Shown: positions 1 to 64,000 of the stretch, piece by piece
Layout: every line of letters starts with the position of its first letter
How positions within the stretch are numbered: the first letter of the stretch is position 1
NCBI GenBank assembly: GCA_002269645.1
Contig: NIVC01000211.1
Coordinates: 310,001 to 374,000, forward strand
Origin: Macrostomum lignano
Taxonomy: Eukaryota
Length of the DNA: 64,000 nucleotides
Direction of reading: 5' to 3'
Position numbers and translations under genes: made by a program
The notes under the pieces: generated by a model
What the model was told of the DNA's origin: nothing
Seen by the model: the letters and a program-made list of their open reading frames with translations, nothing else
The model's database searches: none

Positions 1-489
1 TACCGTCTTGATGCTGCAGTAGGCGACCAGGACAGTGTTTGTCGCAGCAGCGGAAACCGACTTTGCTTCTATCTCTGCCACTGTCTTTTCGATAGACGAA
101 TTCGTCCTTTACAAAAATTTTTGAACCGCGACGGTTTCCTTCTATGCACTCCATAGCTAGAAGTAACACTGAATAATTTGATCGCAGTGTAATCGGCTTT
201 TAAACGCCGCAATTGAAAGTGTAATTGAAAGTGTAAGTCGGATCAGGCCCACAACCTGATTTGCACGCTCCATGCGCTGGGCTCCACGCGCTGCGCCGAA
301 CCATGTAAAATATGTGCGAAAATGCGCGCTTGTTCCTGGCGCGCTTAATCTAGCTACCCGATTAATATAGTCTCAGCAAAATCACAATATACTAAATCTC
401 TAAGGTTTTCATTACCTAAATTGAATTGTTCAAAAATCAATGCGCGACAGTAAAACATTCAATCTGCATAGATAACAATTAATACAACA

Positions 490-885
490 GGTTAAGAAGT
501 CAGTAAAGAGAGTAAAGATTGGGCATTTAACCCCTCGCTTATTTACGAGTATAGTGAATTTTCCCGATGCAGTCACTGCAACACTGTCCGCGTTAGCAAC
601 TTCTCACGCCTTCCAGACATTGTCGCAATTCCGGCCGATTCCCATGGTCTCCGTCACTCTTGCGACGTCTGGAATGTCTCAGTGTTCAGAATGTAATTAA
701 CGACCCCCCACATACAGGCATGCAACCCTTTGAAGTGGAAGCAGACTTTTAGGGCGGCCTGCACTCACCCTTTGCACTGCCGTCCTCCAGCGCTTGTGGC
801 TTTTTGTAGAGTGCAGCTGTCCACAACTACTACACTCCACCACGCTCTGATAACAGTGCAATTTGCTAATTCCCTAACCTAAATT
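490..885 (+). repeat. ~400-bp dispersed repeat; inverted copy at ~2765-3160
   Basis: 541-880 (ttcccgatgcagtcactgca...gataacagtgcaatt) is the reverse complement of ~2775-3095 with scattered substitutions. Edges are approximate. Confidence 0.8.
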
Positions 886-1479
886 CTAAGTCCTATCCCT
901 AATACGTAGTTCCTACGATAGTCCCTAGATGACAGTCGATTGCCGTTCTTATACCAACCTGCTCAGGTGCACGAGCTTTTCGCGGTCAGCCACTGCGAAA
1001 AAATTGCAAAAAAAATCGACACGCGCTTGGCGGGTCAGCGAGAGTCGCTTCGCACGAAATAATCGCCACCCAAGCCGGGGCACGTGACCAAAGCCCGGCC
1101 CACCACCCCCACCCCGCACCAACACACAAGAGCCACTCGCTCAACACCCAACCAAGCTACGCCCGGTTGAACCAATACAGCACTCACAGACATTCAATTG
1201 AAGTAAATTAGGTTTATGATGCTCAAATTCGATTGCGCAACGTACAGTCAAGTCAAGCAGGCACACCAATAAAGTCAGCTCAGCTTCTGTCGTAACGGAT
1301 TGCTGTCGAGCTCGTCGCTCTCAGTCGTCCTGCAGACGGGCATCCCGCTATTCTGCCGACTCAGCCGATTGACCTTGAGCTGACCGATCTGCGTTTTTCT
1401 TAGAACAACTAAGATTTAAAAACAGTGTGAATACCATCAATACTGTCTTCCGTGTCACCGTCTGTTTCTCTCTCGAAAT

Positions 1480-2410
1480 CCGCTAGCGGTAAGAATCCCA
1501 GAGCCTACTCTTCCCACAGCCGTAACGTCGGCAGCTTTACAACCAAAATGGCGGTTGGCTGTGTTTTATTATATAGTTTAATTTAATTTATTATTTACTT
1601 GTACTCTTTCAGCTTGGAGTCGCCGTCCATGTATACAAGAAAGTTTTGGAGTTCGATTGTGCAAGTGAGGCAATAAATCTTAACAGATCTCCAAAAAACG
1701 AGTTGCACCGCTCGGGAATGCGGCCTCATCTATTTCATAGGCATTTGGATTTTCCATTCCCTGCCGCCGGTTGAGTGGTCTGCAATGGCAGGGGATTATG
1801 AAAGGATTGAAAGCTATTATATGATGATTTTCTCTGGTTCATACATTAGACTTGCGTGTTTGGACGGGGCGAGGGTAGATTTATTTGCATGGTTTTGGGC
1901 GCTTTTGCTTTGCATGAGTTGGAGCAATTAGAGGAGGCCATTCTGTGAGCATTTTGTGACTCGGTTCGCAGGTCCACCCCTCGGTTGCTGCGCTTCTCGG
2001 GGTCCACCGCCGGTCTTGGGTGCGCTCGCTCCTCCTCACCCTCCGGCGGACTCCGGCCCGGCCACGTGCTGCGCTCATTAATCTTCTGCTGCTGGCTGGC
2101 CTCGCCTGTCAACCGCCTTGCCCAAACTCGCCGTCTCGCCTTTTCTTCTGTCTGGAATGGATGGCGGCTGCTGTAGTCTTGTCACACTTGTCACTCCAGT
2201 TGCCTTCCACTGTGGGCCTCTATTGTCTCATTTATTCGCTCTATCTTTCTCATTGTGCCACTATTATACTTGAGCTGGCCTCGCCTCACTCTGCGTATTT
2301 CTTGGCTTGGCTCGTTTTCTGCGTGGCTCTTTCTTATGAATTTGTAAACACCATACAGCGAAATACGGAAAGACGGATATACGGATATATTGGCATATGG
2401 ATAATACGTC
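1480..2410 (+). repeat. ~900-bp direct duplication; second copy at ~3605-4500
   Basis: Both copies start ccgctagc...gaatcccagagcct and end ggataatacg. The ORF track gives near-identical ORFs at 1846-2176 and 3942-4296. Confidence 0.85.
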
Positions 2411-2650
2411 TCTCACCGCATCGTCTATCGGTCTCTCACCGCATCGTCTATCGGTCTCTCACCGCATCGTCTATCGGTCTCTCACCGTATCGTCTATCGG
2501 TCTCTCACCGCATCGTCTATCGGTCTCTCACCGCATCGTCTATCAGACTCTCACCGCATCGTCTATCGGTCTCTCACCGCATCGTCTATCGGACTCTCAC
2601 CGCATCGTCTATCGGACTGTCACCGCATCGTTTATCGGAATCTCACCGCT
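2408..2650. repeat. 23-bp minisatellite (GTCTCTCACCGCATCGTCTATCG), about 10 copies
   Basis: Read directly; the ORFs crossing it have a 23-aa period. Confidence 0.95.
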
Positions 2651-4489
2651 AGACTCTCTCATTTTATTTTGTGGGGCGGATGTGTAAGCCGCAGAAAATC
2701 TTCATATCTTCTATTCCGTGGCTGTCAGCCAACCCAAGACACTGAGTCAGCAGTCCACAGCGTCTTAGGGAAGGGAATTAAGGAATTGCACTGTTATTAG
2801 AGCGTGGTGGAGCGTAGCAGTTGAGGACAGCTGCACTCTTACAAAAAGCCACAAGCGCTCGAGGACGGCAGTGCAAAGGGCGAGTGCAGGCGGCCCTAAA
2901 AGTCTGCTTCCACTTTAAAGGGTTGCATGCCTTTATGTGGGGGTGGGGGGTTAATTACATTCTGAACACTGAGACATTCCAGACGTCGCAAGAGTGAGGG
3001 AGACCATGGGAATCGGCCGGAATTGCGACGATGTCTGGAAGGCGTGAGAAGTTGCTAACGCGGACAGTTTTGCAGTGACTGCATCGGGAAATTTCACTAT
3101 AAATAAGCGAGGAATTAAATGCCTAATCTTTACTCGCTTTACTAACTTCTGACTTGCTTGAAAAACTCGTTTGCACATCGTTGTTGTGATCTAAGCGTAC
3201 CTATTGCTTCTGCAGACACCTGTGAATGGTGGGTAAGACTGAGCACTGCCATGGCTATTGATATATGAATATTAGCGTATTGGTCTCAGACCAAGTAGAT
3301 AGGCGTAAGCTATATACAATACGAGATAGATTACTATAAGAGCATTGGAGTAGCTTAGTTATACCGTAGTGTCTCGGACTTATTCTCTCTGCCTGTAGCT
3401 CGCTTATCTGTTTACTTACTTACTTATTCAAACCGTAAAACGAAGTTATCAAATTTACTATATGGTTAATCGGAAAATACCGTCTACCTCGTTTGTTTTA
3501 GCGGAGTTATTATTACTCATATGTAGGCTCGTAAGTTTCTAGTTAGCGGCCGGCTAGAGCCTTATACTCTGTCTCCGACATCATCATCTTTTTCGCTATA
3601 TTTTCCGCTAGCAGTATGAATCCCAGAGCCTATACTCTTCCCCCCAGCCGTAATGTCGGCAGCTTTACAACCAAGATCGCGATTCGCTGTGTTTTTTTAT
3701 ATAGTTAAATTGATTTTAATGTTTACTTATAACCTTCTAGCTTAGAGTCTCCGTCCATTTATACAAAAAATATTGGGGTTTGATTATGCAACTGTAGCAA
3801 GAAATTTCAGGAAGCTCCGGATAACGGCGAATTGTACCGCTCAGAACTGAGGCCTCATCTATTTCATAGGCATTTGGATTTTCCATCCACTTCCGACAAT
3901 GTCGTGATCAGAAATGGCAGGGGCTTAAAAAAACAATTATATCAAGATTTTCTCTGGTTCAAAACATTAAACTTGTGTGTTTCGACGGGGCGGGGTGGAT
4001 TTAACTGAATGGTGTTCTGCGTTTTTTCTTTGCTTGAGTTGGAGCAATTAGAGGAGGCCATTCTGTGAGCATTTTGTGACTCGGTTCGCAGGTCCACCCC
4101 TCGGTTGCTGCGCTTCTCGGGGTCCACCGCCGGTCTTGGGTGCGCTCGCTCCTCCTCACCCTCCGGCGGACTCCGGCCCGGCCACGTGCTGCGCTCATTA
4201 ATCTTCTGCTGCTGGCTGGCCTCGCCTGTCAACCGCCTTGCCCAAACTCGCCGTCTCGCCTTTTCTTCTGTCTGGAATGGATGGCGGCTGCTGTAGTCTT
4301 GTCACACTCCAGTTGCCTTCCACTGTGGGCCTCTATCTTTCTCATTGTGCCACTATTATACTTGAGCTGGCCTCGCCTCACTCTGCGAAATTCTTGGCTT
4401 GGCTCGTTTTCTGCGTGGCTCTTTCATATGAATTTGTAAACAACATACAGCGATATACGGAAAGACGGATATACTGATATATTGGCATA

Positions 4490-4607
4490 TGGATAATACG
4501 GATATGCAGATACATGGACATCTGGATAATACGGATATGCAGATGCATGGACATCTAGATAATACGGATATGCAGATACATGGACATCTGGATAATACGG
4601 ATATGCG
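4490..4607. repeat. 33-bp tandem repeat (GGATAATACGGATATGCAGATACATGGACATCT), about 3.5 copies
   Basis: Read directly; 11-aa period in ORF 4489-4863. Confidence 0.9.
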
Positions 4608-4708
4608 AATCCTCTTAGCGCAGTGTCATTCGGGTATATATATTCCTAGTTTTGCCGCGGCCCTCATCACTCAGTCAAGCACTCTAACAAGCTCAACTTG
4701 CACCCAAA

Positions 4709-6123
4709 ATGCAGTCGTGGACTCTGCTCACCGGCCTTCTGCTGGGTCTCGCCTGCTGCACGCTTTCTGCAGATTCCAACGGACAGTCGGGTTACATGGA
4801 CGTGAGCAGCTTCGCTCGAGTCGGCACCACCACGTTCAAAGGATCGAAGTTGGGTGTCTTTGAAATCGATGGCGTTCGCGTTGCCGAGCCGAAAGTTGCT
4901 TTCCAGTCCTCATGCAGTGCCGTGAACTTCAACTGGGGGTACAAGAAGTACCAGCTGACTCTGTCGATTCGCATCGATCCCAACGCGCTCCGATCGCGCA
5001 AGGGCTCGTCGAAGAAAGTCGGCCGCGTGTCGATCATCGGGCTGAATGTGAAGGCGGACCAAGGCTTGTCCAGCCGACAGTCCGGGCTTTCCGTGATGGC
5101 GAAGGTAAAAAACTCGGGCAGGAGTGTCGACCTCGTCTTTCTGTGCAGCTCGTTCCGCAGGTGCCAGCAACTTACAAACGAGCTCGTGAGCAACCCGTCG
5201 AACATCGGCCGGGCGCTGCAGTTTGAAGCTCTCGGCAGAGTCGGCAGCATTCCGGTGAGGTTCGGCTTCAGGAGCAGCGCCAACCTGCCGAGGCTGAGGT
5301 GCAACCGGCACCGCTGGATCGTGTTCCAGAGGCGGGTCGACGGCAGCCTCTCGTTCGCTCAGAACTGGGACTCCTATGTGAAGGGATTCGGAAATCCCAG
5401 CTCCAACTACTGGATGGGTTAGTTGAGCTGATCAGTGGATATAAAATGCAATTAGAAAGCCCTCGTTCCAGGGCTCCTTGGTCGTCGATTTCTACGCTCG
5501 TTCTGTATCTAAGCTCCTTCCATGCTTGCATAATTAGTTGATAAAGAACTTCAGGTATCTTGTCAACTACCTTCCGGTTCTTTTCATGAAATTTCAAACC
5601 TTTATTTTAAAGTTTTACAAAGTTTTACAAAAATACTTGGAATTGATAGTGGTTTATTCTCTATTTTCAAACCACAGGCTTGGACCGTCTGTCCGAGATG
5701 ACGAAAACAGGTGAAAAGAACGGCTACGCCCTGACTTCCCGGTGCCGGTTGAGAATCGAGGTCCAGAGCTTCAGCGGCAGGAAGTACAGAGCCGAGTTCC
5801 GAATGTTCCAAGTGCTCGGTCCTGAGCAGCAGTACCGCCTGCGCGTCGGACTGCAGGTCGGCAGGTCGGTGTTGGGCAACGGGTTTCAGTGGCACAACGA
5901 GATGAGGTTTAGCACATTCGACCGAGATCACGACACTTGGAAGCATTCGTGCTCTCGAAAGTTTGGCTACGGTGGTTGGTGGTTTAACAGGTGCCATAGG
6001 GTGAACCTGAACGGAGCCTACGCCACAGACAGGAAGATCACTAACAATCCAACGTACAACAGCTTCTACTTGCACAGGAAATTCGTCCCAATGCAGCGCA
6101 CTCTGATGAAATTCAAGTGCTAA
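4709..6123 (+). CDS. Secreted fibrinogen-related domain (FReD) protein, 2 exons: join(4709..5417,5678..6123), 384 aa
   Basis: Signal peptide MQSWTLLTGLLLGLACCTLSA. FReD motifs WIVFQRRVDGS...W.SYVKGFG...YWMG|LDRL, FSTFDRDHD and GGWWFNRCHRVNLNG. The GT-AG intron 5418-5677 (phase 1) joins the two ORFs in frame. Confidence 0.9.
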
Positions 6124-7467
6124 TGATCTTATCACGCTCACACGAGCTGCTGTTCAGCAGACAGTTCTGACTCATGACTGCTTATCTTTATTCAAGGCTT
6201 CTTGGTGCATGGTGCTTTTCTGAATTCGGGTTAAAAAATTAATACAATTTTTTTGTTTTAGCTTCCTCGTGTGAGATCATGCTCAAAATTTCAACTAATA
6301 TGACAAGAGGAAAACGCAAAATAAATAAAATTTATTCTCGTTGATTTTAGATGCACGGTGTTTCGTGAAGTTTTAATTAATAATTGTGAGATGCGATCAA
6401 GGTTTTGAATATACAGTGAAAAATGTATCTTTAAAATCTCGGAAAGCCGCTTTGTTTGTTCTTGCTTTGCTCTCCAAACAGCGGCATTGGTCTGTCCTAA
6501 CACAACTTTTATAGATATTGGGCGAGGGGCTTCGGAGCACATTCTCGCACCCTTCAGGAACACAGAAACAGTCTGTACAAGTATCTGTGAGTTCTGGTAC
6601 AAGTCAAGCTTCGAACGCTCAAGAGAATATTCGCTTCAGATTATTTCATTGCTACTCGTCAGTAGGCAGAAAATTCCAGAGAGTTAAAGAGACAAAAGCT
6701 CGGCTTGTTTTAGCAAGTGTAGCTTGGTGATCGGTGATTGCGAACCGGCATTGTAAGAGCTGGCAGAAACCTGCAGACAAACATTGATAAGTTCATTAGC
6801 TGAGGTTTTTTGAGTTTTGTTTTAACTGCGCGATAGTTGTTAGGTGCAAGACTGTAGTTGCTTTCAATGAATCTTCGATCCCATTTTGCATCCTCCAAGG
6901 TTTTGTTAAACATGTAGTTTTCGCTATAACTACTGAGTGCAATTCCCTCACTCAGAAAATTGGACACAGAGGTGGGTGAATGGCCAATGCTGCACTCTAA
7001 AGACTATAATAATAAAATACATCTTCGCATATCTTGCATGATCATTTGGATATTAAGTCACCTGTTGCACAAATTGATGGCATTTGAAGCTCAGTTAGGA
7101 TTTTTATTGAACAGTTCCGCGTCCATGTACGCTTGACTTGCTGTGTTCAAGGACTTCACTTGCCTGAACACAACAGCTCGAGCTGGTGAAATTCGCTCAG
7201 ATTCAAAGCTACAAGGCTGACCCCGTAGCAGAGCATGGCTCTATCAGACACTTCGAGTCAGCCGATGACAGTCCCACATTCAGTTGCTCGAATGGACCAA
7301 AGACACATTGATGCAGAATTGCTGCACGCCCGCTCCGGTGAATGAGAACCCCGGAGACATTTGAAGAAATTAAAAAAAAAATTCTGTTGGGACTTTTACT
7401 GACTGTGCCTTTAGACACTTCGTGATTTCTCGGACTAGCTCAAACCTGCCTTCTGCCTAGTTTACAT

Positions 7468-8900
7468 TGGTGGTAGCGGTCTCTAAATCAAGCCGGTTCA
7501 CTCATGGTGCATGAAAATGCACTTTTGCCACCAAAGTTTTCGAGTGCAGACGACACCGACATTAACATATGGCTGCAAATGTTTGAAGATTTTGCAGCAG
7601 ATTCAGGGTGGAACGATGCTAAAATGGCCTAAAAAATCTAGCTTCTTCTGTGCGGCGAAGCGCTGGTGTTCGTCTGGGACCTGCCAGAGGACGAGAAGAA
7701 AAGCTTCAAGAGTGTAAAAAGCAAACTCATCCAGTTCTACAGCAGCAAGGAAAACTCCTACCTCTCCATTTCAGAGTTTGAGAGATTGCAAAGTGCGACA
7801 CCGAATGCTGGCACTGCTGCCTTCGAAAGAGGCCGATTGCGACGAAGTCAGCCCTAAACGGTTGGCGGACCGCGCCACGACCCTGGAAAGCATCGGCAGC
7901 AAAGGAGCCTCTGCAAGCGTTGCAGTGACATCGATTAGCAATCAAGTGTCTGATCGGCTGGAGCAGATTTAGGAGCAGCTGGCAGACCTGGCCGCGACAG
8001 TCGCCACGATCAGCAGCCGTGGCAGTCTACGTGGAAGAAGAAGAGGAGCCGGACGCAAAGGCAGCAGCCGGGGAAGATGCTTCAACTGCGCTCAGCCAGG
8101 CAAATTTCGCGGCTCCGTGCCCCAGCAGGAAGGCCGCACTGAAAGTCAATAGCTTTAGCTCTGAAGCTGTGACAAAAGTTTATTGAAGTCAACCTTAGAT
8201 CGGAAACGCATTTAATAAGCATCGCAGCATAGCATTTGTGGGTGGGTGACAGAGATAAGGCATGCACGATGGAATAGAGAATGAGCAACGATGTACACAG
8301 AGTACGCAAACCCTCACCAGACAAATATCCCACCCCAAACACTGATCCCAGAGCCCACAGTCCATAAAAGATCAGAGTCAGTCAGAGTCCAACACCGCAC
8401 CAACCATGCCGTCCGTGCGCGGCCGCTGCTCAGGCAAAGGACACCAAGCCGAGGTCTGCCCGACACCAGCTTCGGGAAACTTCTGTGGACTGGTGACCGC
8501 GGGCCATCACCAGCCCTGCCTAGCACGGCCTAAACCGCTTCCATCTTCCTTCCCGTCAGCATTGCTGGCCGGCCCTGCAGGTGGCTGTTCGACACTGGTG
8601 CGCAGGTGACGCTGGTATCAGCAGGAATCGCTGCTCAGCTGCATTCAACTCTCAGCTCTCCGGTCGATATCGACGGCTGACGCTCGGAGTCCCCAGGAAT
8701 TGCAACGCTAGCCATACAGCTGGACGGTCTGCCGCCAACAGAGCATCAGGTGATGGTGGTCACCGACATTCAGCCAGAATGCGTACTCGGCTTGGATGCC
8801 ATCGGCAAGATGCTCTCAAGTTTCAGCGTGAACCTGGACGTCTTCTATCCAGCTTGGTTCAAACAGGATTCCCATTGTCCCTGACAGGAGCCCCACGCCA
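7468..8900 (+). pseudogene. Degenerate Gypsy-type gag-protease fragment
   Basis: From ~7525 the frame reads LPPKFSSADDTDINIWLQMFEDFAADSGWNDAKMA*KI*LLLCGEALVFVWDLPEDEKKSF, similar to the Gag at 13693-14502. Decayed knuckle CFNCAQPG at ~8078; protease WLFDTGAQVTLV at ~8583; PBS-like TGGTGGTAGCGG at ~7468. Stops and frameshifts are present. Confidence 0.7.
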
Positions 8901-10409
8901 GCCTGCCGAGTGGTGCTTGGTGGTGCTGCCACTCGAGATCGGCCGTGAAAGTCGTCCAGGTCGTAGTCGGTCTCAAAGTGCAGAACACTATACTCGTAGT
9001 AATGGCGTAGAAACCAAAAGGCTCTGATCGTGGCGTAGCAATCCAGATTTTTCTTAATTATCTGCACGAATTCAAGCAGTACGAGCTATTTTAAATGTCA
9101 TAAGGTGCTCCGAATTCCGGCACATGCAGCTTGTCGATTCGTAGCCCTTTAGAGCGCCCAGTCTACCTGTTGATGCTGAGTCATTTACTAGCTAGCATTG
9201 TCCGACACTTGCTCGCCTTACGTCAGTGCTCTGATGGCAATTATCCTTCTGTTGCGTTTCATAGACGCGTATGCCTCTATTTTAAGAAGCGAAAGAGTGA
9301 CTGACAGGTGCTTCAGATATCAGTTTGTTGATTTGCAGGCCTTTAAAGTATGAGGATATGTTTTGCCATCGAAATTTTACCTTTGGAACTCTCAAGCCAT
9401 CGACATATTGAAATCAATGTCGTGTGTCGTAGCAATTGTCACAGCAGTGACAAGGTTATGAGTTTGAGTAGAAAACCGCCTTATTTTCTCACCATAGTCA
9501 TCATTAGTACGCCGCCAGCTGCTGTGGTTGAAATCCGTATTGAAACAATGTTGTGACAATATTATTAAGTTAGACAGAAAATCATAAATTAAGTGATAAC
9601 CAGAGACTTCAGATTCACAAATTACGTTCTGAGCGTTAAGCCCCGGCCTATATGGCCAAGGCCAATCCTTTTCTGGAACTTAATGACCGGCGAAAGCTTT
9701 AATTTGGGTCAGTGCTGAATAATTACAGTTGAACAAGTCTGGAATTGATTTTGTGGTCATGTCATTTTTTCCTTTTTCTGCCGTTATGCTTTGTTTTAAT
9801 TTTTGTTGTCTTAATCGATGTCATATAAATTCTCCGTAGACTGACTGTCGTTTGGCGAATGCCTCGTTGCTTATACCGGTATAGTTTGTTTTGTGAGTGC
9901 ACTGTGGATATCTGTAGATTATCTGATTTGTTTTGTAAATTTACAGTGGCTTAAATGCTTTTTAATGAAGGTCTTGTTGCTTACATGCTTTTTGATGTAG
10001 GTCCTGTTGCTTACATGCTTTGTGATGTAGGTCCTGTTGTAGACTAAGACAGAGAGATACAACTGAGAGTTGACGAAGCCTGTTGGCGTTTATTAGATCG
10101 ATACGCAGGTTAAATACGATACAACGATTGTTACATAACTGGGTATAAAAGATGGAGACAGGGGTGGGTGAAAAGCACGTACATGCTGTACAATAGCAAC
10201 CCCCACCCCGCTCTAGCGACTGGCGCATACAAGTACACTTGCAACTCACTACAATCCTCCCCGGCGAAAAAGATCAATAACATTCGAACGAATAATTCGA
10301 AGGAAACATAAGAACAGTAAAACATTCGAAACAATATTGGTATAAAGAATTTCTCGCTTTCAACTAATTCGCAACAGTCAGTAGAACAGTCACTGAGTCA
10401 ATCAAAAAT

Positions 10410-13400
10410 TCAACCGGCCACATAGCGATCAACCGGCATCCGCCCACGCATCGGGTAGCGTCTCGGGGGCGGCTCCTCGTCCGCCTCATCGCCGCCGTGC
10501 GCCGCGTGCGCAAAGGGCGGCTGCAGGAAGCGCTCTCCGTCAGGGACTGGCAGGATCCGCGGCCGCAGACGATTCACATTCACCCTGCGGGTCCGTCCGT
10601 TCTCGATCTTTCGAAGTTCGACTACCAGATCCCGCTGCGACAGCACCTGCCAGCCCGGCTCCCAGTACGGCGCCAGCTTGGAGCCCCTCATCTCGATGCG
10701 CAGCAGAACCTCGTCTCCAGGACTGAACGTGCGCAGCTGCCCGGTCGACCTGTCGTAGCCGCTCTTTTGCTCGCCAGCCGCCTGCACCAGATGCTCCTCG
10801 ACAAACTCTCGAATTCGCAGCAGGTCGCCCTCGAGCTTGTCGGCGTAGGTGCGCACGTCATAGAATCGCCTGGACTGCTGGCTGATGACCGGCAGGCTCG
10901 GATCGCGCCCGGTGAACACCTTCAGTGGCGGCAGCTGTGTTGAGCAGTGCACCCGGGAATTGTAGGACAGCAGGATCAGTGGCAGCTTGTCCTCCCACTC
11001 GCTCTCTCGCTCGGTGAAACACCTGAGTAACTGCAGCACTGACTTGTTGCCCGACTGCTAATCCGTTGCCTTTGGGATTGTAAGCCGTTGTTCTTGTCTT
11101 CGGGACTCCCAGGCCTCGCAGAGTGTCTTGAAAAAGCTGAGACTCGAAATTCGGTCCTTGATCGGAGTGGATGACTCGGGGAAGTCCAGTCTGGAAGCAG
11201 ATGGAGAGGAAGGCGCGAGCAGTAGTCTCAGCAGTCTGGTAAGGAATCGCCACGGCCGTCAGGTACTTGAAAAACTGATCCTGAGCCACCAGCAGATATT
11301 TGTTGCCGCGCGATGATGGCGCCACCTTGACGATGTCGATAGCCACAGAATCCCACGGCGAGCCGATTGGCTTGGCAGTTCTCCGAGCGGTGCGCTGGTC
11401 CGCGAGCCCGCTTTCTTCTCCTGACAGACAGAACAACTCTGGCAGTGTTGCACGATGTCTTCAGCCATGCCGGGCCAGTAGGCGGTCAGTTTCAGTGTGC
11501 GGTAGCATTTCTCGGCTCCGAAATGACCTCCCAGACCTTCGTGAGCGTCAAGAACTGTTGTCGAAGCCGCGCTGGCACCACTGGAACCTCCCGCAGGCCG
11601 TCCGGGTCATTGAACTTGCGCAGTAGAACACCGTCATCATCCAGCTTCAGCTTCTTCCAGATTCTGCCGAGTTGCTGCAGTGGTCCTGCTCGCTATCTGG
11701 GTGCAATTTTTGCGTCCTTGTCTATCGCCTGAATCACCTGGCTGAGCTCCGGGTCATGTCGCTGCGCAGTTTTGAGCTCTTCAGTGTCGATTTCCGGAGT
11801 CAGCTGCGTAGCTGCGACTTCTTGACCGTGCAGTCTGGACAGCGCGTCAGCATCTGTGTTCTCAACGCCTCTTCGGTACTTGACGGTGAAGTCGAACTCT
11901 TGAAGCAGCAGACGCCATCGTCCTAACCTGCCGTAGCTGTCAACTCTCTGTGAATCGATGTAGGTGAGCGGGCAGTGATCCGTGTGCACCGTGAAATGCT
12001 TGCCGAGAAGATAGTGGCGAAAAACTTTGAATGCGTGCAAGATGGCCAGGCACTCCTTTTCTGTTGCAGAGTATTTCTTCTCAGCTGAATTGAATGCGCG
12101 GCTTGAGAACTCGATCACCGCCTCGCCTTGCTTCAGAATTACACCGACTCCGCTGCCACTGGCGTCCGTGAAGACTGAGAACTCCTTAGTGAAATCGGGG
12201 TTCACCAGGATCGGAGGACTAATTAGGCACCTTTTGAGCTCGTCGAAGGCCGTCTGGCATTCCGAAGTCCAGTCAAATGGGACGCCCTTGCCAGTCAGAT
12301 GATGCAGCGGTGCGGCGATGGCAGCGAAGTTGGCTTACATGGCGTCGGTATTGGTTGCACAGGCCGATGAACTGACGCACCTCCTTGGCTGACCTCGGCT
12401 CTCTCCACTGCTGAATTGCCTCCAGCTTCTCCTGGCTGGGCTGGGCACCATCCTTTGAATACCGTGTGCCGAGAAAGGTCACTTCGGGTACCGCGATTTT
12501 GCACTTGGAGCCTCTTAATGTCAGTCCGGCTGCTCGAAGTCGCTCGAAGGTCTCTCGAAGTTGCCGCAGATGATCCGACTTGGTCTTTGAGAAGCAGAGG
12601 CTGTCATCGAAGAACGTGAAGACGAAATCGCAGCCGTTGAAAACTTTTGACATTAGCATGCAGAATGTACTTGGGCCCCCGACAGACCTTGGGGCATTCT
12701 CTTAAATTGGTACAGCGGCATCCCTGGTCCCGGACAGAAAGCAGTTTTTAGCTTGTCTTCTTCTGCCATCGGAATTTGAAAATAGCCTCCATTGAGATCC
12801 AACACAGAGAACACTGAACTGCCTGCGATTCGATCTCTTGCCTCCTCCATCAACGGAATTCCCTGTGCAGAGCGAATAGTCTTCTTGTTGATCTCTCGAT
12901 AGTCTATGGTCAGGCGGAGACTGCCATCCTTCGTTGTCACGTACACCGGTGGGGCCACGTATGGACTTTCGCTCAGCTCTATCACGTCGTTCTCCAGCAG
13001 TTCCTGAATCAGCTGCTCTACCTTCTCCCGGTAATGCACAGGCATTCGGCGCGGTGGCACTCGGACAGGTACTTCATCCGAGAGAACAATTCGGTGATGT
13101 TGCAGATGAGTTAGTCCCGGCTTTTTCTTGAACAAGTCTTTGAACTCCACCAGCAGCCGTTGTACATCAGGGTCGTCGGTAGTCGGCAACTCGAACTCTT
13201 CACAGCTGAACTCGGGGACGAGTGCGTCTTCGATGTCAACTGGATCGTCGGTGTCAGCCTGGAATCTGGTGCTGCAGACTTGGCCGGCTTCTTGTGAAGA
13301 TCCTGTGAAGTCCAGTTGCAAATTATGCTTGCCGATGAAGTCGAATCCAACAATGACAGAGCAGACCAAACCTGACACAACGAAAAACAATTGCCGGACT

Positions 13401-13765
13401 GTCACTCCACCGACTGTAAGTGGCAATTCGATTTGCCGTTCTATGCTAATTGGCTGCTTGTTCACTGAATGAAGTCGCACTCTGGCTGCAGTTGCCTGTC
13501 TGAGCTGGGATTTTGTCAGGATGCTGGACTCAACTAGTGAGCACTGGCTTCCGGTGTCTAACAGCGCCTTCACACTTCTGCCATCAAGCTTGCACTCACA
13601 CTGCGATAGTCGGTCGGGCGCGACGCTGCATCCGTCGAAGATCCCGCCGACTGTGAGCGCCGGCCTTGAAGCCGCTGCTGCTGGGCCCGCAGTTACTGCT
13701 GGCCGGGGTTGCGGGCCCGCACACCCCAGCCTCTGGCGTTTCCCGGCTGTCGCCTGCTGTAGCAA
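10410..13765 (-). pseudogene. pol: Pol (protease, RT, RNase H, integrase) broken by several frameshifts into ORFs 12653-13765, 12273-12659, 11693-12205, 10858-11436 and 10410-11039
   Basis: Protease LLDTGS; RT LRLTIDYREIN, LDLNGGYFQI, FFDD; RNase H VFTDASG...YSATEKE...TDH; integrase VAIDIV...HSDQGPNFES...YNPKGNG. Confidence 0.93.
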
Positions 13766-14502
13766 TCTCTGGCAATGTGGCCGGCCTTGTGGCAGTTGTA
13801 GCAGATGATGTCAGACTTCGAACGGTGCTGCGGTCTCGTTGTGCTGCTCGTCCTCACTCCACAGGCTGCCAGCTGCTGCAGCTGGGAACTCAGGGTGCTC
13901 ACCGATGCCTGCAGACTCTGCACAGTGTCCCGCAGCTCCTGAACTTCGCTGGATTGGCTCGACTGAGGTTGCACCGCTGCTGCTGGGATACTTGGCGAGC
14001 TGTGCTGCATCAGTAGCTGGGCCTTTTGAAGAGCTTGCTCTGAGGTCTTAGCGCTGGAGTCCGCGCGAATCTGCCAGCTCACGGATTCGGGAAGGCCACA
14101 GACGAACTGATGGAACAGCAGAGCCTCTTGAGCATCTTTGTTGTCCACGGAGGAGCTTTTGAGCATCTTCTTTAACTCGTAAAGATACATGCGTGGAGTC
14201 TCATTCGACAAAATCTTCCTTGATTTGAACGCCTCCATGACGGCGAAGTGCTCGCGGTTCGGGTGGAATGCATCATCCAATGTCTGGACTACTTTGTCGT
14301 AGTCTGCCTGATCTCCTGCCGACAGTTCCAAATAAACGACGAGAGCCTCGCCATCCAAAAATGTGGCCAGTCGCTCCGCTTTGCACGTGTCCCACTTGTT
14401 GACTTTTGCGCATACATTGAAACGCTGCAGCCATTCCTTAAAGTTGCCGGTACTGAAAACTCTGGGCAGCGCTGCACTGGCGGTCAAACCTTTCTCAGCC
14501 AT
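13693..14502 (-). CDS. gag: Gag with CCHC zinc knuckle, 269 aa
   Basis: CYNCHKAGHIARDC; first ORF after the PBS; overlaps pol in another frame. Confidence 0.92.
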   Translation of the reverse strand: MAEKGLTASAALPRVFSTGNFKEWLQRFNVCAKVNKWDTCKAERLATFLDGEALVVYLELSAGDQADYDKVVQTLDDAFHPNREHFAVMEAFKSRKILSNETPRMYLYELKKMLKSSSVDNKDAQEALLFHQFVCGLPESVSWQIRADSSAKTSEQALQKAQLLMQHSSPSIPAAAVQPQSSQSSEVQELRDTVQSLQASVSTLSSQLQQLAACGVRTSSTTRPQHRSKSDIICYNCHKAGHIARDCYSRRQPGNARGWGVRARNPGQQ

Positions 14503-15607
14503 TCTAGAATAATTTGCTCTGCTACCAGTTGTAGACTAAGGCAGAGAGATACAACTGAGAGTTGACGAAGCCTGTTGGCGTTTATTAGATCGATACGCAG
14601 GTTAAATACGATACAACGATTGTTACATAACTGGGTATAAAAGATAGAGACAGGGGTGGGTGAAAAGCACGTACATGCTGTACAATAGCAACCCCCACCC
14701 CGCTCTAGCGACTGGCGCATACAAGTACACTTGCAACTCACTACACTGTTGCTTACATGCTTTTTGATGAAGGTCTTGTTGCTTACATGCTTTGTGATGT
14801 AGGTCTTGTTGCTTACATGCTTTGTGATGTAGGTCCTGTTGCTTACATGCTTTGTGATGTAGGTCCTGTTGCTTACATGCTTTGTGATGTAGGTCCTGTT
14901 GCTTACATGCTTTGTGATGTAGGTCTTGTTGCTTACATGCTTTTTGATGAAGGTCTTTTTCCTTACATGCTTTGTGATGTAGGTCTTGTTGCTTACATGC
15001 TTTGTGATGTAGGTCCTGTTGCTTACATGCTTTGTGATGTAGGTCCTGTTGCTTACATGCTTTGTGATGTAGGTCTTGTTGCTTACATGCTTTGTGATGT
15101 AGGTCCTGTTGCTTACATGCTTTGTGATGTAGGTCCTGTTGCTTACATGCTTTGTGATGTAGGTCCTGTTGCTTACATGCTTTGTGATGTAGGTCCTGTT
15201 GCTTACATGCTTTGTGATGTAGGTCTTGTTGCTTACATGCTTTGTGATGTAGGTCTTGTTGCTTACATGCTTTGTGATGTAGGTCCTGTTGCTTATATGC
15301 TTTGTGATGTAGGTCTTGTTGCTTACATGCTTTGTGATGTAGGTCCTGTTGCTTACATGCTTTGTGATGTAGGTCCTGTTGCTTACATGCTTTGTGATGT
15401 AGGTCCTGTTGCTTACATGCTTTGTGATGTAGGTCTTGTTGCTTACATGCTTTGTGATGTAGGTCTTGTTGCTTACATGCTTTGTGATGTAGGTCCTGTT
15501 GCTTACATGCTTTGTGATGTAGGTCCTGTTGTTTACATGCTTTGTGATGTAGGTCCTGTTGTTTACATGCTGTCGTTTTGGATACTCTATAGCCTACCTA
15601 GCCCCGT

Positions 15608-16060
15608 AGCTTAGGTAATTTGTTTTGTGATAGACTAGTAGCTTAGGTAATTTGTTTTGTGATAGACTAGTAGCTTAGGTAATTTGTTTTGTGATAGACC
15701 AGTAGCTTAGGTAATTTGTTTTGTGATAGACCAGTAGCTTAGGTAATTTGTTGTGTGATAGACCAGTAGCTTAGGTAATTTGTTGTGTGATAGACCAGTA
15801 GCTTAGGTAATTTGTTTTGTGATAGACCAGTAGCTTAGGTAATTTGTTTTGTGATAGACCAGTAGCTTAGGTAATTTGTTTTGTGATAGACCAGTAGCTT
15901 AGGTAATTTGTTTTGTGATAGACCAGTAGCTTAGATAATTTTTGTGATAGACCAGTAGCTTAGGTAATTCGTTTTTTGATAGACCAGTAGCTTAGGTATT
16001 TGTTTTGTATTAGACCAGTAGCTTAGGTAATTTGTTTTGTGTTAGACCAGTAGCTTAGAT
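15608..16060. repeat. 32-bp minisatellite (AGCTTAGGTAATTTGTTTTGTGATAGACCAGT), about 14 copies
   Basis: Read directly. Confidence 0.95.
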
Positions 16061-16889
16061 AGTTTGTCTTTTCTTTTTCTTGCTTTCGTTAATTTTTGCT
16101 TAAAATTATAATTTATCCCAGATGTTCAGACTTGACTGGATCAAGCAGTGATTAGTTAGAAGTTTAGAAATTCCTATTTGTGTTTTACTTTGATATTTTA
16201 CGCAACTAAATTGGTTTGAACTGCTTTTAAATAGTTTTTTATAAGAGTCTAAATCAGTTACACTAGAAGAAAACACGATAGCTGGTATTTTGTGACGAAA
16301 AAGGATATAACTTTTCTATTAATCAAGACGAGTTCTATCATTATTCTATAATTTTCGGCAACTCACGAGCTGACGAGCGCGCTATTCTTGTGCCGACATG
16401 TACTGCCTCTCTCACTTGGACCATTCACCTCAGCTGATGTTTGGCAGCTTGTGCTGTGACGGAGTGACCTAGGTCTCGCATGCTGAACCAGCTGCCCCAG
16501 GGTGGTTAAAGATGCGCACCAAAAGTAAATGAGACTGGACTCTCAACCATCTACGGGCAAAGATTCAAGGGCACCTGTAGTCTAGTCATGGCCGATCTAA
16601 GGGTCTCTGTGCGATGGTATCGACTGAACAGCCCAACAGAGAAATGCTGGTTCGACCCCCTACTACCAGGACCTCTCGACCAATAGAATAATTTCTCAAC
16701 AGTACCGCTCTAACTAAAAATTCCAAAAATATTAACGGATCCTACCCCAGAAACTCGCCATGTTTTCTCAACCTATCGAATCGCAAAGGGCTGAAGCCCC
16801 ATCTGCAATAATCACGCGTCACCACACGCGATCCTCTCCAACTATGGACACTAGCTCTGGACACTCATTCTTGTGTGTCGAATGGACAC

Positions 16890-17447
16890 ACTTCCACAAG
16901 TCATGAACACCCATTTCTCAGTGTCATCGGGTACTCATCCCCAAGTCATGGACACCCATTTATGAGTGTCATTGGGTACTCATCCTCAAGTCACGGACAC
17001 CCATTTCTGAGTGTCATTGGGTACTCATCCCCAAGTCATGGACACCAATTTATTAGTGTCATTGGGTACTCATCCTCAAGTCACGGACACCCATTTCTGA
17101 GTTTCATTGGGTACTCATCCCCAAGTCATGGACACCAATTTATTAGTGTCATTGGGTACTCATCCTCAAGTCATGGACACCCATTTCTGAGTGTCATTGG
17201 GTACTCATCCCCAAGTCATGGACACCAATTTATTAGTGTCATTGGGTACTCATCCCCAAGTCATGGACACCAATTTATTAGTGACATTGGGTACTCATCC
17301 CCAAGTCATGGACACCCATTTCTGAGTGTCATTGGGTACTCATCCCCAAGTCATGGACACCCATTTCTGAGTGTCATTGGGTACTCATCCCTAAAATCAT
17401 GGACATCTACTTCTGAGTGTCTTGGGTACTCATCCCCAAGTCATGGA
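16890..17447. repeat. 45-bp minisatellite (GGGTACTCATCCCCAAGTCATGGACACCCATTTCTGAGTGTCATT), about 12 copies
   Basis: Read directly; 15-aa period in ORF 16875-17486. The last unit is interrupted by the 9.7-kb element. Confidence 0.95.
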
Positions 17448-18338
17448 ACTACTAAGGGATTCCGTATGGCGCGATTTTGGAGGTGAGGTGGGTGTCAACC
17501 CTCCTCGCCTCTCATTGGCTGGCGCCCCGATCACTAGGTGATCGATACCCGTATCGATATCGGCGCTCGGCGCGCGCGCGCCGCAGGCGCGTGGCGCCAA
17601 GCGCCGTCCAGCCGCAGGCGACCCTCCCCAGCCACCGGCGACCCTCCCCAGCCGCAGGCGCACCTACCGATATGTATGCCCACCCTACCGATATGTACCC
17701 CGATATGTACACCCTCCCGAGCCGCAGGCGCACCCTCCCGAGCCGTAGGCGCCCATGCCGCAGACGCCCATGCCGCAGACGCCCATGCCGCAGGCACCCC
17801 GAGTGTACACTCTACCGAGCCGCAGGCACCCCGAGTGTACACTCTACCGATATGTACACTCTACCACTCTCCCGATATGTAGTCAACGATATTAGGCTAG
17901 TGAAAACTACTTATAGTAGGTGAAATTGAGTATATTTACATAAAAATGTAGATAAAACATATTGGTAGGTGAATAATGACGCATATTGCATATTAAAATG
18001 TACATATTGGAGCATATGAGCAGCAAAAACACACAATGTAGGTGTATGGGCAGAAATAGACAAAGCAGGTACTGTAGGCGCTACATAGGTGGAAATACAC
18101 ACAGCAGGTTTACAAAGTGTACTTTCGATACATATCGGATTAATGTATAAAGCAGGTTTACAAGGCATGCATAAGGTGTAGTTGTATAATACAGGCACGC
18201 ATGTATAATCAGATTATAGGCAAACGCCCAGGTGCAACAGACGCGTAAATAATGTCGCACCGACTAAAGAGTAAATATTGTCTAACCCGCAGGTGCATAA
18301 ATATTAAACAAAAGCGGTTCGGGGAAATCCCAAAAGGG
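17448..18338 (+). repeat. Left TIR of the 9.7-kb element (~890 bp), with internal GC-rich subrepeats
   Basis: Reverse complement of 26260-27152. The ORF track shows mirrored identical ORFs (e.g. 17911-18198 and 26402-26689). Confidence 0.95.
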
Positions 18339-18656
18339 AGGTTTTAGCCGCCCGTTTTCGCCACCGCCGCCGCCGCCCTAACCCTCTTATAGGTACAATT
18401 GCGTTGAAAGTATTTCGAGTCATTAGGTTGTAATGACCCTCCATATTTTAGGTGGGTGGACTCGAGCCCGGGGCCAGCCCATTTCAGTTTTTTGGGCCGG
18501 CCCCTCTGCCAATTTCCTCCCTAGGAGCGAGCTATCAGAATTGGTCTTTTAACCCCCGTGTATACACACATAGAGGCCCCCAGCTAGCGCCCATTCTAAC
18601 CTACCCAGTGTACAGTGTTGGGTTCCCCAAACCGCGTACAAAGAGAAATACCCTTA

Positions 18657-19671
18657 TCAGTCAATCTCCATACGCTCCCTCAGGGCTGTCTCGTACGCGG
18701 CCTCTTCCTCCACGCTCTCGAAGCAGTAGTCGGATGACTGGCAATGTGGAAATTATAACAGTCAATGTAGATAGAATATATGCAAGGTATATGATTAGAT
18801 GAGTTGTGTATATAATGTAATATCTTACCAAATCTAAATCGTCCTCCAGCCGCCACAGACGTAGAGACGCTGTATAGCGCACCAACGAAAGGTGCTCCTC
18901 CCAGTTGGAGGGCCATGCGACGGGCTCATCCCACGCAGTTGGCCGCGCTCCCGGACCGGCCAGGTACGCCTCAGAGTCGGGGGCATACGAATTGCGCCCC
19001 ATCAACCAGTCCTGGTGCAGAGTCTCAGCCTCCAACACCTCCCGTAGGCCGGCACCCCTCGCAACCAAAGTATCAAGAACCCGATTAAAGGCTCTGACAA
19101 AGGTAGCTTGGGAGGGCAGCCCGCCAGGATGCCGAGACCTCAGCCAGTCAATGTCCCCGCGGAAAAATGAGGCCACAATGCGAGGAAAGCGCTCACGAAC
19201 CACGGCGATCTCCTCAGACATATCCTCGTCCTCGTCGTCGAAGAGAAGGAGCGTAGCGGCTGATGATATTGAGGCCCGGTGGGAGGTAGTTGAAGCAGCA
19301 GCAGAGACGGGCGTAGTAGAGGCGGCAGCAGCAGAGACGGGCGCAGCAGAGGCAGGGCCGGTTGTGGTCAGCTCCTCAACAGAGACGTCAAAGAGGGCGG
19401 CTGAGGCGGTAGTCAAATCGGAGGCAGTAGCAGCAGGGGCACCGTTCACAACCCCGCCGATAGCCAGCAGCGGGAGGTCAAAAACTTCAGACTCGGTGTC
19501 GCTATCATAGGACATAGCCCAAGCTAGATATTGATCAGCCTCCCAATTATCACTTCCGTTGTTTTCAGTGCCTAGGGGAACTATGTGTTCAGGGATATCC
19601 CCGTCGAGGCTGGTTAACTCTTCAGTCGGGCGATTATTATCCCAGAGGTTGGATAGAGCTCGGCGGGACAT
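18657..19671 (-). CDS. Acidic, Ala/Ser/Thr-rich hypothetical protein, 2 exons: complement(join(18657..18737,18829..19671)), 307 aa
   Basis: First ATG at 19671 (MSRRALSNLWD), TATA-like TATATAATTA at ~19750 (minus). AT-rich intron 18738-18828 (GTAAGA...CCAG, phase 0) leads to SSDYCFESVEEEAAYETALRERMEID*. Confidence 0.6.
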
Positions 19672-19786
19672 GCTAGAATCAACAGAGAGTAAAGTATTAG
19701 AGCTGAGATAGGGTTTGACTCTCTGGAGAGGGGGAAACACTAATTATATAGACGGATCGAGTGAGGCGGTGCGAACCAATAGGAAA

Positions 19787-20320
19787 CTAGCAGTCCCAAC
19801 CCTCGTTAAACAGATTTTCCCAGGGTGGAGATTGGTAGGGTTTGAGACCCATGAGCTGAAGAACATCCACCTCAGTCCCGGCTACCGGAGGCGTGTCTGT
19901 CTTGACTCGCTTGGCTGGAGGGGGTGCCTCAGGTGCCGGCTTGAAGAGCTTGTCCAAACGGGCGGCAAACATCCGGCGCCACAGTTCAGGCGTGAATTCG
20001 ATCGTGTAGCGCCAATTAAACTTTGGGTCCTGATTGAGCCAATTGCGCAGCAAACGGATCCTCCCTCGCGAAGCTTCAACTGCCTTGAAATTGCCCAACA
20101 GGACCCGCTTGTTCACGTGAAGGCGGGCAGCAGCCTCCAGGTCAGGGCGCGCAGCTTCGAGCTTCTTCCACTCTGGCTCGGCCAAGTAGATTGCAGGGAA
20201 GCCGTCCTTCCACACTCCGGCCTCGTTGGTGTAGAGACGCCGAATTTCAATCAAGTTGTGTTCAGTTTCAAATGTGGGCTTCCGCGCCACAAAGTTTTCG
20301 TATAGAGAGATAGAAGACAT
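19787..20320 (-). CDS. Protein with tandem PC4-like (ssDNA-binding) domains, 177 aa
   Basis: IEIRRLYTNEAGVWKDGFPAIYLAEPEWKKLEAARPDLEAA follows the PC4 pattern IDIREYW...G.KGISL.PEQW..L. A weaker second copy is RIRLLRNW...YTIEFTPELWRRM. By-eye alignment only. Confidence 0.6.
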   Translation of the reverse strand: MSSISLYENFVARKPTFETEHNLIEIRRLYTNEAGVWKDGFPAIYLAEPEWKKLEAARPDLEAAARLHVNKRVLLGNFKAVEASRGRIRLLRNWLNQDPKFNWRYTIEFTPELWRRMFAARLDKLFKPAPEAPPPAKRVKTDTPPVAGTEVDVLQLMGLKPYQSPPWENLFNEGWDC

Positions 20321-20559
20321 GATTTAGCAGCAGCAGCAGAGAGCTCTCTGACAGCCGTGCAGCGCCTTATATACCCCCGGGTGGAGGGTGGGGTGGGTGA
20401 TGATTTTGGGGTGATTTTTGATGATTTTGGTTGGTTTTTGGCGATTTATCCAATAACAGGCGAGCTGAGCAGATTTTTTAGTATATATACAGACCCCCAG
20501 AGCCAGGGTAGAGAGATAAATCCTTCTCTCTCCGCTCTCTCACGCTCTCTGTTTGCAAA
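20321..20559. promoter_or_regulatory. Likely bidirectional promoter between the PC4-like gene and pPolB
   Basis: Divergent starts at 20320 (minus) and 20560 (plus); TATA-like TTATATA at ~20367 and TATATATA at ~20483. Confidence 0.45.
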
Positions 20560-23500
20560 ATGGCTAAACGCAGCGCCGCAGCAACTGCTTTCCTGGCTGA
20601 CAAGAGGCAACGTCTTTATGGTAAGTTTTAATTAATTTCTGTCTAGACTGTAGTTGCTAGGGTGGGGTAGGGGCTGAGCAGCAGCAGCAGCTGCAGGGTC
20701 TGTGGGACCGCAGAGTAAACAACAAAGACTGCTGCGACAGCTGCAGGGGTCTAGACTGGAGTTGCTAGGGTAGGGTGCTGCGGCAGGGTCTGTAACAGAG
20801 AGTTGCAGGGGAGGGCTAGACAAGTTTCAGCCGGGTGTGTGCTGATAAGAAATTGCTGCTAGGGGGGTGTTGTCCAGACAGGCTGCAGCTGGGGTGCAAA
20901 TTGCTGCGACAGAGAGTTGCAGGGGTGAGTAAACAAAGACTGGGGTGGGGTGTTGTCTAGACAGGGAGGGGTGTGCTGATAAGAAATTGCTGCAAAAACA
21001 GACAGTTGCTAGGGTGCTGCGGCAGATAAGAAATTGCTGCAGAATCGTTGGGGCAGGCTAGACAAGTTACAGCCAGGTGGGGGCAGAGAGTTGCTGGGAC
21101 TGTGTAGCGCGGGGACAGACTGATAAGAAATTGGCAGGGGCGCTACCCAGACAGGCTGCAGCTAGGTGCAAATTGCTGCGACAGAGAGTTGCAGGGGTGA
21201 GTAAACAAAGACTGCTGCGACAGGGAGGGGTGTGCTGATAAGAAATTGCAGAGAGTTGCTGCGGGGACAGCAGAGTAAACTCTGTTAAGAAATTGCTGGG
21301 GCTAGGGCGGGGAAACACGCTGGGGCCAGGAAAATGACAGATTCTTCTGGTTTTTTATCTCCTTGTGTTTTTTCAGACGCGTTTGTCCCGCCAACACAGC
21401 CGGAATCTGTTACCGGACCGGGTGAGTTATCCAGCCCCCATTTCCCACACAGACCCTGGCTGACTCACACTCCCCCATTCCCCCATGCAGGTTTTACGGC
21501 CCGGCTGGATAATCAGCGTGACCTGCCCAAGTTTAGGGCAAAGGGTGTCGAGTATGTGGTGCATATTACCAACACCGAAGATTTGCGGGAGGTGTTTGCT
21601 GACATGCTCGAAGTTTTCAAGCAAGATTTGGCTGGTGATGACTTTATGGCCGCGAAATTCGAGAGCGACAATATGCTCAAAGCGGCCCACACTCCCCCGG
21701 TGCGTGCATCCCGCATGACGGCTGAATTGTTGTTTAAGCACATCAACAAGATTGTGCAGTCGGATGCCACTGTCCTGACGGGCAACTTTTCTATCCGGTT
21801 GCTAAAGGCCTGGGTGCCTCGAGGTGGATGTGCTCTCGAGAACAAGCATCTAGAAGAGCGGCACGCCTTCTCCAAGCACTATGTCCGCATCACCAACTCG
21901 GACAAGAGATGCCTGCTGCGCGCTCTGGTCGTGGCCTGCGCCTACCTGCAATTCGTGGCCAAGTCCATCACCAAGCGGGTGTGGCACACAATCAAGGCCA
22001 ATTCGCCCACGCAGACTAAGCTGGTGGCTGAGCTACAAATCGAAGCTGGCCTCTACACGGTAAGTTTCTAGTATTTTTCTGATAAGAATTTTTACACAGT
22101 ATCGTGGAATACTAAAAGATATATTTTCTGATAAGAATTTTTACACAGTATCATGGAATACTAAAAGATATATTTTCTGATAAGAATTTTTACACAGTAT
22201 CGTGGAATACTAAAAGATATATTTTCTGATAAGATTTTTTACACAGTATCAGGGAATACTAAAAGAAATATTTTACCCTCCACACAGACTCTTCAAACCG
22301 TCTCGCAGGCTGGTCCTTTCGGGGTGGATGCACTGCCCGAAGCGATCCGTGCCCTGAACCGGCTGCATCCAGGGCACGATTTTGGTGTACGCGTGTACCG
22401 CGCAGAGGAGGCCAACAGGTGCATCTTCAACCTGCCGGGCACCGAGATTCTGCACCTACACCTGGTCGAGCAGCACTTTAATGTGGTCACCAAGCTGCCT
22501 GCGTTTTTCGGCAGCCACCACTACTGCGACAAGTGCGAGATGGCCCACGACTGCAATAATGAGAAGCACAAGTGCGCTGATGCCTGCAGCACATGCAAGA
22601 CTCCGGGCTCCAACTGTAAGGCAAACCGCGCATATGTAAGATGCCATGATTGCGGGCTAAATTGCTATAATGCTCAGTGCCTAGAAAATCACAAGCGCAA
22701 GAATAAGGCCGGCAGATCGCGCTGTGATTCGGTCCACGTTTGCGGCACGTGTGGCTATCTAGAAGAACTAAAAGTAGGCCAGCCCCCTGAGCATCAGTGT
22801 GGTTACGCCAAGTGTCCAGTCTGCAAGCAGTACGACGAAACTGCCACCCACGAGTGCTTTGTCACCCCGCCCAAAGCCAAAGAGTCTAGCGCCCCGTATG
22901 TTTACTATGATTTCGAGACGTACGTGGACTCTGGCAAGCAGCACCGGGTACACTTGGTTACGGCTGCCACCTCCTGCGAGGCGTGTCCCAAACTCTTCCC
23001 CAGGCCCGCTGCAGCGTGTGCGGGGACTACACAGCTCAGCCAATTGCATTGCGGGACGCGATTTGGCGCTCGATTTCACGAGCTGTGTCTCGCACAATGA
23101 CTGTGCCTGTGGGATGCGAGAGTTTGTATCTGTCGGGCCGCACTCTATCGATGCCTTTTACTGCTGGCTGACTAGTGTGTTCAAGCAGGGGGCAATTGCT
23201 ATTGCGCACAATGGCTCTGCGTATGACGCATTCCTCCTGCTCGGCGCCCTACTCAACGGACTGGCCAAGAAGAAGCCGCAAGTGATCTTCCAGAACAGCC
23301 GCCTAATGTATATGAAGTGCGACAAGATCACCTTCAAGGACAGCCTCAATTTCATCCCTATTGGTCTGGCGCAATTCCCAAAGGCGCTTGGTTTGGGCAC
23401 CCAACTGACCAAAGGAGATTTCCCGCACGTGTTTAACCAGCCGGAAAATTGGGGGTACGTGGGACCCTACTGCTCAATTGATATGTATGGAGGAAAGAAA

Positions 23501-25664
23501 AACAAGCAGCATGACTCCATCGCAGACTGGCTGGCCAAGCAGGAGGGACAGGTGTTTAATTTCAATAAGGAGTACCTGGACTACTGCCTGCAGGACACGT
23601 TAATTTTGCGGGAAGGCTGTCTAAAGTACACCCGCCTGATTAAGGACATTTGCGGACTGGACGCATTTGTTCAATCCAACACCATTGCGGGCTTGGCTAT
23701 GGCTGTTTTCACCACCAAGTTTATGGAGCCCAACACTCTTGGGGTGATTTCCCGCCGGTCCGATGTACAGTCGCACAAGGCGCGGTGCTGGCTGCGCATT
23801 TGAATGCAACCGAGTTTGGCGGCCGGTTGCGGACAGCGGACTCGGGCGGCGAGGCTTTCGCCATGGGCCGTAAGGTCGACGGCTTCGACCCAGAGACCAG
23901 GACAGTGCTGCAGTTTCATGGCTGTTTCTACCATGGCTGTCCCAAGTGCTTCCCCAACGGCGACGTGCTGCACCCGCTCAAGAACCAGCCAATGCGGGCG
24001 ATTTATGAGGAGACTGAGCGCTTCACCCGGTTGCTCTCCACTGCATACAATGTGCGTGTTCTGTGGGAGCACGACTATCAGGACGAGGGAGCGCCAGTCC
24101 AGCAGCCTATTCACCTGGAGGATGCCCTGTTTGGCGGCCGTACCGAGGCTTTTGTCCCGCACGCCGAGGCCACCGAGACTGTAGAGCTGCGCTATCGGGA
24201 TGTGGTAAGTTTGTACACTTGTACACACACAGTTGACATGCGTTTGAGTTTATCTTATCCTCTAATTCTCTATTATCCTTATCCCCTAGGTGTCGCTCTA
24301 CCCGACTGTCAACAAGTTTGACAAGTACCCGGTCGGGCACCCGGTACACCACCCCGAGCCTCATCTACTGGATGAGCTGCAGCTGGCCCGGTATTTTGGC
24401 ATCGCCGAGGTGTCGATTCTGCCGCCAACCAATCTCCACATCCCGCTACTGCCCGCCAAGATTAACAAGAAGTTGGTTTTCGGCCTCTGCCGCGTCTGCA
24501 TGGAGACACAGTGCAGCAGCGAGTGTACACACACTGACGCTGAGAGAATGCTCCGCGGCACGTGGTCGACCCCAGAGCTCCACAAAGCCCTGCAGTTGGG
24601 TTACAAGCTGCAGTCAGTTCATGCCCTGGCCTATTGGACCGAGACTCGCACGGGCCTGTTTGCAGATTATGTAAACACTTTTTTGAAGCTCAAAGCCGAG
24701 TCTAGCGGTTCGCCGGGGATGGCTGAGGACGCCAAGGCTGCCTACATGGCCAGCTTTTTCGAGCGCGAAGGCGTCCGGCTGGAAAAGGTGGAGGAGAATC
24801 CTGGCTTGCGCTTTGTGGCCAAGATTTTTCTAAACTCGTAAGTTTTTTCTACTTGCAGTGGGGCCGTGTTTTTCTACTTACAAAAAAAAATTTATTTTTC
24901 CCTGCAGGCTCTGGGGCAAATTCTGCCAGCGCGACGACCTGACCTCCACAGAGATTGTGGACAGCTACGAGGCGTGGCTGCAGCGCCTGACCGACCCCTC
25001 GATCAAGGTCAAGTCGTGCGAGCCAATTGGGGAGAGCTTCATGATGCTCGAGTACAAGCCCCGATTTGGCGGTGCTGGCGAGCGGGCGTTCAAGTACGCT
25101 AATGTACCTATTGGCGTTTTCACCACCTCCCACGCCCGGCTGCGACTCTACGAGGCTCTGGAGGGTCTAGGAACCCGCGTCATTTACGCCGATACTGATT
25201 CGTGAGTAATTTTTTCAACTGTCTCTGTCTCTCTTTCTCCCTTAACACTTTATCCTTCTCCTCCTCCCAGGGTCGTATACCGCTGCTCTCCGGGCGAGTA
25301 CGAGCCTCCGGGCGGTTCGAGTTTGGGGCAGTGGACTGACGAGGTACCTGCTGGCTGCCGCATGGTACAGTTCACCACGGGAGGCCCCAAGCTCTACCGG
25401 TACGTGGTGGAGAAGCCTGACGGGTCGCTGTACTCGGTGCTCAAGTGCAAGGGCATCAGAGTCACACCCGAGATTTCCGAGCGCGAGGACGAGCTGCAGG
25501 AAATTCTGCGTCACGGCGGGACTGTACGCCTGCCCCAGGCCCAGTTCAGGCGCGATAAGGCTAGCTGTACAATCCGGACCCTCGAGATGGACAAGACTTT
25601 CCAGCGCGTAATGACTAAGAGGGCGTATGGGGCCGCCAGCCGTCCGTATGGCTTTCGTGAGTGA
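20560..25664 (+). CDS. Protein-primed DNA polymerase B, 6 exons: join(20560..20620,21377..22059,22309..24204,24290..24837,24908..25201,25271..25664), ~1290 aa; frameshifts near 23000 and 23795
   Basis: vOTU-like ITNSDKRCLLRAL...QHFNVV; Exo I YYDFETY; Exo II AHNGSAYD; KDSLNF; Exo III YCLQDT; VSR-like VDGFDPETRTVLQFHGCFYHGCPKCF; FGGRTE. After splicing, the motifs read RDV|VSLYP, KIFLNS|LWGKF and YADTDS|V; KCKGI follows. All five GT-AG introns preserve the frame. Confidence 0.92.
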
Positions 25665-25829
25665 GTGAAAGATAAGGATCTATCTTTTTTACGCCTGGGA
25701 TTCCCCTATGTGCCCACTTGGGATCCCTTGACTCTTGGGGTTGAAAAATGGTTTTACGCCCGCACTGTACTTAGGGGTCCTTACTCTTTTGGCACCTCCA
25801 CTGTACATTGAGCGGGATCCCCTCAAGTG

Positions 25830-26075
25830 TTAAAACTCCCATTTGACACCTATTCCCTCGGGGCGGTTTGTGGCCCAGCGGTCCGCCTCTTGGAGTAGAA
25901 CTCCTGACATAAACTTGCTGCGCTGATTAGCGTACTGATAGCGCAATCGAAATACGTCCATTTTTCTAGCCCACTTGTGGGTACATTTACGTTGAAAGAT
26001 GTTGATGCGTTCAATAACGTTGTAATAATAATAAGTCTCCACATCATAGGGCGGCGAAACCTCCCTTTTGCTCAT
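25830..26075 (-). CDS. Small hypothetical ORF, 81 aa, aromatic and basic
   Basis: ATG-initiated, inside the element and convergent with pPolB; no recognisable motif. Confidence 0.3.
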   Translation of the reverse strand: MSKREVSPPYDVETYYYYNVIERINIFQRKCTHKWARKMDVFRLRYQYANQRSKFMSGVLLQEADRWATNRPEGIGVKWEF

Positions 26076-26259
26076 CTATTTTAGACAATAATGAGACTCT
26101 GACCCCGGGAGGTTAATGGCTGAGCGGGTAACCCTGGCGGTATAAAACAGGGTGACCCAGGCTCGATTCCTGGCTGGGGGCTGTAGACTTTTCCGGCCCC
26201 TGCGTCACTATTGGGTTTAATTGTGTTGAAAGTATATCGGGTCATTAGGTCGTGAACCA

Positions 26260-27152
26260 CCCTTTTGGGATTTCCCCGAACCGCTTTTGGTTAAAATTTT
26301 TATGCACCTGCGGGTTAGACAATATTTACTCTTTAGTCGGTGCGACATTATTTACGCGTCTGTTGCACCTGGGCGTTTGCCTATAATCTGATTATACATG
26401 CGTGCCTGTATTATACAACTACACCTTATGCATGCCTTGTAAACCTGCTTTATACATTAATCCGATATGTATCGAAAGTACACTTTGTAAACCTGCTGTG
26501 TGTATTTCCACCTATGTAGCGCCTACAGTACCTGCTTTGTCTATTTCTGCCCATACACCTACATTGTGTGTTTTTGCTGCTCATATGCTCCAATATGTAC
26601 ATTTTAATATGCAATATGCGTCATTATTCACCTACCAATATGTTTTATCTACATTTTTATGTAAATATACTCAATTTCACCTACTATAAGTAGTTTTCAC
26701 TAGCCTAATATCGTTGACTACATATCGGGAGAGTGGTAGAGTGTACATATCGGTAGAGTGTACACTCGGGGTGCCTGCGGCTCGGTAGAGTGTACACTCG
26801 GGGTGCCTGCGGCATGGGCGTCTGCGGCATGGGCGTCTGCGGCATGGGCGCCTACGGCTCGGGAGGGTGCGCCTGCGGCTCGGGAGGGTGTACATATCGG
26901 GGTACATATCGGTAGGGTGGGCATACATATCGGTAGGTGCGCCTGCGGCTGGGGAGGGTCGCCGGTGGCTGGGGAGGGTCGCCTGCGGCTGGACGGCGCT
27001 TGGCGCCACGCGCCTGCGGCGCGCGCGCGCCGAGCGCCGATATCGATACGGGTATCGATCACCTAGTGATCGGGGCGCCAGCCAATGAGAGGCGAGGAGG
27101 GTTGACACCCACCTCACCTCCAAAATCGCGCCATACGGAATCCCTTAGTAGT
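26260..27152 (-). repeat. Right TIR of the 9.7-kb element
   Basis: Near-identical to the left TIR for ~850 bp; diverges in the innermost ~40 bp. Confidence 0.95.
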
Positions 27153-28015
27153 CATGGACACTCACCAAAAGGACTTCCTAACCCCCTGACCCGTCTCCGA
27201 CATGCCAATCAGCGACGTGCGCCAGACCGACTCTTTCTACCTTCCTACCGCTCCTTGGGTAGGGATGCCTTAGAGTCATCGGCTGTAATTATCTCACTGA
27301 AGCCATGCTCTCGTATCCTTACAAGAACCGAAGGCGTGTAAGCATGTGCACATGGTGCTCTCAAATGGCATGACTTTAAAGCTGCCTCAACGTTTTTTGA
27401 GCAAATGCTCCGCTCTTTTGTCTATGACCATGTTTTTATTCTTACTGACTGGAGCAATTGCTCTGCAGCCGAGAACTTTCTCATGAATCTGAGTTTGAGC
27501 ATTTGCTCAGTTTATTCATACGGCCTAATTTTTTTATTTCCACTCCCAGATGTCAGCTTTTCCACGGTGTTTTTCACGGTAGACAATGGCTCTTTTAAGC
27601 CTACAAAATATCGTCAATGCAGAAGGGACTGTCAACTTAGAATTTTAATGGAAAAGGCTAATTAACACAGCGGATATCCGCGTGCCGGTGTCGAATACCA
27701 GTGCGTTGGACCGAAGGCAGAGCAGCTCAGCGGTAGAGTGTACATGACTGACGATTAGAGTGCTGTGCCTGCGTACAGCACTGGTGCGCTTGTATGTGCT
27801 CAGGAGCCAGCGGAATGGAAAGAATTGCCTCGGACGAATGTCTCTGAAAGCGTTGTTCCAGGATGCCCACAGCGCATCATTAATATTTTTATTTTCATTA
27901 CTACTACTATTGCTACTATTATTATTAATATTATTATTATATTCTGAAAATTTAACTTGGGCCGGCAATAAGTGAAGGTGAAATATCATTGAAAACCATT
28001 TCTCTCTACGTCAGA

Positions 28016-28148
28016 CAGGGTTTTTACAGTCGGAATTTCAAGTCGAATCCAGTCTATAGACAATGCTGGACTAGATTAGAACTAGCCTAGACTAGATTTC
28101 AAATCCGATTTGATTTGACTTGAAATTCCGACTGGAAAAACCCCCCTG
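28016..28148. mobile_element. Short MITE-like inverted repeat
   Basis: GGGTTTTTACAGTCGGAATTTCAAGTCGAATC and GATTTGACTTGAAATTCCGACTGGAAAAACCC form ~32-bp imperfect arms with CAGGG...CCCTG ends. No TSD found. Confidence 0.5.
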
Positions 28149-31039
28149 CGGAACTTCTCATAGACCCCTGCAGACCACGTCTAAGAAGTGGCAAAAATTT
28201 GAGCTCCTGTCAATCCATTGTTGGATTGGGGCGTCGCTAAATTGCCGCGAGGAGATCTCTTAAAACAGCGGATGCTGGAAACAAAGTCGCGTTCGACTGT
28301 CCGAACACTTTTCCAACTATCTGACTCCCTGAAATAAGCTGTGTCTAAATCTCCGGGTCAAAGTTCTTTGCTGCTTGTTAATTGCGCGTCGAATGTGCTG
28401 AACTGCTTTTTCTAAAAAAAATGCAGAAAAACCCACTGGCAAATTTGTTGTTTAAACAGAACAGTACTGTTTTTGTCGAAGGCATCGCTTAATTACAGCA
28501 AAAGCCAACATACTCATCTACAAGATGCTTTTTTCAGCGCATTGGTTGCTGCATGATGTGTTCCGATTGAGTGTTGAAAGATGCATTTAACTACTTTTTG
28601 AAGAGACCGCTGTTTTCGATATTCTTTTTGGATTAGTACACGTGCATGATGTCAGGTAAACAAGCAAATACGAGCAACACACTCAATTTTCTCAGTGGCT
28701 AAATTATTAAAGCACCATTGGTTTTAATTGCTTTCAGTTTGTGTAAAAAAAACAAAAAATGTGTTTTTCAAATATTTCTTTTCAGAAAATATTCAGGTAA
28801 AGGTATGTCAGCTATTATTCACTTCTGAAATGTAATGAGCACTACATTTGAGAGCCAGCAAGTGTTTAAAAAGCATCTGACATTTTGTTGATTAACCATT
28901 ATCTCATGTAAAGGAATAGTAATATTGATAGTATGATGGGTTCGGCCTTTTTAAGCCTACAGCTTCGGGCCTCAGAACTCAGAAATGAATCACTTAGAAC
29001 TCTGGCCTCTTACTCCTGTCAGATGGTCAGCCCCATGGTAGCCAGATTGTGGGCGAGCAGCAAGGTCCTATAGCTAAGAGAAGACAGCGAGAGACAAGCA
29101 GGGAGAATTTGAAAGGTAGAGATTAGCTAATCCGCAGATCAACTAACCCGCTGCCACCAGTCCGTGCGCCCCGGCTCACCAAACGGGAGCTATCGAAATC
29201 GGACTTCCGACTAGAGGGGCACTGCACTTACCTGCCATCTAGTGTCTTTTAGCTGTCTAAATCTCGAAAAGTGATAGCCGAATAGAAGGGACACTGCTGG
29301 GACTAAGATCGCATTGGCCATGCAGGGACAGAGAGGACTTTTGCAGGGGGTTCTTGCGCTGGCGAGCCTTCATACACTACTAAAAGTACTATTTAATTAC
29401 CAAATTCCCAGAAGTACATGTACAAGTACACGTAACTGCACGCTTTTGGCACTAAATGTGTTAACACGTCGACAGATAGCGCTGATGTAAATGCATTGTT
29501 ACTTTTGGAGACCGTTAGACTAATATTTAACTTACTTTAGCCGCTTAACTGCCTGAGACTGCACGAAAGTGCCAGTCTGGCGCTTAATTCGCATGCTTAT
29601 CATGATTTCTGAGATCAACTGATTGACTGGGAACTGTGCCGCTTCCGGTCCACTGTGACCTCTGCCTTTAGATCTAGTCGCTCATCTCAGCTGGCATTGC
29701 GAAGAAAGAAAGAAAATGCTTGATCCTTGCATCCTTGACACTTTAAATTGAGTTAAAGCGAATGGCTACTTTTAATATTAACTCACACTTCTGCCTCGAG
29801 ATTGGCACACAAAAGCAAGTAAGCAAAAGTGCAAATCCTATCGGACTACCTAGGGAGGTGTCAGACAAAGGGCGCACCCAGTTAAGCAGGTCAAGAGAGC
29901 CTCTCACCCAACCAATCAGAGGACCTATCTGCCGGTAGCCAAGGAATCCACAGAGACCGAAGCGCTCAGACGGGATGCTGCTGCCGATCTTAACTGACGC
30001 GTGACGCCGTTGCTCTTCTCTCGCCGGTGGTTGATGCAGCTCTTAGCTCACGGCCGGGAAGTACTGACGATGCCTTTCAGGGGGGTCTTGGCTGTAGTAG
30101 CCGAAGTTGCCGGGGGAAAAAGGACCAGACGTCGAAGACGCTGCAGAAGCCGACTGGGATCAGGTCGGCAGGTCTGGCCAAGGCCAAGGCAAGGAAAACG
30201 ACCGGGTTTACTAGAGTGCGGGTCGAGTTGCCGCCTTTTATAGCTCTCACGAGGCCGATTTGTTATAACGCACGCCGAATTTTCCGATTGGCTGAGAGCT
30301 TTTGTTAAAATAGGCGCCGAATCTTCTGATTGGTCGAGCCGGGGGCAGTCAGGTCGACTCTGATTAGCTGAGCTCAAGACCCCAAAACCCACCCCACCAG
30401 GTGGCCTTCAGACCACAGGGAAGATGACAGGTGCGGTCATAAATCATGCGCAAAACATAATAAAAGCCACTTGTCTAGACACCCTGGCGCCAAAAGTGAC
30501 AGCAAAACACCCATAAATTAAAGGAGAAAGCAACAGAGCGAGTGGGGAGAAAGCTGGAAAGACCTCTTTGACCCAGACAGGTTGGAGCCAAAAGTGACAG
30601 CTAGACCGCCATAAATCACAGAAAGCAGTGAAAAAGCCGCAAATCTGGGGTCAGAATGGGGTTGAAACGATTCCTCCCAGACTTAGTGTCGCCGTCTAGA
30701 CTGCTAGAGGTCAATCCGTCTCAAACCCAGACAGTCTGACCTTCAAAGATGCGTAAACAATCCAAAATTAGAATCCTAAGAGAAGTACATTGAGTATTTA
30801 TCATAATTAATAGTGATAGCATAAATTAGTGTAGAACTTAGCCTGGGTGAGAGAATGGAGAGAGATTCCTAAGCTAGCCTACTGACAGTAGGGGAAAAGC
30901 GCATCGAAACGAAATGTGCGGTTTTAAGATTGAAAAAAGATGCGTCCTCATCAAATAATAATGATACTGATTACACCTGCCCCAGTGGGCAGATGTGCAA
31001 TCGACAGCTCGATCAGCCGCAGCTATTGCGCGGCGCATC

Positions 31040-31264
31040 TGAAGGCTGCGTACGGCTGTTTAGTCTAAGGACTGGGGTGTCGGGTCGCCACACACCCTCA
31101 ATTACCCCAGCTAATGCTGGCACCTATTTTACGGCTGGGAGGACTGAACCAATGCAGAGTTAAGTGTCTTGCTCAAGGACACAAATTGTTTCGAGTTGGT
31201 CGAGAATCGAACCCCCGACCTTTTAGTCGTGAGTCCGACGCTCTAACCACTATAGGCTACAACC
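31040..31264 (-). mobile_element. tRNA-derived CORE-like SINE
   Basis: The minus strand reads TAGTGGTTAGAGCG (A box), GGTTCGATTCTC (B box), then GTGTCCTTGAGCAAGACACTTAACTC...CCGTAAAATAGG, resembling the MIR/CORE domain. The 3' end is uncertain. Confidence 0.75.
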
Positions 31265-31526
31265 CCAAAGGAAAGTGCTCGTGATAGAATGGATTAAAGT
31301 TGTAATTAACTGAAAATAAAGCTAAATTCAGCTTAAGTTCATCAAAATTTAGAAATTCAGCAAAGGTTGCTAATAGAACATCATGCATCACATCCAGTTT
31401 GTCATGTGAGTCAGGTGTTTCAATCGCAGAAACCATGCAGTCGCATGTGATCATTTAGGCATGCAATAACGATAAATAGTTTCGATGTTGGACTCGTGTG
31501 CTTAAAGAATTGCAGACTAAGGTGCC

Positions 31527-32890
31527 TTACACACCTGACTTTGGAATCAGATTCTTGCACCAGCTGCTGAGTCCATCGAGCTGCTGCAGATCGAACAGAC
31601 CCTCCGCAATGGCAAAGCATTCAATCCAGCCTTGAATCGAGTTCTGAAACCGTGGAATTTTTCCTCCGATGCTCAGGCACTCCGCCTTGTTTGACTTGGA
31701 TGAATTGCTTAGCACTGATCCGTTCCTAATTGTTTCAAGTCGCTCCAATCCGCCTTCAAAGTAGGTCGAACACTCCGAGCCATCGAAGGTGTAGCCCATG
31801 GAGTTGTAGGCACTGCCAGAGCTCAGTGGAAATTTTCCCGAACTATCAATGAACCGTCGCTTCTTCTGCTCATACGGATCGTCGAAGCGAAAGATGAGCT
31901 TGTCTTTTTCAGGATCAAACAACACCAGGCTTGCGAAACCTCCAAAACTGCAATTGTGCAGGCTGAAAACCACCGAGCGTGCAGCACTGCAAGCGGTGGG
32001 TTCGGAAAGCAAATGTGCGGTTGGTGGCAATCACTTTAAAATTCTTATTTGCAACCAATACAACTACACTTTTATGTTACAGATGTACTTTCTAAAGTAC
32101 TCACCTCGAGTTGAAGTCGAACTTGGCTCGCATGAACACGGTCACGTTGGGCTCGGGCACAAACAGGTCCTCGATTCCGTTGGCCGTGCTCACACCGATG
32201 AAGGAGCCAGACTCTCCCGTCACGAACGCGCCCGCAGACCTGTTGAGCACAGCCGACACGAGCACCGGAGTGTGCGGATTCCGGTGCACAGGCGCCAGGT
32301 TGAACGAGCCCACACGGAAGTGGTACAGAATCCGCAGCGAGCTCACCGCGATGCTGCTGGGCAGGTCGGTCGTGTGAGCTGCAATTCGATAACGATGTGA
32401 GTACAGCTGCAGTCACGCACTGCATGGGCACAGCTGCAGTCACACACTGCATGGGCACAGCTGCAGTCACACACTGCATGGGCACAGCTGCAGTCACGCA
32501 CTGCATTGGCACAGCTGCAGTCACTCATGACTTCTCACCCTGCTGGAACTTTGCCAGCCTTCGCCTGTTCACAAACGAGTCGCACTGGCCGTGTCCGTGC
32601 AGCCATGCAGTGAGGAAAGCCTCGGCAGTCGCCAGCAGACACCAGCGATGCTCAGCGACCATGCTGGCAGCTGCACAGCTCTCTGTTGTGTGGCAGCTCA
32701 GCACGCAGCCAGCGATGCTGCGTTCAGGCAGTTGATGAGGCTCCAGCTTCCGCACTCCATCAGCGGGTAGGTTGTCAGACGGACAGGCGTGCAGTTTGTC
32801 GTAGTCGGCGAGTCGGGAAGCCAAGGAGACGGCGATGAGGCAGCAGAGCAGCGGCAGAAGATGGCGGAGAGAGCACGTCTTTTGGTTCAT
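31527..32890 (-). CDS. Secreted PAN/Apple + LamG (ConA-like) protein, copy A: complement(join(31527..31986,32105..32378,32539..32890)), 361 aa
   Basis: Signal peptide; PAN-like C-x3-C-x5-C...C (AGCVLSCHTTESCAAAS...WCLL); LamG-like ending IQGWIECFAIAEGLFDLQQLDGL. Splice phases 1 and 2 give an open frame. Confidence 0.75.
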
Positions 32891-33388
32891 TTTATTAGAA
32901 AACAGACGAATAAATTCGTCCGCTTTGGTTGGGTTTTCAGGCGACTTTGGAATGTCAGGTCCTGCTCTGCGAAAGCAAAAAATCTTTTTTAGTAAGCAGC
33001 TTCGAGTAGCAGCTACTGGGTAGCCGTCAGAAAGACGTTTTGCTAGTGGGCTATAAATAAATTTTTGCATCAATTTTTGTGAAAAAAATCGTTTCCTTAC
33101 ACACTATTCCTTCTTTCAGACTACAGCTGCATTCTTTCTAGGAAAAGCCTTCGGCTTAGCTTTCTAAAACCGATTTTGGAGTTGCTTTCCAGAAAGTTGG
33201 CATGCGGACGGAATTTCCGGCCACAGGCATTGTACGTACAACGACTTAACTCAGGAAACCATACCAAGGAGATACTCAGGAAACCGTACTCATTGCCAAG
33301 ATGAGGTAAAGACGGATGCTGGAAACAAAGTCGCTTCTCATTCTACTAATGTCGTTTCCTGAATGACTTGTTGCTTCTCTGCTGATCC

Positions 33389-33481
<93 letters not shown>
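33389..33481. repeat. (CTAT)n microsatellite
   Basis: Read directly. Confidence 0.98.
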
Positions 33482-34099
33482 TTTTTAGCGAGTGTCCGAT
33501 CAATAATTCAAACTTCAATACCTTGGCAGCTAGTAATGTACTCATGCTTCTTAATACTATAACAGTTAATAGGATTTCATTTTGTTCAGAAAGTGTAAAA
33601 TTTGTTTAATATCGACAAAAACTTACAACTAGCATGCAGAAAAGATGACGGTAGCTTTTATAAACTTCAGTGGCAAGAAACTGCTCTATCGAATATGTTC
33701 TGACTGCATGCAAACATTGGAATATTCCGCTGTTTGCATTTATCAAACACGCGAGACTTCCTGCCTTGCTTCAGAGTTTAATAACAGCTGACAGCTGACC
33801 TGAATTGGTTTTTTTTCTGATAGGGTAGTTGGTATAGCTGGCGGATATGAAAACATCCAACTGCTGCAATGTTTCACGGCTTTTGGTTGTCAAGGAGTAG
33901 AATTTCAGGAAGCAATGTTGTGTTTGATGAGGCACCTGATTCTTCCCCGCGAACCAGCATCCCCCAGTCTTTCACTTCATCCTACACGGAAATTTCGGCG
34001 CGCATTTTTGTCTTATTTGTCTTTACGTTCCCTGACGTATCCTTAGGCCCTCGGGCAGTCACGCACTGCATGGGCTCAGCTGTGCTCAAACACTGACTT

Positions 34100-34381
34100 A
34101 TGCAGAAATGCAGGAATGACGGAGCATGACTTCTCACCCTGCTGGAACTTTGCCAGCCTCCGCCTGTTCACAAACGAGTCACACTGGCCGTGTCCGTACA
34201 GCCATGCAGTGAGGAAGGCCTCAGCAGTCGCCAGCAGACACCAGCGATGCTCAGCGACCATGCTGGCAGCTGCACAGCTCTCTGTTGTGTGGCAGCTCAG
34301 CACGCAGCCAGCGATGCTGCAGTTAGGCAGTTGATGAGGCTCCAGCTTCCGCACTCCATCAGCGGGCAGATCGTTTGACAC
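34100..34381 (-). pseudogene. Isolated exon-1 fragment of the PAN-LamG family
   Basis: Near-identical PAN exon and GTGAG donor, with no signal-peptide start and no downstream exons. Confidence 0.75.
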
Positions 34382-35559
34382 ATAGACAAGCAGTAGCTGT
34401 TGGTGTGGTGTAAAAGTGTTTTGTAACTACTGGCAGTCTTCTTGTTGGTATGCATTCCTATCTCTTATTTTCCCAGTTGTATACATCACTTCCATACATC
34501 TGTCTATGTAGGTATCTATCTATGTGTGCGATCGATTTCAGAAAAAAACGGCTCAACCGATTTTTCTCAAACTTACACGATTCAATCACAAATTTTCCCG
34601 TGACGGCAGCTACATGTTTCGTAGATAAGAAATTGCATGAATTATTGCACTGGCTGAGAAAAGGATTATTGCACTTTATGAGTAAAATATTATTGCACTA
34701 GTTGAGGAAATTTTGCACTAGCTACTTGCCATTTGGGGGTTGCTTGCTGTCTGGGAGATGCTTTCTATTTACGGGGAATGTCTGCTATCTTTGTGAAGGC
34801 TTTATTTTATTTTCTCCTTTTGTTACTTTTAGAAATAAAAGAGATTCATACATAACAAACATCTTTGTCCGTGACAAGTTTAATTAAAAAAGGTCATCTA
34901 TAAAACTGAAGAAGGAACTGGTTCTTTAAAAAAAGTAGCATAATAGCATAAATAATTATTGTTTCATGCTTATTGGCCGCCCCGAAGGTTGTTAGTATCA
35001 TCGAAACCTATTGCATAACAGGACATCGTCTTTGGGTTTAGGCTAATGAGACATACATTTAAAAATCATGAATTTGATATTTCAGTACTTCATGACATAT
35101 TCACTTAGTTATATAGACTTTCGGTTCCTGGCATGAAGAAATGTTTTTTGTGAATAAAACCCGAGTTTTATAATGTCAATTTGTTTATGCTTAGTATTAA
35201 GGAGAAATTATATGCAATGGTAGATCTCCTTCCAGTATTCTTCACTCGATTGTACGCGCACTCATTAACCCCAGAGTTTGCAGACCGCGGCATCTCTTAG
35301 GCGGGTCAGCTAGGTAGCACAATGGCATGGCTCTTTTTAGGGGTTTACAGCCCCAGGCCCTGACCGATGCTTTTGTGTGCTGCGAGACGAACTGTACGCG
35401 CGGCTATTGTACCCGAGCAGTTTTAGTGTGCAGCCAGCTCTTACTCACTGTTCTTTTCTAACTTGTATTTAAGCGTCGAGACAGTGCACAGTTAGCAAGA
35501 TAACTACTTTTGAGAAATTTTTGTGCGTTTCTTCGTTAACAATAAGATAGAGAGACTCA

Positions 35560-37098
35560 ATGGCTGAATCAGTTGATGGTGGAATCGAGGTCCGGTCCAT
35601 GCAAACGGTACTTGGCCTCGATGATGAAGGTATTCCAACCAGCGACACCTACAACGTTGTTGTGAAAGACCATGGAACAAAGTCTGGCATGAAATACGAC
35701 AGTGTCTGCATCACTCCGGCTGCTGAACTCACTTACGATGAGTTGCCTGAGAAGACACTGCAGGTGCTATTCACCAAGGAAGAGCAGCACGACGGACTCA
35801 GCTATGCAACCATTGCTGTCCATGAAACCCCGGTAGAGTACAATGAATCTACCACCATGTCGAGGATCGTCCACCTAAGAGGTAGCAAAAGATCGACTCT
35901 CGATGCGGATGGTCAAAAACAGGAAGGTGTGATCGCCTCCGACTCTGATACCCAAAACAGCATTCGATATGGACGCGTGCCTGATTCAGGTGGATCAAGT
36001 CAACAGTTCGGAGTCATGGAATCCAATCCCGAGGCTCACATGGGAATAAGGACAGGAGCTTCAAGCAACGACGAGCAAGAGGGCGTCTTCGCATCCGACC
36101 CTGAAGCTTTAAAGTACATCAAGTTCGGTCCGAAGCCTGGAGCGAAAGCCAGTGGAGCGTCGAGCAATGACGAGCAGGAGGGCATCTTTGCCTCAGACCC
36201 TGAAGCTCTAAAATACATCAAGTTCGGTCCGAAAGACGGTGCCTCGAGCAACGACGAGCAGGAAGGCATCTTTGCGTCGGACCCGGAGGCCATGAAGTAC
36301 ATCAAGTTAGGTCCGAAGCCTGGAGCAAAAGCTAGTGGAGTGTTGAGCATTGGCGAGCAAGAAGGCATCTTCGCGTCAGACCCCGAAGCTCTAAAGTTAA
36401 TCAAGTTCGGTCCGAAAGACGGTGCCTCGAACAACGACGAACAAGAGGGCGTCTTCGCATCCGACCCTGAAGCTTTAAAGTACATCAAGTTCGGTCCGAA
36501 GCCTGGAGCTAAAGTCGGTGGAGCGTCGAGCAATGACGAGCAAGAGGGCGTCTTCGCATCCGACCCTGAAGCTCTGAAGTACATCAAGTTTGGCCCGAAG
36601 CCCGGAACGTCAAGCAACGACGAGCCGGAGGGTATCTTTGCGTCAGATCCAGAAGCCCTGAAGTACATCAAGTTCGGTCCAAAACCTGAAGCTAAAGCCA
36701 CTGGAGCGTCAAGCAATGACAAGCAGGAAGGCATCTTTGCGTCCGACCCGGAGGATTTAAAGTACTTTAAGCTCAGTCCTGAGCCTGCAAAGCAAGAGGA
36801 GAATCCACCAAAGGATCAAAAAGTTGTAGAATTCGGTACGGAAGCCCAGTCGGCTACGCTTGAAGAAGGCGAATTTGTAGCCGAGGCGACTGGTGTGCAA
36901 CTCAAAGACGAAAAGACCTACACGGTGAGAGTCACTGGTCACGATCTGCCCTATGGCCAACAGAAGAAATTCATCTCCGTGCGCAGCGCCGACGGAAGCG
37001 GAGGCCTGACGCCCCAGGAGGTCGACAACTTGGATGTCAAAGTGGAAACTTGCGTTGGAGAAGACGGAATGGTGGAGAAGTTCGTTGTGGTTGAGTAG
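35560..37098 (+). CDS. Intronless 512-aa acidic protein with ~8 repeats of SSNDEQEG(V/I)FASDPEALKYIKFGPK; cadherin-like features
   Basis: Long ATG-initiated ORF. The repeat units differ at synonymous positions, which suggests it is coding. VIASDSDTQNSIRY resembles the cadherin A-x-D-x-D...I-x-Y motif. Confidence 0.7.
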   Translation: MAESVDGGIEVRSMQTVLGLDDEGIPTSDTYNVVVKDHGTKSGMKYDSVCITPAAELTYDELPEKTLQVLFTKEEQHDGLSYATIAVHETPVEYNESTTMSRIVHLRGSKRSTLDADGQKQEGVIASDSDTQNSIRYGRVPDSGGSSQQFGVMESNPEAHMGIRTGASSNDEQEGVFASDPEALKYIKFGPKPGAKASGASSNDEQEGIFASDPEALKYIKFGPKDGASSNDEQEGIFASDPEAMKYIKLGPKPGAKASGVLSIGEQEGIFASDPEALKLIKFGPKDGASNNDEQEGVFASDPEALKYIKFGPKPGAKVGGASSNDEQEGVFASDPEALKYIKFGPKPGTSSNDEPEGIFASDPEALKYIKFGPKPEAKATGASSNDKQEGIFASDPEDLKYFKLSPEPAKQEENPPKDQKVVEFGTEAQSATLEEGEFVAEATGVQLKDEKTYTVRVTGHDLPYGQQKKFISVRSADGSGGLTPQEVDNLDVKVETCVGEDGMVEKFVVVE

Positions 37099-37622
37099 GC
37101 CTTGTCTGGTTTGCTTCTGTGTGAGGGAGATTGTGTTGAAATCAAAACAAGCTTTTTTATTGTTTAACAACTGCATCTCGGAAAAATTACTGTACTCATT
37201 TTATTGTGTATGAATTAACAAAGATCTGACAGTCATCTAGTTTCAATCAATGTTTGGGGATCGAAAAAGTCCTTGAAAAATATACCAATCCAACAAAACA
37301 AAATCTAAAATGCTAAAATTTAAATATTTACCAATTAAGTGTTTTGTTTTAATCAGCAGATTGTTTCTAAGAGAAATCTTTGCGGCAATCCGTCCAGCTT
37401 TATCTGTATGCATCGGATCTGTGAATGCAGTGCTGGTTGCACGATAGCACATGCGCAGCTAGACCAATCGGAAGCCAAACGAGGATGACAAATTGTCAAA
37501 TTATTGGCTCCAAAAATGAGTAATAATTACTTGTAATTCTTCCATTCCGACGTGTCTCTTTATACAGTAAGTATGAGCACGATAGAAATTCTAGATTGCT
37601 GAAGCTTTAGATTGACAAAAAT

Positions 37623-38849
37623 ATGAATATGCTTGCTTTGACAATATTGATCGTTGGCTCGAGTTGCACTTCGGCATCCATCGTGGGTCTCGCCGACTAC
37701 GACAGACTGGACGCCTGTCCACTTGACGACCTGCCCGTTGATGGAGTACGGAAGCTGGATCCTCATCAACTGCCTGACCGAAGCATTGCTGGCTGCGTGC
37801 TGAGCTGCCACACGACAGAGAGCTGTGCAGCTGCCAGCATGGTCGCTGAGCATCGCTGGTGTCTGCTGGCGACTGCCGAGGCCTTCCTCACTGCATGGCT
37901 GCACGGACACGGCCAGTGCGACTCGTTTGTGAACAGGCGGAGGCTGGCAAAGTTCCAGCAGGGTGAGAAGTCATGAGTGACTGCAGTTGTGCCCAGTTCA
38001 TTCACTGGCGAGTCCATGCAGGCATCGATGTGCTCATATCGCTATATCGTTATCGAATTGCAGCTCACACGACCGACCTGCCCAGCAGCATCGCGGTGAG
38101 CTCGCTGCGGATTCTGTACCACTTCCGTGTGGGCTCGTTCAACCTGGCGCCTGTGCACCGGAATCCGCACACTCCGGTGCTCGTGTCGGCTGTGCTCAAC
38201 CGGTCTGCGGGCGCGTTCGTGACGGGAGAGTCTGGCTCCTTCATCGGTGTGAGCACGGCCGACGGAATCGAGGACCTGTTTGTGCCCAAGCCCAACGTGA
38301 CCGTGTTCATGCGAGCCAAGTTCGACTTCAATGGAGAGTGAGTAAGTATTTACGAATAGCGCTTTTTAATCTTTTTACAACTAACGTATTTCATTCTTTC
38401 TTATTTTCAGCGAGAATTCTAGTGTAGTTTTTCGCTTTTCAAGATGTCGGAACTTCAGAAAAGGGATGGTAGCCAGACTAAAGAACGATGGCAGCATTGT
38501 GTATCGGTATGTGGAGCACAGGAATATGCAACTTTTAAGATTTGCCCATTGTAAGGCGACTTCAAACGGACGATTTGTCGGACTTGGCTTCACATTTAGA
38601 AAACGCGATTTGCTGCACTACTTCAACAGAAGCCTGGAGCACAAAACTGCTAAAGTATTGAACTCGACACATGAGGGCAGGCGTGGTAATTTCAGGTGCC
38701 TCAGTCTTGGCAACGAACGTCGTAATTCACTTCGCAACTTTAAAGGCTTCATCGAGTGCTTCGCTATTGCCCAAGGTCTGATGAACTTGAAGCAGCTGGA
38801 TGCTCTTGATGACTGGTGCACCGGAAAAAATAGACAGCTGCAGATCTGA
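37623..38849 (+). CDS. Secreted PAN/Apple + LamG-like protein, copy B: join(37623..37962,38064..38337,38411..38849), 350 aa
   Basis: Same exon structure as copy A (exon 2 is 274 bp); ends FKGFIECFAIAQGLMNLKQLDAL. Confidence 0.8.
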
Positions 38850-39750
38850 ATACGAGCGTATTAACAAATTTTATCACTTGATGACTAACTATCAATTCTT
38901 GATAAACAAGTTTAATATACTTTAGAGAACTAAAAATAACACTCATTTAACCAATTATAATGTTTTTTATTAATTGTTATTTAAAAATGTTTTTTAAAGT
39001 AACGGCTAGGATCAGTTATGATCATTTCCTGTAAAGAAGCAAGGTACTGATTGCAACAATTGTGGCCTACAGGCAATCTGCTGTCAATGTCTGTCACCAC
39101 TCGAAGCAATATGCTCTGTTTGCCATTTGTCAATAGTAAATCTACATTTACCTGCATAGGAATTACAAGAAATGCAAATTTATGCAATTTTCAATGCTTC
39201 AATCTTATGCTGAAATTGATCAGCACGTGGCAGTCTCGAACCATTTATGCAAAGGAAATTCAAGACAAAGCATTTATGCAAAATTAAAAAATATGCTTTT
39301 GGCAAAAGCTGTGCGGTCTAGAGATAAAAAATAACTTGAAGATTTTAATTGGATCCTTGCTAGACATGCGCAGGCAGACAAGCGCTATCTATATGCTTTC
39401 TATTTGAGGAACAATCAAAATGAGTAAGGTCGACCTGGAGAATGAGGAGGAGGATCAGCCAAACTATTCTCTAATCTTCAAGAAAAATACCACCTGCTGC
39501 AAATCGCTCCTAGGAACAAACGGCTGATAGAATTGGCTTCGATAATTAGTGAATGTGTCAAGAAGGCCGGGTCGCTGGTTATTTTAGACATTATAGCTAG
39601 AGTAGTATTGCAGCTTTTATTGCGTGGTTACATGTACTCATATACATGTACGAGGCTCGTAGAACTAAAATAAACAAATGATACAATGTGCATGCAATGT
39701 ACACGATTAAGAGCTTACTATGAATATAGCTATTAGCTGAGCAAGAATGG

Positions 39751-40275
39751 GTGTGTGTGACTGCAGCTGTGCCCATGCAGTGTGTGACTGCAGCTGTGCC
39801 TATGCAGTGCGTGACTGCAGCTGTGCCCATGTAGTGCGTGACTGCAGCTGTGCCCATGCAGTGAGTGACTGCAGCTGTGCCCTTGTAGTGCGTGACTGCA
39901 GCTGTGCCCATGCAGTGCGTGACTGCAGCTGTGCCCTTGCAGTGCGTGACTGCAGCTGTGCCCATGCAGTGTGTGACTGCAGCTGTGCCTATGCAGTGTG
40001 TGACTGCAGCTGTGCCCTTGCAGTGCGTGACTGCAGCTGTGCCCATGCAGTGTGTGACTGCAGCTGTGCCTATGCAGTGTGTGACTGCAGCTGTGCCCAT
40101 GCAGTGCGTGACTGCAGCTGTGCCCTTGCAGTGCGTGACTGCAGCTGTGCCCATGCAGTGTGTGACTGCAGCTGTGCCTATGCAGTGTGTGACTGCAGCT
40201 GTGCCCATGCAGTGTGTGACTGCAGCTGTGCCCATGCAGTGTGTGACTGCAGCTGTGCCCATGCAGTGCGTGACT
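39751..40275. repeat. 27-bp minisatellite (GTGACTGCAGCTGTGCCCATGCAGTG[C/T]), about 19 copies
   Basis: Read directly; same unit as in intron 1 of the PAN-LamG genes. Confidence 0.95.
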
Positions 40276-40333
40276 ATTAAGTTAATAGACAGTAGAATGC
40301 ATGAGGGGGCTTCTGGGACAAAATTTTTCACGT

Positions 40334-40630
40334 CCTCCATAATCCACCTAAATCCATCCATATTATCCCTGACAGAATCAGAAAAAAAGGGGGGTCGCAC
40401 TTGCTCCGAAAACGTCCTCCATAATCCCATTAAATCCATCCATATTATCCCCGACAGAATCATAAAAAAGGGGGGTCGCACTCGCTCACAAAACGTCCTC
40501 CATAATTCACCTAAATCCATCCATATTATCCCTGACAGAATCATGAAAAAGGGGAGGGGCCGCACTTGCTCCGAAAACTTCGAACATAATCCCATTAAAT
40601 CCATCCATATTATCCCTGACAGAATCAGAG
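40334..40630. repeat. ~82-bp subterminal tandem repeat (about 4 units) inside the Polinton TIR; mirrored at ~56330-56630
   Basis: CATAAT unit starts at 40338, 40420, 40501 and 40585. Confidence 0.9.
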
Positions 40631-40832
40631 CAGGTGTCCACTGATACCTGTTATGCTCACTGACACTGACATAATCCACTGACATCCACCCATAGCATTT
40701 TCGAAACAATAAGAAAATAATCTGCATTCTTCTTCCCACATTCAATTTGCAACGCGAAACCAGATCCCTAAAACTTTAAATCATCAGCGCAGGGTCCTTA
40801 CCCATTGAAAAAAATCTAATTTTTCTCTAAAA

Positions 40833-41072
40833 ATGTTTCCAGTTGTCTCTCCAGGTTCTTATTACAAAGCGCACGAGCCTAATTACAAGAGTAAGTACCA
40901 ATGCAAGAAGGAATGCAGCGAGTACATGAGAAAATATTGGCCCGATGTTGATATCAATGCCCCTAATATTAATCTAGCTCTTCAAAGACACTGGTTTCAT
41001 AAGTACGGAGTAACCTGCGTAAAAGATTACGACAGCTATTATAACTTTGCAGAAGTTATAAGGCAGTTGTAG
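40833..41072 (+). CDS. 79-aa RNase T2-like fragment inside the left TIR
   Basis: MRKYWPDV....PN....LQRHWFHKYGVTC resembles the RNase T2 segment MR.YWPDV....PN...FWKHEWEKHGTC. Confidence 0.5.
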   Translation: MFPVVSPGSYYKAHEPNYKSKYQCKKECSEYMRKYWPDVDINAPNINLALQRHWFHKYGVTCVKDYDSYYNFAEVIRQL

Positions 41073-41131
41073 TAGCCAACTACAAGGTTGTACCTGGCGG
41101 CTTATATCAATGTTACAAGTCTGAAGACGAC

Positions 41132-41989
41132 TCACATTCTCTCAATAATAATTGTTAGCACAAACTCTTCCCCGTTAAAATCGACACCAACTCCATCCGC
41201 TGTTTCAAACTGCAGAACGATTTCATGTATCTCTCTATTACTCAGAATCACTCTTTTCACGGGGTTTGGCTTTTGCACAAGCATTTTGCCACCAGCAACA
41301 GAGTTTGAAATGTTAAAAAGTATGTTGGTTCGTTTGCCCTTGAATATCCAATCATGGCTCAGATTGCTGCGAATTAATATATTCAAGCCTTTGACAATGT
41401 CAGCGATATTTGGCGCCAAGTACATACCGGATATTAGCCGGGACACAGCAACAGTGCCAGGCGCCTGCGGCGGGCTTTGGTCTGTGGCGCCACCATAAAC
41501 TCTCTTTTCAAATCCCAACTCGCGATACCAAGTGCCATCTTTAAACTCTACCTCTGCGTCCTTATGAACTTGCAAGACAACTCTCATGACAGTTAGATCA
41601 TAAGTTAATCTAACAGGGAACAGTTTATTTTCTGGTTTGCTTTCATCCGGTATCTCAAAATGCTTTCGTTTAGTGAAGACGTTCTCCAAGAAGTAATTAT
41701 AAGTATCCACGCTCTGTGTGCTGACAGGAAATATCACAACCTCTGTTGTAGTACGCTTCCATTTGTAATAAAACTTGTTATTTTCCGCTGTCACATTGGG
41801 AACATTTGACCACCCAGTGAAATCATTGAGATAGACGTGGTAATTCGCCTCGGGATCCAAACGAAGTGGTTGCTCCAATTTTTGAATGAAGATTCCGTTT
41901 GACTCAGTAATGCGACCCGCTACAGTGATTGGAATGCTCTCCTTAGAGTGTGAAACAATGTTGTTCAGTCTTTCGGCTATGGCTTCCAT
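41132..41989 (-). CDS. Minor capsid (penton-like) protein, 285 aa
   Basis: PLRLD...YHVYL...WSNVPNVTAENNKFYY matches the Polinton penton N-terminal pattern; directly follows the MCP. Confidence 0.8.
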   Translation of the reverse strand: MEAIAERLNNIVSHSKESIPITVAGRITESNGIFIQKLEQPLRLDPEANYHVYLNDFTGWSNVPNVTAENNKFYYKWKRTTTEVVIFPVSTQSVDTYNYFLENVFTKRKHFEIPDESKPENKLFPVRLTYDLTVMRVVLQVHKDAEVEFKDGTWYRELGFEKRVYGGATDQSPPQAPGTVAVSRLISGMYLAPNIADIVKGLNILIRSNLSHDWIFKGKRTNILFNISNSVAGGKMLVQKPNPVKRVILSNREIHEIVLQFETADGVGVDFNGEEFVLTIIIERM

Positions 41990-42010
41990 TTTTTTATTGA
42001 AAAAAATTAT

Positions 42011-43306
42011 TCAAACTTTACTAGACAAGTTATTGATCATATTGACCTTGATCTTCCTCTCAAATGCATAGATAATAAACAGATCAACAGCCGTTGCGGC
42101 ACCAAATTCTTTCCGCTCGATATTAGTCACAATGTTAACAGGGCTATTGTCTGTAGGCATTTGTCTAGCAGTCACATCAACACCAAATATTGGATATAGT
42201 TTTTTATACTGCAAGGTTGTCAAAACAATACCGTTATTCTCTTTGACAGCCAGGTCCGACAGTTCATTGTAAAACTTACTAATCTTGTTCTCCGAGAAAT
42301 TCCCATTTTGTGGCAATGCAGGGTATAAATTGTCACTGATCTCATGTTGAATCGATCGAACGTTTCCATGTAGATATCTACCTACATTAGTCGTACTCCT
42401 CATAGTGACGATAATGTACCTTGGATTGCTATAGGAGCCTTCTTTAATGCAAATATTGTGTCTTGCGTCATTGCGCTCATCTCTGCACATATAAGCTGTA
42501 TAAGCAACATCAATGTCTTTCTCAATCGCCTTCAAGTATTCAGCTTTGAGTGCAGTCTTGGGCTCAATAATTTCTAAGTACAGCTCCACGCTAGTTAGCT
42601 TAATCTCCATCGATGTATGATTGGCCCCCGACCAAATTCCTCTGTTCCGATCATCTCTAGTCAGTCTAAATGTGTAGCTAAAGTTGCTTGTCAACCGATT
42701 GAAACTATTACAGAAACCACTCATAAACCTCAAAGGTACAAAAATATCTACAGACCTAAACAACGGATTCTTAGCAGCATCGTTCTCACCAGCAAGAGCA
42801 TAGTTGTATCTCTCCTTTCTCTTTTTGTAACCAGGGTCATTCTCATCTCCTGTCTGTTCATTGGGGATGAATCCAGCACCGCTCCCCATCTGAATAAAAT
42901 CCGGGTTCTCAATCAAGCATTGGGTATCATAGACCACACCAAAGTTTGCTATTCTTTCCAATTCTGTACTTCCATTGGACACAATAAACTCTTTGAGCAT
43001 ATAAGCCCAGAAATTACTGGTTAGTGCGACATCCGCATTGTGTAGATCATCATTAGCATGAGCGGCGTCTGCGCCTCCTTTAGTTTTGAATTGATACGTC
43101 ATATAGAAGCCGCTCCTTAGACTGTGGACACTGACCAAAGACGAACATCCGTTGTATGTGAATGTCAGCGTTTGACCTGGACCCAAATTAGTTTCATTCT
43201 GATTTTCCTGACTGGGAACTCTTACCTGAGTCGCTTTGATTGTGCTATCATCACTCAAAATAGGCTTGTTAATTTTGTAGAAAACTAGAGTCAGTGGGTC
43301 GTTCAT
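42011..43306 (-). CDS. Double jelly-roll major capsid protein, 431 aa
   Basis: Size and position fit; beta-rich; LTSNFWAYMLKEFIVSNGSTELERI, VPLRFMSGF and IFGVDVT are typical of Polinton MCPs. Confidence 0.82.
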   Translation of the reverse strand: MNDPLTLVFYKINKPILSDDSTIKATQVRVPSQENQNETNLGPGQTLTFTYNGCSSLVSVHSLRSGFYMTYQFKTKGGADAAHANDDLHNADVALTSNFWAYMLKEFIVSNGSTELERIANFGVVYDTQCLIENPDFIQMGSGAGFIPNEQTGDENDPGYKKRKERYNYALAGENDAAKNPLFRSVDIFVPLRFMSGFCNSFNRLTSNFSYTFRLTRDDRNRGIWSGANHTSMEIKLTSVELYLEIIEPKTALKAEYLKAIEKDIDVAYTAYMCRDERNDARHNICIKEGSYSNPRYIIVTMRSTTNVGRYLHGNVRSIQHEISDNLYPALPQNGNFSENKISKFYNELSDLAVKENNGIVLTTLQYKKLYPIFGVDVTARQMPTDNSPVNIVTNIERKEFGAATAVDLFIIYAFERKIKVNMINNLSSKV

Positions 43307-43338
43307 TTTTTTTAACTAAAAATAAAATAAAATAAGAA

Positions 43339-43851
43339 ATGAAGCGAAAAAGTACACAGCAGATATCTGAATTGGAGAAGCTAGCACAAGCAGAGAAACG
43401 AGTTACCGGACTAATAAATAAGGAGCAACAATCCTACAATGAGTTTGTCCAAGCAGCCACAGAGTTTCATAAGCCTGGGTATGGAGAAGCTAAGAAAAAT
43501 ATTGATCAAGTCAAAGAAACTATCGACGACATACAGGAAACCCAAGTGCAAAAGGTTTTGGGCAAAATTCCAGAAGCACCACAGATACAACCGCAGCGAC
43601 AGATACAGCCACAACCACAACAATCACAACAACAACAATCACAACCACAACAACAGCAACTAAAAGTGACAGATAACATTTTTGGACCAGTAGAGCGTGT
43701 AGAACATGATGGGAAATATGTATTTGGAATAAGTATGTGGAGAAAAAATATTTATAATGAACCAGTGAATAATATATCAACATTAAGGAAAATATTTCTG
43801 TTGTCAAAGGCTCAGAAACTAAGAGCATTCCTTTCACAGAAACCTTACTGA
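43339..43851 (+). CDS. Polinton hypothetical protein, Gln-rich, 170 aa
   Basis: ATG after an A-rich leader; divergent from the MCP; no recognised domain. Confidence 0.6.
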   Translation: MKRKSTQQISELEKLAQAEKRVTGLINKEQQSYNEFVQAATEFHKPGYGEAKKNIDQVKETIDDIQETQVQKVLGKIPEAPQIQPQRQIQPQPQQSQQQQSQPQQQQLKVTDNIFGPVERVEHDGKYVFGISMWRKNIYNEPVNNISTLRKIFLLSKAQKLRAFLSQKPY

Positions 43852-43856
43852 ATTTT

Positions 43857-44082
43857 ATGACTAAGAACCAAGAGAGAATCTCGGACAAGCTGCTAAAGAA
43901 CTACAAAGATCTAGTGACTTTTTCTCTTGCTAGAGATATAGAAATACTAAAGGTCCCAGAAGTTCTGAAACACATGTACGATAGCGGTGTCAACCTGACT
44001 AGATTCAAAAAGTACAAGCACATCAAAGTATGGTTCGGTTTGCCAGATCAGGGGGAAGTCATTGATCAGATGAAATATCTAG

Positions 44083-44117
<35 letters not shown>

Positions 44118-44579
44118 CCACAACCACAGCAACAACATTTTACAGAAGTACTCAGGCAACTGGAAAATGCAGATCCGACTCAAGTAGCTAAATATAAAAA
44201 TGATCACCCAGATGCCTGGCAACGCTTAGAACAACACTCTCCAGATCGAATGAATAGAATCAATCAAAGAGTTTTCACACCTCAACAAAGACAGGCACCA
44301 CATGACAGTTCCATCTCTGAAAGCGAGCAGTCTTTTGCGTCACCTCCCCAGCAGCTACAAGCCCAACCGACTCCACAACCCCAAGACCAACCGCCCTCAA
44401 CTGGAAAAGGAATTTCTGAAATCTACAAACGAGTAGCGGTTCTTCTAGGAGCGGCAAAGACCGGAATGAAAGATGAAAATAGAAAAGAATTTGTCAACAT
44501 CCTGGACAAAATGCTTGAGAGAAAATACATCGATAAGAGGGCGAGAGAGCTTCTGCTTTCGCGGTTCAACAAAAAATAA
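43857..44579 (+). CDS. Polinton conserved hypothetical protein, 240 aa
   Basis: The C-terminal KRVAVLLGAAKTG....RKEFVNILDKMLE resembles the RL.LL....AGN...EI..I.D.L motif common in Polinton ORFs; contains poly-Q. Confidence 0.65.
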
Positions 44580-44595
44580 TTTATTTCAAGTAAAA

Positions 44596-44937
44596 ATGCC
44601 GATTATTTTTGAGAAAGACGTGGACAAATACTATGACAAAGAGGAACTTAATCTTATTAAACGCGGATCTGGACTTTTCCCTGCAGGCCACTATCCAAGA
44701 AAAGAACGCTCTGGGAATGGCCTTGCCGATTTGATCGCTCAGGGGGCCAAGATTTTTAAGGTCATTGGAGAGAACAAAGAGAACATCAAGAATGTTGCCG
44801 AAGCGGCTGGCAGTGTAGCCACAGCAGCCAAAAAGATAAAGGATACTGTAACACCTAAACAAGAGATTCAGCCTCCACTAGCCCCGCTGGCTCCACTGAC
44901 CCCAAATCCAGACAGTGTGGACCCTGCAGTCTATTAG
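44596..44937 (+). CDS. Small putative virion core or membrane-lytic protein, 113 aa
   Basis: ATG at 44596 after TAAAA; RGSG|L and SGNG|L precede the amphipathic helix LADLIAQGAKIFKVI. Confidence 0.55.
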   Translation: MPIIFEKDVDKYYDKEELNLIKRGSGLFPAGHYPRKERSGNGLADLIAQGAKIFKVIGENKENIKNVAEAAGSVATAAKKIKDTVTPKQEIQPPLAPLAPLTPNPDSVDPAVY

Positions 44938-45025
44938 AAGATGAGAGCTAGCATTAAAAAAGGAAGTGGTTTCAAATTTGACTAAAGGGTACTTTCCGAG
45001 GGTACAAGAAATGTAAAGGTACAAG

Positions 45026-45135
45026 ACTAGTCCCAAAATGACATACCTAAGTCCCGAAATGACACATCTAAGTCCCAAAATGACACATCTAAGTCCCGAA
45101 ATGACACATCTAAGTCCCAAAATGACACATCTTCT
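45026..45135. repeat. 21-bp tandem repeat (AAGTCCCAAAATGACACATCT), 5 copies, intergenic in the Polinton
   Basis: Read directly. Confidence 0.9.
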
Positions 45136-45175
45136 AAATTATTTATTATTAAAAAAATTTTCATCATAGAAAAAA

Positions 45176-45976
45176 ATGGACTTTTCAAACGACTTCAATC
45201 CTCACTGGACACGTAATCAGATTAAGTTTTCTCATCACGAGTCAATCCCAAGTCACTTCAGATGCATTGTTGTTGGTTCATCAGGTTCAGGTAAAACATT
45301 CAGAGTCTTTAACATGCTTCTTAGACCTGGCTTTATCGACTATGACACTCTGCACATCTACTCTCCCACACTGTATCAAGATGAGTATAAAATGCTGATT
45401 TCTGGATTGCAAAACAAACTGAACAAAGAGGACATTATTCAATGTTTTAATAACCAACAAAACCTTCCCAGCAACCCAGAAATTGTAGCTGCTGAATATG
45501 CAAAGCACCTCAAAGACAATGAAAAATGGCAGAACATTAAAGTGTTCACCTATGGAGATCCACAGGCTGATCCAAAGACCAAACTTCTACCCCAACCAGA
45601 TGAGCTAGAAAAAGGGAGAAAGCATTTGATCGTCTTTGATGATTGTATGACAGGCCCACAGAAGCAGATAGAAAACTATTTTACAAGAGGACGACATAAC
45701 AATTGTAATGTAATTTAGATTGCACAGAACTGGTTCGAGCTCCCGAACAAAACAATTCGTGGGAACTGTAATCTGATTCTCCTGTTTCCAACCATTCCAC
45801 AGGATAGGCTAAAAAGATTTTACAATGAGGTCATTGCGCCAGCCTATTTTATAAATCCAACAAAAAACTCAAACAGAAAGATTTCACAGGAGGAATTCGT
45901 TAACCTCTGCTTCGAAAAGTGGAACCAACCCTATCAGTTTGTCGTGATCAACAAGGAAAAAAGAACTGTAATCTAA
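45176..45976 (+). CDS. A32/FtsK-HerA packaging ATPase with an in-frame TAG at 45716-45718
   Basis: Walker A GSSGSGKT, Walker B LIVFDD, TRGRH. The frame resumes after the stop with IAQNWFELPNKTIRGNCNLILLF...WNQPYQFVVI. Confidence 0.9.
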
Positions 45977-46405
45977 AATTTGCTATTAAAAGATGTCTAT
46001 TAATTTTGCAGGTGAATCCATTTCTGGCAACAGCGCTCTTACATCAGCTCAGATATCCATCCTTGAAGGCGATATATCAACAGCGACGAAAAGATCCCAG
46101 AGATCAAACTGAATAAAAACAGACTGAAAGCCCTAGAGCGCTCCATGCACCAGTTGCAAATAAACATGGAAGATCTCAGGCTTAAAGTAGCTAGGCAGAA
46201 GTTTGAAAGTGATAAGCTTTTTGTTGCTCATATTGAGGTGCACTAGGTGCTGTGGGAGCATTTGGATCATAAAGAGAATTTTGAGCATCCATTTTTAGAG
46301 AATTTTTAAAAAAAATTGACAACTAGTTGGTGGTGGTTAGATTTGTTTTACGTTTGATTGTTTCGTCTGCAGTTGGCGCCAGCAGGTCTCTTCGAATCTA
46401 CCTTT

Positions 46406-56130: not shown

Positions 56131-57559
56131 TTTTAGAGAAAAATTAGATTTTTTTCAATGGGTAAGGACCCTGCGCTGATGATTTAAAGTTTTAGGGATC
56201 TGGTTTCGCGTTGCAAATTGAATGTGGGAAGAAGAATGCAGATTATTTTCTTATTGTTTCGAAAATGCTATGGGTGGATGTCAGTGGATTATGTCAGTGT
56301 CAGTGAGCATAACAGGTATCAGTGGACACCTGCTCTGATTCTGTCAGGGATAATATGGATGGATTTAATGGGATTATGTTCGAAGTTTTCGGAGCAAGTG
56401 CGGCCCCTCCCCTTTTTCATGATTCTGTCAGGGATAATATGGATGGATTTAGGTGGATTATGGAGGACGTTTTGTGAGCGAGTGCGACCCCCCTTTTTTC
56501 TGATTCTGTCGGGGATAATATGGATGGATTTAATGGGATTATGGAGGACGTTTTCGGAGCAAGTGCGACCCCCCTTTTTTCTAATTCTGTCAGGGATAAT
56601 ATGGATGGATTTAGGTGGATTATGGAGGACGTGAAAAATTTTGTCCCAAAAGCCCCTCATGCATTCTACTATAGACCAATCAAGATCCAAATATTTTGTC
56701 TGTAAAAACATCGAAGATTAGATTTGTTTACTTTCAAGGCCTATTTAGTCTTTGTTTCAAATTCTCCATTTGAAGAATTTGCTTCATTCCATGTGCTTCA
56801 ATATTTGTGAGCCAAAACGATATCTAAATTTTTATTTTTTTGGTCAATTGCAACGGCTGTCATCGCTTTAAGGCCTATAACACCCAGTGCCAGAACGTGT
56901 GATGGATTAATCCAGAAATTAGTAGTGGCTACAAGCCAACATATTTAGACTTGACCGGCGATGATACCCCGACTTCTTCGACCTCCTACACTCCTACATG
57001 GGCATAACTCATAACTAACTAAATCTGTCATGGTTTGATAATTATGCAATTAGAAGCAAGCGTATTTCTTTAAACTTTAGTCAAGATTACTACCAGTACT
57101 TCTTAAGTGTTATAATTATGTGCATAAATTTTTTCTAGTTTTTAATAATAAGTTATTTTGTTTAATTAGACTCCGCTTCCAAGAAATTCGACACATACGA
57201 TTTTAAACATGCAACTTATGTAATACAACTTATTACAGTCTTTTCTGTAAGCATGTGGCAGCAGTCTTTGACTTTGATCAAGCAGTCTATGTGCTGTGAC
57301 CGTAGGATGCACTGGTTGTGCAGGAAACTCATTTTACGTATAGTATTCGCAGATGGCTAATCGTAGCCAGGCAATTAAAGCTTTTTTTATTTGAAACCGA
57401 TGGGAGGCTAGTATTACAGCAAGCGGACTTTAATAACGTGGGATTTAGGACATATAATACAACAGAATGCATAGAATGCTTGGGCTTGAAAACACACTAA
57501 CACTATGCAAGATTCAAACGTTTCAGACTAATTAGAATCTTTTCCGTCTGCATGTATCT

Positions 57560-57680
57560 AATAATAATAATAGTAATAAAAATAATGATAATAATAATAA
57601 TAATAATAATAAAAACAATAATAATAATCATCATCATAACCATAATCATAATCACAATCATAATCATAATAACAATAATA
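57560..57680. repeat. (AAT)n/(CAT)n low-complexity microsatellite
   Basis: Read directly. Confidence 0.9.
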
Positions 57681-58726
57681 CTATTTCCTTAAACTATTAT
57701 GATTATGATTATGGTAACTATTTCTTTAGCAAATCGTTCAGGCCTGACAGGCGTAGTCACTTGAATACGTACTACTACTAGAACCGTGCTATATAGTCTC
57801 CGGTAAATACTCGTAAATGAGCCGGAGTCGTTACAAAATTACGCTCGTATTTAAGTTGCGATGCAAACGAAATCAATTAGCATTTTCATATTAGGGAACG
57901 AAATAAGATAGCATAATCATATAATAACAATATCTCTTCATGCAGACTTAAACTACTTTATTTCTGGTATACTTGTAGCTCAAGCGCAGATTTTATTCGA
58001 CTCGAATCAAGATCGATATATTGTCGTACAAAAATGAAATATCATATGCTAGCTGATGCGACATAGATGCTTCTTACTGTATAATCTCCTGCCAAAGCTC
58101 TTAACCTTAGCTAACCTACATGTAGTTCTGTGAATCTTCAAACCTCCCATTGCGTGCTGATGTTGCAAGCCTGTCAGAACCGGGATCCGTAAAAACGTTG
58201 CTGATACGTCAGCCAGTCAGTTATTGACACTAAAAAATTTAAAGAAAAATCATATTGCTGGACTATTACGTTTTGCGTCCTTCAAATTTAGTTGCGCCTG
58301 CGGCGAACAAGCAATATGGATGGATTATTGGGGTGGGGTTTGAATTAGAAGCAGCCACTCCTGCATCACGTCTTAAAATCTCAAAAATCATTTGCAAATC
58401 ATGAGAAGCCGTGTGTTTTCTCAATTTGTTTCTGTCAATTTTCTTCACCTTGTCAACTGACACGACTACTACAGCCTCGTCTAAGCTGTTAATACCAATC
58501 CTTATCTTTCAGAGCAATCGATTCTTGAGTTTGCGCGGTTTTCCTACGATATGACATCCTCACCTGAAGAGCAAATATGGCCTCATCTCGGGAAGCTACT
58601 GGCAACATGCTTCACGGAACTGATTCTTCTGGTTTATTAGCTTAAGGATATTTTCCCGATATTTAAAAAGCAGCCTGAAGAAGCCAGTTTCACCGGCAAT
58701 TTGAAATATTTTTAGCTCTTGCCAGC

Positions 58727-60245
58727 ATGCTAGCTTTGTTGAGCACATTTGGGCAATTATTGTGCCTCATTGCCATCGCCTCGGCGTCCATCGTGGGGCT
58801 CAACGACTACGACAGACTGGACGCCTGTCCGTCAGACGACCTACCCGCTGATGGAGTGGGGAAGCTGGAGCTTCATCAACTGCCTGAACGCAGCATCGCT
58901 GGCTGCGTGCTGAGTTGCCACACGACAGAGAGCTGTGCAGCTGCCAGCATGGTCGCTGAGCATCGCTGGTGTCTGCTGGCGACTGCCGAGGCCTTCCTCA
59001 CTGCATGGCTGTACGGACACGGCCAGTGCGACTCGTTTGTGAACAGGCGGAGGCTGGCAAAGTTCCAGCAGGGTGAGAAGTCATGAGTGACTGCAGCTGT
59101 GCCCATGCAGTGCGTGACTGCAGCTGTGCCCATGCAGTGTGTGACTGCAGCTGTGCCCATGCAGTGTGCGACTGCAGCTGTGCCCATGCAGTGTGTGACT
59201 GCAGCTGTGCCCATGCAGTGCGTGACTGCAGCTGTGCCTATGCAGTGCGTGACTGCAGCTGTGCCCATGCAGTGTGTGACTGCAGCTGTGCCCATGCAGT
59301 GAGTGACTGCAGCTGTGCCCATGCAGTGCGTGACTGCAGCTGTGCCCATGCAGTGTGTGACTGCAGCTGTGCCCATGCAGTGTGTGACTGCAGCTGTGCC
59401 CAGTTCACTCACTGGCGAGTTCATCCATGCATCGATGTGCTCATATCGTTACATCTTTATCGAATTGCAGCTCACACGACCGACCTGCCCAGCAGCATCG
59501 CGGTGAGCTCGCTGCGGATTCTGTACCACTTCCGTGTGGGCTCGTTCAACCTGGCGCCTGTGCACCGGAATCCGCACACTCCGGTGCTCATGTCGGCTGT
59601 GCTCAACCGGTCTGCGGGCGCGTTCGTGACGGGAGAGTCTGGCTCCTTCATCGATGTGAGCACGGCTGACGGAATCGAGGACCTGTTTGTGCCCGAGCCC
59701 AACGTGACCGTGTTCATCCGAGCCAAGTTCGACTTCAATGGAGAGTGAGTTAGATTTTTCAACTTGCAGGTAATAATATGTAATTTTTTTACATCTGAAA
59801 CATTGCATTTTCCTTTTTCAGCGAGAAATCCAATGCAGTTTTTTGCTTTTCAAGATGTGGAAAAATAGAAAATGGGATGGTAGCCAGTCTAAAGAACGAT
59901 GACAGCATTGTGTATCGATTTGTAGAGCACAGAAATATGAAACTTCTATGCTTTGCCGATTGTAAGGCGACTTCAAACGGAAGATTTGTCGGACTTGGCT
60001 TCACATTTAGAAAACATGGTTTGAGGCACTACTTCAACAGAAGCCTGGAGCACAAAACTGCTAAAGTATTGAACTCGACGCATGAGGGCAGGCGTGGTAA
60101 TTTCAGGTGCCTCAGTCTTGGCAACGAACGTCGTAATTCACTTCGCAACTTTAAAGGCTTCATCGAGTGCTTCGCTATTGCCCAAGGTCAGATGACGCTG
60201 AAGCAGCTGGATGCTCTTGATGACTGGTGCGCCGGAAAAAAATAG
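58727..60245 (+). CDS. Secreted PAN/Apple + LamG-like protein, copy C: join(58727..59072,59471..59744,59822..60245), 347 aa
   Basis: Same structure as copy B; intron 1 is expanded by the 27-bp minisatellite. Confidence 0.8.
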
Positions 60246-61460
60246 ACAACTGCAGATCTGAATACGAGCGTATTAACAAATTTTATCACTTGATGACTAA
60301 CTATCAATTCTTGATAAACAAGTTTAATATACTTTAGAGAACTAAAATTAACACTGATTTAAGTAAACAAAGAAGAAATGCTTTTTAAAGTAACAGCAAG
60401 TTAAGATCCTCAGACAAAAATTTTTACTTTTTTTGTAACCTTAAATAAGAACTGTGCGTGCGCGTGACGGTTTTGATACTATCATGTATTTAAAATGCTT
60501 TTAAGTTTTGAAATGTAAATCAAACTCAACAATATCCTTGTTTTAAACAAGTTTGACTAGCAGGTGTGACTGCCAACGTTCCCAGTTTGTGCAAATGATA
60601 CCCGTACTCTCACAGGTGCATGCTTCTTTTGGCCTTACAGCTTCTTGGGCACCACTATAATGGCGGCAAAATTTGCTGTAGCTTAAGAAATCTTAATTAT
60701 AGTCTCATTGATTGAGGGTGAAAATGGTAGCCTATGCACGATCATTTCCTGTAAAGAAGCAAGGTACTGATTGCAACAGTTGTGGCCTACAGGTAATAAG
60801 CTGTCAATGTCTGTCACCACTTCTAACAAGATGCTCTGTTTGCCATTTGTCAATAGTAAATCTACATCCATGCATAAGAGAAATAAGAACAGCAAATTTA
60901 TACTGCTACAATTTCCATGCTTCAATCTCATGAGGAAACTGATCAGCTCGTACATGTATCAGGTTCGAACCATTAAGCAAAGGAAATTCAAGACAAAGCA
61001 TATATGCATAAATTAAAAAAAAATGCTATTGGCAAAAGCTGTGCGGTCTAGAGATAAATAAGAACTTGAAGATTTTAATTGGATCCTCGCTAATACATGT
61101 ACATGCGCAGGCAGAGTTTGAACAAGCGCGCTGTATATGCTTTTTATTTGAGGAACAGTCAAAATGAGTGGGTCCTGAAGATGAGGACGCTTTAATTAGA
61201 CAGGTGATATTTGAATAGCCAAATTGTTCTTCAATATTCTATGAAGAAAAATAGCAGCTATATATAAATCGCTTCTGGGAACAAACGCCGGATAGATTGG
61301 CATCGCTAATTAGTGGTGTCGCTAGTAGACTCGGATCGAGTTAATTTGAAGGCGGGTTGCGATGGTTTGAGACATTGCAACTTTTGCGTGGTTATGTGTA
61401 TACATGTAGAAGTAAAATGAATAAAGAGAGCTAATTACTATGAATATTAGCTATTAAGCT
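58790..61460 (+). repeat. Segmental duplication of ~37700-39740 (gene plus downstream flank)
   Basis: Non-coding sequence downstream of the stop is shared, from gcagatctgaatacgagcg through ctatgaatat...agctatta, with indels. Confidence 0.85.
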
Positions 61461-63766
61461 AAGACATTTAAAAGGAAGCTGAGAACCTCAGAGACGTCAG
61501 TATTTGCCTTTTGACCTCTATAGCTAGTGAGCAACGCGCTGCAGGGTATGCTACTGCTTGTTTAGCGGTATCGAGCGAAGGCCAGGCAAGAAAACAGCGC
61601 TATATGCACACAGCTTTCCACCTTAACCTACTTCTAGCTGAAGCTGTTTTTATTTTGTTGTTTCGGAAATCATGTACATCTGACATGTACACGCTCGATA
61701 GACTGTCCAAAAATTCTAAAATAAAAAAATGGCATTTAATTAAGTTTCATAATTTTACGGAGTCACTCGGTCAAAAAGTGTACTGCAGTCGCCAGTCGGC
61801 CTCAAACACCTTCATGATGCTAAAACTGATCGATCATCACCTGTATTTACATGTACTAATTTACAAATGCAGTACCAAAATTAGGGCGTCGTCCCCATTT
61901 TTTTGGTGCGAGATAAAGTCAAGATTTCACGTGAATAAATTCTTACATTATTTTGAGAATCGGTGTTGTTATTACCGCTCATTTATTTTGACGCTGCAAG
62001 TACTCATTTTAGCAATTTAACGCTGCAAGCAATCATTTGACGCTGCGATCGACTCATTTTGACGCCCTGAAGCAAAACTACTGGTTTCCTCAACAGGTCA
62101 AAAAGGTGGGATGGGGTGGGGGACAACGTAATGGCATTTCCCACCCCATAGCTTTGTCCTCCCAGTTCTCCCGCGGTGGGCGACGCCCTGCAGTAGTACA
62201 GTAAAAAAATTATTATCCTAATTTTTCTTACGTACGTTAAGTGGAAAATACATTTAAACTCACAACAAACTAAAAAACGGTGCTATACGTGACTCTATGG
62301 CACCGTACGTATGGCACCGTACGAGATTTTCTCAGATAAAGAGTTGTTGCCCGAACTCCAATCCTTTCACCATACTTGTAATTTATGCTACAATTGACGA
62401 TCATGGTCTCCGAGCAATAAAAGTTTAGTATACCAACAAGAAAAAGTATATATTTTGATCAAGACACGTTTTTCAATTTGATTCAAGCTATTTTAAATAT
62501 TTCTTGTGAGCTATATTTTCTGTCAAACACACAGAATGAAAATCGCCCAGAGTTTTCAGCACTCATTTGCAAAAATGAGGGCATGAATTTAACGGCCTTT
62601 CGTGACTCGTTTGATATGCGGTCACCCAAATTGTTTACAGTCAGCATCTTTAAATTCTATTTTATGGACGAATTTATTGTCCGAGAATTTAGTTTAAGTT
62701 TAGCTTTTGCTTTTTTCTTCATTTCTATTTTGATTTGTCTGGTCAGACGAGCAAGAAAAATTATAATTATTTTTAAATAAAACTTACTAAGAGGCTGGTT
62801 TTAGTTTTCAAGCAGCTTCTAGTTTTTAATGTCCTCTTTGTCGTCTTTGATAAAATTAAATTATAAATTAAGCCTAGTAAACATTTGGTTTACAGCTATC
62901 TCTTTTGTGAGTTTTAATTTTTGTATAGGACTCAAGTCATCACATGAAATTATATGTCACATTGCCACATAACTATTTCCATTTTCTGTTTTATAGTCAT
63001 AAATAACTATTATTTAATTTACTTATTTTATTTGAATTTTACCTGTCTATTACCTAGCTTATTGCTAATTGCTTGGGTTAGGTGTTCTTTTCTCAACAGA
63101 TCCAACAAGAACTAGCTACACTTATTAAGGGCGATCTTCCAAAAATGTTTGTACCCTTTTGTAAATTCAAAAAGGATTTTTCAAAAAATATGAAAGCAAA
63201 GTTTGAATATTCTTTTGCCTTAGCGGCTTAGGCTAGATTAAAATTAGATTTTCTTAAAAGTAATATTTGTTTTAATGCAACATACAGAGTAAGGGGTTAG
63301 AGAAAAGTGAAGCAAATTGAAAAAAAAACATATTTATAGGTAGAGTGGAGGTGGGAAAAATATATAAAGTAAGTAAATAAATGATATACAATTAAAAAGG
63401 TTATTTATTTAAACAAAATACTATCATTAACTCTAATCTCACTATTATAATAATGTATATATTTTGATTAAGACACTCTTTAAAATTATATCTAAAAATG
63501 TCTTGTTCTATCAACCATTTATTAGTTATTATATTGTTTTCTCTTGGTGATTTCCTACTCTATTCTAAAATGACTGCACTTTTTAAACAGTTTTCTATAT
63601 TAAAATATTTTTATGCTACAGTGATTTTATATTAATTTAAGTATAGTTAAACAAATGATATTTAGTCTATATAAATTCAAAATGCTACTTTATTAATATT
63701 TTATTTATAAAGTGCCATTTCTACAATTGCATTAAATATTGTTGATATTTTGCATGAACTAGTAAA

Positions 63767-64000
63767 ATGGCTGCAGTTGTAAAGCAGGGCCAGTTAAGCA
63801 AGTACACTGGTAAGATAACTTATTTCAGGTGTTAATAAATATTCAGATTGCATTTGAAAATGATTCTACCCAATTTTCTCCAATCCTCTAGGTAGCATGC
63901 TTGGCAGCAGCTGGAAGCAGGTATTCGTTGTACTTCGCTCTGACAGCAGTCTCTCCTGGTTTGACAAGCAAAACCAATCTACTCCAAACCGAACTGTCGT
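63767..64000 (+). CDS. 5' end of a PH-domain protein: join(63767..63809,63892..>64000)
   Basis: The spliced frame reads MAAVVKQGQLSKYTG|SMLGSSWKQVFVVLRSDSSLSWFD, fitting the PH pattern K.G.L.K...WK..FVL...L.YF. Intron 63810-63891 is GT-AG. Confidence 0.75.

Follow-up and report, generated by a model that had tools for sequence, protein, structure and literature searches.

Polintons are defined by a polymerase and an integrase carried on a single element. The window analysed here, a 64,000-nt stretch of Macrostomum lignano DNA (GCA_002269645.1, contig NIVC01000211.1, positions 310 001–374 000), contains a 9,705-bp element, hereafter element A (17448..27152), that carries a pPolB gene and no recognizable integrase. 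How, then, does such an element insert, and with what partner, if any? A sequence-only reading had proposed a replication-only linear plasmid or satellite that depends on a helper in trans and is not a simple deletion derivative of a Polinton.

Boundaries, ends and copies of element A

Element A is inserted in a 45-bp tandem array and terminates in 5'-ACTACT...AGTAGT-3'. Comparison of the flanks identified the target-site duplication (TSD) CATGGA on both sides (17442..17447 and 27153..27158), and the terminal inverted repeats (TIRs; 17448..18305 on the plus strand and 26295..27152 on the minus strand) are 100% complementary over 858 nt, with the likeness extending to about 896 nt. The long near-identical TIRs and clean 6-bp TSD of the sequence-only reading were thus confirmed. 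In the terminal 32 bp (17448..17479, plus strand), the first 7 bases are fixed, bases 8–27 are hypervariable and a fixed T-run follows; we infer that this tip is a putative origin and integrase attachment site.

The genome holds about 56 places similar to element A. All 14 copies read end to end (including one insertion counted twice, on two contigs) measure 9.36–9.77 kb and have their own 6-bp TSDs, so that A is a family of fixed structure and not a one-off deletion. A variant of 8.7–9.0 kb without the acidic gene described below also exists, judged from its coordinates. The TIR length and the TSD length in 14/14 copies lie within the ranges given for Polintons (TIR 100–1,500 bp, TSD 5–8 bp; 10.1101/2023.08.22.554363). 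A is shorter than the Polinton range of 13–25 kb; A and its partner B (see below) sum to about 20 kb. Rfam models gave no match inside A.

Genes of element A

The pPolB gene (20560..25664, plus strand) consists of seven exons (20560–20620, 21377–21421, 21491–22059, 22288–24204, 24290–24837, 24908–25201 and 25271–25664) that, with the frame open, encode 1,276 aa. Pfam DNA_pol_B_2 matches (E 3e-15 and 5e-13; 2 of the 14 frames scanned) and polymerase motifs bear out its earlier assignment. Relatives of the A-type polymerase in other animals and in metagenomes are 29–33% identical. All six GT-AG introns appear as joints in contigs assembled from public runs (4 runs from 4 studies, each joint in 2–4 runs); these runs are presumed to be RNA and, since none is recorded as such, transcription of A rests on the spliced contig joints. 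In the window copy as assembled, the frame has three breaks, two near 23.0 kb and one near 23.8 kb, and the spliced frame is open in 3 of 13 A copies. All 34 coding indels across the copies are losses of 1–2 bases, which suggests long-read error. With a pN/pS of 0.125 for pPolB (13 copies), element A shows the signature of purifying selection.

A 177-aa ORF (19787..20320, minus strand) has a TATA-like motif upstream. Its predicted model (pLDDT 75) has the beta-sheet plus helix fold of PC4/Pur/Whirly proteins, with an rmsd of about 2 Å over 66 residues to human PC4 (E 0.008) and of 4.0 over 118 to Pur-alpha (Z 9.0). The Pfam PC4 scores of its relatives lie under the cut-off; it is the fold that upholds the earlier PC4-like call, and the product is probably a single-stranded-DNA-binding protein. 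The acidic gene (18657..19668, minus strand) is likewise spliced, its two exons (19668–18829 and 18737–18657) encoding 306 aa, so that the genes do contain introns as originally read. It has no family match in Pfam, PHROGs or Atlas (best Atlas score 0.78) and is accessory: of 50 A-type polymerases accompanied by the PC4 gene, 18 lack the acidic gene nearby. The 81-aa ORF (25830..26075, minus strand), previously counted in the interior, starts in a 234-bp stretch (25977–26212) that is complete in just two of 13 A copies, and is probably not a gene.

The reported lack of integrase, capsid, ATPase and adenain also held: neither Pfam on the frames nor tblastx against element B, which has them, found an integrase, capsid, ATPase or protease in A. 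There was no helicase match in the A or B ORFs scanned.

Partner element B and the common tips

Element B occupies about 28 places in the genome. Twelve of the copies read are 10.3–10.6 kb long, two more have a 3.4-kb insertion, and a TSD is present in 13/14. All 14 carry 11 B ORFs, none of which matches any A protein. They encode an integrase (Pfam rve, E 2e-9, with the DDE motifs), a double-jelly-roll capsid whose model matches PBCV-1 Vp54 (E 5e-15) and the mavirus MCP, an ATPase with Walker A/B motifs, a protease with an H-D-Q-C motif, and a putative penton (minor capsid protein, mCP), assigned by its position and a motif; there is no polymerase among them. The ATPase and protease ORFs also resemble those of a one-piece family; for the protease ORF, a PDB sequence search gave no match and Pfam just Peptidase_C48 at E 0.06. 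The gene order integrase–minor capsid–small ORF–major capsid–protease is that described for vertebrate Mavericks (PMC8097293). Integrase or capsid frames are open in 5–6 of 12 copies and B, too, bears the marks of purifying selection. Both elements show recent insertions. Segment sizes of A and B are similar, and the capsid is under purifying selection.

The terminal bases of A and B are identical at 32/32 positions. Otherwise the two have one 36-bp match and none by tblastx, and their TIRs (about 655 bp in B) are unrelated past this tip. Tips differ as much within as between elements (A–A 0.462, B–B 0.459, A–B 0.458), and 7 of the 9 variants of bases 8–19 on A are found on B too. Judged from these comparisons, the hypervariable bases 8–27 are drawn from one pool common to A and B. 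Because a weak correlation between tips and interiors persists (Mantel r 0.19–0.46), tip exchange would be occasional, not free. The same ends are found on C elements, non-coding palindromes of 8.4–9.4 kb. In 41 of 42 A, B and C copies, both ends are present and the 6-bp TSDs match, in flanks that differ (chance about 0.0002 each).

No polymerase place, of 97, lies less than 47 kb from any of 62 B/B' capsid places (B' is described below), the latter taken from 95 of 448 candidates scored. Longer members with the same ends and with integrase and capsid beside pPolB, which the sequence-only reading had named as contrary evidence, were not found among these candidates and the 100 of 241 A/C-type tips listed, nor was any longer form with the full gene set.

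A sister pair with the same division of genes

A second pair of elements, A' and B', both terminate in ACTACGTA and have tip variants in common. Four of seven A' loci have both ends inside the stretch examined (9.5–9.7 kb), and none of the seven has a B-gene match; B' elements measure 9.8 and 10.2 kb, with TSD, and have a polymerase match in 0 of three loci. B and B' differ by dN 0.065–0.15 (dS about 2 or saturated), A and A' by dN 0.24–0.26 (dS 2.2 or saturated), and intron positions are common to A and A'. At the level of sequence, A'/B' is shown to repeat the A/B split with its own end signature. In the MCP tree, B, B' and three outside proteins form one clade with support of 100/100; the outside MCPs are 80–81% identical and lie on contigs (1.8–3.8 kb) too short to reveal segmentation. 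No relative came up in viral-contig scans with the MCP, an alignment of MCPs or the A' polymerase.

A probable bipartite Polinton

A and B carry complementary genes on separate molecules with common terminal signals, as multipartite viruses do. They very probably constitute a bipartite Polinton (Maverick/adintovirus) whose segments complement each other in trans. Segment A would supply the protein-primed polymerase and usually also the PC4-type ssDNA-binding protein, and segment B the integrase, both capsid proteins (major and minor), the ATPase for packaging and the protease for maturation. By analogy with Polintons and adenoviruses, any linear molecule with the shared tip would be primed at its ACTACT ends by the A polymerase and then copied through strand displacement. 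The displaced strand would fold back via the TIRs, keeping the two ends alike and letting tip variants recombine between molecules. The B integrase would insert any molecule with those ends, and C palindromes would exploit both halves. The B virion proteins may package one molecule of ∼ 9–10.5 kb per particle, a step for which we see about equal chances either way; elements with these ends also occur at 1.4, 14 and 18.4 kb, and this laxity in size makes the case for packaging weaker. Since both segments are multi-copy in one germ-line genome, every cell holds A and B, and the cost of co-infection that a divided genome usually carries would thereby be removed.

The sequence-only reading was therefore right that A needs an integrase in trans, but the helper has no polymerase and the dependence is mutual. 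A satellite of an autonomous helper does not fit, as B, the sole end-matched helper found, lacks a polymerase in 14/14 copies. Replication segment of a two-segment Polinton is a closer description of A than linear plasmid or satellite of that kind. Its fixed multi-copy structure and spliced genes agree with the earlier view that it is no simple deletion derivative; it nonetheless most likely descends from a Polinton that split long ago, not from one that recently suffered a deletion. Among 40 metagenome loci of at least 5 kb with a 30–35% identical capsid, 19 carry a polymerase, all of the endonuclease-VII-like type, and no one-piece relative that joins an A-type polymerase to a B-type capsid was recovered, so the single ancestor of A and B is a putative one.

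It is highly unlikely that A and B are non-autonomous deletion derivatives of a one-piece master of about 19–20 kb, missing from the assembly or circulating as free virus. Together they do add up to the gene set of one standard Polinton, Polinton insertions without polB are described for butterflies (10.1101/2025.02.07.637071), and our searches covered the subset of candidates and tips given above. Against such a master stand the unrelated TIRs, the purifying selection on both elements, the recurrence of the split in a sister pair with near-saturated dS, the intron positions common to A and A', and the absence of a joined form among 97 x 62 places. Several large elements with B-type ends were considered as the one-piece form: C56 (18.4 kb) lacks A and B genes altogether, C4 and C2210 (14 kb) are B plus insertions, and C150 (11.9 kb) is B with one end duplicated. 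One-piece Polintons as such do occur in this assembly, L135-L136 and positions 40291–56670 of the window both carrying polymerase and integrase/capsid on one molecule.

The last of these, complete and 13 kb downstream of A, is no candidate helper, having different ends and a different polymerase type. Families of this kind, with their own polymerases, could nevertheless have copied B while a plasmid-like A borrowed the B integrase, a one-way dependence or merger that needs no common ancestor. We regard this, too, as improbable: the ends of B match those of A and come from the same tip pool, whereas the neighbouring one-piece Polinton ends in AGTAGAATGC, and A' pairs with B' through a second end signature. 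That the split reflects misassembly of a long repeat is a negligible prospect. Duplicated contigs and many single-base losses mark the assembly, and in two C loci an internal end gives way to a mirrored flank, but the paired ends and TSDs in different flanks of 41/42 copies largely refute it.

Comparison with known systems

Like Polintons/Mavericks (group 1; Beta adintoviruses), A and B together have pPolB, rve integrase, double-jelly-roll MCP, penton, ATPase and protease, with long TIRs, 6-bp TSDs and trinucleotide-repeat ends (PMC8097293, PMC8502044). Unlike them, they divide this set over two separately inserting elements of 9.5 and 10.5 kb. A on its own is not filed as a Polinton because the integrase and virion module lie on B; the two together work like one. 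The ends ACTACT..AGTAGT are the reverse of the commonest vertebrate motif, AGTAGT..ACTACT, and the six spliceosomal introns of the A pPolB set it apart from intact vertebrate Mavericks, whose core genes are described as intronless (PMC8097293).

Bidnaviridae and the Drosophila Vesanto virus are also segmented; one of their segments bears a pPolB of Polinton origin, and the segment termini match (PMC4061559, PMC8502044, PMC8363768). They have ssDNA, a parvovirus-type capsid, a superfamily 3 helicase and no integrase. In A/B all genes are Polinton genes, the B capsid is double jelly-roll, no helicase was found in the ORFs scanned and both segments integrate. Non-autonomous or polB-less Polinton copies, such as the Pieris mannii insertions, are mobile like B (10.1101/2025.02.07.637071). 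There, full-length families coexist and retroelement cargo displaces polB; in the present genome our searches gave no full-length form, and the polymerase has a segment of its own. The pPolB linear plasmids of cytoplasm and mitochondria are, like A, TIR-bounded linear replicons without virion genes (PMC11071308). A differs from these in being nuclear, as its genes are spliced, in its precise insertion with TSDs and in its tie to a partner that carries the virion and integrase genes. Bipartite endogenous florendoviruses also spread virus genes over two components; they are plant pararetroviruses without integrase and with unrelated replication.

Implications

In the literature searched, neither a bipartite Polinton nor any Polinton of Macrostomum is described; Repbase, Dfam and supplements may hold entries for these families. 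One survey method requires all core genes within 20 kb (10.1101/2023.08.22.554363), and such surveys would miss a split Polinton altogether. The table of multipartite virus families in a 2017 review lists no dsDNA family (PMC5680193), and the cause of genome division is an open question (PMC5094692). The evidence is evenly poised on whether A/B represents a naturally bipartite animal double-jelly-roll dsDNA virus whose replication and virion/integration segments are packaged and integrated separately, the split being kept across two sister lineages, with a hypervariable recombining 20-bp end block that marks partner segments and size-matched palindromes that are defective interfering genomes.

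One genome here holds both halves, a sister pair, one-piece relatives and parasites as datable insertions, so that the co-infection-cost idea can be tested by genome comparison. A/B also points to in-trans action of Polinton proteins on whatever DNA bears about 32 terminal bases. Segmented pPolB viruses, bidnaviruses among them, could have arisen by way of a split Polinton, and the two-piece arrangement could show how divided virus genomes originate.

Structure and copies of element A

Element A occupies positions 17448–27152 of the window (9705 bp), bounded by perfect 858-bp TIRs and a 6-bp TSD (CATGGA); its insertion site is a 45-bp tandem array, beside 30- and 32-bp arrays (16790–17447). 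It encodes pPolB in seven exons (Pfam DNA_pol_B_2 match), whose six GT-AG introns are visible as joints in contigs from four public runs of four studies, presumed to be RNA. In structure comparison, the product of a 177-aa ORF resembles PC4/Pur-alpha in fold, and a spliced acidic ORF (306 aa) had no match in searches that included Pfam. The TIRs, TSD, pPolB, PC4-like gene and introns described in the sequence-only reading are all confirmed; the one small ORF that it listed, located towards the right end, is probably not a gene, as its start lies in a stretch wholly or partly missing from 11 of 13 copies. The pPolB frame of the window copy has three breaks as assembled, and an open 1276-aa frame is found in three of 13 copies; each of the 34 coding indels seen across the copies removes one or two bases, which suggests long-read error. 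The closest proteins in UniRef carry the label Macrostomum lignano, making this flatworm or a near relative the probable host.

A search of the 764-Mb genome with A scored 15 loci (identity 95–100%). The element is multi-copy, as the copy check proposed earlier asked: 14 end-to-end copies (9.36–9.77 kb) each have a 6-bp TSD, the interiors of 13 are 0.3–2.8% apart, and pN/pS for pPolB among copies is 0.125. A polymerase-exon search (117 rows, 134 of 134 candidates scored), merged after split pieces and three weak rows were left out, gave 56 A-type places (identity at least 88%) and 41 sister-type places, counts that exceed true insertions because contigs are duplicated in the assembly. The PC4 and acidic genes lie near 32 of the 56 A-type places, PC4 alone near 18 and neither near six; the acidic gene, near only 32, is thus accessory. 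A more distant PC4-like ORF family (identity 29–34%, about 50 places) probably belongs to another mobile element family.

The partner element B

The first 16 bases of A returned 63 ends, and the stretches behind them have one tip but three different interiors. On one strand of element B (10.3–10.6 kb, TIRs about 655 bp, 57 ends in the genome) lie a Fic ORF, several unassigned ORFs, a TBP-like ORF, an integrase (rve, E = 2e-9), a minor capsid protein, a small ORF, a major capsid protein, a protease and an ATPase. The predicted capsid structure matches PBCV-1 Vp54 (E = 5e-15) and mavirus MCP. Eleven probe ORFs are present in all 14 fully read copies, 13 of which have a TSD, and A proteins found no match in these 14. 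A and B have 32 terminal bases in common and otherwise nothing notable.

The TBP-like ORF (minus strand, 1849–2382 of L015, a stretch holding a B copy) matches Pfam TBP slightly below the cut-off (E = 1e-4); 14 of its 15 PDB sequence matches are TBPs (best E = 0.003). It is 76% conserved in the sister element B' and, lacking an ATG of its own, is spliced, frameshifted or initiated at a non-AUG codon. The Fic/DOC-domain gene (minus strand, L015:3922–4725, E = 7e-14) was not found in three B' loci and is accessory cargo.

Sister pair and one-piece families

The polymerase exons of A' are 54–74% identical to those of A, with several introns at A positions and one A intron missing. A' elements (9.5–9.7 kb, some with a PC4 gene) had no B genes at 7 of 7 loci; B' elements (9.8–10.2 kb, capsid 88% identical to B) had no polymerase at 3 of 3. 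Both terminate in ACTACGTA (57 and 65 ends, respectively) and have tip variants in common. Between the two pairs, dS is about 2 or saturated and dN is 0.065–0.26, implying that the split predates their divergence and that both halves have remained under selection. One A' (G000:C1485:44228–62496) is apparently nested within a second element with A'-type ends (four ends), and one B' (G000:C1313, L061–L063) has its capsid end duplicated in inverted orientation.

The other Polinton families of this genome are undivided. An unrelated, complete one lies at 40291–56670 of the window (16.4 kb, ends AGTAGA, TSD ATAGAC); ORFs assigned by eye place capsid-like proteins, an ATPase, a polymerase bearing an endonuclease-VII-like motif and an integrase on one molecule. 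The window also holds a minus-strand Gypsy-type LTR retrotransposon (9900–14750; fragments of gag, protease/RT, RNase H and integrase; direct repeats of 221 bp located at 10033 and 14525), fragments of host genes in which fibrinogen C-terminal-like motifs are seen by eye (4688–6123) and a 515-aa ORF made of a 183-bp (99+84) tandem repeat (35551–37098).

Hypervariable ends and non-coding elements

Tip bases 1–7 are invariant, bases 8–27 differ by 37–47% between copies and bases 28–120 by 0.5–1%. The tip difference is equal (0.46) whether two A copies, two B copies or one of each are compared, in a sample partly chosen by one tip variant. The 37 distinct tip 20-mers are built from 18 left blocks combined with 12 right ones and include six four-gamete quartets. 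Both ends bear the same variant in 10 of 14 A and 11 of 14 B copies; some TSD-intact copies have two unlike tips. This pattern fits elements that replicate as free linear molecules, with their ends corrected through a panhandle and with occasional template switches; the block may vary so much as a way of evading a host factor or parasites.

C elements are non-coding (8.4–9.4 kb, TSD in 14 of 14), hold pieces of the terminal repeats of both A and B, and are palindromic across almost their entire length in 13 of 15 cases, resembling snap-back defective genomes. Being close to A and B in size, they hint at a limit set by packaging, although 1.4-, 14- and 18-kb elements also bear these ends. A mostly non-coding 18.4-kb element with B-type ends and a TSD (G000:C56:643541–661960, L051–L052) has no A or B genes and may carry captured host DNA. 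Single loci include a 1.4-kb miniature element (L024), a chimera of A and C that holds half a polymerase (L046) and a B bearing an A-type tip (G000:C150, L064–L065), all with a TSD.

A probable divided Polinton

Taken alone, A falls outside the Polintons, having introns, a length of 9.7 kb and, as claimed from sequence, neither integrase nor virion genes; A and B together have the full Polinton gene set. We consider it very probable that they form a bipartite Polinton with mutual complementation, in which A would copy both segments and B would integrate and perhaps package them; that particles are formed is about an even bet. The helper in trans proposed earlier would be B, with its integrase, capsid and matching tip, but B itself has no polymerase, so that dependence would run both ways.

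The main gap in this reading is that the searches recovered no one-piece relative in which an A-type polymerase accompanies a B-type capsid; among longer metagenome loci with a capsid 30–35% identical, 19 of 40 bear the other polymerase type, a combination termed hybrid by Starrett et al. (PMC8502044, section 3.1). A concealed one-piece master is improbable: the capsid search (95 of 448 candidates scored, reaching families at 30% identity) gave at least 28 B capsid places, with no polymerase place of the A/A' lineage closer than 47 kb to any capsid gene of B or B', and no polymerase was present in the oversized elements with B ends. It is marginally less likely that the dependence is one-way or that two unrelated halves have merged. 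Artefact is barely credible given the TSDs of separate copies. Section 3.1 of PMC8502044 associates Beta polymerases with this capsid cluster, and a weak Pfam match with vertebrate matches would place A and B in the Beta class.

Viruses that combine a segmented genome, a pPolB and matching ends are already known, namely bidnaviruses and Vesanto virus (PMC4061559, PMC8502044, PMC8363768); they are ssDNA viruses with a parvovirus capsid and no integrase, unlike A/B. Polinton copies without PolB are also described (10.1101/2025.02.07.637071). The literature searched, partly in excerpt and exclusive of supplements, Repbase, Dfam and subscription papers, contained no report of a bipartite Polinton. 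A divided Polinton is a genome architecture that a specialist would not expect.

Follow-up and report, generated by a model that had tools for sequence, protein, structure and literature searches.

Animal Polintons or Mavericks (Alpha adintoviruses), as described in PMC8097293 and PMC8502044, carry a DNA polymerase (pPolB) of the PF03175 class, an rve integrase, a double-jelly-roll capsid, a protease and an ATPase, and have long terminal repeats, triplet-repeat ends and a 6-bp duplication, all of which recur in the system reported here. By the single-element definition given in PMC5499653, a Polinton encodes its own retrovirus-like integrase, and vertebrate Mavericks are reported to be intronless (PMC8097293). 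Two other described groups resemble parts of the system: the bidnaviruses and Drosophila Vesanto virus, which are segmented and have an Alpha-class pPolB on one segment and matching termini (PMC8502044, PMC8363768), and the Polinton-derived cytoplasmic linear plasmids, which have a pPolB, few genes and terminal repeats without a virion module (PMC11071308).

The window analysed here, 64,000 nucleotides of Macrostomum lignano contig NIVC01000211.1 (positions 310,001 to 374,000 of the forward strand, assembly GCA_002269645.1), contains an element, A1, whose genes are a pPolB, a PC4-like gene and one accessory gene and nothing else (Table 1). Among 36 copies of this polymerase-bearing segment (segment 1, about 9-10 kb) the pPolB profile matches all (E <= 5e-52), and queries for integrase, capsids, protease, ATPase and TBP match none at E 0.01. 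Segment 1 differs in this from a one-piece Polinton, in which integrase, capsid, protease and ATPase lie together on one element. The accessory gene was detected in 21 of the 36 segments, and no convincing family was found for it. The PC4-like assignment scores 0.86, which is to be read as a lead only, and the single-sequence fold of the protein gave no usable model (pLDDT 36).

Table 1. Features of the A1 element and its polymerase gene, in positions of the window.
Feature	Position	Strand	Details
Replication segment A1	17448..27152	.	9,705 bp, ends ACTACTA...TAGTAGT
Target-site duplication CATGGA, left copy	17442..17447	+	6 bp
Target-site duplication CATGGA, right copy	27153..27158	+	6 bp
Left terminal inverted repeat	17448..18305	+	858 nt at 100%; 898 nt at 99.4%
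Right terminal inverted repeat	26295..27152	-	
Terminal 32 nt	17448..17479	+	invariant ACTACTA and hypervariable block; same as G000:C181 ends
Accessory gene, no assigned function	18657..19671	-	own spliced intron 18738-18828; stop read from sequence
PC4-like gene	19787..20320	-	177 aa; probably single-stranded-DNA binding
pPolB exon 1	20560..20620	+	contig joints and copy comparison
pPolB intron 1	20621..21376	+	756 nt; other copies 487-1188 nt
pPolB exon 2	21377..21421	+	45 nt
pPolB intron 2	21422..21490	+	69 nt, GTGAGT...CAG
pPolB exon 3	21491..22059	+	likely terminal-protein domain and vOTU protease start
pPolB intron 3	22060..22287	+	228 nt, contains 49-nt tandem repeat
pPolB exon 4	22288..24204	+	holds Cys-rich region, exonuclease and VSR-like insert; window copy has three single-base breaks
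pPolB intron 4	24205..24289	+	within motif A, RDV/VSLYP
pPolB exon 5	24290..24837	+	
pPolB intron 5	24838..24907	+	within motif B, LNS/LWGK
pPolB exon 6	24908..25201	+	
pPolB intron 6	25202..25270	+	within motif C, YADTDS/V
pPolB exon 7	25271..25664	+	ends at stop codon

The ends of the window element are found again on an element with a complementary set of genes. Segment 2, of approximately 10.5 kb, encodes an integrase, minor and major capsid proteins, a protease, a packaging ATPase and a TBP-like protein; the pPolB profile search was negative in all 16 copies (best E 0.08), and the other polymerase class gave no match in segment 2 either. Its rve, Fic and TBP genes are identified by Pfam, and the capsid by a score of 0.98 to double-jelly-roll clusters and by similarity to another Polinton capsid (28%, E 3e-40), while a PDB sequence search with it gave no match; the protease and ATPase, with weak Pfam support, are named by their motifs, by where they lie and by their resemblance to other Polinton copies. 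The core genes are continuous ORFs. One segment 2, G000:C181, is identical to the window element in 32 of 32 terminal bases, and the two have no other DNA in common.

Elements of both kinds fall into two matched lineages, A with ends ACTACTA and B with ends ACTACGT, and the diverged lineage B repeats the pairing of segments 1 and 2 with its own ends. In lineage A, half of the segment-2 ends (8/16) are identical to some A1 end over 28 nt, and the mean nearest end distance from A2 to A1 is 1.1, against about 13 across lineages. Matches in lineage B are near rather than exact: nearest distances are 3.6 from B1 to B2 and 5.0 from B2 to B1, against 11.5-13.3 across lineages. A third class with the same ends consists of gene-less palindromes of about 9 kb. 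The 220 matches of the family-A terminal 32-mer can not be taken as the copy number of segment 1, since B2 and palindromic elements carry the 32-mer too. Both segments are recently mobile and insert at unlinked sites, with a 6-bp duplication at 29/31 A1, 7/9 A2, 5/7 B1 and 5/8 B2 elements (and at one further B2 in a separate examination); the insertions are numerous and their duplications differ, which rules out a host gene or domesticated copy. For the polymerase, pN/pS is 0.106 in a comparison of 11 open A1 copies, and between lineages A and B pN is below pS both for the polymerase (0.20-0.24 and 0.72-0.76) and for four segment-2 genes (0.06-0.15 and 0.64-0.81); both halves are under purifying selection. 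A pS near 0.75 is saturated, and no more can be read from it than that both splits are old.

Because the gene sets are complementary, the ends are shared and the pairing is repeated in lineage B, we read A1 as one half of a bipartite Polinton, the half that serves replication, and segment 2 as the other, with the integrase and virion genes and no polymerase (probability roughly 0.7). As in segmented or multipartite viruses, essential genes are divided between separate molecules whose termini match. We infer that the segments would depend on each other and form particles. All evidence is drawn from one assembly and from contigs, and several observations count against this reading: none of 14 B1 ends matches a B2 end exactly, the sub-terminal DNA of B2 is like that of A1 and unlike that of B1, and PC4 is present in 30 of 31 A1 copies and in none of five B1 copies. 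A reading that overlaps with the bipartite one and differs in the packaging step alone is that of a two-component transposon that no longer makes virions, in which complementation is real and takes place within one nucleus only. The viral-contig scans, which were close-relative searches only, found no relatives, and close homologues stand under one species label, as such a transposon would have it; against it, none of the four segment-2 genes that were compared across lineages is as conserved as the capsid gene (88% identity, pN 0.063), and the six element classes are uniform in size, at about 9-10.5 kb. We regard loss of virions as the less probable course, with a real but minor chance of being right.

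The polymerase itself is spliced, unlike that of vertebrate Mavericks. A sequence-only reading of the window proposed five introns of the form GT(A/G)AGT...YAG in this gene, and all five are real and spliced in RNA-like contigs, but the total is six, the second having been overlooked. Contigs of runs X1, X3 and X4, from three studies, join 20620/21377, 24204/24290, 24837/24908 and 25201/25271; the three are RNA-like by automatic guess and are not on record as RNA. None of these joints is present in contigs of run X16, the kind of which is unrecorded and which behaves like DNA. Intron 2, which is in frame and without a stop, is removed in X1, X3 and X4. Intron 3 had been placed at 22060-22308 with the right donor, but the acceptor used is 22287, in X1 and, with a two-letter difference, in X4 (X3 is absent among the joints listed for it); 22308 may be in minor use, the joints listed being the stronger ones, with eight weaker ones outside the list. 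The GT-AG ends, the pyrimidine-rich 3' end and the precise removal in RNA-like but not DNA-like runs fit U2-type introns, in agreement with the proposal that they are spliceosomal. Also supported is the proposed dependence of the active enzyme on splicing at each of the motifs A, B and C. No inserted segment, translated in frame or otherwise, was found at the motif junctions of 71 homologues from other organisms: at motif A 66 of them have no extra residues, and the split codon stands alone at motif B in 71 and at motif C in 58.

Apart from the introns, the gene is that of a recognisable pPolB. Pieces of exons 4 and 5 match PF03175 (E 1e-15 and 1e-12), exon 3 aligns to 35 of the 71 homologues, and exons 3 and 4 align with homologue N-termini, with conserved Cys and His present (by sequence alignment only). 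Between the exonuclease and the palm lies a stretch, FHGCFYHGC, which we take to be a VSR-like motif; one homologue in the database carries the VSR name. The names TP and vOTU for the N-terminal domains follow PMC11071308. The nearest outside relatives are animal proteins of about 29-41% identity. Within the genome, locus C234 holds an intronless pPolB remnant, 38% identical, with no integrase or capsid ORF seen alongside in its flanks. The one-base breaks in exon 4 of the window copy, of which the first two lie near 23.0 kb and the third near 23.8 kb, are private to this copy or errors of the assembly: the letters of the window are contradicted at the first two by all four runs and at the third by the three runs that cover it, and all seven exons are open in 11 of 31 copies examined.

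Each of the six introns could be typed at its position in 28-31 of the 31 copies, the only altered donor being that of the motif A intron in copy C1158; these fixed positions, with the splicing, rule out insertion after decay. The introns at motifs A, B and C are also present in lineage B, and since the protein of that lineage is only 64-71% identical, they are old and have been kept; it is likely that the introns were gained once, prior to the split of the two lineages. The sequence-only reading saw in them a possible regulatory switch or a means of escaping silencing. There is indeed one in each of the three motifs (if placement were uniform, three or more of six would fall in the motif windows, which were picked post hoc, with a chance of 1e-4 to 3e-3), and the positions are kept in lineage B though the intron sequences do not align. 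However, long retention is also seen for ordinary introns, the same positions would result from mobile introns with conserved sequence as their target, and spliced forms occur in all three studies, in contigs that are uninformative on regulation. A switch or escape device is thus a doubtful explanation. The expectation that introns hide such elements from ORF-based screens was only partly true, given the Pfam matches of single exons and the automatic gene models in UniRef; the absence of integrase and capsid, with a complementary partner elsewhere, would hide the element from Polinton screens more than introns do.

Ordinary one-piece Polintons are abundant in the same genome (at least 151 integrase matches, with 150 of 2,646 candidates scored), and the ends of the other integrase families that were sampled are AGTAG. 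It is improbable that the segments have no mutual need and each parasitises these AGTAG-ended Polintons, segment 1 borrowing integrase and capsid and segment 2 borrowing polymerase. Some of the Polintons have a full intronless polymerase and could supply the functions; the PC4-like gene is homologous to that of one of their families (31%, E 5e-11); nesting occurs both ways, with an A1 copy in a Polinton capsid gene (C4072) and Polintons in A-type elements (C106, C271); and AC...GT ends can serve as substrates for Maverick integrases, as reported for swamp eel (PMC8097293). However, the ends of these Polintons are AGTAG, not ACTAC, and their use as helpers leaves the common end pool of A1 and A2, the pairing in lineage B and the complementary gene sets unexplained. 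The Polinton neighbouring A1, with its different ends (AGTAGA) and other polymerase class, is a possible but not a favoured helper. Its polymerase, which had been described as one continuous ORF, consists of three overlapping ORFs in this assembly, a state that looks like frameshifts, not introns. The 21-kb locus C106 does not qualify as a one-piece helper that shares the ends of A1, for it is an AGTAGTA-ended Polinton nested in a gene-less ACTACTA element.

That both segments arose by deletion from an ACTAC-ended master in one piece, now lost or not captured by the assembly, is highly improbable: the two together make roughly a Polinton gene set, the assembly is fragmented (5,269 contigs) and searches covered part of the candidates (150/314 scored in one of the searches behind the locus counts; 100/220 and 100/137 end-pattern matches listed), but the same two deletions would be needed in two old lineages, the terminal repeats of A1 show no relation to those of A2 past the first 32 nt, purifying selection acts on both halves, and no fused form was found among 58 capsid and 96 polymerase loci, which share three contigs and are at nearest 47 kb apart.

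Under the bipartite reading, the host would splice the polymerase mRNA, and the polymerase would prime on the shared ends through its own terminal-protein domain and copy both segments as free linear DNA. Co-replicating molecules could exchange ends, by which the pool of end variants would stay common. The integrase of segment 2 would return either segment to chromosomes and its capsid would package each segment of roughly 10 kb separately, with the gene-less palindromes as likely parasites of the pair. More tentatively, at somewhat short of even odds, the whole may be a multipartite dsDNA virus that belongs to the Polinton/adenovirus lineage and lives in the germ line of an animal. It would have two segments, each packaged and integrated separately from the other, and palindromes as satellites; the early segment would be spliced by the host, the late one would be free of introns and bring a TBP-like factor of its own, and a recombining 28-nt terminal “barcode” would hold the parts together and keep the two sister lineages apart. 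If the bipartite reading is right, genome segmentation has arisen in the double-jelly-roll dsDNA lineage, and the system may serve as a model for the origin from Polintons of segmented pPolB viruses, bidnaviruses among them, and of capsid-less linear plasmids. Either half alone falls outside the usual Polinton definition, so that systems of this kind would escape notice or be taken for debris; in the full-text literature (Repbase, subscription journals and supplements being outside its scope) neither a segmented Polinton nor a spliced Polinton polymerase was found described. The polymerase is transcribed and spliced, and its near-identical relatives in the database bear the name of Macrostomum lignano, a flatworm kept in laboratories, which makes the long-open question of animal Polinton virions testable.

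Compared with the animal Polintons, the genes here are split over two elements, the pPolB has six spliced introns versus none in vertebrate Mavericks, the 5' end is (ACT)2, the reverse of the (AGT)2 given as usual, and the terminal block is hypervariable. Bidnaviruses and Vesanto virus have ssDNA, NS1 and a single-jelly-roll capsid in the manner of parvoviruses, as described in PMC11071296, and the accounts in PMC8502044 and PMC8363768, so far as they go, name no integrase; here the capsid is double-jelly-roll-like, NS1 is absent among the Pfam matches of the ORFs scanned, Polinton virion genes lie on the partner and both segments integrate. Unlike the cytoplasmic linear plasmids of PMC11071308, segment 1 is nuclear, spliced and integrated, and its virion module is still present, on the partner. 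Polintons of marine nematodes and molluscs carry a pPolB2 that contains VSR (PMC10748475), and the polymerase reported here resembles it in its putative VSR-like stretch, but those elements are described as one-piece Polintons, and pPolB introns are unmentioned in the main text of that paper. Spliceosomal-type introns are also found inside dinoflagellate Polinton-like elements with introners, described as mostly recent insertions in single integrated copies (bioRxiv 10.1101/2025.03.18.643946), whereas the six introns here are family-wide, unrelated in sequence and demonstrably spliced.

Two kinds of mobile element in this genome have complementary gene contents: segment 1, which carries the polymerase pPolB, and segment 2, which carries integrase and capsid genes. 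Each occurs in lineage A (A1 and A2, ends ACTACTA) and lineage B (B1 and B2, ends ACTACGT). A profile built from 71 pPolB homologues matches 36 of 36 segment-1 copies and 0 of 16 segment-2 copies; polymerases of the other class gave no match in segment 2, and segment-2 genes gave none in the 36 segment-1 copies tested. Searching the genome with polymerase exon 5, with all 134 candidates scored, located 56 lineage A loci and 40 loci of sister lineage B, fragments counted. Against these 96 polymerase loci stand at least 58 capsid loci (150 of 314 candidates scored, reaching down to 31% identity), and three pairs among the capsid matches listed lie on a common contig, 47, 166 and 469 kb apart.

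The window copy of segment 1 is flanked by the target duplication CATGGA. Its polymerase belongs to the Pfam class PF03175 (“Alpha” in the class naming of PMC8502044); the near-identical database entries are gene models in UniRef that bear the label Macrostomum lignano, and after these come animal proteins at about 29-41%. Segment 1 also carries an accessory gene without assigned function and a 177-aa PC4-like ORF, for which an Atlas score of 0.86 is a lead only and which matches a Polinton ORF (31%, E 5e-11) from a family of which another member matches Pfam PC4. B1 elements measure 9.5-9.7 kb. One segment-1 subfamily (G000:C1247, C173, C3939, C24 etc.) lacks the accessory gene, differs at the C-terminus of PC4 and has longer terminal repeats, of 1.2-1.4 kb. 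Another copy (G000:C4072:8000-26000, L209-L210) has inserted into the capsid gene of a different Polinton family and is flanked by a 6-bp duplication.

Features of the window, in window coordinates
Feature	Position	Strand	Description
Gypsy-like remnant	12653-14535	-	gag-protease-RT
Tandem array	16793-17447		45-bp unit containing the duplicated site; segment 1 inserted at its end
Segment 1, window copy	17448-27152		ends ACTACTA...TAGTAGT, perfect 858-nt inverted repeats
Intron of left-hand gene	18738-18828	-	from run contigs
Sixth polymerase intron	21422-21490		from run contigs
ORF, 515 aa	35551-37098	+	alternating 84/99-nt repeat; weak match to ATP:guanido phosphotransferase N-terminal domain
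Ordinary Polinton, 16.4 kb	40291-56670		ends AGTAGA, duplication ATAGAC; rve integrase, DJR capsid, adenovirus protein X-like ORF

The sequence-only reading had given the polymerase gene five introns, the last three in catalytic motifs A, B and C. GT(A/G)AGT donors and YAG acceptors are indeed present in all five intervals, and the three motifs are interrupted as described. Splicing was examined by aligning contigs of four public sequencing runs, from four studies, to window 18310-26290. X1, X3 and X4, RNA by the tool's guess, all join 20620 to 21377, 24204 to 24290, 24837 to 24908 and 25201 to 25271, and X16, of unknown kind, has none of these four joins and covers the introns deeply, behaving as DNA would. 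The second intron of the five, now intron 3, is also spliced, but at an acceptor at 22287 and not the one first proposed (so in X1, and in X4 but for two letters; not among the joins listed for X3). The run contigs revealed one further intron in this gene and one in the left-hand gene. No inserted segment interrupts the motif junctions in 71 homologues taken from other organisms, and the expected spacing at motifs A, B and C is found in 66, 71 and 58 of them. The polymerase of the neighbouring Polinton, taken in the same reading for a continuous ORF, proved to be broken into three overlapping ORFs and to be of the other class.

Of seven lineage B copies typed, all have the motif A and motif B introns and five have that of motif C, and introns corresponding to 2 and 3 were read by eye in one copy; intron sequences of the two lineages do not align. 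Under uniform placement, one intron in each of the three motifs has a chance of 1e-4 to 3e-3, for windows chosen post hoc. The motif introns may have been selected because the unspliced product is catalytically dead, may descend from mobile introns whose targets are conserved sequences, or may have a regulatory role. Across 31 copies exon lengths are nearly constant and intron lengths variable, with every intron typeable in 28-31; all seven exons are open in 11, among which pN/pS is 0.106 (55 pairs). As a family, then, the polymerase genes are transcribed and spliced, and purifying selection acts on them. The window copy itself is either damaged or mis-assembled: three one-base breaks fall in its long exon, two of them near 23.0 kb and one near 23.8 kb, where covering run contigs disagree with the window sequence.

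From the 6-bp duplication, a Polinton-type integrase would be expected (PMC8097293). Of 20 loci sampled from the genome's integrase families, most readable ends are AGTAG, and one family, A2, opens with the terminal sequences found on the polymerase element. Nine copies of this family are typically 10.3-10.7 kb long with 650-nt repeats, two longer ones having a duplicated end and an insertion, respectively. The A2 genes (Fic, TBP-like, rve integrase, minor and major capsid, protease and ATPase) are all continuous ORFs. B2 keeps this order without Fic, with integrase 81% and capsid 88% identical to A2, and ends in ACTACGT, as the lineage B polymerase elements do. The coding strand of segment 2 contains the TATAAATA motif seven times and the opposite strand not at all, which, together with its own TBP-like gene, suggests a possible early/late division. 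One segment-2 copy (G000:C150, L148/L153) has segment-1-type sub-terminal sequence at its outer right end, after a duplicated ATPase region, and is possibly a recombinant between segments. C106 was rejected as an integrase-bearing candidate, being a nested ordinary Polinton. The AGTAGTA-ended Polinton of C106 and C84 (L071-L073, L116-L118) has lost most of its polymerase gene through an internal deletion common to both copies; PC4, TBP and chromodomain-integrase genes are also present in its family. G000:C592:149000-158999 (L145), C1313, C2301 and C3189 carry integrase or capsid genes in inverted pairs separated by 5-10 kb, an arrangement suggestive of fold-back Polinton derivatives with genes kept in the arms.

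In the ends, seven invariant nucleotides precede a block of about 21 nt in which variants are combined as a mosaic; 61 A1 ends contain 28 distinct 27-mers. Exact 28-nt matches to an A1 end occur in 8 of 16 A2 ends, and the mean nearest end distance is 1.1 from A2 to A1, 3.6-5.0 for B1/B2 and 11.5-13.3 across lineages. The window element and A2 copy C181 have their terminal 32 nt in common and no other shared DNA. Since unrelated interiors could hardly keep a common, fast-changing terminal pool without end exchange, we take this as indirect evidence of co-replication. Against this tidy picture, no B1 end equals any B2 end, the B2 sub-terminal sequence resembles that of A1, and PC4 is undetectable in B1. 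Left and right ends are equal in 18 of 29 A1 copies, and the hypervariable block (17448-17479 and the ends of all related elements) is combinatorial and adjoins the likely replication origin.

The observations show that the polymerase gene is spliced, that the genes are partitioned between two elements sharing their ends, that these inserted recently and independently, and that both halves are under purifying selection; by analogy with known Polinton biology, both segments would be copied from their shared ends by protein priming, integrated by segment 2's integrase and packaged by its capsid. In Polintons, according to PMC11071308, pPolB is fused to a terminal protein and a vOTU domain. We favour mutual dependence of segments 1 and 2 (probability about 0.72), and hold the formation of real particles to be a somewhat less than even prospect. 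All six element classes have sizes grouped near 9-10.5 kb, as against 16.4 kb for the one-piece Polinton next to the window element, and a putative packaging limit would explain this common size.

A further 25 elements with these ends, picked from end-pattern matches without polymerase and not a random sample, gave no match to the gene queries except via inserted foreign DNA. Such gene-less elements are abundant. Most of the 25 are 8-10 kb, and where arms are resolved they are long palindromes with arms of up to 4.6 kb; 6-bp duplications flank 13/15 (A) and 9/10 (B). Examples, about 9 kb long and in many cases almost perfectly palindromic, include G000:C530:311650-321350, C903:100600-110450 and others (L192-L211, L074-L083). 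Terminal repeats of the segments make up part of their arms, in mosaic form.

The main interest of the finding is the split genome. Full-text searches of the main text of papers found neither a segmented Polinton nor this element family described, and Repbase could hold entries for these families; further sources compared were PMC10748475, PMC8363768, PMC11071296, PMC5499653, 10.64898/2026.10.13.758929 and 10.1101/2025.02.07.637071. Introners are known in dinoflagellate Polinton-like elements (bioRxiv 10.1101/2025.03.18.643946). Bidnaviruses and Vesanto virus (PMC8502044, PMC8363768, PMC11071296) are segmented with matching termini, but are parvovirus-like.
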